A DNA stretch of 64,000 nucleotides from Klebsormidium nitens. Lineage: Eukaryota; Plantae; Klebsormidiophyceae. Positions 1 through 64,000 of the stretch are shown here, piece after piece; position 1 is the first letter of the stretch, and every line of letters starts with the position of its first letter. The position numbers and the translations under genes are program-made. Where the stretch lies: positions 11,286 to 75,285 of the forward strand of contig DF237409.1 of the NCBI GenBank assembly GCA_000708835.1. Reading direction: 5' to 3'. The notes beneath the pieces were generated by a model. It saw nothing but the letters and a program-made list of their open reading frames with translations. It made no database searches and was not told the DNA's origin.

Positions 1-63
1 TACCTCCCAGTTCTTCGCTTGGAATGGCCGTACCCAATTTCCACGCCGCTGCTCCTTGTGCAG

Positions 64-960
64 AGCTGAGCGAAGAGGAGGTGGAAGACGTGCAGTTCAA
101 GCAGGCGTGGCTTTGCTACTTTTGGCGACGTGCGCGTCGAAGGGGCATCGAGAACGTAAGGCTCGCATGCCATCTTACGGCTGTTCTTTAGAAAACGTAA
201 TCTTTAACATGGCTAGAGATGAATACCAGTACAGGCAAGAAGGATGAAAAAGTGGTCGAAACCTGGTCGACCCTCCTGTATCCATTTAGACTTTGCGTCT
301 CCTGCGATCAGGCGGAGCCTGCCGGACTCCATCCAGTAACTTCGTGGTGCTCTGGTAACCGTGGACTAAAACGAGCTTTTCTGCCTCCTCGAACGCTTCA
401 TTTGAACGAGCGCTCTTGGATATGAGCTTCTCTGTAGCGGTGAGGTTGGTTTTCTGATAACGGAAGGGAGCGCGTTTGGGGAACCGTCGAAGTTGCTCAA
501 TCCTTGTCCGGCTTTGTGCCTGCAGGACATCGCGGATGAACGGCTAAGATATTGGATCAGCCAGTCGTCACACAATCCGGATGCGCACAGCGCTGTTGAC
601 GGTAAGATGGTGATGCCATCCTTGATGTAACAAGACGGACCTCGTTCATTATTTGTCTCCTCTCTACATCATGAACATCTTCGGTGCCCTTCCCTCCAGT
701 TGTCCTGCAGATCAGAATCGGCGCTCCTGGTCGAAGTCGGTGTTGAGCACCTCTCAATCGTGCAAAACCAGATTGCGAGATGCGCACAGGAGCATTCGTT
801 TCGAATCGTTGAACACCACGCATGAAACCAATTGCACTATTCCGTTGCAGTTGAACGGGGCCTGATGGAGGTCCGGCGTTTGGCTATTGAAGAGCAGCTT
901 TGGGCCGCTAGCAGAGCCGCCCTGGCCAGTCACCAAGATGATTCCGAAGAAGACAAGTAG
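64..960 (+). CDS. SCD2: Coiled-coil protein SCD2 (stomatal cytokinesis defective 2) homolog, last three exons; 5' part lies outside the window
   Basis: Exons 64-155, 526-601 and 851-960 have GT-AG ends and consistent phases. They splice to [78 protein letters not shown]...DK*, which matches my recollection of the plant SCD2 C-terminus (AWLxYFWxRA...ERLxxWI...DVERGLxElrkLgIEqqLWeaSR). Confidence 0.85.
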
Positions 961-1636
961 GCAAACGCTTGATGTGGTGCCAGATTGAGGGGATCTTCTC
1001 TTATGGTTAACTCCTTCTGTCACATACAAAGCATTTTTGAAGACCTTGAAGTTCCAAACCTACATGCCCGCATCATGTTGGTGGAAGTGGGGCCAAGCCA
1101 TCCCTAAGTTCGCACATGTTGATAGGGATCATGCAACCGGTGACCTGGTTCCTTGCTGTGGGGCGCTATACTGCCTTGTTCATGGGGTTGAAAGTGTTGA
1201 AAAGACTCTTCTGAAGAGCATGGCGTATGGACTCTTGGCACCGACGGAAGTTCAACCTTTAGAATGTCTCGAACACAGAGATGTCGATGCCCGTTGATTG
1301 ATGCATCCAATGGATTGTTGTTGATGCTCATGTATTGGCTTGCAATAGTCACCGCAATATACACACATGGTGACATGCGTTGAGAAGCCCCTGAACGTTC
1401 AGAGAAGCAGAAAAGCGGAAAATGTAGAACGATCTGATCATCTCATGGCGCGAGTGCACGTATACGATTGTCGATTATGAATCAAAAGTCAGAAGTTTTT
1501 GTCACCATGACACGCGCCGTGATCGACATGAAAGTTTATCATGTTGCCGATGAAAAGTTGAAGACGACATATTGACCCAGACGTACGTTGTGATGTGCCC
1601 CATCTTTTCCTGATCCTATATACCAGACATTCTAAG

Positions 1637-1680
1637 CAATAACAATAACAATAACAATAACAATGACAATAACAATAACA
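1637..1680. repeat. (CAATAA)n microsatellite, about 7 units with one variant
   Basis: Read directly: caataacaataacaataacaataacaatgacaataacaataaca. Confidence 0.95.
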
Positions 1681-1949
1681 AGCTGGCTGCAGCTTCAGGG
1701 AAGATCCAATTAGGAATTCGAGAAAGCGGTGCAGGAGTCAAGCACTTGAAGTTGCAGAGTCGGCCTGGCAAGCTGGATCATGGTGTCGTACCTGCGCTTG
1801 CTGTCAGCCTCGCTGCTTGCACGTCGACCGAGCGATCTTGCAGGGAGCGACATCGACCGCTCCCATCCATTACCGAATGTTGGCCGAAAGGCGTGGCTTA
1901 ACGCGGGCCGTTCAAAACGGGTGAAGTCGAATATCGAACGATAGAGGAT

Positions 1950-1969
1950 GGAAATATCGAGAAGCTTCC
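1950..1969 (+). promoter_or_regulatory. Heat-shock element (alternating nGAAn/nTTCn) upstream of Hsp70
   Basis: gGAAa-tATCg-aGAAg-cTTCc gives four in-register pentamers with one mismatch, about 250 bp upstream of the Hsp70 ATG. Confidence 0.6.
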
Positions 1970-2183
1970 AGTTCTGCACTTTATCCTCCCCTCTGATTCT
2001 GAACTCGTCCTCCACCGCTGTGTCTTGTTATTCACGGAAGAAGCTTTGGCGGCGGTCAGATCTCACAGTTCGCAGATCAGAAAGTTGCTCTCCGGCAGCA
2101 TTGTCGCATCCTCTCACAGGCTTTACCAAACGCATCCTCGACGCTCACAATATTGCGTTCTTTGCCTTCTGTTGAGTATCTGA

Positions 2184-7059
<4,876 letters not shown>

Positions 7060-8300
7060 GCGCGCATAGAGATTATTCGGACCGATTCTTTGGAGGCGTG
7101 AGACGATTCCTTATTAGAAAGGCCTTGAGATTGTTCCTCAGTGACACGTACGTTGTGTAACTAGTCCTAATTTTGATAAGAAGCTGCATTCAGCAGCCGT
7201 AATAATGGCATTTGTTCCACCGATACGCATACATTCACGCGCATATGCTGTTGTGCAAGTTCTCCTGGTGCATTAGCAAGAACCTTGAAGCACACGCAGT
7301 CTAGGATGTAGCATGTTCAGCATTGCATCCATGGATTGAGTACCATGAGTCGCACTTATTCCATGCAATGCAATGCTACATGGCCAGCTTTCCGACACCA
7401 AGACATCCTGAGCTCTGCCAGGCTCAGGATCGAATAAGCCATGTCATGAGGCAGTTATTCCCACCACGCAGTAGCTACCGGCATACACTCACCACTGAGA
7501 CCTCGCCATGCAAAAAAAGTGCTAGCTTTTGTAATTTGATATAATCAGGGTTCAAATCACAAATCGACCACATCTACTGAGAACTCCTGACCATTCCATG
7601 CATGGGGTCTCGTCAGACCTTGTACTAAGCATCATGTGCGTTCCGATCCAATTCTGCATAACCCCAGTGGTGGTCTAGTTCGATTCACATGTGCTCGTCT
7701 ATGCACGCGACCTTTCAAGTTTCCGAGGTTAGAAGAAAGCATAGGTTGTTGATCGTGACAAAACCCTCAGAATACGTCTCCACCCACTACAATTTAGCTT
7801 TTCCAGTCACGGCTGCTCCACACCATATCGACCCTAAGACGACTGCTGCATTCTCCTCAGTGACCTGCACGTCTATAATTACGTGAGCGTTGTCGGAGAA
7901 CAACATTAAGACCTGCGCGCCAATGACCGAGCATATTTCAAACGTGAAGCTATATACTAACCTAGACTACCCTGAACCTTGGCACCCGCAACCCTACCTG
8001 GCCACACATGATTGATCTCTCTTAAATTGGGCTGTTCCTAGCTTTGCGAGCGGCTTGCTATTCTGAAGTTTGGAGTTACGACCAGCAGGGATTGATCATT
8101 TCGGATACACCTGTCTGTATAACCCCTAACTCCGATGATTCTCTTTCATTCCCGATGCCCGCTACGATGCCCGCAGTTGATCAACCCTGACTCACGAACA
8201 CGAGTCAGCTTAAGGCCGTCCTATATATCCTATTGATAGTACAGCCCTCGGGCTCCGATCACTCTTTCAATCATTCATTTTGTCGCAACGTTGTCAACCC

Positions 8301-11300
8301 TCAGATCTTGGACGTTTTCAGCGAGATGGGGGGTCCGAACATTGACTCGAGGACCTGCATTTGTAAGAGCGCAATATTGAGAAGCCAGTAAATACGTCAA
8401 TACAGATATAACTCAGACGCGAGCACGTCTATGAGAATTTGTCCAAGACCTTCTCTCGAAGAGGTGGACGTCCTTCAATCCAAAAAGGCGCGCGGCCAAG
8501 TTCGAGGTCTCAGGTTGGACTGAAAACTTAACTAGACAAAATGCCTAACCGCGGGTATCTGACGCTTCCTACGTGCATTTGAATTGGACATGATTGTCTG
8601 CTGCGTAATGCGCAGGGCACGAGTACTGTGGATTGGAAGCAACCTCAAGCACTCTGCCTGCCCCCGATCCCGGCGACATTTCCAAGCATGGAACAGCCCA
8701 TTGTTCCAAAGCCGAATGTTCAAACCGCAACTCCTACCGTGGCGCTGATTGAAGTTGTTAACCAAGGGAATCGAAGTGACCGCATCACGAAAACTTTCCT
8801 CCTCTTTTGAGAGTTCTCGACCAGTACACTCTCAATTCGAAGCATGACAGTATGTTTGACCTGTCAAGACTTCTTTACCAATGGTGACTTTGGCCTCCGC
8901 TGAATCGCTCCAATGCACCGAGCTCGCACAAACCAAAACCTGGAACCTCGCACAAACCAGGGCAAACCCAGGACTTCAACCCACAGCTGACCCACCCTAA
9001 AGCCGCAAACCTTCGCAACACTTGTCGGGCGCTGATCCATCTGTCTCTAGCCAAAACTTAACACTCCTCGAATCCGTTGAACATTCTGCTCTTACCTTGC
9101 GCTGATTGGCCTCGTTGTGGCAGAACCAGGACAGGTGTCCCTCCCCCTCTAGTTCGTGAAGGTGGAGCCGCGGCAGCCGCCGCTTGGCGTACCGCTGGAA
9201 GCCCTTCGGCACCAGCCAGTCTTCCGTCCCCTGGAAAGATAGATCCTCGTGAGCGACGTACGGGCTTCGTTAAGTTTCAGCAATTTTGAAAGCCTTTCTT
9301 GGCACCGTTGGATTGCTTCTCGTGGCTCTGAAAGAGTATCTTGGTGCTAGTGGAAACGGAATTTCTCATTCCTTACATCGCAGGTTTTCTCCTTCCCGCA
9401 TGGAAGTTATTTCGGTTCTTGCCGAAGTTCAGAAATGACCAACAAAGCGAAGTTCCGTTTGCCCTCCGAGTCAAGAATGTGGGTCCTGGCATTACACAGC
9501 TGATCGTAACCCAAAACAATGCTCATCGTAACCAAAAACGCTGCTGATGGAGTCGGATAAGATTCTCTCCCTTCCAGCCTGACCTGCCAGATGTGGATGG
9601 GTTTGTCGAACCCGGTGAGGTCCCCCGGCTCGAAGCCCCAGCTGCCGGCCATCGTGTGGATGTCGTCGGCGAACGGCGCCCCCGAGCGCTGTCGAAACGC
9701 CTCCGTGTTGTCCTTCTGCAGGCGGAATTGAACGTTGGAGGATTGGGAAGTCGGACAAAAAAGCAAGACAACGAAAAGCAGAACTAAAGGCGCAGAACAA
9801 GAAAAAGGTGACGATGGGGAAGAATTAGAAGTGTGGTTCATGGCAAGATTGAGACGTCACGTTATGTTTTCCTGTGGGCGAAGCTCTAACCGCTCGACCA
9901 AAATTTTGATGAGAAATTCAAAGCAAAGGAGATTCGAAAGAAACAAGGAAGATCAGAACACAATCCGAACAGTAGAACGTTGTCACTTTTGAAATGCCTC
10001 CTACTTTAGCCTGCCGTAGACAATGCTCGAAAAAAGAAAGTCGAAAGAAAGACTACCGAAATCAGTACCGAACTTAGAAATCTTTAATTGCCCCGTTGAA
10101 ATGGCCTCGTGTTGCCTTTCTGTCGAAGATGCTCGAAGGTTTCGTAAGTTGGAGCAGCTTAATAGTAGGGCGGAGTTGTCAAGTAAGGAGACTCGAAGAC
10201 AAAGCGAACAAGAGAGGGCGTTGAACTTGAGTCGGCCCCTCGTTTCTTCATTGATGACTTCTCATCGCAATCTCAACGATTCGATCCTTCCCCGAGTTCG
10301 CCACGACCAACCTCCGACTGCAACAACACCGACAGGCACTGACGTCTTCTTCTAACTTCGACTAAAAGCAGCTCCAGAATAGGGTGGTTTTTCGCTCTCT
10401 TTTTTTCCTCCACTTCATTGTTTTCGTTATTCTCTTTTGTTATTCTCTTTTGTTATTCTTTTGAACGATTGCAGATTCTTAACAGTAAAACTCGTCAAAT
10501 TCCGCAGCTGTCAACGAGGCAACCACTCGAATCCAGCAACAGACGGAAGACATTACCGTGAGCATCTCAGCCGCGCCCGGTTTCTGAAGGTACGCTTTGT
10601 CGGGCGGCGAAAAGCGCTTCATTCCGTGCCGAACCCAGCGATCGCCGGTGTTGGGCAGGATCACGCGTTGTGCCCATAAGTCGAGCGCCCATCGGGGGAC
10701 GTGCCGCCCATACGCTATGGTGTACTGCGCCAGAAAAGGGAGGGGTTTTGAGAGGCTCAGCTCCCCGTCCAGAAAGCCGCATTTTCCCGAGTCCTAGCTT
10801 AGTCTCTCACGCCAAGTCATGAAAGACAAAGAATCCCGGAAAACTCGTGTAGAAAACTCGGGGTTCAAGTTGTCCGGGTAGAAACGAAGCGAAAGACAAA
10901 AGCAATGCAAGGCCGACATCTAGTGTCAAAAATGTTCCACGGGAGTTGTAAACGCGAGGCTCTAGTACGACGAGGAACCTTTAGTCCAGTTCCTTGTATC
11001 CCAACCGTTCGGTACGAGACTTCTCAAGATTCCCGATGAACGCAAGTTGTCCAGGAACAAGAGAAATGTTGACCCGGCCAAGGAGAGCTCCACGCTTCGT
11101 GGGCATCTGCGAAACTCCGAGGAAAAATAACCGGGAGCGGCATCTTCCCTGAGGCCATACAAATCCTTGATCTGTCTCTTCAAATTGACGGGCCTTTGTC
11201 ACGTCGTGCTATTGCTAGTTCAAAGGACGAAATTGCTTGACCTTTGCCCCGATCGTAAGGTCGGGGACATTCGGAGAGTGGTGGGTTCCTTTCGATTTGC

Positions 11301-13924
11301 TCCTACCAGCGTGGCAATGATAGCACACGTTCGAATCCCTTGAAATGCGCGGCAACCCACTAGCCAACTTCAGGTCAAACCCGCCGTAATGGCACAATCC
11401 CCGGCCGTTCTGTTTTCCAGGGACCCTGACATGCCACTTCCCACCCTTGGGAACAACATATTCCGACACTTCAAGCAGTGTTGGAAAAAACATGACGCGC
11501 CAGTACTGCAACGACCCTTCTAGACGTTATAAAAGGTCTGTCCGTTCCGAGCCACTTGTCAGCATGCAAACGGAGTGGCAGCTTAAGAATCAACTCCAGC
11601 CTTGCTTACCTTGGAGTCCCCCGGAATCTCCCGCCAGATGTCGGCCCGCTCCTGTGACGTCAGCCCCGGCCAGTGCAGGCTGCCGACGGGAGCCCACAGG
11701 GTCGCCCCGGCCAGGCGCTCCGGTATGTACCTGGGAGGGTCACATTGGAACCGAGTAAATCAGGCTGTTGCGAGCGTTTCTTGGCGCTTTCGACTTGCGA
11801 AATCACGCAATGATCATTCTCATGACTGATTGCTAACAGAGGAGCTTGACGTCAGCCAACAACGGGCATGGATCTGCAGCTGTAAAGCGCGTGGGGTTTG
11901 ACCGATGTTCCTGAAGACAAGCAAGTATTCACTTCTGTCGAACGCCCAAGCCCTGTCAGCAGAGAATGATTCAACGGCGTTGCATCTACTTGTGGGCGAA
12001 AGAGGACCATTGCAACAGACAAAAACTCTCTTGTCTCAGAGAAAGAGACACCCAACTCAAGTTCGAGGCCTTGACGCAAAGACAAAGTAGTCCCTGCCAG
12101 GTGAGTCACATTACCAAAGCTCACCTGATAGCGCCCCATGCAAAAGCTCCCCCCATGGAGTATCCAAGTACCCAGAACTTCTCCGGGAACTGTAAAGCGT
12201 CCGCAACCCGTGCCAAGTCATGCGCTTCGGACCGGAAAGTGCGTCCCGGCCGCGCGTCCGACTGTCCGTATCCGGGGCGGTCGATGGCGACCATGCGGAC
12301 GCCGTAGTCAGCCAGGGTCTCGTTGGAAATGCCTGTCGGGAGAAACCTTTGTTGAGAAAAGCGGCAGAACTTTGGTGTACTGTTGGCGTGATTAACTGTG
12401 GGGCCTCCATGGCTCGAGACCGGTCTAGAGGGCGGGGGTGTCAAGTCCAGCGTCTGTTTGCATAGTCTCCTGACGGATCGCTCTCAGGATAATAAGAATA
12501 AAAGAAGCTCTCATGACATCTCTCTTAGGGGTCAGGAATTGCAACTTCCTCGAAGTCCTGCCCAAAGCATCCAAAGGCTGTTAGCCTGTGCCTGGCTGAG
12601 GGCACCAACTCAAAGCCAGGAAGGCGCGTTTACTCTGAAAGGTTTGGGATCCAAAGCCGACGCTACAATCTTGACGGGTGTGACAAAATTGTTCTAATGT
12701 TACCGAGATTGACAGCTTTGACGCGCACATGCAGTCTGAGCTATTTACTACACCTATATTTGAGTTTATTCACACCCAAGCCCCTGTTATGACAGACGTG
12801 AGGAGGTGTGAATAGCCCCACTAGCTGACCTGGCATGTTAGACAGTCTGGATGACCCCAGGCCGTGCAACAATAGTAGGGAATGCCTTGCATCTGACGGC
12901 CGGCACCCTTTCTCCAGGTACGCCACTTGTCGGCCATCGGGAAGCTGCGGATAACAAATTTAGTAAACACAGCACCCCTGATGAGTAGTCTTCGGTCGTA
13001 TGCATGACAATTTGACAGTGTTCGCTCCAAATGGAGCCATACTGTTTCTGCCTTTGTCATACGGTTTGCCTATCAGCTTTGCTGATGCAATGCTGTCAAC
13101 AAAAACGTCTTTGGCCCATTTGTACAATAATGAAAAGCTACATGCAATTCTCCTTGCCTCCTTGCCCCACCTTTTGGTGTCACGCTCCCCCAGACTATTT
13201 GAGACCCGTTCATCTTAGCTACTCCTAGTGACAGAGCCGCTTCTTTCAGCAAGACCTTTAGTGACAAAGGAAACAAAAGGAATGTGCTCAAATTCCTATA
13301 TCATGTTCTTTCTTGCAATGGAAGAGGGAAGATGTGCCGAAATGGCGTGGAAGTTGCGTTTTCAAAAGTCATGCAGCTCTTCAAAACCTTGAAATACAAC
13401 CTACTCCGCTGCTTGCACAATCCTGGGGAAAAAGTTTAAACAAAGCCTTAAGGATAGCGAATGAGGCTGGTGTTCTGAGGCTGGCAGATATAACTTTACA
13501 GTCAGATGTAAGAACAAGGAGGAATGTGTACTGCTGTGAGGGTTAGAGACTGCAAAGGTTCCTGAGAGCCGTAGTAAAGTAGCTCAGACACAGACAAGGT
13601 TGCAGCACACAGAACAAAGAGCATCATTCAGAGCTTCATGCGGTGCTCATTAAAGAAGGATTGTGGAAGGTCGGCTCTTCTGAGCTGCCACCTGCCAGCC
13701 CTACCTCAGGAATGGCCCAAACATTCCCCAACGTCAAAAGAGGGTAAGAAGGAAGAGAAGACAAGGGCGAGAAGAGGGTAAAATGAAAGAAGAGAACAGT
13801 GAGGAATAACGCTCACCGTTATCTTTGGGACTGAGGCATCCGCAACCACCAACGCAGCAGCTTTCCAGAGCTGCAGATGACGCAGAATTGACTTCACAAA
13901 GCCAAGATTCAACCAGAAAGTCAT
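8301..13924 (-). CDS. Alpha/beta-hydrolase (AB hydrolase-1 type, plant At5g02970/At2g36290-like); start codon tentative
   Basis: Minus-strand exons: 13924(or 13870)-13817, 12944-12830, 12332-12125, 11730-11610, 10724-10557, 9715-9584, 9230-9096, 8354-8301. They give PKIT-LPDGRQVAYLEKG...LLHGLGSSR...IDRPGYGQSD...VLGYSMGG (nucleophile elbow)...HIWQ-GTEDWLVP (Asp)...GEGHLSWF (His)...VLESMFGPP...KI*. Confidence 0.88.
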
Positions 13925-15176
13925 CTTGGAAACCTTGTCCAGCGGAGTCTCAAGGCTTCAATTTGCACCAAACTCGCAACACTTTGTCGACATGGTTAAC
14001 TGCAAGGCAGCTTCCCAAGTGTGCGCTCAAAAATTATGGAGTTCTGACGACTTTGATAGAAGAGGAGGAGCAAGGCGTTTGATATAAGACATGGGGCGGC
14101 AGCCATGCTCTGTTCTTTGCAAGCAGGAAACTAGGCTGGTGAGAGAGTGTGTACTCTAGTGAAGCCTTAACCGGATTTTTGCCCCCCCACTCCCAGACTA
14201 TTCACTGTTCACTTGAAACCAGGTTCAAGGCTTTAACCACATTCTAAACCATCGCAAATCAGGATGATCCCCCTAGCATCTAGCTACATCGCTCAGCATG
14301 GCCACTTAAAAGATTCACCAACTTCGCTCACGGCAGGTCCGCCGCGGCCTGTTCAATGGTACCTGCAGGGACAGATCAGATTCGACAGCGCCACATGGTT
14401 CCAATTGGAAGCAAGCAGCAACCATAGGACGTCGGTCCACATGCATCCAACGCTCTTGTGGAAGCGAGTTGAGGCATTCTTCTGCCGATTGTCCAATTTC
14501 TGGCACACATATGCAGTAGATGCAGTAGAAGCTAGGTGACCGGCTGCAGAATCGCCGCGGCGGCAGTATTCAATATACTGTAGCATGCTTGCATGGGGTT
14601 GGACATGCATGGTTCCTTTTGCACCCATGATTGGAGGAAAGTTCCAAGATCGACCAGCTCGAGCATGGCCCGGTGCAAGGCTCTCTTCGCTAACTGAACT
14701 TTAGTCCAGACACGTTACATATCGACGTTGACCTGCGCATACGAGAGGAACAATTAGATTTCAATACATCTTATAGTCATGTCGCACATTGCTCCATGGT
14801 CGGACTGCGGCCATGCCCGGCCGTTGTTCAAGTTTACCCTCAGAACATCCCAAAGGTGGTTCGGCTGCAGCTTATCCGTAACGGCTGAGCCCACATGTCT
14901 GCAACTAGTGTTGAGGGACTTTGCAGATGTCTCACATGGGGCTAAGGAGATCATGCCTGTCATAATGATATGTTTGCAAGCAGCCGCTTCCGACAATCAG
15001 GAATGCTAGATACAATCGTCAGAAGCCCTGACTCGGTTTTGCCAGCTCGAGTCGCTTCGTTTTGACGTTGAACAGGCCTGCCGCGCTGAACGTGCCCTCA
15101 TTATGTACACAGTCAACTTCGAATCGAGAACTATCCACGACGTTAGTGATCAGGTGTCGGACAAAGCGTCTACGGT

Positions 15177-18100
15177 TTAGCGCACCATGCTCGCCAAAAT
15201 CAGTGCACGAGCCATGATATCGTTTGCCACAAAATCCTTCTCCGCTCTCCTCTCCTGCCGGCGCTTGTTCTTAGCCCTTTTCGCCGCTGTCCGCTCATAG
15301 CGTTCCACATAGGCTAGTCGGAAGCGCTCAGCAATTGGTACTAAACTAGCATCAGCAGACCTCTGAGTTTCTTCCAGGTCTTCCTTTTCGTTCCCTACCT
15401 GGTGTGCCCAACTTGCCGGATCAATGCCATCCAATAAGGGCCCATCTAAAGGCTCTTCCAATCGTGCATAGTATGGAAGATCTCGCCTCCGCTTTGGATT
15501 GACTGTAACTCGAGGAAACTCTCTTTCCAATCGGAGCAGAGACGCTTCGTCTACAGAAGGCTGCAAACAGAAGCAACTGTTTATTAGGAAATCGAGGCAC
15601 ACTTTACGTGGTCACGAGATGGCTGGGTCGTATCGATATTGATGCATCGTAATCGTGGCCACCTGACATACACTCTAAGTTCTCACTGCAACAACACGTC
15701 TTGACTTTCAACTTCCACTGCCATTGCGGAGAGCAAGACCAGTTGAAGAGGAAATCAACGGTGGTGCCAATAATTACAGACCGCTTCAGTCGGCGCCGAG
15801 ACGAATGCTTTCAGTTCGAATTTCATTTCTCGCCCAGCATAATAGCAGATCATTAGCAGATCCTCCATAGGAAACGAACGTCATTTTGAAAAAGCAGGCC
15901 AATACAAGCATCGCTGTAAACTGAATTCCGGCTTCGATAAGGATACTGAAGCTGGTTCAAATCTCTGATGAAGGACTTAGAAATCCGACATGTTCAGATT
16001 TGAACCAACCAGACCTTACACAGACACGTCAATCCAAGAATCACCTGCTTAGATCGCTTGAAGAAGCTAGAGTCTAGAGTGAGGCTTGACATCCGAATGA
16101 CCCTCAGTTCGATCCAAAGGCGTCAAGACAGCTTTGCGAATATAGTAGCCTCTTCTCACCCAAATCAGCCAGTCCAACGCTCCCGCCCCCACGGCCACCT
16201 TGTCGACGTTCACCTCCTCCCAACTTGACGACTCCTCTGCTGACTGCAGCTGCGGTACCAGGTGCTTGATCGACCGCTGCGCCGTCCGGTTGCTAATGGC
16301 GTCCCCCCTGCTCTAGGAACCGTCGATCAGGGGAACGCCTAATGCGTGCGGTGTCTCTAGAAATCTCGAACGTTGAGGCTCGAGACGGAGACACAAACAG
16401 CGTGTCTTTGATTTGAGAAGCGGTACTACCAATTCGCATTAAGAAACCTGAAATAGCTGATGCGGACATACGCGCAAAGGAGACACGGTCGAGATAGGAA
16501 TCATCAAGGGGTCTCTCCAGAATCTGTGCTTTTCAGAGCGCAACTTGAGCAAAGCGTTTTTGAACGACTCAAAGGCTGCAGCTTTCTGCTTCGGTTGTTG
16601 TAAGTTAACAGGAGAGACCTTGACGTAGCCTGGCGGGCGTCTAAAATGGCCCGTCGAAATGTGATAGTACGCGATCGCCAAGAAGGACAGAGACGCTCAC
16701 CCTAGTCGTAACGTGTGAATCTCCGGACAGTGTCGGACGAGGGCCTCAATGCTTTTCGACGAGATGTTCGGACAGCACCTGCGGGGAAGAAGCGACATTA
16801 TTGGAAAGGATTCCCAGCCCCGTTTGTTGCGAAAGCAGACGACTCTTACTGTCACAAAGGGCACAGCCGGCCCTTTGAACGGGTCTCTGCCTGAGATCGA
16901 TACTTATGCTCGTTTCCTTGAGCTGCTGACGAAGTGTTGAAGGGCAGAGCATCTCTTTGAGCCTTTCTCATCAATCGAGAGCACAACATCAGACATCGAA
17001 TGTGGCGCCGCTGGTTTCGAGTTGGTGTCCTGAATTCCTCCTCGAAACTAGCCCAAAACTGGTCCCCAGACCCATCGTTCGGCACAGATCAAGTATAGGT
17101 GGATACGCAAACGCTCCACAGTCGCTTGAACAAGTGCTCTTGGGTATAATGCGAACCACTTCTTTAACTCACAAACCATGTTAGACTGCCAGGACAACCA
17201 CAGATTCTGATCCAAAAAGCGCCCTCATCAGTCAAAGATTTGACTAAAGCCTTGAACCTTGCAACCTTGGGCAAACTAACCTCAAACTAACCTCAAACTA
17301 ACCTGATGTCCACGGCCCTCAAGCCTGGGCATGTCCTGGCGACTGCAGTGATGCCCTCAGCCGTCACCCCCGAACCTGATACATCCAAAATCTCGAAACT
17401 CTCGTCACACAGGGCCACCAGTATTTTATCGTTCAGGAGATTGCGTCGCCTGGCGATGGCGATGAGGGGGGCCTGCACCAAGACCAAGACACCTGATGTC
17501 AAACCACATGCATCGGAAATCTGTATTGAACTCCCCTTATCTGAAGGGCCCCTTGTGAGGAATAAAACACGAGGGCGAGTAGAACTTCGGTACACTGTAG
17601 AAAGATTTGGTCACTTAATTCTCAGAAGTTAGGCTGCGGGTATGGAGGAGGGGTGTCACAGCAGGGGTGCAAGAGCTCTTCGTCTCGGGCCATTGATCAT
17701 GCTTCGAAGTGTTGCTGTAAGTGGTTTCATGCAAGTGCGCACATCCTCTACTTTTCCCACTGTCCATGCGCCAACAGACGCAAATTTCTAATGCAAGTGA
17801 CCATCTCGCCTCCAGATCATCAAGGAGCTGCCATCATTTCACTAATGTCGCGGCACACAAAAGTTGCTTTTGAGCCTGTGTTCGGGGCGCCAACTCAAGA
17901 ACCTTCCTGGATTCGAGCACCTCGAAACTCTCAAAAGTTTCTAAACAGAAGGGCTCACCTTGGCATTTTGTGGCAGAATCCTCCCCAGGACCTCTACATC
18001 GTCCATCAGATCCTCCAAGCTGCTGCCCAGCAGCCCCAAACACAGATTCGACAGCCTGAACGGTCCCTTCGCCTGTTTCTCCGCTTCCAGAAACCCAGCC

Positions 18101-18426
18101 CTCCTGGCATTTGCCGCAAGGATCCCCCTCCCTAACGGCCCTGTCGCCTGCGCTTCTAGAAACGAAGCCTTGCGATGAAACGGAGTGGCTGTCTTATGCG
18201 AAGAAGTCCCCGTCTGATTGCTGCCCTCGCACCTGCTACTGCTTGCAGAGCGCCCGCTGCTATTTCTTTCCATGTCCAGGTCCAATAGCTCGTTCGCAAG
18301 AAGGTCCAGCTCGTAAGAATCGAGGTTCAAGTTTGCCAAAGCCCCGGGGGCGTCTTCAAGCCAAGCGACGTCTGAACTGGGCCCCAATGAGGGGTGGTGC
18401 CGGAGGCCGTGCCCAGCGCGCAACAT
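15177..18426 (-). CDS. RNI-like/AMN1-type leucine-rich repeat protein (At4g26980-like), 5 exons
   Basis: Exons 18426-17959, 17472-17303, 16778-16701, 16307-16160 and 15560-15177 join in phase: LSNLCLGLLG...IARRRNLLND...EILDVSGS...LRAVDIR-CCPNIS...SSWEEV...LDWLIW-PSVD...IAERFRLAYVER...KRAKN. Confidence 0.85.
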
Positions 18427-19031
18427 GACAGCGCGCTGACGCCTCCGCTTCCGCCGCTGGGACAGAGCGTCCTCCGCACGATGTCAGAGATTGCCAAAGC
18501 CGAATGTCTTTCTATCAGAAAGCACTTAGTAAAACGACTGAACGCTTTGAGGCGCCCAAAACTGACAGTGAGTGTCTGAAGACCTACGGTTCCAAGTGAC
18601 TCTGCATCTGCTAGTGCAGGCTGTTGAGTTCAACTTCAGGAGAGTGTGTCACCTGCTTGCTGGAATCTGCCCAACTGAACTAGCTGAAGCAAGCTGTAGT
18701 TGGGTTCTGCACCTGGCCTCCACCTGAGGCTGAGGCGCATGGATGTGTTGAAAACCAATACCGTATCGGCAACGGAATCTAAGCCGTCGGATCCGAGTCC
18801 AGCGGGACTAGAGCGGGGCGAAAATCGTAACTGGTGTAGGGCAAATTTGTGCTTAGCGTAAGTTAAAGCAAACTTAGGGCTTGCCTCCATTTCATTGTTC
18901 AATTTGTAACATCTGCATTCTTGAGACGCTTCTTCTCCACCAGCCGCTCAATAAGCCGGAGCGTTTTGCTGAGATCACGGGCCGCCAGCATTGCACTGCA
19001 AAGTTGTTCCCTTGCACCGCTGCTGCTCTAG

Positions 19032-21421
19032 ATGGCTTCCGAAACTGATGCTGAAGAAGACTTGATGGAAGGTGAGGGGAGCCTTGGGTTCAATTTGGTT
19101 TTCAGCGTTGTTGATGATGATGCATGAGCTAAACTGGAAGACGTCACATAAATGTCTTGACAGCGGTCATTGGTATGTAAGACTTTCTTTAGCGATAGCC
19201 CCGCTTTTGCCAGATTGCCAACAAAGTGGGTACAAGGTTTTGTGAAGGCTGCTTCATGAGCAGGGATCTTACAGTTTGAAGGCTGGCCCTGCAGCCTGCC
19301 CAGTTCCGATGAGCCATACCCAACTTCAAAATCACTTGTCCAGGTCTTGATGCGGCCCGCGGCGCTGACGACGATGATTTGTACGGTGACTTGTACGCTG
19401 ATGTTGGTCAGGGGAAGAAAGTCCTCAAGACCGAATTGCAAGAGGTGCAGAGACAACCGATTGGATTTGGAGAAGAAAGAGAACCTTTCTCTTACTGCAA
19501 AGAAGCAAATGTTTTTGCTTTATACCACTAGAAATCTCACAACCCAACGATCCGTTGATTGATTGCTGCTAGTCCATTTTGGCGTTGTTGGTCTGGCTTA
19601 CAAAGCATCTGTCACTGTTTGATATTTGATGTTTCATTGTTTGATGCTTGTCATTGTGATGATTCATTCTTCATTGTGGTGTGAAAGCTGATGCATCAAG
19701 TGATGCTTGGTAGACGAGTTTTATTCAATCCCCTTTCTGGTGGTGTAACACTCCAGTTGGAGGAGAGGTATGAACGCAGCCAAGCTCAAGTACAGGAGTT
19801 GGAAGAAAAGGTGAATCGTGTTTTCCTTGTATGCAATGACACTGAGGAGGCATGTCGCTCGAAGCTGCGCAACTCTTGTGAAGCAATCAGATGGTTCATC
19901 CGCTGCCAACAGCCACCTTGTGAATTGAAAGTCCGCTTGCCAAGGGGAGATTGATGACGCATCTGAACAACTTCATGATTGTCGAGTGCCCTTGGGAACT
20001 GATCAGGGATATAAGATGAAGGCATAGCACTTTTCTGAGACGTTGCGCTAGTTCTGATGGGTCTCCTTGCGCCCTGCGACAGACTGCAAAGCTTGAAAAC
20101 GAACGAAGGATCCTCATCAAAAACATATCCGCCCTTTTCAAAGTGAGTTCGGTTCACGCCTGCCACGCCTTTCTGCTGTGTTGTTTTGTATGCTCCTACT
20201 GCTGTCTGCAAATCCTCATTGCAGCATGAGCAAGCCTGACGTTCGTCTGATGGTTCTCAATCGACCGAATGATTGAGAGACATAGTGTCTCTTCCTGACC
20301 GTCGGATCCTCCCAGCTCACACGAATGCCCTCTTAACTAAGAAACGGCTGGGATTGTTTTCTGTTCCAGACCGCTCAGATGGAGGTTAAGCGAAAAGACG
20401 TGCAGATTAGCGAGCTTCGGCAAGAGTGAGGAACCTGCAGTCTTGAGATCTCCCAGTCTGATTACTCTCACTGCTGCAGATGGAAGTCTTGGGATGTTTG
20501 GCTTTCTCAGCGAGCTTCGACTTCAAAAACTTGCTGGTCTTTGAAACAAAGACGTTCTTTCCATTTGTCTGGTGGCTTCTATTCACAAACCATCAAACGC
20601 TGGACTTTGTTACAGACCATCGCGCATGACCTTAATGTCTGGAAACCCCTTGCTTTAACCGTCCTGCCTAAAGTACTAGAGATGGACGCTAAAGGACACG
20701 TCAAATACCCCTTAGTAGTCGGCCCTTGTGTGCAGCATGGCAAAGGCGAGAGCTTACATTGAGTCGAGGCTGACCCGTCCAGCTTCTCGAGATAAGGAAC
20801 GAGGGGGATCCGTCAAGCCCGAAAACCGAGGGGAGGTGAGGGTCAGTTCGGTTGATTTGGGACTCCCTTTCTGCTCCGTTCCCAGCCGCTTCTTTCTTTC
20901 CCTCTCTCTCTCGTTCCTATGTCGTTCCTCAACACCCATGATCGATGCAAGCGCGCTGCTTGTCATTCTTGAAGACCGAAATACAGGACAACGCATGTCG
21001 ATTCAGCGCAGCGCTGATTGGTTTGGAAGGCCGTCTTAGCACCTTTTCAGATCATGGTTTCGGTTCGCTCGTTCAGTCGATATGACGGCCTAACTTCTTA
21101 AAGGTTGCTCGTTTCACCGCGGAATCGAGTCTGGACTCTCTTGATGTCGTATCATCGTTGTTTACAAGTCGACGTGCGTTCTCGGAGGAAGCAAAAACCT
21201 CATAACCGGGGGTAGACGTGCAAAACTAGATGCTGCAGAGGGTTGATCTTAGGCAGGGTAACGAAGAGATTCTTTTCAACGATCTGCAGAGGGAGCGGAG
21301 CCGGTCTGTGGACGTTGCTGGGGTTCGGCGGGCCAACGAGAGTCCTTCAGGAGAGCCGTCAAGGCATCGTCCCAGCCAAGGGCCGGACTCCTCGTCCCGT
21401 TTTCGAGATAGGCCCGGATAG
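19032..21421 (+). CDS. Small coiled-coil protein resembling the FLASH/CASP8AP2 N-terminal domain, with an Arg/Ser-rich tail
   Basis: Phase-consistent exons 19032-19071, 19344-19444, 19757-19810, 20083-20142, 20370-20425, 20736-20835 and 21290(or 21239)-21421 give MASETD...DDDDLYGDLYADV...LENERRILIKNISALFKTAQMEVKRKDVQISELRQD...RERSRS...RPG*. An alternative stop lies at 20429 if the intron after exon 5 is retained. Confidence 0.7.
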
Positions 21422-22268
21422 GCACGCGAACTATGTCAGAACTAAGTTAAACACCAACTTCAAGTTCAAGATTCTGTACCCTGCGCAGCCGAGTGTCTCT
21501 GCAGTGAAACTTCCTGGACATTGCATAAAGTGCGGTATCGGCGTGTCCCGTATGGCCTGTACGGTGATCAAGAAGGTTTAGTGCCGAGGGTTGCTTGACC
21601 GCATTTTATGTGATGAAGACATGCAAAGAGTGCATTACACTTGCACGCATGAACATCAACGGTTTCGGCCCAATTCCATCCATCTATGTGAGATAGCTAT
21701 ATGTATATCTTAGGCGCCGCGGAAGACCTAGGATGTGCTACTGCGCATGGTTTTTCTCTGCTTGATTCATCTTAGCACGCGGATCGCTGCCCATGCGCAA
21801 AACTCTCAGTTGTACGATCCGCAGAGGTGTGACCCAGCTCTATTACATGTACACACGTATACATGGAATCTGCATGACAACGTTGAGAAAGCGGCGTCGG
21901 CTCCCACATGCCGACGCATGGAGCTTCAAAGCACTGCAAGCGCTTCACAGACCTAGGTGGCACGACTGTCCGACACATACATCTATTTGTAATTAATTAA
22001 ATTGATAAATTAATTTGGGCGAGTCAAGATGGTCGTATGAGTTAGTGCTCAGCTTTATGCGGGACCAAAGTAGCACTGCACAACAGCACAGGTGAGATCG
22101 AAAGCCAGTCACTGAATCGAAGAAAGACCTGTGAGACGTTACCAACGGCCAAGCTATTATTTACATGAATTCCCCCTCGGATAGTCAGAAGACCTAAAGC
22201 GATTCTATCCTACAGTATGGAGTTCGCTGTCGATAAGATTTGCTGATCCTTGCCAACCCCTATAAGTA

Positions 22269-25200
22269 CTACCTTGCTTTCGCATACTCCAGTCCAGTAT
22301 CTAAGATAGCAGGCAGTTGCTTGAGCGAGCTCATTTGCGTATACAACATCGGCGTGCACCCCTGCGACATAGCTATGTCGCTTTGGCCGCCACTACTATA
22401 GCTACCCCACACCAACCCCGTACCGCTCGCCTTTACCCCTTCCGTCATTTTAGTTGCCGCATTACTATCCGGTGTCCTTCCAACATCCATGCTTTTCGCG
22501 CCCATATGCGTATACTCCTCCTCGTCACTTCGTTCTGCGTCCCCGTGATCGCCCCGCTCAGACGAACAGGTCTCCTGGAAGCCTTCGTCGTCGTCCTCTT
22601 CCTCTTCGTCCTCGTCTTGTGGCGCGCCTCGAGGCTTCCACTCGTTGTAATGTTGCTCCACGAATCTGCGCACAGCAACAGCTTTTGGTTACAGCACTAC
22701 ACAAAGCTTTCAGCGGAGCAACGAGGTGAGCTCTCTGGAGAGGGAGGGATCCGAAGAAAAACAGGAGAGAAAAGCGTCCCACGGTTCTCCGTGTCAGTCG
22801 TGTCTTGTGGATGAGCCGTTGAATCTGGCGGCTTCCAGACTCGAGCATGTTCCGATCGAGGGCAAGAGTTTCTCCAAAGCATCAACCAATGGGAAAGAGA
22901 CGGACTACAGAGCAACGCCAACAGGACAGAAGCAGCGGCAACAATTATCCACACCAAGATCCGGACGACGAGCTCAAGAACGGCAGCGGAACAGAAACGG
23001 AAGCAGAACGATATAGTGGGCGCTCACTTGAGGGACGCGGGCAGCAGGTAGGGATCGAACGGGAAGAACATGTCGAGCTTGTTGTGGCGCACCGCCCCCG
23101 GTCGCCCCTCGGACCGCTCGTTGCGCTGCAGGACGTCCGAGCAGTCTAGCAGGTCGAAAGCCGCGGCCTGGGCGCAAAACTCCTTCACGACCGCAGGCAA
23201 GCACACCTGTACGAGGAAGAAAGCCGAGAGTCAGAAGGAGTGTGGTACAATGGTCGTCACGTGAATCAGAACTCCAAGTACCATCTCTACGTTATCCTCG
23301 AGAAGGTCGGGCTGATTTTGACTGCAATGAATGCGGTTGGGGGCGCATGAGAGAAGCACCGGACCCTGCAAACCTGCTTTTCAACAGGTCGGAATCCTCG
23401 CCCGACTCGCCTCCCAAAGCTTCACAACACGTAGGTCCTGAACAGCAGCAGCGACCGTTCGGATCCATCTGAGAGCCCTGGGCCCGCCCTAGACCACAAT
23501 CTTGCAAGCGAACCAAGACTGTCGAATCCACTCTGCGTCGACAGCCCCTGACGCTGGACGTCCGAGCTTGTCAAGCGGTCTCCTCGCGTGACAGTGCGCG
23601 AGTTGGCATTTACGCCAACTTCACCGCAGTCTTGACGAGAACTGCGTTCATTGTGGGCTCACCTTCATTGGGTTCAACGCGTGGTGCACGATCTCGCGCA
23701 GCGGCATCTGTTGCAAGGCCTTGCTCAGCACGGGGTCCTTGCTGAGGGCCTCCATCCGGTAGCACAGAATGTAAAAGATGGCCTGCGGGAAACGATCGTT
23801 TGAATCAATACAAGGCCTTCGGAAGGGCAGGCTGTCGCACCCTCACCGCTACGGCCAGCTGCATGCCTAGAGCAGGATGTAAAGACTGCACCAAGTCGGG
23901 GGCCGTCAATCTTCATGGTCTCTCCAATCTTTGCATACAAAGTTGGACATTGCGCCAAAGCAAAGAGCGGATAAAGACTAGGGCTTGAGTAAGAACGGAA
24001 ATCTAAGGAGTGGAAGCGGACAGGCGTCGGCAACGACTTTTCACGATGGCGGGGCCACTCGGTTGCCAAAAAAACGCATATGTCGCTTTGTTACCTCTTG
24101 GGACGACTCTGTCCATCGGGAGCTGCTGCTAGCACTTCACAATAGAAGTCTCTATCCCGTTCAAAATCAGGCTGTGCCACGCCAGAGAGGCTTGCCCAAG
24201 TGTGGGTAAGAATCAAATGCTTGACATCCTCCTAGCAGAATGTCCTTGAGGAAGGAGCTAAGCCCTCACCTGGCAGGCCGAGTAGAAGACGCCGTGCACG
24301 CCCGCGCCTGGCGGGAGACTGTCCGGGTTTGCCATAAGGAGGTCGCCGACGCGGGATGATGCCAGCATGCGGACGTACGAAACGGCCCAGTCCGAAAGCC
24401 TGCTCAAGAACGAGGCGAAGCCAAATGAGTGCGCCAATTAGTGAAAACCCGGAAAGGGGTTCCAGAGAACATTGGGTCCCGGTTGAAGGTGACGTGCGCC
24501 CCGTAGAACAACCGTCCGAATTGTGCTGCAGTCTGAGGCAGCGAGGAAACAAAACAGGGATACGACTGGCACAGCGCTGACGCAGTAGCGTCTGCAGAGG
24601 TTGCCGGGGACGAAGCTCGGCAAGCTACGCCGGACACAGTATCGGATACGCCTTGCGAACCTCAATACCATTCTGCGGAAGGTCGATTGAAGCGGTTCTC
24701 GGCAAGCAGCCGCTCACCTTCGTAGGGAGCTTGACACGACTGAGAGGGGCACATAGTCGGCGCGGGCCAGGAAGCTGGCCAGATAAGCCGCTCCTGCCAT
24801 CCTGCAATTTGCACAGCCGTTGTAACTCGTCAGTGTTTGTCCTTACGAGAATACCCAGATCCTCGAGGTTGAGCAGTGAGCTTGGTACAGAGAGGTTAGC
24901 GCTCTGTGAGATTTAAAGCCCTGCAACAGCCCTGCAACAGCGCGCTTTGAATTGACTTCTATTCGCAGACTCAAGGGCGTTCGCAGACTCAAGGGCGTCG
25001 CGAAACGAGACCCACAAACGCCACGGGAGAATGAAAGGACGAGGAGACCGCGTAGAAGGGAAGGCCGAAGGCTTGCACAGAGGCTAGCTCAGTAAGATGC
25101 AGACATTGTCAGCAGCATCGAGAAAGAGAGCTTCTGCTTCGCAGACTCAACAATGTTGCAAACAAGACCCGACAAGAGTTCACCACAAGACGTAGACAGG

Positions 25201-28200
25201 AGTACGTAGAAGAGACATACCAAAGCTTGCCAGGATTTAGGAAAACGCGGAAGCCTGACCTGGTTTTGTACGAGTTGGAGGGAGCGGCGACCGTGGCCAC
25301 CAGGAGGTCTGCAAAGGCGGCACTTAACCGGGGAGGGTCCAGCGAGCACAGGTAGAACAGCAGGAACTGCAAGACAGCGAAGCAGCAATTACTATGGAGT
25401 GGACAAGCTGCCCCATGGGTGCCGCTTCCTCTGACTCTCCTCTCAAGCCGTGGTAAAGAAAGGGATGAGGTTGCGAGGTTAGCAGCTGCAAATCAAAGAA
25501 AAATCTAGCAACCGGCGTTACGGGGCGTTCAAACAGATCAGTTAGAGCCCTGCACACAGTGTGGCGCTGGAGGTATACTTGGGCAAAAGAGCATGAAAAA
25601 GCTTTCATTCTTCTGATGCTACCTTTCTCGTGCCCACGCGTGCCCAGTTGACAATGTTTTCAGCAACAACTGTGTTTCTCGGCTCTGGTTCCCCGCATAG
25701 AAATCAATGCACCCCAAAACCTTTTCTCGCTCCCCTTCGTTCCGCCTTTATGAGAATATCAGTGGATGAATAGCGACTGGCAGACGCGCGCAACAATCCT
25801 TCCAACCCTTTCCCTTCTCGTTCTCTCGGACTTGTCTAACCCTAAGCCTCCCTTCCAGTCTTCCCCTCACCTGCGTGAACTTGGATCGGTATGTATGTAG
25901 GATCGTCGTCTGGAACGAGTGCAGCAGCGTCTCGAACGTCTCGTCGAGCCGACCGTGCGCCGCCTGCCGCTGCAGGTGCTCGAACGTGAGGCACATTAGC
26001 GCGTCCATCTTGTCCGCCGTTTCGTCTAGCGGGGGCGGCTCCTTGGTTCGCGCAGGCGGGTGCTGCAATCCGACACAGATCACAGACGTCAGGAAGTGCG
26101 CTTAGAATGTTGCTCGAGTGTAACTTGTAAGTGTCGCCTTAGTTTTGCCCAGGTGTTGCCTAAAGTTTTGCCTGACTGAACAAGGTGAAGCAGCAGAAGT
26201 ATCTAAGAAGCCGTCTCGTCCGGGGGAGGGGGTTCCTTGGTCCGTACTAAGTGTGCTGCATCGTAAGAGAGGTCGTAAAAACTTGTATGGATAAGCAAGA
26301 TATGAATCTCAGACGCCATCCCAATACAAGGCAACACAGACCACACATATCGTTTACAAGCAGTCTCTTTGGCCTGCATTGCAAAGCCCCAGCTGATGTC
26401 TTTCACACACCTTTCTGGAACAAGGTCTCTTAATCTCTGTGGCGTTTTCCTTTTTGCGACCAAGCTACCTCCAGGAACGGCTGCATGCCAGCCAGGAATC
26501 GCACCCGAGCAGAAGAGGAGAAACTGTACCTCTTTTCGCATAGCGTCGTCCCCGTGCTCGTCCAGGTCCACATCAAAGTGCAAATCGTCCTCGTCGTCTG
26601 AATCGGCCTCACGCTCCTTTTCCAGAATGTCCTCCCACTTGATCTCCACCTGAAGCCCATGCGAAACCCAAGTTCAGAGGTGAGATAGCGGTTCAAGTGT
26701 ACAAACGAACGACGGTCACAAGAGTCTGATGCGGACGTCCGTCGCCAATGACTGCTGCTCTTTTGTGACGGTGCTTCTAGATGTCTCACCCCCACCGTCC
26801 ATCTACTCTGCTGCCTGTCTACAAAATACTTTCCAGACAATAACAGAACCTCCTGGCAACGCTTTTCCCAAGAAATTAAGAACCATGAAGCATTCCTGGC
26901 CGCATGCGTGTTGTTGAAAGCAACTGCTTATTCTCAAAATCTTTAAAAAGTAACGTTTGCAGAAGCCGAGTGCTTAGGACTGACTATAAGCTCCGCCCGA
27001 AACAATCGGGTGACGGGACCACAAAACGGCTTACGTCGACTTCGATGAGGTGATCCACCACAGCAGTCAGAAGCTTGTCTCGAAGCAGATCCCCCTTCTT
27101 GCCGTCGGCCAGCCGAAACATGCTCTCCATGTAGTTGCCCTGAACCTGCAGGATACGAAGGACCACACTAAGCGGCTTGTTGCAGCCTGAGCTGTTCTAC
27201 AGCAAGAAGAACACTTTCAAACTGCTGAGGTCAGTAGGCCTCGGGCTCTGCAGGACCTGCCTTGAAGGTGTTGCCGAATACAAAACCTGCTCCTGAGAGC
27301 CCTCCGTGGAAGTATGGAGGGCACAAATTCGCAGAACCCTGACCTGAAACCTGCTAAACCTGGAAACTTCAGCAGGTGTTATCACACACCAGCGAAAAGG
27401 TGCCCCCAAATCCTCTAAAACTGCAACATGAACGATTCACGGCAGCTCACCTCTCGGTCCAGGCGCTTGTGCGGCATCCTCCGCAGCACAATCGGCTGCA
27501 GCCGAGACGTTGCAATCGGCACCAGATCCATCAGCCGCTCCAGGGTCTTATGCACCGCCCCAAGCACCGCCTCTTTCCTCGCAACCTGCGCTTCCAGCAC
27601 GTCTGACGTGACCCGCGCCCCTGGCTGGAGCGCGGGCGGGAGGAAGTTACGCACGAGCATGTCGAGGCAGAGGGGCAGGCAGCCCGCCGTGTTGGCAGAC
27701 GCCTGTGGAGGGGGGTAAAGAAACATCAGTGTGGAGGGGGGCTAGAAAAGTTTACAGTGGAGCGCTGCAAACATTTGAAAAATTGCAAGAGCGAGTGATT
27801 GCTATAGATGATAAGGGGTGAACCAAGGAGAACAGGTTCTTGACAAGATCGAAATAATTTTTGTGTGCACACCGATCATCGCGGCCAAATTTTTGACTTC
27901 TTATCCGATCTTACATAGGTTGCCCTTGAACTTCAAAAGATGCTCCTGGAGCTTGAAGTGAATACGAAAGGGGCAACCCTTCCAAGGCTTTCAGAGAAAT
28001 CCCGCTCGCTTACTTCAACTGCCTTGCCAAGATGCAATCTCCCTTGAACTCCGCACATGCTGGGTGAACCATCTAACAATCGTCTGTTTAGGTTCACCGC
28101 GAAGGCCTTCTAAACCACCAAGGCCCCAGAGTCTCTGATGAAACAGTGTGTGTTCCTTTCGATGCATGATGAAACAATGCCAGAGGATACACTGGGACAC

Positions 28201-29584
28201 GATACACTGGGACACTTCCGAGAAAAGTAAACAGAAACTCACCAGATTAATCGCAAAGTCCAGCAGTGCTGCGTTAGCCTCGTCTGCTGAGATCCATAGG
28301 CTGCCCCCGAAGACCTGCATCAAGGAACAGGAATCTTGAGCCCGATGCCAAAACGAAAAAGATCAGGCAACAACCACTTGCAACATTGCAGACACTGATT
28401 CACAAAAGCACAGGCGCAATGTCAGACAAGTACAATTGCTGCAGTCCTTTCCAACCAGCTTAGCTGCATCCTTGATTTGAATATCAACTCCAGATGATGA
28501 TGAGAGATGATGAATATCAACTCCAGATGCACAGCACACACTGCTACTGAAGAATGAACACAGTAATCTTTTTTTTTTTCCAACAGACAGCCGATACCCA
28601 ACCTTGTAACCTGTACATTTTCAGTCCACCGAAAGTACTTTCCAGATCAACTGACACCCGCAGACTAACCCAATCCCTAGGAATGAGGAAGCTTGAGTCG
28701 GCAATGAAACCTCACCTTCAGCAGGAGCGCCTCATGCGCACGCTCGTCCAAGTGGGACACGCTCTGAGACAGGACCTTCAAGACAGCCTGCAAATAGGTG
28801 ATGGTAATAAGATGCGTCTTTGGCCAAGTGCTGACTTTCAAATGTAATATCTTATGAGGAATTTCAAAGAATGTTACGGAGCAGGAAACGATGGTGCTGA
28901 ACACTCTCAGACTGGCAACGCACCACATGGTATCACATGCAATTAGTTTGCAAGCACACGCTGGTGACAAGCAACTTGATTTTCACACTCAACAATCCCT
29001 TGCAAAACCCTAAAATGTCGATGTCAGAGTTTCGTGACAACTCACCACATCCTCCCGTATCTTTTCAGCCTCTCCAATCAGCTGGTTGTACTGGGTTGAG
29101 GGGCCCTACAGATCAAACACCAATCAGTGGTCGCATTTCTGCACAACCTGGACTACCAAGAGATTGGGCAATCGAGGCCTTCTCATCTGCCACCATGCAG
29201 ATTGGAAGGCGTGCTTAATCCTCTTTTAAAGAGCTAAGATGACTCTAGTGCGTACTCTGTTTGATGTGGTGCCTCATCTAAGGTACTGCTACTCCAGCAA
29301 CCTACAAACCATTACCATATATACTCGCTCCATCGTACCCTAGTGGAACCAGGATATACTCCATCAAGCTGATCCTGGATTTCACGAAACTCCGCACAGC
29401 TATGAGAAGTATGTCCAATATGCAATTGGTATCCGTATAAATCAGGTATGTTGTCACGAAGCTGCACAAGAGGACTCACCTTCAATCTCTCTGAAAGTGC
29501 AGTCAATATCCACTGCCGGAGCAGCTTCGATCCTGCCTGCAATGGCAGAATTGTCCCGGACGCTGGAGGCATCTCCATCGCCAT
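22269..29584 (-). CDS. RRN3: RNA polymerase I transcription initiation factor RRN3 (TIF-IA); start codon tentative
   Basis: Multi-exon minus-strand gene. Recognisable RRN3 segments: LCLDMLVRNF...LVPIATSRLQPIVLRRMPHK (27702-27451), AVVDHLIEVD (27145-27035), VEIKWEDIL plus acidic loop (26649-26530), KMDALMCLTFEHL...FQTTILHTYRSKFTQ (26062-25871), LDMFFPFDPYLL, and an acidic C-terminal tail. Confidence 0.9.
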
Positions 29585-30255
29585 CAGACACGACCAGCAT
29601 ACGAAGGGACTCTTGCACCGTTTCTACAGGAGGGCACCCAAAGGTCTCCTAACCGCAGTCTAAGCGACCCAACCGGCTGCCTCCTGCTCTTTGAAGATAA
29701 GGCACGAACTAGGAGGCAACCAACGGCCAACCTACCTAATCTCCTTTGGGTTCACTAGTACTTGGCGCCTACCTACCTTCAAAACTTCCTTCTCAGAGAG
29801 AACGTTTTCTGAGTGCGTTGATCAGCAGTGCAGCTACTCTGAGCTGAACTGTGAAGGGATCCCGCATTCCGACGGAACCGCCCCGGAAAGAGAGCGGAAG
29901 CCGGCCATCTTTGAAGGTTGAAAGTTTGAGGCTGAATTCGTCCAGCTAAAATTGGAAAGCTTGCTGAAATCCATCCAGAGTGAAGAAGAGGGAAGGGCGC
30001 CGGCAAGCAGGCTGCAGCAGCAGCACGACTACTTTCTGATGGTGAAAATGGTGACGCAAAAAACGCAAATTCATGCGTGGCTCCAAGATTCAGCTACTCA
30101 GAGATAGCAGGCTCCATTGCCAGTCGCGACCAGAGGGAGGATCGTAATGGTGGAATGTGGATCTGACCTCCGACCCTGAACAACAATCAATCGCTTCTGT
30201 CCAATTAGAAGTCCCTGGACGCCTCTTTTCAGATACCTTTGAAGCTCTTGGCAAC

Positions 30256-33200
30256 ATGATCTGGTTAGCGGTGCTGGTTGCACTGCTAGCGGCCGCAGGC
30301 AATAACATTGGAAAAGTCTTGCAGAAGAAGGGGACACGAGGGCTGCCCTTGTTAAAGCTGGATGTGAAAGTGAGACGCCACTCATTATCCGTGGTTGGAG
30401 TGCCCCATCTGCTCTCTTGTCCTCTGCTTGCCGAAGGTTCAAGATCCTGAAGTGCAGTCGATGCTCTCCTTGTACACCCTGCGACGTTGAATAGCATTTA
30501 CATGCATCATTTTTCCAAAGGCAGGACAGCGGAGGCCTGAACTTCGGCAGTATGATTCAGGTCGTATGATCTGCTGAAATCAGCTCTGATTATTTGGCAC
30601 CAACGTTTTTTTGTCCAGGTTTTGTATGCTTATCTGTCAAGCCCCACATGGACGTTTGGACTTCTTATTGACGTCTCGGGGGCGCTTCTGATGATCAAAG
30701 CAGTCTCGGAAGCACCGGTGAGCTTTGCCCCTTTCATGATGCCTTTCAAAATCTACTTCAAAGTCACACGACAAAGTAGTGGCATTGAAATAAGCACACT
30801 TGGTAGGTTGAGAAGGCATCTCTTTTGGAAAAAATGATGTCTTATAACCAACGACCACCACCAACTAGAAGTCTTGGTCAACCTTAGTCCTTAATTGTAG
30901 GACTACTTGGGAGCTTTAGTTTCATCCTTTGTGAATGATGAGAATGATGTGACTAATGAACCCACTGGTAGATGGTCAAAATAACTGGTCTTGTCAGGCT
31001 GGCCGTCTTGAACCACTTTTCCATTGCAGGTGTCCATTGTCCAGCCTGTGTCCGGCTGTGGCCTAGCTATCCTCGCTGTGTTTTCCCACTTCTATTTGGA
31101 GGAGGTCATGCAGAAGAAAGATTGGATAGCAGTCACCTTCGCTGCGCTGGGGACCATCGGTGAGGGTCCAAGCTTCCTTCTTCAATGAACTCTTTCCGAC
31201 ACAATATGTCTCGCAAACATTGTATCGATAGCTTCCTCTGTGATAGTTTGCAATCTTGAGGAAAACAACACTTCAATCTTCTTGATGAAAATGTGGTCAT
31301 CACTGTGCCAGCAGTGATGGGGCATTGGTTAGTAGCTTTAGGAAAGAACCTCATCTTTTCTCTGCATTTAACCATCGTGAATCCAAGGTCGGTATCTCTA
31401 TTACTGCAGGCATTGGGGTGTCCGCCGAAGATGGAGCCAAGGATGAGGTCTCCTTATGGCATCTAGCCCTCTTCGGTGCGCTTGTGGGGTCCTTCCTTGT
31501 AAGTTCCCACCCCCAACACGAGTAGCCATTTCGCAATGACGCTGACAATGCCTCCTCAATTTCAGCAGATCGTGGGGCTGTAGGTGACTGTATCTGTACC
31601 CTACCCATTTCCAATCAACAAGGGTCCTTGCTTCTGACTGAGAAGGTAGAGGGCCTCACAATTGCAGGGCTTGGTTGATATGGTGGCTCAGAGCAGTCGA
31701 AGCAGCGTCCGACGGCCTGGAGGAGGCAGCTCGCCTATGTCACCTGGGGTAAGGCAGATTTATCCAGTTGTTTGTTTGTCGTGCAGCTGCTCTTGCCTTT
31801 CGCAGAATTAGGACTGGTTGCTTCGAACAACCTTGACCAAATGCTCCTTGCATTCAAGCCTTGACTCGTCTGGCTGACATACTGGTATAGATGATATTAA
31901 GACCAGTAGTCAAGTCGCAGCCTTTTGCCTGGAATGGATGTGACAAAGTCACATTTCTGATTGGTTTTGGTAGTCGTTTGTTGGTTTTTTTCCGAGGCGT
32001 CCTGAACCCCAGGAAGCAGGGAGCACCACCCCTGAAGCACGAGCTTCATTCTCTAAAAGCTCGTCCTTGCACTTCTAAATTGACAGGTCCAACTGTATCA
32101 GCAGAGGCCAGACGTTGGTAGCGAGGTTGCGGCAGGGGCGCAGGCTGGAGTTTGTTTCGGGTGAGTATTTAGAGCCACTGGCCGTTCTTCCAGATCCGAC
32201 CAGATGTTGCATCGGGTACGTCAGGAATAGACCAACGAATCAGCTCTCCTGTTGTAAACAGAAGGCTAAGATCAAAGGAGTGTCTGGGCCAGAGAGTATG
32301 CCTTTGCTGCAAGTTCTGAGTGTAGCAGTGTAATTACTGCTACTTTGAGAAAGCCACAGAAAAGGATGCTGTTTATGTCATCACCATGAAACAGAAGGAA
32401 AGGCATATTTGTGAAGTGAGTTAAGTTTGTCGCTGTCAACAAGGAGAAGGGCATACACTCTGAATCGGATCACGAGGTGCAATCAGTGCCTTACTACTCT
32501 TTTTCGCGTTGTGCAGTCTTTCGGCGGCCGTCTGTCGTACGGGCTTCCTCTTAGTCCAGGACGGCTACCCAGCATTCTGCATCGCGGCTGGAATCGCTGC
32601 AAGCGTAGCTCTTAGCAGCAGCGGATTCTACTTCCAGGTGAGGACTGATCTGCGTACGTCCGTTGTTGCAAAGCGACAGTCGAACGACTTAACATAGAGG
32701 AGAGATTGTCCTTGACTACATGTTTGTGGGTGGCTTTTTCACTGATGCAAGAGAGCACCGGTTCGACTATGGTGGAGCCTACTGCTTGAAAGATTGTGTC
32801 TGATCCGGAGTTGTGATTTCACATGAATGGCAGCCAAGCAGACGAGCCGACTAAAGCCGTTTCGGGGTCGAACCGGTTTTCCTACGCTCCATTCAACATT
32901 ATCAAAAGAGGTCTGGTCTTCTTGATTGATCGTTCGGCACGCTTTGCTTGATTGAGCTCAACGTACTCGCGGTGGAATTGTGCAGACGAGGGGGCTCAAG
33001 GAGGGCAGAGCGGTGGTCGTATCGACTTGCGCTGCTGTCGCGGCCATTGTGACAGGGGTCTTGGTAGGCATGTTTGCGTTGGGGGAGCGGCTGCCGTCGG
33101 GGCTCGGAGCGATGACGTTGCGATTACTTAGCTGGTGAGTAGTTTCTGAATCATTCTTCTCGACACGTGTGTTATTCATTTCAACATCCGTGTTGGCTTT

Positions 33201-33817
33201 TCCCAGCACGCGCCGCTGCTTTTCGTTTGAGGACGTAAAAGCTGCAAGCATCTAGTACAAGGACTTGTATGCCCTTGCCCCGTCTCTTGTTTAATCAGAA
33301 GCTTCTAAAACCCTGCAGAAGGTTACTTGTTGATTCGGGAAACTTATTGGCAGTCAAGACTCCAGTCTATTTGAAGATTCCGTGTAAAGAAGATAGAGAT
33401 GACAGAAAGTTCATACTTGCTGAAGGCTCCTCTGGCGATCAATTCCGGAAGGGAGCCTCTGAGGATGGCACTAGTGCTGCAGACCTGGCCGTGATTGGCT
33501 TTCCTCTCATCAAGGTGTCGCAGTGAATCTCCTTGTGTACAACGCGGAGCCTTCGTATTTGCAGGGGCGCCATCATAGTAGCTATTATTCTACTTCTCCA
33601 ATCGAACGTCCCGACTTGGCACGACTTCCGAAGTACGTTCAGACGACTGGGCAGAACTGCGTCGTTGAAGAGAGAAAAACACCCGAGGTCAAGTAGGGGG
33701 GGCGGCCAAGGACCTGTCGGCTCAGGCTCCCCCCAAACGGGTCAGGTTACTGTGGCTATCAGCGATACACCACCAAAGACGACACCAGAAACTTCAAACA
33801 GGCTACACGCTACATAG
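30256..33817 (+). CDS. NIPA9: NIPA/DMT-family probable magnesium transporter (At5g11960-like)
   Basis: Exons spell [27 protein letters not shown]...; [45 protein letters not shown]; [43 protein letters not shown]. The last exon ends in TAG at 33817. There are multiple hydrophobic helices. Confidence 0.8.
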
Positions 33818-35523
33818 TAATCTTAAACAATCTCCCTCTAATCTGCGCGCTTTGCACTAGGGCTGTTTCTGGAGTCTGTTTACCATGTACAGATCAGTAC
33901 ACCTTGATTAACCTAGGTCACTGGAAAGCGTTGATTTATGTTTCCGTTTACTCACAACCGTCGTTCGTTAGAAGATCTAGGGAACCTTAAACGGCCATGA
34001 TATGAGGTAAATCACATGCAGTTCATCTTTTACCCTAAGTACCTTCAGTGGGCGCTGCTTCACACTCCCAATGACCAAAAAGTAGTACCCCCGACTTGGC
34101 GCAACCTTCTTTGGTACACGTGTTGGGACTCTGCGGTTCATGAGTTGGAAGACTTACCTCGAATTTCAAGCCACATGTGAAAAATGAATGCGCATAAGTT
34201 GCAAATACATACATCGATATCTCAAGACCAGCTTGTTACTTTCAATTGTTTATGCATTGCAATTGGCTTCAGCAATTCAGGCGGCCGCGCCGTTGCCACA
34301 CTGATACAAGATCACGACGTGCATTTTGCATTGCACGTGGGTCTGAGATTGTGTTTCGTATACCTACCAATGCTCTTGGTTGCAGCGAGAACGTGATTTT
34401 TGCATGCTGTGAGCTCGCATGTAAACTAGGCTATCTAGGTCAGCGCTGCATTCAAGATTCCCTGATGCTTCCGGTTCCGCTTACTTAAATGCCGCTGATC
34501 CGTTGTACTTTCCGCTGTTTGGTCGCTTGGGATATGTCGGAATGCCTCGAGGCAAGATCGACGGCCTAGATAGCATTCCTGCGAGGCTCAAGCGCGATCC
34601 CATGAACGTCGGCGCCGTATGTCACACTTCCAATCGGAAGCGTTCGATCTTTTGACGGACGACGGCGAGTTGAAGTCGGAGGTTACGAGTGAGCGCGGGT
34701 ACTTCTTCGATTCGACACAACTACCACTTCTGAAGCATGCTTTTGCTCGAGTTCACCGTCGAAGGCCTCAATATTCTTGAGCGGTTGACAGCGGCCTGCG
34801 GTTGTCGGCTCAGCGTTCAGCCGGCATTGCATCCGCGGCAGTCATACCCCTCGATCTGCGGTTCTAGATACGCAGGCAGCTCCTTGCAACTTGTCGGCAG
34901 CTGCATTTTGCGCAAAGACCAAAAATGCAGAGTGAATGCGGCCCTGCTTCTGTCACGGCAATGAGTGCTTGAGCGCCATAAGGGCGGGGGCAGCCCGCGG
35001 TCTTTTGAACTGCCCGCTGATCAGCAGCCGACCAGAAGCGAAAGCTGACAAAAGCATAGGTTACAAACTGCAGTCATGAAGTTGACAGTGAGAAGTTGCC
35101 ACCCGACTCCAACAAGCTCAAGGTACCTGAAGAATTCACAAGTCAGGGAGAGCTACTGCGGGCTGCTTTGAGCTTGAGCTACTTAAGTCGGCAGCAGCTC
35201 GCATTTCCACAATTGTCAATCTGAAGTTCGAGTAGAGCAGACCTTAGAAGGTCACCAGTAAGCGTGCGAGCTTTTCAGAAGTTTCCCTGATCTTTAGGAT
35301 CAAAACTTGGTTCTGCCAAGCAGCATTCTTGCAGCCGATCAGATCTCAGCTGGAACACAGGAAGGTACCTCGCCTTCCTTTGCCCCTTACCGATCCCGCT
35401 TCCCCGCCAAGAAGACGGAGCATTCTTTCAGCTCTGTGCTACATCTTCTTCGGATCAGCTCGATCTGCATACAAGCTTACTGGGGCGCAGAAATATAAGA
35501 GTGGATCCTTGCTGTCTGTCAAG

Positions 35524-38500
35524 ATGAGGGCCAGCACTGCTTCCAAGGCGTTGCTCCTGCTGGCGCTCTTTGCGCTAGCCAGCGTGCATGGTGAGGTTCT
35601 TGTACCTGCTTCACTTTTGTTTCTTCTGTTTTTTGTCTTTCCTGCTAAGCTTTGAGCTTTCTCTGCAAAGCCCTGACCTTTTTGCTGGCTTTATCCTCTG
35701 TCTGCTCAGCCTCATCACATTGGCGAACTTTACTTCTGCAAGTGAGGATAACATCAGCTGCTCCATGATGGCAGTATTCCTGAGGTATTTTCCAATCAGT
35801 TTCGGTCCTCAGAGCTCTTGCTGTGAGAAAGAAGTCACAACCTTGGGAGAGGAGCTTGGTTGCTGACATACAAACGTCGATCATTGTGCTGACCAAATTG
35901 AAGGCCTCTCTATGGTCAAATTCAGCTTCTTTCATTGTCATCCTTCTCTCAATCGTGGGATTCCTTTGATCTAGTTTGCCTAGAAGAAGATAAATGCGCT
36001 GCAGAAGGTCTTACATCGATTGCAGAGTGTGTTTGCTTCGATTGATACAATCAGGTCTTGGGAGTACTGGCATGGGGCACTCATCACACATTTTTAAGCA
36101 ATAGCTTCACACTTAGCAGACATCTGGAAAGTTTTGGTTGAGCAGGGTGAAAGTCAGGAAGGCTCAATTGCTCTCAACCAGATGAAAGCACTTCTACATA
36201 AGCTTTGGGGGAACCGTCTTCGCAGTATATCACAAGAAAGCCAAAGGGGGCCATTCTGAGGACATACATCAAGGTTCGCTGCTGCCAGAAGCTCCTACAG
36301 GAGCGTAAGCAAGTGGGGCAATGCATGACAGCTGCTAACGAGCCAGTCAAGCTGGGGCTGACGTTTCACTACTATGACTTTTTGCAGCCCAAATACAACG
36401 GGATGATGGCACCAACCGACAAGGTGAGCACTCAGCCAGCTGCTGATCTGATCATAGATGATGATGTTTCCCATTGGCTGGTGTTTCTCTAAACTCTGTT
36501 GAACACCCCTATGAGATCGCCACAGCAGATGAATATTCAGGTTCTGGAGTTATCTAGACTTTTAGGGCATGTTCTGAACAGTATCTGGCATCTCCTGTCT
36601 CTCAACCTGCACTTAGCCTATCCTGATTGATGCCCAGTTCTAATTGAGTTTATGTAATTTGACATAATCGGAGCACTTTTTTCTGGAATTATTCTTTACG
36701 TGTCTCATCAGACTCTTCAAGGCCTCTGCTCATTCCGATCTAGGACAGTGCTTACTGTGCTTAATCCCTCACTGTTCAACTCCCATCTATGGCCGCCCCC
36801 CTCAGCAAATCCAGCTCTATCAACCTCGTCTACTGTGCTCTGCTCACACCCTCGCTAACCCCACTCTTAATCCACTCCCCTAACCCTAGCTAACCTGGCT
36901 CCTAATCCCTGCAGAACTGGAAGAAGAGAGCTCCGGCCAGTCCCGCAAGTTCCTGATGTCCAAGGCCCGCACCGCCGCGCTCGCTGCCGAGAAGAAGTGG
37001 AACGAAACTCACCACCCAAAGACCGGCAAAGCCCCCGCCCCCGCTCCCGGCCCGGTTAAGGGTTCCATCAAGAACCCGACGACTACCAAGGACGGCCTAG
37101 CGGAAATCTCGGAGCTTACCGTGATTAACGTCGGCGCCGGGCTGGTTCCGTTTCCTGTGCCCAAGCCCGTCGGCGCGGGAGTCAACGGCAAGGGGAACAA
37201 CGGCAAGGGAGCCCCCGCCCCCGCCCCGGTGGGGCGAGTCAGTGACATCAATATCACGCAGGTTGCGATGTGAGTGGCTTGACCTCAACTGGAGTAGAAT
37301 CCTCAAGATTGTCTGCTGACGAATGCTCTTTTCAAAGAATCCTCAAAGTGATTTGTCGAGAGAGCGACGGTGAAGCTTGCAAAACGAGCTGAAAGCTTGA
37401 GAACTTTCAGTCAGATTGTCTGAGCTGACAGCAAACAAACGAAGCATGTTTCCTTGCACGTCCTTCGACGTCGTCCGATTGCAGAAGACCGCGATTGACG
37501 CTTGAACTTCACAGAATGTATACTCGAAGTCGCTTCGTCATCCTTTTCCTGGACACGTTTTCTCGTTGCTTCTTTGCGGTGTCTCGAGTGAAAATTCGAA
37601 TAATTCTAACCATCAGTAACCAAAGGAACAAATTTTGCATCACTAATATAACTACACTGTGTTTGAGAAAGAAGAATGTCCTGAAGCTCAACGATGTCTG
37701 GCAATCTCTTGCAGTGTGGTCCAGAACGCGGGCGTGAAGGGCAGTCTGGCTGAGATCGAGGAGGCCATCAAAAACGGAACAGCGTCAGGAAACACGCTCG
37801 GGGCAGTCCTCCAGTCGCTCGTCCTGGGCGTCAACGCAACAGTCCCCAGCGGTGACGCTTTGGCAACCGGTGAGTGCTCGAAACTCTTGACATTTGAAAA
37901 CAGGGGAAGAGCGAATTTCTGGTTGTGGCAGCCTATCCTGAAACGACATGTTTCGTTTCTTAGTGTCTATGCGTACCCTAGCAAGAAGGCCGAAGGGGTT
38001 GTAGAAAAGGAGGCAGAAAGCAGAGCAAGCTCGCGGAATGGAACGATCTCAAAGCAGAATTCATTTAATTTTTCAAGAAGTCGATGTTGCAAATTTCTGA
38101 AGAAGTAGCTGTGCCGATGACACACTTTTTAAATGCGCTTCCATCCGTCCGTGACCCGCCTTCCGTTTCTCTTCCAACCGTTGAAACAACGATTAAAAGC
38201 AGCTCATATTAAGAAACCCGTCTCACCAGCATGCAAGAAGAGCCAAAGCAGACGGGCACACGACTAAAACAATCTCGTTTCTTTCCCCCTTCAGGCTGCG
38301 TCTGTCCCTTCGTGTACAACCCGGTGTGCTCAGAGGGCATCACCTTCTCCAACGCCTGCTTCGCGGGATGCGCCAACGCGACCAACGTCACAGACGGCGC
38401 CTGCGGTACGTTCCTACTTCACAGCTTCTTACAGCGAATCCTCTGGGCAACGGGGCCGAGTTTCTGCCAACTGTTTCTCAGCTAGTAATAACGGCAGATT

Positions 38501-41500
38501 TGTTCCCTCTTTTGTGAGTAAACAGTTGAGTGCGCACTTCTCACACGCGCTTCGGTCAGCCTCCTCACGCTTGCATTCGTTTATTCGGCGCTGCTGCGCT
38601 TACCTTTCGACAGCCTTCGACCGTATCCGCAATTTCCCAGCTCCCTGCTTTCTCACTCCCGTTCTCGCATTCTGAACCCTTCCCCCTCCCTTTTACAGAA
38701 ATAGCCACCCCCAACCCTACCGCCCCGGCCCCTTGCGACCCCGTCCCGTCTCCCTCCCCGGTCCCGTCTCCCTCTCCTTCCCCCTCCCCCCTCTGCGAGG
38801 GCGGCAGCGAGACCCCCACTCCCGGGTCTCCCAGCACCCTGGGCGTCCAGGTTCCCAACGCCGCCAGCCCCCAGCCCTCCGCCTCCCCCTCCGCATCTCC
38901 CGAGCCCTCCCCTTCGTCCCCGGCTCTCCCCTCCGCCTCCCCGGTTCCGTCCCCCTCTAGTTCCCCGGCTGCCTCTCCCTCCGCCTCCCCCGAGCCCTCC
39001 CCTTCCTCGTCCCCCTCCCCTCTCCTTCCCCGGTCCCTTCCCCGTCGAGCTCCCCGTCCCCTCCCCTCCGCGGAGCCTTCCCTCCCCCTGCCTTCTGCTT
39101 CCCGGTTCCTCCCCTCCGCCGAGCCATCTTCGTCCCTCTGCCGTCAGCATCCCGCTTCCCTCCCCCTCTGCGGAGCCTTCCTCGTCTCCCGTCCCCTCCC
39201 CCTCCGCTCAGCCGTCGGCTTCTCCGGTCCCCTCCCCCTCTGCGGTGGCGTCTCCTTCCCCCCTCCCCAGCCCGAGCGCCGTTGCCAAGCCCCCCAGGGG
39301 CAGCAACCCCGGCGGCACCCCTCAGGGCAACCCCGTGACTGAGGCTCCCGCGCCAGGTAAGCGCTGCTTAAATTTGCGTGAACAATGGAACTCTTTGTGA
39401 GCGTGCAAGTCCGGAGCAGTCTTTCCGTACATAAACACACGAATCACACAGAAGTTGTGATTCGACTCGCTGCGATGCTTACGTAAGAGAGGGTAGTTCT
39501 GCTCGTATGGAGTCCGCTCTGCAGATTGACCCGATTACAAACAACAACTTCTGTTCTGCCGGGCTAACCGGAACACAGCACCTTCCATCTGCTTGATTTG
39601 TCGAAGCAAACTGCTGACCTGAGATTGTCGAATTCTGCAGCTCCTGGCTACCAGCCCCCGACCCGCGTCCCCAACCCCCCTCCCCCCCGCCCCACCAAGG
39701 GCGTCGTCTCCCCCGTCGACACCCCCGGCGAAGCCCCCGGCAGCGCGCCATCTGGCAGCCCCACCAACGCGCCAAGCGGCAGCCCCACCGACGCGCCAAC
39801 TGGCAGCCCCACCGACGCGCCAACTGGCACCCCCACTGACACGCCAAGCGGCAGCCCCACCGACGTGCCAGCTGGCAGCCCCGGGAACGCGCCAGCTGTT
39901 GCCCCGTCGCCCGTCGGCACCGACCGCCCCCAGCCGTGCCTGGATGCCAACAATACCCACACCCCCGCTGACGGCCCCGCGCCATTCTCCATGCCCGGAT
40001 ACGCCCTTCCCCCCACAATGGCGAGCAACGGCCCCGCCCCCGCCCCGGGGGGTCCCAGCGCGGCTCCTTCCGGCTCCCCCACAGGCGCCCCCGCCCCCTT
40101 GAACAGCGTACCGTCGACTCCCGGGGGGGAGCCCACGAACGCCCCGACTTCGACTCCCACTGCCACCGACACCCCCTCAGGGACGAACACCCCCTCGGGA
40201 ACGAACAGCCCCTCAGGAACAAACACCCCCACGGGCACTGACACCCCCTCAGGGACGAACACCCCCTCAGAAACCAAGACCCCCTCTAGCACTTCAACCC
40301 CCTCCAGCACCGACACCCCCACAGGAACGAACACCCCCTCAGGAACCAACACCCCCTCTAGCACTTCAACCCCTTCCAGCACCAACACCCCCTCAGGGAC
40401 GAACACCCCCTCGGGAACCAACACCCCCGCGGGCACTAACACCCCCTCAGGGACGAACACCCCCTCAGGAACAAACACCCCCTCTAGCACTTCAACCCCT
40501 TCCAGCACTGACACCCCTTCAAGCACTAACACCCCCTCCGGAACGAAGACCCCCTCAGGCACCGACACCCCCGCAGGAACCAACACCCCTTCCAGCACTT
40601 CGACCCCCTCCGGCACCAACACCCCCTCAGGAACGAACACTCCCTCTAGCACTTCGACCCCCTCGGGAACGAACACCCCCTCAGGAACCAGCGCCCCATC
40701 TGGCACTTCGACCCCCTCTGGCACCGACACCCCCTCTGGAACAAACACCCCCTCGGGAACGAACACCCCCTCTGGCACTGACACCCCCTCAGGAACGGAT
40801 ACCCCCTCGGCAACGGGTACCCCCTCCGGCACCGACACCCCCTCTAGCACTTCGACTCCCTCAGGCACGAACACTCCCTCGGGCACGAACACCCCCTCAG
40901 GAACCAACACCCCCTCAGGCACTGACACCCCCTCAGGCACCAACACTCCCTCAGGAACCAACACCCCCTCAGGCACTGACACCCCCTCAGGCACCAACAC
41001 CCCCTCAGGCACCAACACCCCTTCAGGCACGAACACCCCNNNNNNNNNNNNNNNNNNNNACGGCACTCGACACCCCTCACGGCACCAACACCCCCTCAGG
41101 CACCAACACCCCTTCAGGCACGAACACCCCCTCCGGCACCACCGCTCCCCCCGCCAAGACCACGGCCCCCACCCCCCAGGCCACCAAGAACGGCCCCATC
41201 GGGAGCCCCCCCGACTTCGGCTCCCCCGCCGGCGAGCCCACCAACTCGACCCTCGCGCCGGTCCCCACCAAAACCCCGACCGGCACCCACACCCCGACCG
41301 CGACCCCCAAGGCGACTACGGTACCGAGCGCGACCACCAAGCCTGGTTCCAACACCCCGGGGTCTGTCACACCCGCTCCTGGTGCCACTACCCCCCCGGT
41401 AGCGACCCCCGGTTCGACCACCCCCGGCGCAACCCCGGTCACAACCCCGACCGTTACGATGGCCACCAGGCCCCCGGTTCAGACCCCCGGGCCGACTACT

Positions 41501-43517
41501 CCCGGCGCCACCGCCGCCCCTGGTGCCACCCCCGTCCCGACCACTCCCGGCAGTACACCGGTCTCGACTCCCACCGTCACAATGGCGACGCAGCCCCCGG
41601 TTGGGACCCCCGGACCGGGCACTCCGACCGGAACGAACACCCCCACCGGAACGAACACCCCCACTACCCCCGGTGCTTCTCAGCCGGCGCCCACCCCCAA
41701 GGCGACGCTCCACGGAACGCCCAGCGGAACCGGGTCGACCCCGGGGACCCACGTGCCACCGAGCGACGGACGCCCCGAGCCCTGCACAACCGGGAACGGC
41801 ACGAGCTCCTCAGCCAAGGGCGATCGTGAGTTGACCCAGACATTTTTACTTGTTTGATTTTAAGACAAATTGGTGGGGCCAATGAGACCTTAGAGACCTT
41901 TGCTGTCCGCATATGAACGAGCGTGCAGAGTTAAGGTTAAGGTCTGCAGTAAAACTTCTGCGCTTCTTCTTCGAAATTCTTTTTCAAAGTACTTCGGATG
42001 CCAAAAAGACGCTTCCGTAATACACGATAAAGCAAGCTATCACCGAAGTTCAACCAAGAACTTTTCAGATTCAGCAGTCTCGCCAGTTGTGGGACAAAGC
42101 CGAACCTTTTGACTGAGAGCTTCTCTTCGAACCGTGCAGCTCACTTCGTCGGCAAGCACGGCGAGAAATTCGACTTCAACGGCGAGCCCGGCCAGTCGTA
42201 CTGCCTGATCGCCGACAAGAAGATCCACATCAACATGCACGTCTTCGGCGGCAGGAGAGAGGGCACCACGGTTAGTGCTTACCCGCTTTCCTTACCGGCC
42301 ACTCGTATTGGCCAATGTTCGCTTCTTAGCATTCCTTCGTCTCTTCGTCTCAGACTACTCCTAGAAATTGCAAGAAAATTGCCACTGCTTTCCACTGGAT
42401 GGCACGTCTCTGGAACTTAAAATACATCTCTGGAACAGACACAGATCCGTTCTCAAAATCTGTCAAAAGTCCTGACAGTACTCACCTGAACCCCGGCTAA
42501 CCCTTCCTTAATCCTCCCCGCAGTACATCGACGAAGTCGGCATCCTGTACAAGGACATTGAGATCTACGTCGCCGCCAAGTCCGCTGAGGGCACCAAGTG
42601 GCGCGACTTCCAGGGGGCCGTTTCCGTCAACGGAATCGAGCTCCCCGCTTCCGACGTTGACATGACCGTCGAGAATGTCGCCATCTCCCGCAACAGGACG
42701 TCGGTGCGCGTGACCGCCCCCGGCTGGTTCGACATCACGATGGACATCGCGCGCGCGAGCTTCTGGCAGAACGGCCCCGGAGCTAACTTCGTAAGTTGAC
42801 GCTCCTGTTCTCTTCAACTGTCTTGGACTTCGTACTCAGCAACGGTCCTGTGTCCGCAACGGTCCTGTGTCCCTTTCCTCATTTTACGAAACAATCTGGC
42901 ATTGAGGGGAGTGCTAGAAGGCAGAAAACGTCATATTGGCTCAAGAAATTGATTGGAAAAGGTCAATAAGTTCTGAACCAGGTTCTCCGTTTTACCTGAC
43001 TAGGAAGGCTTTGTCAAACGCGTCTGTTCTTATCCTTCAGACGAGCACAAATGTTCTGTCTCTCAATTTCACCTCTTTTCACGACCCCAGCTTCGAGATA
43101 CCAAGAATTTCCTGTTCCCGTTTACCTGAACCCTCGAATTATCACTCACCCACACTTCTCCCCCCGCCGCAGATCAACTTCAAGGTCTCCCAGCTGCGCG
43201 TGACCCCCACCGTGCACGGCGTGCTCGGACAGACCTACCGCGAGAGCGACCGCACGTACAAGAAGATGGCGCGCGCCGAGGTGTCTGCCGTGCGCGGCAA
43301 CGGCCTCCCCGCTTTCATGGACGGCTCCGAGGAGGACTACGAGACGAGCGGGATCATGAGCGCGGACTGCAAGTTCGGCAAGTTCCAGATGGTCAGCCAG
43401 GTGGAGAAGAAGACCAACAGTTCGGGGGGGAGGAGACTGCTGGCGGCGGAGGGAGAGGATAAGATGGTCGTCGATGCCGGCTGCGTTGGGTTCGGGAATG
43501 AGGTCCGGTGCGAGTAA
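35524..43517 (+). CDS. Large secreted mucin/HRGP-like glycoprotein: signal peptide, Kazal domain, Ser-Pro repeats, Pro/Thr/Ser repeats, GDPH motif and root-cap (LEA-related) domain
   Basis: Exons 35524-35590 (MRASTASKALLLLALFALASVH), 36915-37269, 37715-37869, 38295-38405 (Kazal CVCPFVYNPVCSEGITFSNACFAGC...C), 38699-39356 (SP-rich, with apparent homopolymer frameshifts), 39641-41825 (PTS repeats, spans an N gap), 42140-42270, 42524-42790 and 43173-43517 (GDPHFVG...FDFNG...YCLIAD..IHINMH...VHGVLGQTY...YETSGIMSADCKF). Confidence 0.8.
38745..39280 (+). repeat. Ser-Pro (SPSPS/SAEPS) coding low-complexity repeat
   Basis: C-rich TCC-CCC repeats inside the 38699-39356 exon. Confidence 0.85.
39745..39888 (+). 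repeat. 24-bp coding repeat, octapeptide [A/T/V]P[S/T/A]G[S/T]P[T/G][N/D], 6 units
   Basis: Translation reads APSGSPTN APSGSPTD APTGSPTD APTGTPTD TPSGSPTD VPAGSPGN. Confidence 0.85.
40168..41140 (+). repeat. 18-bp coding minisatellite, hexapeptide TPSGT[N/D/S], about 50 units; true length unknown because of a gap
   Basis: The ACCCCCTCAGGAACGAAC-type unit is repeated in tandem and interrupted by Ns at 41040-41059. Confidence 0.95.
41040..41059. other. Assembly gap (20 N)
   Basis: Run of N inside the minisatellite. Confidence 1.
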
Positions 43518-45305
43518 GGGTTTAGCCGGTGGTTATCACTGACTGCATCTTCGAAAGATGGAAAAGAGAGAGACAAGCAGATTGAGAAGTTGAGAGCTTT
43601 AGTGTAACATGAAACCCAACCTAGAAATAGGTGAGAGGCCTACGGACTAGGGAGACAGAGCGATCTCCCAAGTAACTGTTACTGGAATGATTACAGCACG
43701 GTCTGGTGATAGGCAGCATACAGGAAACACCGTTGCATAGGACACGTATTTATCAAAGGAGCATAAGGCTCAAAATGCGGAGGCGTCAGTGAACAGATCG
43801 TTCACAGGGGCGGCAGCGTTTGCAACTAGCAAGCAGCTGAGAACTCCGCAGGCTTAGTAGAATTTTTAACACTACTGCCCACGTAGGAACTAACCAGCAG
43901 ACAGACAGCCTGACATTCGCTTTTCATAATACAATATGAACACTTGGAACTTCTGGCTTCAGAGGTAACTAAACATTTGTGAACCAGACGAGCAGCTGAC
44001 CAAGGAAATCAACGCTCAATTCAGAGTTTATTCGTGTGCAAGCCCCCGTGCAAGCTTCATTGTCTCTGCAAAAGACGATGTCTCAATTCAATACATCCTC
44101 GAAATCAGTCATAGGAGGGAGTTGCTTGGCCACATTGTGGGATCGGCTAGCATGTGCATTGCTTACCTCGATGATCATTGGACATGAGTACATGGTTACA
44201 ATTTTCTCCACAAATTGTCTCTTCACTCGAGCAAGCAGATGATCATGTGCAGAGTCCACTGAATGGTGCTCCTCTTCTACAATGCTATGAAGGTGCACAT
44301 GCAGAATCCAGATGGTGCCACTGCCGTTCGTGCATAGCCCTCTGAGCCACACAATTGCAGATGAAGGTTCGCTTGATAGCAGTAACTTCGAGCAGAACAT
44401 GGTGCCCGACCAGCCCAGAGAGCTGGAGCAGCTTGTAGCATTCCCCTTGGATGCATTGCAGCTGGAAGAAGGTTGCTGCAAGCTTGCACGTTCTGCTGAT
44501 CAGCGAAGTTTCGAGCACTTGCATAAAAGCTGCCCTAGCAGACGCTAGAGCCTGAACCAGCGCACCGCGCCATGGCTTCTTGGCTTGATGATTGATAGAT
44601 CTGCAATGCAGGAGGGTTTCACATGCATTTTCCTCGGCAATTGGCTTCAATCAAATTGTTTGACGGCAAAACGATTCTTGACAAACGGCAGAATCGGTCA
44701 AAGCGGGCCTCTAAATCATATACGGGTTTGAGTCTTCGAGACAAGGAACCGGCAGTCAACCGTCACCCTGGACTTTGAAGCCAACGCAGAATTTTATATA
44801 CTTTGATATTCAGCCGGGAGGGCAGCTCGATGAGGAGGGCAGCAGCTCAGAGCTCCACATCAAAGCGCAGTTCTAAACATGAGACAGAAAGACTCAGAGC
44901 GCTCAACTTTTCACATACAGATCCACCAACTCTTACTTGTAGAGGATGTCATGAATTTTTGCAGGTTCATCAAGCTTGCCAGTTTGATATCTGTTGGTAG
45001 CGGACAAGGGCCTTGAGCTGGCTTGCCCACCCATCCTAACCCAACACCAAATAGATCGGGTCGCTTCTCACGCTTCGTCTGGCCCTCAATTGAAGTCACC
45101 GCCAGCTTGTTGTGTACAGAACTTCATTCTCCATCTCAGGAGCTATTCTGGAGATTGGTCCTAGCCCGTGCTCTATCACCGAGCAACAAGTCCTGTTCTA
45201 AGTCTCTTTGAGGGCACCTGGGAAAACGGCTCGCATCTGTATCCCCCTTAGCTAGCTGTAAAACCGCTTTTTCGAGCTGTCGTGCTTTCGTCAAGTGCTT
45301 GTCCA

Positions 45306-48111
45306 ATGGCTGCCCCCCGCCGCAGCAGCAGCACAGCAGCGGACGCCGCCCGAGCTGATCCGGGAAGGAAGGTGACTTGCATTGACAAGGCATTGACATT
45401 CTGGTGATGCTTCATTCTGCCTTTGCTGCCTGCTCAGATAGCATCATGGAGTCAGGCTGGAAAGTGAGTGTGGGTTGATCTTTTTCATAACTTTCAAAGA
45501 GGGCGTAATTGAGCTGAGGGTCACTTGTACGATCGTTGTAGATGCTCCCTGATCAGTCAGCATGGAGCAGGACAGAATAGTACCTCCCTCTCGGACACTT
45601 TCACAGTCCCGTTGACGGAGGCCTTCCCCAATTATCAGCCATCGGCAGTGCTAACAGCCAATAAGGAAGTGAGAGAGAGACACTGATTCATATAATCGGA
45701 ACAGGTCGTCCAGGACCACAGCTCACAGTTGCCACGTATATCTGTGCAGTTCCTTTACGCCCCCCCTGCAGCCGACCCCGCCATGCGCCCCCCCCGCTCC
45801 ACCTCCTTCACTGAAATATAGACGAGCGACCCGACAGTAGGGCCCTGCGAGGAGCCTCAAGCGCAGCGGCCAGTCTAGTCGGCAGTACTCTGGACGAACG
45901 GGCGGGGCCTTCCAGGTTGGGGGATCAGAGATGGGCGGCGTCTCTGCAGAACCTAGAGGATATGGGAACGACGCTCGAGAGTTACCAGAAAGCGCTGCTG
46001 AGTAATGTGGTATATCTAGATGAGGAGGCGTATGGGAAGGGGGTTAAAGTGGCGGGGCGTGGGCGGGCAGTTCAGGTGGGGGGCTGAGCACCATTGAGTC
46101 GGACTTTCCTGTCTTGCTCTTCCTTCAAGCCCCAACTACCTTGTTGGTTCTTGAAGTTCCTGTCAGATTCCTCGTCCAACTTTGTTGCTTCTTTTGTTAG
46201 TTCTCTTGTTCCAGGGCTGCTCTTCTGCTTTGAAATCTCTTTCAGAAGGTTCCCGCTTTACCGAGCTCCTTTACTCCTTCAATAAACCGTCGTTCCAGCC
46301 ACCTTCGATAAGTGGGGATTGGTCTATTGTCTACTGTAGTTTACCTTTTTGACTGAGAAAAAGGGACACTGCAACGGCCTTGATTGATATCTGACAAAGC
46401 TCACTTTTGACAGCATTCTGACCCTTTTTGCCCAGCTGTCCACGTGTCTGCCCAGGCCTATCACCGAGATTTGATTTGTAGAGCGTTTTAGGTGCCTGAC
46501 CCCAGTGACAATGGGCGAATTCTTATCTAAGACCTGATTTGCAGAGATCCTTGATGACGGCCTGGCTGTTGTCGTTTTGATCGTGGAGTCCGAGCTGCGG
46601 TGTACGAACCTCCACTTAGCACATCTTAGAACGAACTAAAGCTCGTGTGCAGCAGCACTCTCAACTTCTTCGACTTGTGAATTCCTTTGTCGTTATGTGA
46701 CTCTTCTTTGACACGGGTATCGTCCGCAGCTTTGTGCCCGTAGTCTGATGGTAGCGTAAAAGGCACAAAATTCTGCATTCCGCTTGTCCGTGCTACAACT
46801 TTTGTTGGTTCCTTCTGCCACACAGTGATTCGACTCCACTACTTCAAACATTGTCCGGAATGTCTCATCATCCTCGCTTGTCCACCAAGAATTTCCTCTG
46901 TGTGTTCTACCGCCGAGGGCATGAAATTGAGACCCCCCAAACCGGCCCCTTTCGCAGCCTTTCCATCCGAAGTCGCACATCGAGCTCTGTCGTGAAATGC
47001 CCAGGAGAGGCGGATTCGATGGCTTGAGCGAGAACTAGACGCGTCCATCGAGGCGGCCGCGCGCTCGCGGGAGGAGAAGCGCGCTGCGGAGGTGGCGCAG
47101 CGGGCTGCAGAGGCGCGGGTGAAGGAGTTCCTGGAGGAGCCGGAAAACACGACGAGTGAGTCGGATACCAAGGCGCTGATTTGATAATCTTGTGGCGTTT
47201 TCTTTTCAAAGAAGTACAGTTGTTGAGCTTCTGGTGTTCACTAAGCAAGAAACTACGTCTGGCGAGCTTATGATGTCCACAGAGCATGACACCACGTTCG
47301 ATGAGCTTTTCTCCGTCGTGAACTACAGCTGTTAAGCTTATGGTATTTTCAAGATTCATACAAGTACATTGTTCAGCTGCAACAGTCGTACAGCGGATTC
47401 CACTTACCCAAACCGACCTCGTCTTCAGAGTGACGAGTATCCGTGACACAAGCTGGTGCAACAGTTACAAGAGCGGGCAGAATCGTCAGCCGAAGGGTTC
47501 TTGAAGCTGGATCTGGTTTGGCAGGGTGACGTTCTGCGCTTCTTAGTTGTGCGCTTCTTAGTTTCGAATCAGATTCTGCATCTGACTGAGAAGACCAAAG
47601 CTGATGCACTTGACCAGCTTCACACGCACCTGCGGGCAGCACAGTGCAGCATTTCTTAATTTGAGCCCCTCTTTGTCAATTTGTCATGCTTCTTCGATTG
47701 ATGCATGCTTTGGGCAACAAACCGGATTAAGAGCAGATTCGTCATTTCAAAGTGAGACCGCGGTTAATGGGCATTCTGCATCGTGCGTTCCTTTGGGCCC
47801 TGATTAACTGGGCTTTTGAAAACAGAACCTTTTGAATCTGGCCCATGCTGCTTGGGTGGACGTAGTACGGCCGCCCTGATGGCGGACCACTGTAATTTCC
47901 GACTGAACCGGTAGATTTCAAAAATAAACACGCCGTTGACGTGGCTTTGGGTGCAGGGGTGTTCAAGCTCCACGCGGAAGACCTGCAGCTGAAGGAAGCG
48001 CAGCTGAAAAAGAAGGACGACGAGATTCGGGTGCTGCAGGTGATCATAAGCACCATGAGCAATTCTCCGAAACAGAAACAATCAAGAGTTGGCGTGCATC
48101 CGAATCTGTAA
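45306..48111 (+). pseudogene. Degenerate copy A of the four-exon coiled-coil gene
   Basis: Paralog of 58136-60872. Exon 2 carries a frameshift and an in-frame TAG at 45819-45821 (ACT GAA ATA TAG vs ACT GAT TTC AAA GAC). The exon 3 acceptor is lost (gtgaaat|GCC vs cgtgcag|GCC, near 46998). Confidence 0.8.
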
Positions 48112-48927
48112 ATGAAAACTGATATGCTCTGGGGGATGAGTGGTCCTTGTCAGCGGAATGTGCGATGTCGTCCGCGCGTTTTGCTGACGTGGCCCGTTGT
48201 AGAGATTCGCACGTTCATTGCGTGAAGCTCGCTCGTAATGATGGGAGGAAGCGGAGAGGAAGCGGTCTCCATGCTCTTAAACAATGTGAACATAGACGTA
48301 CGTTTTGATCAATCAGCTTTGCAATATCTATGGGCGCCTCCCGATCAGCTGATTGTCAAACTTAAGCCTGAAGTGAAAGAGACTCCGTTCGCCAAGCGCA
48401 CCAAGGAGCTAGAGAAAATGCAGTGCTCTAGCTGCTTCGAGCATACCCTATACTTTGGTTGCATGGTGGCCATGCTTCAGCTTCTTTTGCCACAATTCCT
48501 GCATGTGTGCAGCTATACAATTTACAAGGCCTAAGCCCTACTCAAGCTCGAAGCGACACTGAGTAGGCTTTCAAGTTCAAGTGGCGCTACGGTTTTTAAT
48601 CACACTCAACCGTCAGTTACAGTATACCTATAAGTGGTACGATATATGAATGTTACACAACAGTACTAACCTATATGCATTCTAGCATAAACATCCGGAC
48701 ATTATACAGTGATGTTTCTACGTACATGGGCGCGTCACCGCAGTGTTATCAAAGTTGGTAGCATCAGCTTGTGAACTGCATTGCAAATTGCTGTGCGGGT
48801 CTAAAGCAGTGACGCAATTGCCCGGCCTAGCTACCGGTTCAGATCTTTGATGTTGTCGAGCTAGATCCTCAAATTGTCGCCCATGGTGCGCCCATGTCAG
48901 TGCGCATGTCGCGACACCAGCAACCTG

Positions 48928-51260
48928 CTACGCGATGACACCGAACTGTAGGATCACAAGCAGCCCCAACAGAAGCAGCATCATGGCACCTGCAAAAAAA
49001 AAAATATGCGGCGGGGGTCGAACGTTGACTGACAATATCATTCCTGCCGGTAGGTCGTTCAACTCATATGGGACTCATATATATCAATGATGCATCAGCG
49101 GGCCTGACAAGGACCTATGACTCATTCTAAGTTAATGTCAATGCATTGAAAGATCAAAAAGACATGTTTCTCGCCGGACCATGGCATATAGCCCCACGGG
49201 AGCCCCATGCTGAGGCAAAGACTGGGAATCAACCCCTTCCGACCAATCAACGATAAAAACATAAATCAACCTCAAAACGATCATGGCCAGTTCGCTTTTT
49301 CTCCTTAGATCAAGCATCTGCAAAGTATCAATGCCCACCGGCCTATAGGCAACCAAATCTTTCAAGGTAAGGCCTCAACCGTTATACTCGAATTGCTAAA
49401 GACTGGGCTTCTCTGGTCTGACAGAAAGCAGTGATCACCTGAAGTCCCGGCGCTAGCGCTGGACGGTGGCGGTACAAAGGCTGAAGTGGTTGCGGAAACA
49501 CTTGCACCTGCAGAGACGTAAACGATTAAATCATTTTTGGAGCGAACATGGTTCCCACAATATCAACCGAGGACTCGCGTTGTATTAGCAGCGTCTGAGG
49601 CTCCACGTAAAACCGGCCTCTCTACCGAGCATATATTGGAATCATATCAGAATGTTGAGATTTCGACCGACTTACTCGGACTCCAACAATATAGCGTTTC
49701 TGTTTTCGTAGGAACTTAGATCACCTGAATTCCTGGGGCTCTGAGCGACGGAGGTCGGCGGGGCAAACGCTGGACTGGTTGCTGAAAGATTTGCACCTGC
49801 AGAATCCGACAAGACGATTAGCACTATGCTTGGAGCGTGCACAGTTCCCACAACTATCAATGCAACTGGGCACTTCCTGTTGTGTCAGCAGCATGTGGAG
49901 CTCCGTCAAGCCCCCTCTATCAACCATATATACACTGCCGTTTGAACGCAAAATGCTGAGGTTACAACCGCCCTTGCTCCTCAGACAGCTGTGACATGCT
50001 TCCATTCATGTCCCCTTCCGCTCTTTGCAAGTGACCTGCCAGCATCGTAAAGCTTGCATCATTAGTTGAAGGAAGAATGGTTGGTGTATGTGTACGGTTC
50101 AGAAGAGCATTCACAACGAACAATCTGCTGCCGTAATCACATACCAGCAGGCGTCGTGGGAGCTGTGGGGCCTGTGCCAAAAGATGTAGACAGGGCCGGT
50201 GACGGTGCCACTGGGGTTGGTAGTGGGGCCGTGAAATTAAAGCCCGTGAGGGTGTTCGCCAAAGACGGTCCAGCGGCTCTTGGAGCAGAAGGTGGTGAAG
50301 CTGGGGGAGCTAAGTTGAGAGTGGATGTAGGGGGGCTGGAAGGACGACTCGACGCTGTTGACGTTGGGGGAGATCTGGGACTTGACGCTATTGTTGAAGT
50401 TGGGGGGGATCTGGGGGGGGAAGAGGCCCCGCTGGAAGTTGGAGGGCCCGCTGCAGAGACATGACATGCGAGAGCTATGCCCGAGGGTTCCTTGCACCCG
50501 TTCTCGCAAATAAGTATATGTTGCTAGCAAGACAATCAAGTAGGACTGGGCATGCAAGTATCAAGCATCATGGGCCACCGATTGTTCTTTTCGTTTTGTG
50601 TGTGTAATTGAACAGAACCGAGTGAAGCACGCAGCTAAACATCCTAGTAGTCATTCCGACTACTATATCACCTACTCACAAAGTTGTAGTATTGAGCATC
50701 AGGCAGCTGGCAAACTTCCGCCCTTTAAATTTTCAAGACATTGTTTTGCTTGGACAGAATCAAAACTTACCAACTTCAGTATCCGAGTGTTACAACAATC
50801 GGTAAGACACGCTCAATGATCAGCACCACCTCAGTCAGATGCAAGTAGTCGGATACAGAAAAGAAAAACACTGCAGGCGAGTGGAATTTGCGCCAGACCG
50901 ACAGGGTGTAACGTACACAATGTAGCTTGTAAGAGGGCCAAAAGAGTGCTCACTGCCGCAGGACCTGGCGTCCGCACTGCAGGTAGGATCAGAGCACACC
51001 ATCCTTTGTTGCGCCGATGCGCTTGCCCTGCAAGACTGGGAGCACGATACTGTACCAAAGCCGCTTGTGGTGGAGGAGCAACCAGATGCACAGCTAGACA
51101 GTCTGTTGCTTATGTCGGTGATGGCCTGGCGGCATGCTTCTGCGGAACTGTATTGCGCCCAAACCTGAGCCACGCCATAGTGAATTGTCAGCACTGCAAA
51201 AGCTAGACGCAGAGAGAACATCGCTCTCTTGTGGACGGGCGCCATCACAGAAACTGCCAT
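48928..51260 (-). CDS. Putative GPI-anchored surface glycoprotein, copy A: signal peptide, 8-Cys domain, Pro/Ser/Thr stalk, hydrophobic tail
   Basis: Exons 51260-50954, 50450-50145, 49796-49725, 49507-49439 and 48989-48928 all join in phase 1 with GT-AG ends. The protein ends ...SSASAGTS-GAMMLLLLGLLVILQFGVIA*. The start could also be Met at 51245 or 51221. Confidence 0.78.
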
Positions 51261-51697
51261 GGCAGACGTTGCCGAAAGTACGAGGAAGAGGAGGCCAGCA
51301 AGATTTAAGGACTTTGTATTTATATAGTGCCAGTCGGAGACTCAGAGGCTTTTGCTGTCTCCTGCACATTTGGTTTGGTACTCCGCTCTTCTTAGTTCTG
51401 CGTACCGTCATTCTCTTTGAGTGATTCTAAGCGGTCTTCCTTTGATAAGGCCAAATGCTAGATATGACTAGTACTCCACTATCACCACTAGCTAAGGACC
51501 AAGAAGACCCTCAGAACGTGATCATGATGAGGAACGAAGGAACTCCCTGGGAAACTCGGCAGTTCTCTCCGCAGTTCCTGGAGTGATCAGTGGCACGCAC
51601 TTCTGCGGCGGCATGTTCAGTGACGTGCCGTGGCAGTCCAGCACCGCAGTCCTCCGGTTGCTCAGCCTAGTCAACCTCCCGACCAGCTGACAAAGTA

Positions 51698-52588
51698 GTA
51701 CTAGTGATAAGATTTAACCTAGTCTCGAGTCCGAGAGGCTTACCGTGATTGGCTGAGCTACTGCTACCTTTAGTACGTATAACCGGTACATAGCTAGATA
51801 CGGTATACCGGTATGCGTACAGGTGGCGTACAGTGGCCCAAACCCGGTACGTGGCCACTGGGCGCGGCTGGGGCCGGCTTGTTGCAAAGTGGCCCGTACG
51901 TACCACGTGGGTTGAAGCGGACAACCGGGAATTCCGTACCGATATTAATGCTACGTTACACAGTACCGTACAGTCGAGTACATGTGTGCACCGTGCGGCG
52001 CGCCGAGTTGTAAATGACAACATGCCGGCGTTCCGACTCGGGGAGTGCTCAGTGCTGCACAGGAGTCAATCCGACTCAGCAGCCTCGGAGTTTCCCACGG
52101 AGTCCCGTCCCGGCCTGCCAGGCCCCCCCGGTTAATTCGGCTTGGTACCTAGTCAGCATCTGGCCGGGCCCTGGGTCCGATCAGCATCCGGGCCCCGGCC
52201 GGCTGGGCCTACCTTGCTACCAAATTTCGATCAAGCAAGCTAGTGTTTAACGCCTGCCTTTTCTGCCGCGGCCACTTTTCCGGCCGGCCGGCATGGGTGA
52301 TAAGCGTCGGCAGTGCTCGGCACCCGCCGGGGTCCCTTCAAACTCGGTTCAAGTTGTCGGCCCATACCATGATACTACCGTACCTATACTGGTGTCCTCA
52401 ACTTGAGAGGTGACCGGGTGGTGACCGGGCCCGGGGGCACGCCCCCGGGTGAGCAGTAAAGAGTAGCAATTGCTAGTGAGCCGCCTGCACTGAGCAGTGA
52501 GCACCATGGTTTCCCACGGCCGGGCCGGTAAGAGCTGAGAACTCATCCAAGTCCGCAGTACCGGTACTGCGTACACGTACTTCCGTAC
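51698..52588. other. GTAC- and CCGG-rich palindromic non-coding block (regulatory cluster or non-autonomous transposon)
   Basis: 19 GTAC counted by hand in about 890 bp. Hairpins at 52430-52449 (CCCGGGGGC-AC-GCCCCCGGG) and 52555-52570 (GCAGTACCGGTACTGC). Confidence 0.6.
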
Positions 52589-53015
52589 GGTCGAGGCCCC
52601 AAAATGCGGGGCGAACCACTGACCGGACTCACCGGTGACCGGAGTCGATGTCAGACATCGACAACAGGAAGCCCGCTTTCGCCACCTGGCACCCAGGCCG
52701 CAAAAGCTGCAAGCCCGGTTGGAAATCACCGTCGCGAAGTTGCAGTCTGCCAGTGCAGCGGCAGACGTACAGCGTCACAACAGCTTCAGATCGAGGAGAC
52801 GGGGAGATTTGCGTGGCTACTAGATAGATTCCGAGGGGCTGCTCTACTACTGGGTAGGTAGGTCTCCGACAAAGCATTTGAAGCATTGGGAGCAGAGCTG
52901 ACGTTATAGCCATATTAGGCTGAAGACGTCTGAGACGGAAAGGGATCATGAGATCATGTCTTTGGGTCAAGAGCACTAACAATCTGGTTGCGGAGCTTGA
53001 AGGTGTCTGAGATTT

Positions 53016-53274
53016 CATGCACGCTGTGAGAAAATGAGAAAGCCTTTGTCCGAATCCGGTCCGCCGAGCTGGAGGCGCAGAAGGTCAGACCGGGCTCGGA
53101 CCAAGGCCGGACTGATTCGGACATGATTCGAACAGAATTCGGACTGGGTTTCGAAGCATGCGGGACCTGCAAAGCCCTGCTTGGACCGACAGGGTTCGGA
53201 CGAAATTGCAACAAAGGTCGGACCTGAGCCGGAACGGAAAAGTCGTCCGAATAGGGATTTTTCCAACATGCATG
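53016..53274. mobile_element. Possible MITE-like element
   Basis: Imperfect inverted ends CATGCACGCTGTGAGAAAAT and ATTTTTCCAACATGCATG flank 7 copies of TCGGAC/GTCCGA. No target-site duplication was found. Confidence 0.25.
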
Positions 53275-53590
53275 TGCCGGACATTCTCTGCTGTCTGCAG
53301 GGGCTGTCCAAACGAGGTCCCATGCATGTCAAATGAATAGACACTGGACGGCACAGCCAATACTCCTTCCTGGGCTATACCGCGCTGCTGGTATAGGTCA
53401 ATCGTGGTTAACCGTGAAAGAAGTTGCGTCTGCTGCAACAAGTTCGATGTGCTGGGGAGCATTCATCTTGGCAGCTGAATGGCGAGAAAGGAGCTTCGGC
53501 AAAGTGGATTGATAAATGCCTTTGCCCAAGATTTGCAGGGTGCTTCTTGAGTTCAGTTTCTCTGCTTAGGGTGACATTGAGCGGCCCTGG

Positions 53591-56366
53591 CGCACCGACA
53601 CCCCAAAAGGAACCAGCGTTTCATCTAGCACTTCGACCCCTTCCAGCACTGACAGCCCCTCAAGAACGAACAACGGATACCCCGTCTAGCACTTCCACCC
53701 CCTCAGAAACAAACACCCCCTCGGCAACGATTATCCCCTCTGGCACCGGCACCCCCTCTAGCACTTCGACCCCTTCGGGCACTTCGACCCCCTCGGGCAC
53801 GAACACCCCTTCAGGAACCAACACCCCCTCAGGCACTTCCACCCCCTCGGGAACCAGCGCTCCCTCCGGCACAACCGCCCCCCCCGCCAAGACCACAGCC
53901 CCCCCGGTCAAGACCACGGCCCCCACCCCCCAGACCACCAAGAACGGCCCCATCGGGAGCCCCCCCGACTTCGGCTCCCCCGCCGGCGAGCCCACCAACT
54001 CAACCCTCGCGCCGGTCCCTACCAAAACCCTGACCGGCACCCACACCCCGACCGCGACCCCCAAGGCAACTACGGTACCGAGCGCAACCACCAAGCCTGG
54101 TTCCAACACCCCGGGATCTGCCACCCCCGCTCCCAGCGCCACTAACTCCCCAATAGCGACCCCCGTTTCGACCACCCCCGGCGCAACCCCGGTCACAGTC
54201 CCGACCGTTACGATGGCCACCAGGCCCCCGGTTCAGACCCCCGGGCCGACGACTCCGTGCGCCAACGTCGCCCCTGGTGCCACCCCCGTCCCGACCACTC
54301 CCGGCGGTACACCGGTCACGGCTCCCACCGTCACAATGGCAACGAATCCCCCGGTTCAGACCCCTGGCCGGCCCAACACCCCGACCGGAACGAACACCCG
54401 ACCGGAACGAACACCCCGAGCGGAACTAACACCCCCACCACCCCCGGTGCTCCTCAGCCGGCGCCCACCCCCCAGGCGGCTTTCCACGGAACGCCCAGCG
54501 GAAACGGGTCGACCCCGGGGACCCACGTGCCGCCGAGCGACGGACGCCCCGAGCCCTGCACGTCTGGGAACGGCACGAGCTCCTCAGCCAAGGGCGATCG
54601 TGAGTTGAATCAGCCTGTTTTACTGACCGTTGAGAGGTTTTGAGGTGGGATTGGAAGCTAGGGACCTCTGCTTTTTGCATACGAGAGAGCGTGCAGAGTT
54701 CGAATTCTGCAGGGATTGTTTCCGATTAAGGTTTGCAGGAAAGGGTTCTTCTGCACTTCTTCGTCGAGTTACTTGCGATGTCAAAGAAACGCTTTCCGGA
54801 CCACACGACAAAGCAAGCTCTCACGGAAGGTCAACAAAAGACCTTTTGAGGTTCAGCAGTCTCGCCAAGTCTGGTACAAAACCGAACATCTGACTGACGA
54901 CTCTCTTCGAATCGTGCAGCTCACTTCGTCGGCAAGCACGGCGAGAAGTTCGATTTCAACGGCGAGCCCGGCCAGTCGTACTGCCTGATCGCCGACAAGA
55001 AGATCCACATCAACATGCACGTCTTCGGCGGCAGGAGAGAGGGCACCACGGTTAGTGCTTACCCGCTTTCCTAGCCGCCACTCGTACTGGCACAGGTTTG
55101 AGAGTTAGCATTGATAATGTCTAGGAAGATTGCTCGACATTTGCTATCGCTTTCCACAGGATGACACCGTTGCATCATCTCTGGAACTTAAGACTCTCTG
55201 CCCAAACCGCGTTCTCAGATCCGAAAGGGAAATTCTCCCGAGAGTTCCATCAATCGCCCTCATCCTCATCTTTCTATCAGAACACGAACCAACACAGCCC
55301 GTTCTCGAAACTCGCCAAAAGACCTTACAGCACTCACCTGAACCCCAGCTAACCCTTCCTTAACCCTCCCCGCAGTACATCGACGAAGTCGGCATCCTGT
55401 ACAAGGACACCGAAATCTACGTCGCTGCCAAGTCCGCTGAGGGAACCAAGTGGCGCGACTTCCAGGGCGATGTTTCCGTCAACGGAATTGAGCTCCCCGC
55501 TTCCGATGTCGACATGACCGTCGAGAATGTCGCCATCTCCCGCAACAGGACGTCGGTGCGCGTGACCGCCCCCGGCTGGTTCGACATCACGATGGACATC
55601 ACGCGCGCGAGCTTCTGGCAGAACGGCCCCGGAGCAAACTTCGTAAGTTGACGCCCTACTTCTCTTCAGCTGTCTTGGAGTCCGTACTTAGCAACGGTCC
55701 TGTGTCTCTTTCCCTATCTTTGTAAACAATTTTTCATTGAGGGGAGTGCTAGAAGACAGATAACTTCATGTTGGCTCAAGAAATTGAATCCAAAGAGTTA
55801 AGAATATCCTGAGCGAGCTTGTTTGTTTTCTCTGACTAGGGCTTTGTAAAAGGTCTGCTTATACTCCTCAAACGAGCACAAACGTTTTCCCTCAGAACCT
55901 CACCTCTTTTCACAACCCCAGCTTCGAGATCCAAAATCCCGTGACAGAGTCCTGAAAGAGACTCTCGATTCCTGGAACCCTCAAATAATCACTCACCCGC
56001 TCTTCTTTTACCCCCCCGCAGGTCAACTTCAAGGTCTCCCAGCTGCGCGTGACCCCCACCGTGCACGGGGTGCTCGGACAGACCTACCGCGAGAGCGACG
56101 CACGTACAAGAAGATGGCGCGCGCCGAGGTGTCAGCCGTGTCCGGCAACGGCCTCCCGGCATTCATGGACGGGTCCGAGGAGGACTACGAAACGAGCGGG
56201 ATCATGAAGCGCGGACTGCAAGTTCGGCAAGTTCCAGATGGTCAGCCAGGTGGAGAAGAAGACCAACAGTTCGGGGGGGAGGAGACTGCTGGCGGCCGAG
56301 GGGGAGGATAAGATGGTCGTCGATGCCGGCTGCGTTGGATTTGGGAACGAGGTGCGGTGCGAGTAA
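53591..56366 (+). pseudogene. 5'-truncated copy B of the mucin-like root-cap gene
   Basis: Exons ...-54599, 54920-55050, 55376-55642 and 56022-56366 parallel copy A. No signal-peptide, Kazal or SP exons are present. There are 1-nt indels near 53660, 54398, 56100 and 56207, several of them in homopolymers. Confidence 0.65.
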
Positions 56367-58135
56367 GGGTTTAGCCGCTGGTTAACTTTTGACCGCATCA
56401 TGGAAAGATGGACAAGAGAGAGACAATGCAGATAGAGAAGTTGAGAGCTATAGGGTAACATCAAACCCATCCTAGAAATGGGTGAGAGCCTACGGACTAG
56501 GGAGACAGAGCGATCTCCCAGGTAAACTGTTACTGGATTGATTACAGCACGGTCTGGTGATAGGCAGCATACAGGAAACACCGTTGCATAGGACACGTAT
56601 TTATCTTAGGAGCATAAGGCTCAAAGTGCGGAGGCGTCAGTGAACAGATCGGTCACAGGGGCGGCAGCGTTTGCAACTAGCAAGCAGCTGAGAACTCCGC
56701 AGGCTTAGTAGAATTTTTAACACTACTGCCCACGTAGGAGCTAACCAGCAGACAGACAACCCGACATTCGCTTTTCATAACACAATATGAACACTTGGAA
56801 CTTCTGGCTTCAGAAGCATCTAAAAGTTTGTGAACCACACGAGCAGTTGAACATTTGAACGAGGGAATCAACGCTCAATTCAGAGTTTTATCTGTGAACA
56901 AGCCCCTATGCAACCTTCATTGTCTCTGCAAATGACGAATCGGTCATAGATGGAAGTTCCTTAGCCACATTGTGGCATTCGCTAGCACATGCATTGCTTA
57001 CCTTGATGATAGAATGAGTACTTGGTTCACTGGTCTCCAGAAAGCTGTTTCTGCTGTGAAGCAAGCGGCTGATCGATCACGTGTCGAGCCCACTGAATGG
57101 TGCCTCCCCATGTTACGATTCCTTGAGGCTGCACATGCAAGACTCCAGATGGTGCCACTGCCGTTCGTGCATAGCCATCTGAGCCACACGGTTGCAGATG
57201 AAAATTTGCAGCTTGATAGCGGTAACTTCGAGTAGAACAAGGTGTCTGACCAGCCCAGAGAGCAGGAGCAGCTTGTAGCATTCCCCGTGGATGCATTGCA
57301 GCTGGAAGAGGGTTGCTGCAAGCTTGCACGTTCTGCTGATCAGCGAAGTTTTGAGCACTTGCATAAAAGCTAGGGTAGCAGACGCTAGAGCCTATGCATG
57401 GCTTCTCGGATTGGTCTGCAATGTACCTGAGAGTTGCAATACCGATTTTCCTTGCAGTTGGCTTCGTACGTATTGTTTTAACGGCAAAACGGTTATTGAC
57501 AAATGGCAAAGTCGGTGAAACTGGACCTTTAAATTTTCGATCGTACGGGTTCGAGTCCTCGAGACAAGGAACCGGCAGTCAACCGTCACCCTGGACTTTG
57601 AAGCCAATTTGCAGTATTCAGCTGGCAGTGGCCTGAGTGGGAGGGCAGCAGGGCAGCAGCTCAGAGTGAGAGCTCCATGGTGGAACTTTCATCAAAGCGC
57701 GGAAACACGAGACAAAAGAGCGCTCAACCTCTCGCACACAGATCCACCAACTCTTACTTGTAGAGGATGTCTTGAATTATGCCTGTTCATCAAGCTTGCC
57801 AGTTTGATATCTATTGGTAGCCAGACAAGGGCCATGAGCTAGCTTGCGCGCCCATCCTCACCCGACACCAAATAGACCCGTGACGCTTCTCATGCTTGAA
57901 CTGGCCCTCTCTTGAAGTGACCGTCAGCTTGTTGTGTACCGTGCTCAATCTCCATCCCGGGAGCTATTCTGGAGACTGCATTTGATGCCCTAGCCCGCCC
58001 TTCGTCACCAGCCGCAAAGTCCTGGTCCCAGTTTCTTTGGGGGCAGCTGGGAGGGCAGTTTGCAACAGTATCCTCCTTAAGCTAGCTGTAAAGCCGCTTT
58101 CTTGATCTGTCGTGCTGTTGTCAAGTGATTGTACG

Positions 58136-60872
58136 ATGGCTGCCCCCTGCCGCAGCAGCAGCACAGCTGCGGACGCCGCCCGAGCTGACCCAGGAAGAAA
58201 GGTGACTTGCGCAGAAGAAATACTTTGTTTTGGGGAAGTTTATTGCTGTCTATTGCTGCCCGCTCAGACGACACTATGGAATCAGGCTGCAAATTGAGTG
58301 CAGGGTGATATTTTACCTGTGATCTCATCGGGGGCTTTATTTGAGCTGACTGACCTAAATATCACCTGCACGATGAATCCTGACGCTCCGAAACAATTAG
58401 CATGAAGCAGAACAAGAAAGTATCCCCCTCTGCAATTGGAGCCCTTCTCAGTCTTTTTTGCGACTTTTTATGGTCCCGTTTATGCAGGCTTACCCCGATT
58501 GCCAGCCACTGGCAGTGCTGACGGACAGAATAAACAGTAAGAAACAAGATTCCATTCTGGAACACAGTCTTTGAGACCAGCTAACAGGATTGCCATCCAC
58601 ATTCCTTCCGCATCTCTGCAGTTCCTCTACGCCCCCCCCCCAGCCGACCCCGCCTCGCGCCCCCCCCGCTCCACCTCCCTCACTGATTTCAAAGACGAGC
58701 GACCCGAGAAGAGGACCTTGCGAGGGGCTTCTAGCGCAACTGCGAGCTTAGTCGGCAGCACTCTGGATGAGCGGGCGGGGCCTTCCGGGTCGGGGGATCA
58801 GAGATGGGCGGCGTCGCTGCAGAACCTAGAGGATATGGGGACGACGCTTGAGAGTTTCCAGAAGGCGCTGCTGAGCAATGCGGTGTACTTAGATGAGGAG
58901 GCGTATGGGAAGGCGGTCAAAGTGGCGGGGCATGGGCGGGCGGTCAAGGTGAGGGGCTGAGAATCAATCAGTCCGACTTCTTCTTTCGCTTTTGCTTCAA
59001 GCCCCAACTAACTTATTGTTTGGTGATGGATTTTTGTCGGATTCCTGGTCCGAGGTTTTGCTTCTTTTGTTTGTTTTCTTATTCTATATCTGCTCTCCTG
59101 CTTTCCTCTTTCAGAAGGTTCCCCTGCTCTTCTCGAGTTCCTGTTCTCCTTCGATGAGGCCTCGTTCCAACCACCTTTGACACGAGGGAAAGGGATTCTT
59201 GTCTACTGTAGACTGCTTTGTGACTGAGAAGAAGGGATACTGCAAGGACCTTGAAAACCACTTGACAAAGTCCACTCACTGAATGGATCCCAACCCTTGT
59301 CCCCAACTGTCCAGCCCAACCTCGTGTCTGTCCTAACCTAAACTCAGACTTCTCTTTCTTAGAGCGTTTCAGGTAACCGACTTCCGTACAGAGAGCGGGT
59401 TCTCTTCTTTGATGTGCTCTATAGCAACCCGATGCTTCTTAATAACATCCTGGCTGTCGTCGATAATACTTACTACTAAAACACGTCAATTCAGAGCTGC
59501 GGTTCCAAAGCCCCACTCATCTCCACTCTCTAACGAATGGAAGCTCGTTTGCAGTAACACTCTCAACTCCCTCGACCAGAGATTCTCTTGGTTTTCCAGC
59601 GTCTGTTCTGATAGGCTTGAAGAGTCGCTTCCGAGCTTTGTGTCTTCTGTTCAAAGATGTTTTTTGTGAAGAAACGTACCTTTTGCTCCGCCTGCCCCTG
59701 TTAAGACATGCGTTGGTTCGCCCTTCTGCCACACAACGTTCCGACTCCGCCACACCGAACATTGAACGGAAAGCTAGTCATCCTCGCTTCTCCTCCAGAC
59801 GCCCTCACTATCTTTTCACCGCCTAGCCATTGATCCGAGATTACAAAAGGGTCACTTTTCGGATGCATCCGTCTGAGATCGTTCACATCGAACATTTTCG
59901 TGCAGGCCCAGGAACGGCGGATCCGAGGCCTCGAACGAGAACTAGACGCGTCCATTTTAGCGGCCGCGCGCTCGCGCGAGGAAAAACGCGCCGCGGAGGT
60001 GGCGCAGCGGGTTGCGGAGGCGCGGGTGAAGGAGGTCCTAGAAGAGCTGGAAAATACGACGAGTGAGTCGGAGGCCGGTGTTGATCGAATTAGGGGTTGT
60101 TGAGCTTACTCTGTCACCTAATCTGGAAGCTGCGGTGTTCGGCTGCCACGTTCGTACAGTGGTGCCCATTCTTTGAAAGCAGGCTCGACGAGTATTTGGC
60201 ACACAATCTGTTGCAACTAACACAGAAGCGGGCGGCAATCGTCAGTAGAAGGGTTCTGGAAGCTGGGTTCGGATTGGCAGGGGGATTTTCTGCGCTTCTT
60301 AGTTGTGGGCTTCTTAGTTTCAAGACAGGTTCTGGGTCTAACTGACAAGACCAGATCTGATGTACTCGACCGGCTTCACAAGACTTGCGGAAAAGCACAG
60401 TTTGGCGTTTCTTCCGTTGATGCTCTTTCCTTGTTGTTCTGACATGCTTTTTGGCCTAATAACGGTTGATGCAGCTTTACGTACCCAATCGATTTCAGAG
60501 CGGAAGTCAGCCACTCAGGGCGAGACAGCGCATACAGGGCATTCTGCATCGTGAAATTTCTCTGGGCCCTGATCAAATTGGGCTTACGAAGACGGACTCC
60601 TAATGTTGTAGTCTTTTAAAGTGGCCCATGCCACTTGATTGGACGTATTGCGGCCGCCCTGATGGCGGACTACTGTGTTCTCGACTGGATATACAAGCTT
60701 CAGGAATCAAGACGCCGTTGTTATCGCTTTGCTTGCAGGAGTGTTCAAGCTCCACGCGGAAGAACTGCAGCTGAAGGAGGCGCAGCTGAAGAAGAAGGAC
60801 GAGGAAATTCAGGTGTTGCAGGCGATCATAAGCACCATGAGCAATCCTCCGAAACGGAAACAATCAAGTTGA
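58136..60872 (+). CDS. Uncharacterised coiled-coil protein, about 228 aa, intact copy B; further 5' exons are possible
   Basis: Phase-consistent exons 58136-58201, 58622-58948, 59906-60062 and 60739-60872 give MAAPCRSS...K-FLYAPPP...GRAVK-AQERRIRGLERELDASILAAARSREEKRAAEVAQR...ELENTT-RVFKLHAEELQLKEAQLKKKDEEIQVLQAII...SS*. The C-terminal half has heptad character. Confidence 0.7.
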
Positions 60873-61234
60873 CGTGCATGCGAATCCTTAATTGAAAAGC
60901 AGCGATGCCTTAGCGAAAGATTGGTCGTCTGCGCGTTATGTCGATGTGGCCCGTCAAAACGGATTGCAGGAAGCTCCCTTGTTTCATTGTATTGAATATA
61001 GGAATAATTGTCCTCATGCACGTATATCCGACGGTCGGACATATAGAATGGATTGGAAGTATGGCTGTCACGGTACATACGATTATAATCCAGTACACAA
61101 TGTACTCGCTTTGGAACTGCATCGAAGCTCTAGCTATTGTCGCTAGACACGTTAAGTCAAAAGTGTCGGGCCCGGCCCCGTTAATGATGTTGTTGACTCG
61201 ACTGGCCAAAGTCGCTTGGAATATCAGCAATCTG

Positions 61235-64000
61235 CTATATGCAATTGACACCGAACAGTAGGATCACAACCAGGCCCAAAGGAAGCAGCATCATTGCACC
61301 TGCATGCAAAATCCAGGCCGGAATCAGCAGGTTTTCGAGCATCAAGTCCTGCCGGTAGTTCGTTCAACCTGTATAGACTGCATTGACAGATCAGCCTGAC
61401 CAGCACCAACGACATTCCTCAATGCTTCAATGTTCCTACTGGTAATTCAGAGATACCTACACAAAGATATGATTGCCGGACCATGGCCTAGCCCGGGCCA
61501 CCAAATGAGAAATAGTCCCCCAGTCGAACAATTGATAGAAAGGAGTGGACCTCAAACATCGTGGCCAGTCCGCTTAATTCCTCCCTTGATGAACTAAGCA
61601 TACAATGTGTAGATAATCACTGCCGACCGGCCTATAGGCGACAAGAATCCAAGGCATCAACCGACCGTCTCACACGGACTCCAGAAAACTGTTTTCCATG
61701 GTCTGAAACAAATGATCACCTGAGGTCCCGGGGCTTGCACTGGACGTTGGCGGTACGTTGAATGCTGGATTGCCCGCAGCAACATTTGCGCCTGCAGGAT
61801 CATAAGAGGAAAGCACTATGCATGGAGTGATGCACATTTCGCACAACTATCAGCCTGGACAGCTATCTCAATCTGCATCGGCAATCTCCTACGCAATAAT
61901 ACCAAATTTTGCAATTCACAACGCAGAGTTCACAACGGAAATGGCATCATCAAACATTTCTGTGCAAATCTTGCCGGGAGGTCGTTTGACTGTATAGGTC
62001 ATCAAGAATTCAGCCTGACGAGGACTAATGAGATTCTCCGATGCCTGTCACATGAGTAGATTAGAAAATCTACTACTTCTCGTTAGACCAGTAGCCCCAC
62101 TAGGCCACTAATAACAAGAATCAACACCTCATAGACTCGATCACACTAACGAACGATGGAAGACTCGACCTCAATAATGGCTAGTCCACTTCTCTGCCTT
62201 TCTTAGCACATGTGTAAACATTGCAGTGCCCACCGGCCCATAGGCAACAATATTCTCATATTAACCTGGCCGGCATCAAGCGAATTACTCGGAGTCCAAG
62301 AAACTATCTTTTCTGGGAGTCAAAGGAACTTTAATCACCTGAATTCACGGGGCTAGCGCTGGCTGCAGTTGAGGTTGGCTGTGCAAACGGTGGACTGGTT
62401 GCTGGAACATTTGCGCCTGCAGGATCATGAGACGATAAATACTACGCATGCCAGAGCGTGCAGAGTTCCCCAAACTAGAAACCGGGCACTTTGATTCTTC
62501 TTGACTGAGCGGTATGCGGCGCTCCGCAAGCCCCCTCTTTCAGCCACATATTCGAAGACAGATTGTTGGGGCTACAACCGGCTCACTCGGACTCCAAGAA
62601 GGCTGTATTTTCTACGGTGAAAGGACCTTAATTCACCTGGAAGCCCGGGGCTTGCGATGGAAGTGATCGGCGGTACTGCAAATGCTGGACTGGGTGGTGG
62701 TACAGTTGCACCTGCAAGTACAAATAATGTAAAAGACGATAAGCACTATGCATAGAGTGTGCACAGTTCCCCGAACTGTCAATCAGGCACTTGATTCTTG
62801 TTGTCTTAGCTGCATTGGGAGCTCAGTAAAGCCCCCTCCTATCAACCATACATTAATCTGACAATAAAATGTTGCGATTACGACAGCCATTGCCTTTAGA
62901 TAGCTGTGACATTGTTTTCTTTAACGTCTTCGTCGGCTTTTTGCAAGTTGCTGCCATCCTTGAGTAAAGGACGCTTGGTCATTGTACACGCTTCGGAAGG
63001 GGTTCCACAAAAGGAAGTCTGCCCCAAGAGAGGCAGCATACCAGATGTTGTGGGAGGCGTGCTCGTGCCAAAAACTCTAGACGGGGCCGGTGACGGTGCC
63101 ACTGGGCCTGGTCGTGGGGCCGTGAAAGTGAAGCCGGTCGGGGTGTTCGAAGCTGAAGGTCCAGCGGCTCTTGGAACTGAAGGCGGTACTGCTGTCGAAG
63201 GTGGGGAAGCTCTGAAAGGGGACGAAGGTGGGCTGGAAGGACGATTCGACGTTGTCGAAGTTGGGGGAGATCTGGGAGGGGAAGAAAACTCGCTGGAAGT
63301 AGGAGGGCCGAAACCTGCAGAGACAGAACATGACAGACCTATGTCCGGAGGCTTCTTACACCTGTCCACACGGATGGGTTTTCTTCCCAGCGAGACAATC
63401 AACTAGGACTGAGTACCAAGTATCAAGCATCATGAGAACCAGGTAAGGCTTTTTCTGGGGTATCAACAAAGCTCAAGCAGATAAAGGATTCGGATGACTA
63501 GATGTACCCATCCCGGCCATTGTAACTCATCACAAACTGCATGTTCTGCATCAAGCCTTGGGGGAACTTCTACCCTCTTCATTCTCAAGACGTTGTTCAT
63601 CCTGGACAGGCGATGAAATCCACCACTCCAATATGCCAATGTTACATCAACAATGTTCTGAGACACCAAGACATTCTGGATAAAAAGATATTCTGGATTA
63701 ATATTTAGCACCAATCAGTCAAAGGGCAAGTAGTTGATTCAATCAAAAGAAGTGACAGCAACCAACACAAACTGTGGTTGAAGTCTGCGCCTCCACGACA
63801 ATCAGACAATCAGACAATCAGGTACAATGTGTGTAAGAGGGGACAATAAATTGCTTACGGCCGCAAGCTCTGGCGTCTGCTCTGCATATAGGATCAGAGC
63901 ACACAATCAGTTCTTGCTCCAATGCCCTGTCTCCGCAAGACGAGGAGCAAAAGAAGCTTGTGCCGCTGCCGCAACTAGACAGACACCTCGAGAAAGCGTC
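61235..64000 (-). CDS. Putative GPI-anchored Cys-rich glycoprotein, copy B; 5' end lies beyond the window
   Basis: Exons >64000-63859, 63314-63042, 62711-62637, 62416-62339, 61791-61720 and 61299-61235 all join in phase 1. The protein ends ...SSASPGTS-GAMMLLPLGLVVILLFGVNCI*. Confidence 0.78.

Follow-up and report, generated by a model that had tools for sequence, protein, structure and literature searches.

A short FLASH-like protein in the streptophyte alga Klebsormidium nitens and its likely role in histone pre-mRNA processing

The 64,000-nucleotide stretch of Klebsormidium nitens DNA analysed here (the window) carries a seven-exon gene on the forward strand for a 180-residue protein that is almost certainly a homologue of the FLASH (CASP8AP2) N-terminal domain. 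Its identity as a stand-alone homologue is supported by sequence and profile searches, by the conservation of residues that are functional in the human protein, by shared intron positions and by the absence of a Myb/SANT domain. The initial annotation, made from the letters alone, had described the product as a stand-alone FLASH/CASP8AP2 N-terminal-like protein, and each of these four lines of evidence agrees with it. It had placed the host in the plant lineage; K. nitens is a streptophyte alga and not a land plant. FLASH outside animals is already known, from a 2026 preprint and from a Trebouxia homologue that is named as such; the K. nitens member is still annotated as hypothetical.

Homology to the FLASH N-terminal domain

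Used as a phmmer query against the PDB, the protein (KFL_004600060) matched the N-terminal domain of human CASP8AP2 in entries 6AOZ and 6AP0 (E=9.2e-8) and 6ANO (E=1.5e-7). Residues 25-102 aligned with chain residues 7-88, which correspond to human residues 56-137; the matches that came next, to coiled coils of laminin and Homer, had E-values of 0.06 or higher (best 0.059). When 11 sequences, all from Viridiplantae, were made into a profile, this profile found the same human domain at E=6.6e-15, with the next match at 0.041. Across these two PDB searches, the FLASH scores exceeded that of the best unrelated coiled coil by 19 to 41 bits. A mixed plant-animal profile reached 3.7e-27 against human FLASH, a value that is partly circular because vertebrate FLASH was included in the profile.

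When 1.84 billion cluster representatives were searched exhaustively with phmmer, 142 proteins were returned at E<=1e-3, mostly short and matched at their N-termini. The long matches included CASP8AP2 proteins from three vertebrates (snake, 1982 aa; frog; fish), with E-values of about 3-5e-4, and mosquito proteins resembling dipteran FLASH were also among the matches. In the feature search of the ESM Atlas, a chordate cluster labelled "C8AP2" ranked third with a score of 0.90; the structure-based neighbours in the same resource were unrelated helical proteins, a comparison that is uninformative for a single helix. Pfam gave the whole protein only weak, sub-threshold matches to many generic coiled-coil families; the Pfam library contains no FLASH N-terminal family, and there is therefore no curated threshold to apply. 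Queries with single exons found no Pfam match for five exon pieces and no PDB match for exon 4, because these pieces are too short (18-43 residues).

The FLASH-like peptide that had been recognized across exons 4 and 5 is present, exon 4 ending in ...RRILIKNISALFK and exon 5 starting with TAQMEVKRKDVQISELRQ, and the human FLASH segment given for that comparison agrees with the sequence in the HMMER alignment to PDB 6ANO/6AOZ. The DDLYGDLY motif, which had been placed about 50 residues upstream, is found at residues 24-31 in exon 2, 52 residues ahead of the Asn of NIS.

Conserved residues and predicted structure

We aligned 28 sequences from green algae, land plants, an oomycete, insects and vertebrates. 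Eight columns of this alignment show no variation (K. nitens L76, N79, S81, T86, A87, E90, R93 and K94), and three more (Y27, I80 and L83) come close to invariance; L26, Y27 and L30 are invariant among 11 green-lineage relatives. The HMMER alignment to the human domain pairs D56-L57-Y58 with D25-L26-Y27 of K. nitens, L118/I119 with L83/F84 and R128-K129-D130 with R93-K94-D95. Human L55 is paired with D24, so that the first Leu of LDLY is replaced by Asp (DDLY).

In human FLASH, residues 55-58 (LDLY motif) are required for binding of the histone cleavage complex, residues 100-137 are the Lsm11-binding segment, the L118A/I119A substitution abolishes Lsm11 binding and leaves the dimer intact, and K129 forms a pair with D130 where the two chains of the dimer meet (Aik et al. 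2017, PMC5636114). As judged from the alignment, the eight columns that are invariant from plants to vertebrates fall within the stretch matching this Lsm11-binding segment. An LDLY-type motif is present ahead of the coiled coil in the K. nitens protein, where it is the predicted binding motif for a cleavage complex.

AlphaFold2, run with an alignment, models the monomer as a single helix over residues 34-116, with pLDDT >95 across approximately 41-110. A second, short helix is predicted at the LY motif, and the tail, in which Arg, Ser, Pro and Gly abound, is predicted to be disordered. In the 28-sequence alignment, the K. nitens protein is one heptad (exactly seven residues) shorter than most of its relatives. 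Because the deletion is exactly one heptad, the hydrophobic a/d pattern continues without a break from L41 to L101.

Shared intron positions

Exon boundaries were mapped with a local script on the loci of Volvox, the moss Ceratodon and CASP8AP2 of the fish Gouania willdenowi, and positions were counted from the Asn of NIS. Two phase 0 introns, at -39 and -14, are found in K. nitens, Volvox, Ceratodon and the fish, the first of them standing at -32 in K. nitens as a result of its 7-codon deletion. The exon between them measures 75 nt in Volvox, Ceratodon and the fish and 54 nt in K. nitens (21 nt less). A phase 2 intron at +24 is shared by K. nitens, Ceratodon and the fish and is missing from Volvox. 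The fourth intron, at +6 in phase 0, is found in K. nitens and Ceratodon and in neither Volvox nor the fish; it is streptophyte specific, common to K. nitens and moss. By a rough estimate of ~2e-6, three phase-matched positions within ~75 codons are very unlikely to be shared by chance.

Distribution and architecture of relatives

Among the named matches, chlorophytes are represented by Volvox, Astrephomene, Pleodorina, Tetrabaena, Chlamydomonas schloesseri, Trebouxia, Apatococcus, Auxenochlorella, Parachlorella, Picochlorum, Pyramimonas and Cymbomonas, and streptophyte algae by Klebsormidium and Mesotaenium. Land plants are represented by the moss Ceratodon, the lycophyte Diphasiastrum, the ferns Ceratopteris and Adiantum (two species) and the conifers Cryptomeria and Taxus. 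Outside the green lineage, the named matches include brown algae, an oomycete, Capsaspora and a sponge. Angiosperms did not occur among the named matches, names being attached to only part of the matches and the word search covering one length range. The spread of the FLASH family among these matches runs parallel to that published for SLBP and for histone mRNAs without a tail.

Pfam detected no significant domain, including no Myb/SANT, in the K. nitens protein or in seven green-lineage relatives (276-455 aa), whereas in snake CASP8AP2 the same scan recognized PF21227, a Myb-like domain at the C-terminus, with E=1.5e-20; the green-lineage proteins are thus limited to the N-terminal domain. 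One oomycete model has the FLASH-type domain fused to PIH1 domains. An LSM-domain gene located 6 kb from the Trebouxia homologue was considered as a candidate Lsm10. By comparison with the human sequence, it is presumably the shared Sm protein D3, and its proximity was treated as a coincidence.

Proposed role in histone pre-mRNA processing

The initial annotation had stated that land plants polyadenylate histone mRNAs and are not known to use U7 processing; a view of the plant lineage as lacking this pathway is now out of date. Tail-less stem-loop histone mRNAs and SLBP are reported from green algae, moss, fern and cycads and were lost in Selaginella and angiosperms (Genome Biology 2026, PMC13130582); that article makes no mention of FLASH or Lsm11. 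SLBP, LSM10, LSM11 and FLASH (the last identified through PANTHER PTHR15489) are reported to be widespread outside animals, LSM10 and LSM11 to occur in green algae and land plants, and K. nitens itself to have stem-loops, called divergent and lacking the canonical loop uridine, downstream of H2A, H2B and H4 and none after H3 (Zhao, Bond and Ni Leathlobhair, bioRxiv 10.64898/2026.10.14.759114). A search of the 64-kb window with Rfam returned no match, neither to U7 nor to a histone stem-loop, and a literature search combining CASP8AP2 with plant and algal terms found nothing relevant. To our knowledge, U7 snRNA has not been demonstrated experimentally in any green-lineage organism.

By analogy with human and fly FLASH (PMC5636114, PMC12774660), two copies of the K. 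nitens protein would form a parallel coiled-coil dimer. The C-terminal half of this dimer (approximately residues 65-102) would bind one N-terminal extension of an algal Lsm11 within a U7-type snRNP, and the resulting assembly, together with the acidic LY motif (residues 24-31), would recruit a cleavage module of CPSF73, CPSF100, symplekin and CstF64. This module would then cut histone pre-mRNA just after the 3' stem-loop, giving rise to tail-less histone mRNAs. We consider it likely that the protein works in this way, as an adaptor in U7-type histone pre-mRNA processing. We propose that it is a processing adaptor only, because it lacks the Myb/SANT domain through which FLASH in animals binds NPAT and is directed to histone locus bodies.

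Several observations were counted against such a role: DDLY in place of LDLY, Phe in place of I119, a coiled coil that is one heptad shorter and the divergence of the K. nitens stem-loops. To these we added that no U7 RNA is known from the green lineage and that the absence from angiosperms rests on the named matches.

The main alternative is that the protein, although a true homologue of the FLASH N-terminal domain, has taken on another task: dimerisation, and perhaps recruitment of the CPSF73 module, would be retained, with a target other than U7-guided histone cleavage. It may, for example, take part in 3'-end formation, in general or of snRNAs, or act as a scaffold in an unrelated process. 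On the one hand, all evidence for FLASH homology fits this reading equally well, and a green lineage with no known U7 RNA, K. nitens stem-loops that are called divergent and are missing from H3, the lack of the domain that links animal FLASH to histone loci, and the PIH1 fusion in one oomycete model are all in keeping with it. On the other hand, the residues that have stayed invariant for over a billion years are those with which the human protein binds Lsm11, green algae and land plants are reported to have LSM10 and LSM11, and the named matches, none of them from an angiosperm, follow the spread of SLBP and tail-less histone mRNAs. Repurposing is thus unlikely, and a retained stem-loop histone mRNA pathway is favoured.

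Gene structure and transcription

The gene model rests on direct reading and three-frame translation of window positions 18800-21700 and on the spliced contigs described below, and its features are given in Table 1. Over a compared stretch of 22 kb, the window is identical to contig DF237409.1 of assembly GCA_000708835.1. The coding sequence comprises 540 nt plus the stop codon; start, stop and the length of 180 aa match exactly the coordinates that had been given for the gene. The product is identical to KFL_004600060 (180 aa, annotated as hypothetical), which was the one protein returned by a word search with the stop-free frame 20719-21036 (106 codons, running from slightly upstream of exon 6 into intron 6; residues 1-46 scored). 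As had been remarked, the gene is hidden from a track of open reading frames, its exons being so short that none gives an open reading frame of at least 60 aa.

Table 1. Features of the K. nitens FLASH-like gene (positions in the window)
Feature	Positions	Strand	Length	Description
Transcript, approximate extent	18910-21620	+		RNA-derived contigs of four runs; starts 18910-18921, ends 21580-21620
Exon 1	19032-19071	+	40 nt	Start codon ATG at 19032; residues 1-13 and one further base; acidic head including EEDLMEGLD
Intron 1	19072-19343	+		GT-AG; junction in contigs of four runs (19071 to 19344)
Exon 2	19344-19444	+	101 nt	Residues 14-47; DDDDLYGDLY, counterpart of the human LDLY motif
Intron 2	19445-19756	+		GT-AG; junction in contigs of four runs
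Exon 3	19757-19810	+	54 nt	Residues 48-65; coiled coil begins
Intron 3	19811-20082	+		GT-AG; junction in contigs of four runs
Exon 4	20083-20142	+	60 nt	Residues 66-85, TAKLENERRILIKNISALFK; first half of the predicted Lsm11-binding segment
Intron 4	20143-20369	+		GT-AG; junction in contigs of four runs
Exon 5	20370-20425	+	56 nt	Residues 86-103 plus two bases, TAQMEVKRKDVQISELRQ
Intron 5	20426-20735	+		GT-AG; junction in contigs of four runs
Exon 6	20736-20835	+	100 nt	Residues 104-137; end of helix and start of disordered, basic Ser/Pro/Gly-rich tail
Intron 6	20836-21289	+		GT-AG; junction in contigs of four runs
Exon 7	21290-21421	+	132 nt	Residues 138-180, TAG stop at 21419-21421; disordered tail, no Myb/SANT

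For transcript evidence, Logan contigs of four public runs, each from a different study, were aligned to window positions 18300-22800. That these runs are RNA is a guess of the tool; spliced forms are present in them. The contigs show whether a junction is present, and transcript ends and levels cannot be read from them. All six introns are GT-AG, and each of the six junctions is found in spliced contigs of 4/4 runs, which bears out the splicing pattern that the initial annotation had proposed to check against RNA. The gene is transcribed and spliced as modelled.

A wrong gene model or an unexpressed gene, such as a pseudogene or part of a longer protein whose Myb/SANT exon had been overlooked, is very unlikely. 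Unspliced contigs that cover the introns are likewise present in all four runs, and read-through at the exon 5 donor would meet an immediate stop (TGA at 20427-20429) and yield a 104-residue product. Nevertheless, every junction is seen in every run, the annotated protein is identical to the model, and the green-lineage relatives are equally short and lack Myb/SANT. Furthermore, the contigs end about 200 nt past the stop codon, and a convergent RRN3 gene starts ~400 nt beyond those ends.

Least probable of all is a generic coiled-coil protein whose likeness to FLASH is a chance or compositional match, a reading to which the scattered sub-threshold Pfam matches, the empty single-exon searches and the unrelated helical neighbours in the Atlas might lend themselves, but which is already contradicted by the margin of 19 to 41 bits over the best unrelated coiled coil, by the non-heptad signature N-I-S-x-L-x-x-T-A-x-x-E-x-x-R-K that is invariant across kingdoms, and by the three phase-matched intron positions in common with fish CASP8AP2.

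Implications for the origin of FLASH

The analysis proposes a function for an unannotated K. nitens protein, and this adaptor subunit joins the evidence for an origin of stem-loop histone mRNA processing before animals. Three points may be new: that green-lineage FLASH is a stand-alone mini-protein with no locus-body domain, that the residues invariant in it are those of the human Lsm11-binding site, and that three introns are common to the algal and vertebrate genes.

There is also a broader reading, which we hold to be evenly balanced between right and wrong. The LY motif and coiled coil, approximately 100 residues together, would be the ancestral and complete form of FLASH, with at least three introns already present in the common ancestor of plants and animals. 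The green mini-protein would have been kept along with SLBP and tail-less histone mRNAs in algae, bryophytes, lycophytes, ferns and gymnosperms, and all of these would have been lost together in angiosperms. If this is true, streptophyte algae and non-flowering land plants would have a U7-type snRNP with an undiscovered guide RNA, and the K. nitens protein would be a handle for purifying it: a tagged version could pull down the algal Lsm11 particle and, with it, the missing U7-like RNA of the green lineage.

Comparison with known FLASH proteins

The short green-lineage relatives have the same architecture. They include Volvox VOLCADRAFT_117560, Mesotaenium ME000114S10939 and Ceratodon KC19_7G001800, which are short and FLASH-like as in K. 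nitens, as well as proteins of Diphasiastrum, Ceratopteris, Adiantum, Cryptomeria and Taxus. Almost all of them are annotated as hypothetical; the short Trebouxia relative KAL3142590.1 already bears the name "CASP8 associated protein 2" in NCBI. In common with K. nitens, they carry LYxDL near the N-terminus, a coiled coil that contains NISCLFKTA...RKD and a disordered tail that varies, and they share 30-40% identity with the K. nitens protein over the aligned N-terminal regions. The K. nitens protein differs from them in a 7-residue deletion in exon 3 and in having Ala where the green relatives usually have Cys in NIS-C-L; animals also have Ala at this position.

The N-terminal domain of human FLASH (residues 51-137; PDB 6ANO, 6AOZ and 6AP0) likewise has an acidic LY motif, followed ~50 residues on by NIS-A-L-x-K-T-A...R-K-D, and forms one long helix. 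L118 and the K129/D130 ion pair of the human protein are kept in K. nitens, and I119 is replaced conservatively by Phe (F84); the fish orthologue has three intron positions in common with the algal gene. However, human FLASH is ~1,980 aa long, compared with 180 aa in K. nitens, which lacks both the Ars2-binding middle region and the C-terminal Myb/SANT domain, has DDLY where the human protein has LDLY and has a coiled coil that is shorter by one heptad. The FLASH proteins of Drosophila and mosquito (about 800-900 aa) were recovered by the same search with the N-terminal motif pair and the coiled coil; unlike the K. nitens protein, they are long, carry additional regions and diverge at the core motif, which reads NISSLLLTA.

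Genes adjoining the FLASH-like gene

In three species, K. nitens, Volvox and Chlamydomonas schloesseri, the FLASH-like gene is directly adjoined by RRN3. The two genes are convergent in K. nitens, where about 400 nt separates their transcript ends; in Volvox and C. schloesseri, RRN3 is divergent relative to the FLASH-like gene. In Trebouxia and Ceratodon, the gene directly adjoining is not RRN3; in Parachlorella, no RRN3 match is recorded beside the FLASH-like gene, although two of the adjacent genes there are without any recorded Pfam match. This adjacency could be ancient microsynteny or a coincidence.

On the other side of the K. nitens gene lies a divergent neighbor encoding a 415-residue protein that has no Pfam match. 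Its transcript contigs extend to approximately position 18634 and the first FLASH-like transcript contig begins at approximately 18910, leaving a gap of about 280 nt; the two genes may have a promoter region in common.

In Trebouxia sp. C0009, an LSM-domain gene is separated from the FLASH-like gene by 6 kb. Its identification as Lsm10 was considered and rejected, because its exons look instead like the shared Sm protein D3, judged against the human sequence, and its proximity to the FLASH-like gene is therefore probably coincidental.

Farther along the K. nitens window, positions 38000-42000 have a G+C content of 0.63-0.66 with a strong C-over-G skew.

Features near FLASH-like genes and elsewhere in the K. 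nitens window (L002, L006 and L007 are loci of green-lineage relatives)
Feature	Location	Strand	Remark
Gene for 415-residue protein	Window 15177-18426	-	Upstream divergent neighbor
RRN3 (Pol I initiation factor, PF05327), K. nitens	Window 22269-29584	-	Adjoins FLASH-like gene
RRN3 (PF05327), other two species	L002 1-47; L007 5435-9616		Adjoins FLASH-like gene
LSM-domain gene, Trebouxia sp. C0009	L006 16774-17838	-	
ORF with Root_cap domain match (PF06830, E=5.8e-9)	Window 42936-43517		After G+C-rich stretch 38000-42000

Transcripts, domain architecture and exon structure

Each intron of the FLASH-like gene (window 19072-21289) is covered by unspliced contigs in all four runs, beside the spliced joints; pre-mRNA, retained introns or carried-over DNA may account for these contigs. 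Read-through of the exon 5 donor site would lead to an immediate stop (TGA at 20427-20429), and the product would have 104 residues, comprising the N-terminal domain only.

In an oomycete relative, P0047 (Aphanomyces astaci RHZ11524.1, 641 aa), the FLASH-like N-terminal domain occupies residues 4-89 and is joined in the gene model to PIH1 N-terminal and CS-like domains, an architecture that reflects either a genuine fusion or the merging of two separate genes.

Relative to the equivalent 75-nt exon in Volvox, Ceratodon and a fish (Gouania), exon 3 of the K. nitens gene (window 19757-19810) lacks exactly 21 nt. This shortfall corresponds to the loss of one coiled-coil heptad with the register kept, and the same gap is found in one relative, P0027.

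What the first reader, a model, noticed from the sequence alone, without database searches (positions are those of the whole stretch)
35524..43517. Algal mucin-like protein: Kazal inhibitor, very long PTS stalk and root-cap domain in one secreted chain
The layout is signal peptide, a globular segment, a Kazal protease-inhibitor module, an SP tract, three kinds of Pro/Thr/Ser repeat over more than 700 aa, then a GDPH-initiated root-cap domain. This parallels animal mucins (PTS plus VWD/GDPH) but is built from plant parts. It is a candidate mucilage, adhesion or desiccation-sheath protein with its own protease protection. I do not recognise this domain combination as a described family.
Basis: partly seen in the sequence, partly recalled or inferred. 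Interest (0 to 1): 0.75.

Follow-up and report, generated by a model that had tools for sequence, protein, structure and literature searches.

The report
Kazal, mucin stalk, self-cleaving-type root-cap domain
A Klebsormidium gene encodes a secreted protein with a Kazal protease-inhibitor module and a roughly 940-residue sugar-bearing stalk, ending in a plant "root-cap" domain that has the fold and the Gly-Asp-Pro-His cutting motif of animal mucin D domains. The assembled copy contains sequence defects, and expression has not been shown.

Summary
The gene has ten exons rather than nine, because a 36-nt micro-exon at 36388-36423 was missed.

As assembled, the chain is not one open frame:
- Four deletions in C-runs shift the frame inside the Ser-Pro exon.
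- The N20 gap changes the frame inside the TPSGTN array.

An orthologous contig from a related Klebsormidium (L003, continued by L002) carries every exon in one frame with no gap. All splice sites and phases match. Exons are 84-98% identical against 43-60% for introns, and dN/dS is 0-0.4. The single-chain architecture is therefore real in this lineage, and the window's breaks are probably artefacts of 454/Newbler assembly.

The GDPH motif is split by a phase-1 intron, which ties the stalk exon to the root-cap exons. A modelled family member has the VWD fold (Z 14.8), with DPH at the mucin/RGM cleavage position.

The closest relatives, from a K. nitens paralogue to ferns, share the plan head, Pro-rich stalk, GDPH, root-cap, but their head is a beta-helix. 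The Kazal head is new.

No transcript evidence could be obtained. The scan had already noted the root-cap/VWD link on other pieces of this genome.

The parts
35524..35590 (+). Exon 1: start codon and signal peptide (22 codons plus G), with a phase-1 donor GTGAGG
   Evidence: The peptide is identical in L003 and near-identical in L004. dN is 0 and dS 0.44.
36388..36423 (+). Exon 1b: a 36-nt micro-exon, phase 1-1, encoding (A)QIQRDDGTNRQ.
   Evidence: It is conserved with an AG acceptor and a GTGAG donor in L003 (2350-2385, 36 nt) and in L004 (2339-2392, 54 nt).
36915..37269 (+). Exon 2: orphan N-terminal region. It has a conserved helix-like SRKFLMSKARTAALAAEKKWNETH, AP-rich linkers and two N-x-S/T sequons. 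The donor is phase 2.
   Evidence: It is 78% identical in amino acids to L003, with dN/dS 0.31 and all four indels multiples of 3. It has no Pfam family or Atlas look-alike.
37715..37869 (+). Exon 3: continuation of the N-terminal region (51 codons, two sequons), with a phase-1 donor
   Evidence: It is 86% identical in amino acids to L003, with dN/dS 0.16.
38295..38405 (+). Exon 4: one non-classical Kazal domain with six Cys, in the pattern C-x-C-x7-C-x9-C-x3-C-x10-C. The inferred P1 is Phe. The exon is phase 1-1.
   Evidence: Pfam gives Kazal_2 22.7 bits against a cut-off of 22.8. L003 scores Kazal_1 22.2 against 21, and L004 scores Kazal_2 23.2 against 22.8. PDB matches are Anemonia elastase inhibitor at E 1.9e-6, and LDTI at 5.5e-5 over all six Cys.
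38699..39356 (+). Exon 5: Ser-Pro (AGP-type) tract with two conserved Cys near its start, phase 1-1. It carries four frame-breaking deletions in C-runs, at about 39010, 39055, 39133 and 39150.
   Evidence: The orthologous exon in L003 (4522-5265) is 248 codons in a single frame, and the end of the exon is also conserved in L001.
39641..41825 (+). Exon 6: PTS stalk. It holds APSGSPTx repeats, at least 53 TPSGTN units, a PT-rich 41-aa repeat and two conserved non-repeat islands. It ends ..SSSAKGD plus C, before a GTGAGT donor. The N20 gap lies at 41040-41059.
   Evidence: L003 (5544-7163, 540 codons) and L001 read through as a single ORF.
42140..42270 (+). Exon 7: (P)HFVGKHGEKFDFNG..., the first strands of the DPH/VWD-like domain. 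A phase-1 intron splits the Pro codon of GDPH.
   Evidence: It is 100% identical in amino acids to L003 and 81% identical to the K. nitens paralogue P0090, against which it aligns collinearly.
42524..42790 (+). Exon 8: the central beta-sandwich part of the DPH domain (89 codons)
   Evidence: It abuts exons 7 and 9 without gaps on P0090, P0007, P0006 and P0094.
43173..43517 (+). Exon 9: the Root_cap (PF06830) part, then a C-terminal C-x-GFG-x-E-x-x-C tail and the stop codon
   Evidence: Pfam gives 38.3 bits against a cut-off of 27. HMMER against 1.84 billion proteins gives 85 relatives.
53585..56366 (+). Tandem duplicate, copy 2: a degenerate short PTS array plus root-cap exons (E7 54920-55050, E8 55376-55642, E9 56022-56366). 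It has no head exons.
   Evidence: Exons are 95-98.5% identical to copy 1, against 73-79% for introns. Changes are 22 synonymous against 5 non-synonymous. E9 carries a -1 and a +1 indel.

Best explanation
This is one ten-exon gene of Klebsormidium for a secreted mosaic glycoprotein of at least 1,430 codons, plus whatever the gap hides.

Its order is:
- a signal peptide;
- a lineage-specific N-terminal region of about 180 residues;
- one non-classical Kazal domain;
- a Ser/Pro- and then Thr/Pro/Ser-rich stalk of about 940 residues, of the kind that is heavily O-glycosylated in plants and algae;
- a C-terminal DPH/root-cap domain.

The root-cap domain belongs to a streptophyte family that has the VWD fold, with Gly-Asp-Pro-His in the turn between its first two strands.

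Inferred mechanism. As in mucins, FCGBP, RGM and the ITIH heavy chains, the Asp-Pro bond cuts itself in the late secretory pathway or the acidic wall space. This leaves the Kazal-plus-stalk fragment ending in Asp. That fragment would be held on the root-cap domain, released from it, or passed on to a wall glycan. It would present a protease inhibitor in the wall or mucilage layer.

The frame breaks in the window are most likely assembly errors.

Shown here: the exon structure, the modules, conservation and purifying selection, and the family's VWD fold and motif position. Inferred: expression, glycosylation, cleavage, inhibitor activity and location.
For: GDPH is split by a phase-1 intron. The stalk exon therefore ends in GD and cannot stand apart from the root-cap exons.

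L003 is one 8,012-nt gap-free contig, collinear with window 34561-42571. Every splice site and phase is conserved, and every exon reads in one frame. L002 and L001 supply exons 8-9.

Conservation and selection:
- Exons are 84-98% identical, against 43-60% for introns.
- Exon indels are multiples of 3, apart from five. Four are the C-run deletions in exon 5. One is a 14-nt indel in the post-array part of exon 6, which probably reflects arbitrarily chosen alignment ends.
- 58 of 69 intron indels are not multiples of 3.
- dN/dS is 0-0.40.

The downstream part has no start codon or signal peptide of its own, and the Kazal exon is not followed by a stop in the spliced frame.

Exons 7-9 abut exactly on the paralogue P0090 and on land-plant homologues.

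VWD evidence:
- The family profile hits the starts of FCGBP VWD domains, matching GDPHY..FDF.G, at E 3e-4.
- Pfam VWD matches 8 of 39 relatives and ITI_HC_C matches 7 of 39.
- The AlphaFold model of relative P0010 has pLDDT mostly 85-97 (block means 72-97) over residues 290-500.
- Foldseek returns MUC5AC, MUC2, VWF and FCGBP at E 5e-7.
- VIA gives Z 14.8, rmsd 2.5 A over 151 residues, and the next non-VWD-type fold scores Z 3.1.
- The post-cleavage chains of RGMB and FCGBP align from model Pro296.

The genome of strain NIES-2285 was sequenced with 454 plus Illumina and assembled with Newbler (PMC4052687).
Against: As assembled, the reading frame is broken four times in exon 5, and a straight reading stops at 39340-39342.

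The gap makes the frame after 41059 formally unknown.

No transcript and no annotated protein for this locus was recovered. Expression and the joining of the Kazal and root-cap halves on one mRNA are therefore not shown directly.

The fold was modelled on a fern relative, not on this protein.

The window's Kazal exon falls 0.1 bit below Pfam's cut-off.

The Cys that holds the first strand after cleavage in FCGBP sits 4 residues before GDPH. Here the nearest Cys is 13 residues upstream, so the fate of the two fragments cannot be predicted.

Cleavage of a root-cap domain has never been demonstrated. The two papers on the family do not mention it.
Confidence: 0.6

Rival explanations
1. The window's copy is a real broken allele or pseudogene. 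The C-run deletions in exon 5 are genuine. This genome would then make, at most, a truncated signal peptide, Kazal and Ser-Pro protein ending at 39340-39342, and the PTS and root-cap exons would not be translated.
For: There are four frame-breaking differences within 150 nt, and a stop follows in the straight reading. A tandem duplicate exists that could relax selection. Copy 2 also carries frame-breaking indels.
Against: All four are deletions inside C homopolymers, in a 73-77% GC stretch of a 454/Newbler assembly. Downstream exons 6-9 remain open and strongly conserved: exon 7 is 100% identical in amino acids to L003, and dN/dS is low. In copy 2, the stretch between its two indels still encodes the conserved peptide, with mostly synonymous changes. 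That fits sequencing error better than old mutations.
Confidence: 0.15
2. These are two adjacent genes. One is a small secreted Kazal protein (exons 1-5). The other is a separate PTS plus root-cap protein (exons 6-9). The reader fused them wrongly.
For: There is no transcript evidence. The assembled frame ends in exon 5. The tandem duplicate (copy 2) consists of the PTS and root-cap part only.
Against: Exon 6 begins at a conserved phase-1 acceptor. It has no ATG or signal peptide, whereas root-cap relatives have N-terminal signal peptides. Exon 5 ends at a conserved phase-1 donor, with no stop in the orthologue. Exons 1b, 4, 5 and 6, and exons 2+3 taken together, are all phase 1-1 and compatible. 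The same order lies on one contig in a second species. The paralogue and land-plant homologues have the same head, stalk, GDPH and root-cap arrangement in one annotated protein.
Confidence: 0.05
3. It is one protein, but the GDPH site is not cut. The root-cap domain would act as an uncleaved lectin-like, adhesive or oligomerising beta-sandwich, as proposed for the family in the literature. The Kazal-like module would be a structural or binding knot rather than an inhibitor.
For: The literature proposes oligomerisation or lectin-like roles for the DPH domain and never mentions cleavage. Many land-plant members have DPR instead of DPH, and only 19 of 43 relatives have the full GDPH. Kazal domains also occur in non-inhibitory contexts, such as the SLCO transporters among the PDB hits.
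Against: Asp-Pro is invariant and His nearly invariant in the 39-sequence alignment. The motif sits in the same turn as in cleaved VWD domains (PMC10880436). The Kazal loop keeps the canonical C-P-x-x-Y-x-P-V-C form. The inferred P1 differs between close species (Phe against Glu) while the scaffold is unchanged, a pattern typical of active inhibitors.
Confidence: 0.2

Closest known systems
K. nitens KFL_005170020 (GAQ89392.1, 'Root cap family protein') and land-plant homologues: Riccia KAL3691812.1, Sphagnum, Adiantum MCO5581300.1, Ceratopteris KAH7291928.1
   Same: [quoted passage not shown] The DPH-to-HGVLGQ spacing is the same, at 145-149 residues. A phase-1 intron lies at the GDPH motif. 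Exon 7 is 81% identical to the paralogue.
   Different: Their head is a Chlam_PMP-type right-handed beta-helix. Here it is an orphan region plus a Kazal domain, and the window contains no beta-helix at all. The stalk here is far longer and carries a TPSGTN array. The GDPH intron sits one codon later than in the paralogue.
DPH-domain / root cap proteins (PF06830), including the Ancylonema ice-binding protein AnIBP (PMC10796529; bioRxiv 10.1101/2024.01.29.577848)
   Same: They are secreted, with a variable N-terminal part followed by a C-terminal domain of about 250-280 residues that starts with DPH and ends in the root-cap motif. They are restricted to streptophytes.
   Different: Described members have short N-terminal parts of about 100 residues, with AnIBP called the only known exception. 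This one has about 1,180 residues of cargo, including a Kazal domain. The papers do not link the domain to VWD or to cleavage.
Animal gel-forming mucins, FCGBP, MUC4, RGM (VWD domains with GDPH autocleavage)
   Same: They combine a long PTS region with a VWD-fold domain carrying GDPH in the turn between strands 1 and 2. The structural match is Z 14-15 (PMC10880436).
   Different: The C8, TIL and E modules, the cystine-knot and the D-assembly polymerisation machinery are all absent. The Pfam VWD model does not reach threshold. The Cys that tethers strand 1 is not at the equivalent position. The stalk is of plant HRGP type.
[quoted passage not shown]
   Same: The cargo lies N-terminal of an Asp-Pro-His-Phe site, followed by a C-terminal VWD-like beta-sandwich. 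Seven of 39 relatives hit ITI_HC_C, with best E 3.4e-5. ITIH3, ITIH5 and ITIH6 have GDPH between the first two strands (PMC10880436). From general knowledge, the new C-terminal Asp of ITIH is ester-linked to a glycosaminoglycan.
   Different: There are no VIT or VWA domains. No glycan transfer is known in plants. The similarity is below Pfam's cut-off.
Non-classical Kazal inhibitors (leech LDTI, Anemonia elastase inhibitor, rhodniin) and plant AtKPI-1
   Same: They share the six-Cys pattern with one residue between Cys1 and Cys2, and the reactive loop C-P-x-x-Y-x-P-V-C. Plant Kazal inhibitors exist and have antimicrobial activity (PMC12868885).
   Different: Here a single Kazal domain is embedded in a mosaic of more than 1,400 residues, rather than standing alone or in a Kazal array. 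Its activity is untested.

Membership tests
Root_cap / DPH-domain family (PF06830) | The Pfam Root_cap model scores above its gathering score | tested here: met
   Exon 9 scores 38.3 bits against a cut-off of 27, E 1.5e-9.
Root_cap / DPH-domain family (PF06830) | A C-terminal domain of about 250 residues that starts with DPH and is collinear with family members | tested here: met
   GD|PHF lies at the exon 6/7 junction. Exons 7-9 abut exactly on P0090, P0007, P0006 and P0094. The DPH-to-HGVLGQ spacing is 148, as in the closest subfamily.
Root_cap / DPH-domain family (PF06830) | An N-terminal secretion signal | tested here: inconclusive
   The sequence has a hydrophobic core, ALLLLALFALA, followed by SVHG. 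This was judged by eye and is conserved in two relatives. No signal-peptide predictor was available.
VWD domain with GDPH autocleavage | The VWD beta-sandwich fold | tested here: met
   This was shown on a family member (P0010), not on this protein. Foldseek gives E 5e-7. VIA gives Z 14.8, rmsd 2.5 A over 151 residues, and the next non-VWD-type fold scores Z 3.1.
VWD domain with GDPH autocleavage | GDPH lies in the turn between strands 1 and 2 | tested here: met
   The model has strands at 292-294 and 297-299 flanking G294-H297. The cleaved RGMB and FCGBP chains align from Pro296. The family profile aligns gDPHF..FDF.G to the GDPHY..FDF.G motif of FCGBP.
VWD domain with GDPH autocleavage | The Pfam VWD (PF00094) model scores above threshold | tested here: not met
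   The window's exons give no hit. Eight of 39 relatives hit weakly, with best E 3.4e-4.
VWD domain with GDPH autocleavage | The Asp-Pro bond is actually hydrolysed | not testable with these tools
   This needs protein chemistry.
Gel-forming mucin | D assemblies (VWD plus C8, TIL and E) and a C-terminal cystine knot for polymerisation | tested here: not met
   Pfam finds only Kazal and Root_cap. Only 4 Cys follow the GDPH site.
Kazal inhibitor (MEROPS I1) | The six-Cys Kazal pattern is recognised by the family models | tested here: met
   The window scores Kazal_2 22.7 against 22.8, 0.1 bit short. Orthologues L003 and L004 pass. Phmmer against the PDB gives E 1.9e-6, and LDTI aligns over all six Cys.
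Kazal inhibitor (MEROPS I1) | Tight-binding inhibition of a serine protease through the P1 loop | not testable with these tools
   P1 = Phe (Glu in two relatives) is inferred from the alignment to LDTI and AEI.
Chimeric hydroxyproline-rich glycoprotein (AGP-like) | Clustered SP/AP/TP glycomodules in a secreted protein | tested here: met
   The orthologous exon 5 is 35% Pro and 30% Ser. Exon 6 is 26% Thr, 21% Pro and 18% Ser.
Chimeric hydroxyproline-rich glycoprotein (AGP-like) | Hyp O-glycosylation; a GPI signal in classical AGPs | not testable with these tools
   Glycosylation cannot be tested here. The protein ends ..VRCE, with no hydrophobic C-terminal tail.
ITIH heavy chain | VIT and VWA domains upstream of the DPHF site, and ITI_HC_C above threshold | tested here: not met
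   There are no VIT or VWA domains. ITI_HC_C matches relatives only below its cut-off (P0010 scores 18.8 bits against 27).

The most novel reading that the evidence does not exclude
The root-cap/DPH domain would be a general C-terminal self-cleaving transfer module of streptophytes that works like the ITIH pro-domain. It would cut at Asp-Pro and hand the new C-terminal Asp of whatever cargo lies upstream to a wall or mucilage polysaccharide as an ester. The cargo here is a Kazal inhibitor on a glycosylated stalk. In other family members it is a beta-helix, PAN modules, or an ice-binding domain. The result would be covalent anchoring of proteins in the extracellular matrix. This would explain why the domain is always C-terminal, behind variable cargo (43 of 43 relatives).
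Probability: 0.2. Interest if true: 0.85.

Novelty: new variant of a known kind. Interest (0 to 1): 0.6.

Why it matters
Root-cap (PF06830) proteins are a family of about 2,000 streptophyte proteins with no known mechanism.

This gene and its relatives show a recurring plan: cargo, an extended glycosylated stalk, Gly-Asp-Pro-His, then a VWD-fold domain. The plan runs from Klebsormidium to ferns. It points to mucin/ITIH-type self-cleavage as a testable mechanism.

The Kazal cargo suggests one use, namely placing a protease inhibitor in the wall or mucilage of a terrestrial alga. The inferred specificity residue changes between close species.

The gene also shows mosaic assembly from phase 1-1 exons, as in animal extracellular proteins.

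Practically, the locus shows that the current assembly mis-renders such genes, through homopolymer frameshifts and gaps in the repeats.

Tried and rejected
- **Word search with the exon 9 ORF.** It found nothing because my length window (110-348 aa) excluded the 105-aa fragments and any long model. That search was wasted.
- **Metagenome scan with exon 2.** No confirmed relative.
- **Word search with the root-cap region of Riccia P0007.** It returned only five beta-helix-type proteins and missed known relatives such as P0010. Its silence about an annotated protein for this locus therefore means little.
- **The window's own annotated protein or any transcript-derived protein.** None was found by any route.
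- **First PDB query with the Kazal exon.** It was one base out of frame. It was corrected.
- **Single-exon PDB searches with exons 8 and 9.** They gave only a weak repeated match to a bacterial adhesin. I reject this as compositional.
- **ESM Atlas with exon 2.** No credible look-alike.
- **An extensin-like reading of exon 5 in the alternative frame.** Rejected, because the orthologue reads as Ser-Pro repeats in one frame.
- **A beta-helix head hidden in the window, also upstream of copy 2.** None found by tblastn.
- The spliced protein was never joined. It was therefore not searched, folded or looked up as a whole. The SEA-like idea for exons 2+3 could not be tested, and no splice-junction probe was used.

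Full report
**What is in the sequence.**

The region is eukaryotic. GC-rich exons (57-77% GC) are separated by introns of 38-52% GC. Reading the three forward frames and the splice sites gives the following model on the + strand:
- E1, 35524-35590: the ATG and a signal-peptide-like sequence, with a phase-1 donor.
- E2, 36915-37269.
- E3, 37715-37869.
- E4, 38295-38405: Kazal.
- E5, 38699-39356: Ser-Pro tract.
- E6, 39641-41825: PTS.
- E7, 42140-42270.
- E8, 42524-42790.
- E9, 43173-43517.

Comparison with relatives revealed one further exon, E1b, at 36388-36423. It is 36 nt and phase 1-1. It is conserved with its splice sites in two related contigs, where it is 36 and 54 nt long.

Exons 1b, 4, 5 and 6, and exons 2+3 taken together, are all phase 1-1. 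This is the symmetric pattern of exon-shuffled extracellular mosaics.

**The modules.**

*Kazal.* The in-frame exon has six Cys in the non-classical spacing. It scores Kazal_2 22.7 bits against a cut-off of 22.8, and the two orthologous exons pass their cut-offs. It matches solved Kazal inhibitors: Anemonia elastase inhibitor at E 1.9e-6, and leech LDTI over all six Cys. By alignment to these, P1 is Phe.

*Stalk.* E5 is Ser-Pro rich. E6 is 26% Thr, 21% Pro and 18% Ser, with repeats of 24, 18 and 123 nt and at least 53 TPSGTN units.

*Root_cap.* Exon 9 scores 38.3 bits against a cut-off of 27.

*GDPH.* E6 ends ..AAG GGC GAT C|GTGAGT and E7 begins CAG|CT CAC TTC. The motif G-D-P-H is therefore split by a phase-1 intron. 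This alone ties the stalk exon to the root-cap exons.

*N-terminal region.* The 'globular' N-terminal region (E1b-E3) has no Pfam family and no Atlas look-alike.

**The gap, tested first.**

The N20 at 41040-41059 lies inside the 18-nt array, and both flanks are array units. Before the gap the coding frame is the one that starts at 39643. After it the coding frame starts at 41060. A gap of 1 mod 3 would keep the frame, and 20 does not. The first 25 or so bases after the gap look like an error-prone contig end.

Two orthologous contigs read the whole equivalent exon as one ORF without a gap. These are L001 (about 470-2040) and L003 (5544-7163, 540 codons). The discontinuity is therefore an assembly artefact, and only the copy number of the array is unknown.

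The K. nitens paralogue has a 1,716-N gap in its own stalk. Such repeats evidently break this assembly.

E5 enters in one frame and must leave in another. Aligned to L003, the window has in-frame indels of 6, 84, 3 and 3 nt. It also has four frame-breaking deletions of 1, 2, 1 and 1 nt, at about 39010, 39055, 39133 and 39150. All four lie inside C-runs. Read straight through, E5 stops at TGA 39340-39342.

In L003 the same exon is 248 codons in one frame.

The reference genome of strain NIES-2285 was made with Roche 454 plus Illumina and assembled with Newbler (PMC4052687). From general knowledge, 454 data undercall homopolymers. I put the chance that these deletions are artefacts at about 70-80%.

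**Is it one gene?**

No transcript could be obtained, so the argument is comparative. L003 (Logan assembly of SRR23617307, 8,012 nt, no N) is collinear with window 34561-42571. It carries E1 to E7 and the start of E8. L002, from the same run, continues with E8-E9.

The evidence from these contigs:
- Every acceptor, donor and phase is conserved, and every exon is in frame.
- Exons are 84-98% identical, against 43-60% for introns.
- Exon indels are multiples of 3 apart from five. Four are the deletions above. One is a 14-nt indel in the post-array part of E6, probably due to arbitrarily chosen alignment ends.
- 58 of 69 intron indels are not multiples of 3.
- dN/dS is 0 (E1), 0.31 (E2), 0.16 (E3), 0.40 (E4), 0.35 (start of E6) and 0 (E7).
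- L004, a third and more distant relative, has E1, E1b, E2, E3, the Kazal exon and the start of E5.

E6 has no start codon or signal peptide of its own. The Kazal exon has no stop in the spliced frame.

I put the single-gene architecture in this lineage at about 0.85, and an intact, expressed copy in this genome at about 0.65.

**Relatives.**

HMMER with exon 9 against 1.84 billion representatives gave 85 hits. The best are 90%-identical ORF fragments from metagenome contigs of related Klebsormidium.

The next is the K. nitens paralogue GAQ89392.1 (719 aa). After it come Marchantia, Riccia, Adiantum, Ceratopteris and Diphasiastrum proteins.

The paralogue and the full-length Riccia, Adiantum and Ceratopteris proteins share one plan, as does a Sphagnum protein found. 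It runs: signal peptide, a Chlam_PMP-type beta-helix head, a Pro-rich stalk, GDPHF(V/I)GKHGE.FDF, then the root-cap domain. The Marchantia and Diphasiastrum entries are fragments.

The window's exons 7-9 abut on these proteins without any gap. The window itself holds no beta-helix.

Among 39 full-length relatives the N-terminal cargo is PAN, PMP, LRR, Ole e 1 or HYR, and never Kazal. In 43 of 43 relatives with a complete domain, the DPH domain is C-terminal.

**Root-cap domain and VWD, tested here.**

- A profile of 39 relatives hits FCGBP at the starts of its VWD domains, with gDPHF..FDF.G aligned to GDPHY..FDF.G, at E 3e-4.
- Eight relatives hit Pfam VWD and seven hit ITI_HC_C, all below threshold.
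- The AlphaFold model of Ceratopteris P0010 has pLDDT mostly 85-97 (block means 72-97) over residues 290-500, with strands on both sides of GDPH.
- Foldseek returns only VWD proteins at the top, at E 5e-7.
- VIA gives Z 14.8, rmsd 2.5 A over 151 residues. The listed VWD-type folds stay at Z 10.7 or above, and the next fold scores Z 3.1.
- The cleaved chains of RGMB and FCGBP align from the Pro of DPH.

Yeshaya et al. place the cleavable GDPH in that same turn. They also note that ITIH3, ITIH5 and ITIH6 have it in an unannotated VWD-like domain (PMC10880436).

The two papers on the 'DPH domain' describe a beta-sandwich behind variable N-terminal parts. They mention neither VWD nor cleavage. No paper in the library combines 'root cap' with VWD or GDPH.

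The fold was modelled on a relative.

**Mechanism.**

Shown: a secreted-type mosaic with a Kazal domain, a long stalk of O-glycosylation type, and a C-terminal VWD-fold domain carrying GDPH.

Inferred: self-cleavage at Asp-Pro, which would give a Kazal-plus-stalk fragment ending in Asp. The tethering Cys of FCGBP, 4 residues before GDPH, is not matched here, where the nearest Cys is 13 residues upstream. Release, non-covalent retention or ITIH-like transfer to a glycan all remain possible.

The inferred P1 is Phe in the window and Glu in L003 and L004, on an otherwise unchanged scaffold. This fits an active inhibitor under diversifying pressure, but three sequences prove nothing.

**Also in the window.**

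The segment 40843-50572 is tandemly duplicated at 53624-63434, at 78-81% identity. Copy 2 has a short, degenerate array and the three root-cap exons, but no head.

Its exons are 95-98.5% identical to copy 1, against 73-79% for introns. There are 22 synonymous and 5 non-synonymous codon changes. Even so, E9 carries a -1 and a +1 indel.

The relatives show no second copy within 10 kb downstream.

**Verdict.**

The finding is a real and interesting mosaic. It is a new cargo variant of the DPH/root-cap family and a good test case for the family's proposed self-cleavage. It needs cDNA and resequencing before the single chain can be taken as fact in this genome.

The genus rests on the closest paralogue and on earlier notes of this scan. 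I did not verify the species independently.

Noticed in passing
window 40843-50572 and 53624-63434: A tandem segmental duplication of about 12.8 kb, at 78-81% identity. It starts inside the PTS array and includes the root-cap exons and the downstream genes. Copy 2 (53585-56366) lacks head exons. It has a degenerate array with a stop, and -1/+1 indels in exon 9. Yet its exons show purifying selection against copy 1: 22 synonymous against 5 non-synonymous changes.
   Followed up: partly
L005 6513-8228 (K. nitens DF237466.1, locus of KFL_005170020): The paralogue's stalk holds a 1,716-N assembly gap, and the locus does not translate to the annotated 719-aa protein. The annotated stalk is probably incomplete.
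   Followed up: partly
window 41822-41825 / 42140-42141 and L005 about 8595 / 8780: Both paralogues have a phase-1 intron at the GDPH motif, but one codon apart. It lies in the Pro codon here and in the Asp codon in KFL_005170020.
   Followed up: yes
window 38303-38311; L003 4155-4163; L004 Kazal exon (about 4470-4577): The inferred Kazal P1 and P1' residues differ between close relatives: Phe-Val here, and Glu-Ile in two relatives. The rest of the domain is nearly unchanged.
   Followed up: partly
window about 39920-40060 and about 41190-41270: Two non-repetitive islands inside the stalk are conserved in L003, L001 and copy 2. One is ..RPQPC..PAPFSMPGYALPPT.. and the other is ..SPPDFGSPAGEPTN... 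A similar RP(Q/E)PC motif recurs 13 residues before GDPH.
   Followed up: no
window 41060-41085: The first bases after the gap deviate from the repeat unit, with an extra C that gives ..DTPHGTN.. instead of ..TPSGTN... This looks like a low-quality contig end.
   Followed up: partly
L001 10726-11838 and L002 7390-8601: The related contigs carry a conserved ORF of 370-403 aa about 7 kb downstream of the root-cap gene. It has no counterpart in the window, so synteny ends there.
   Followed up: no
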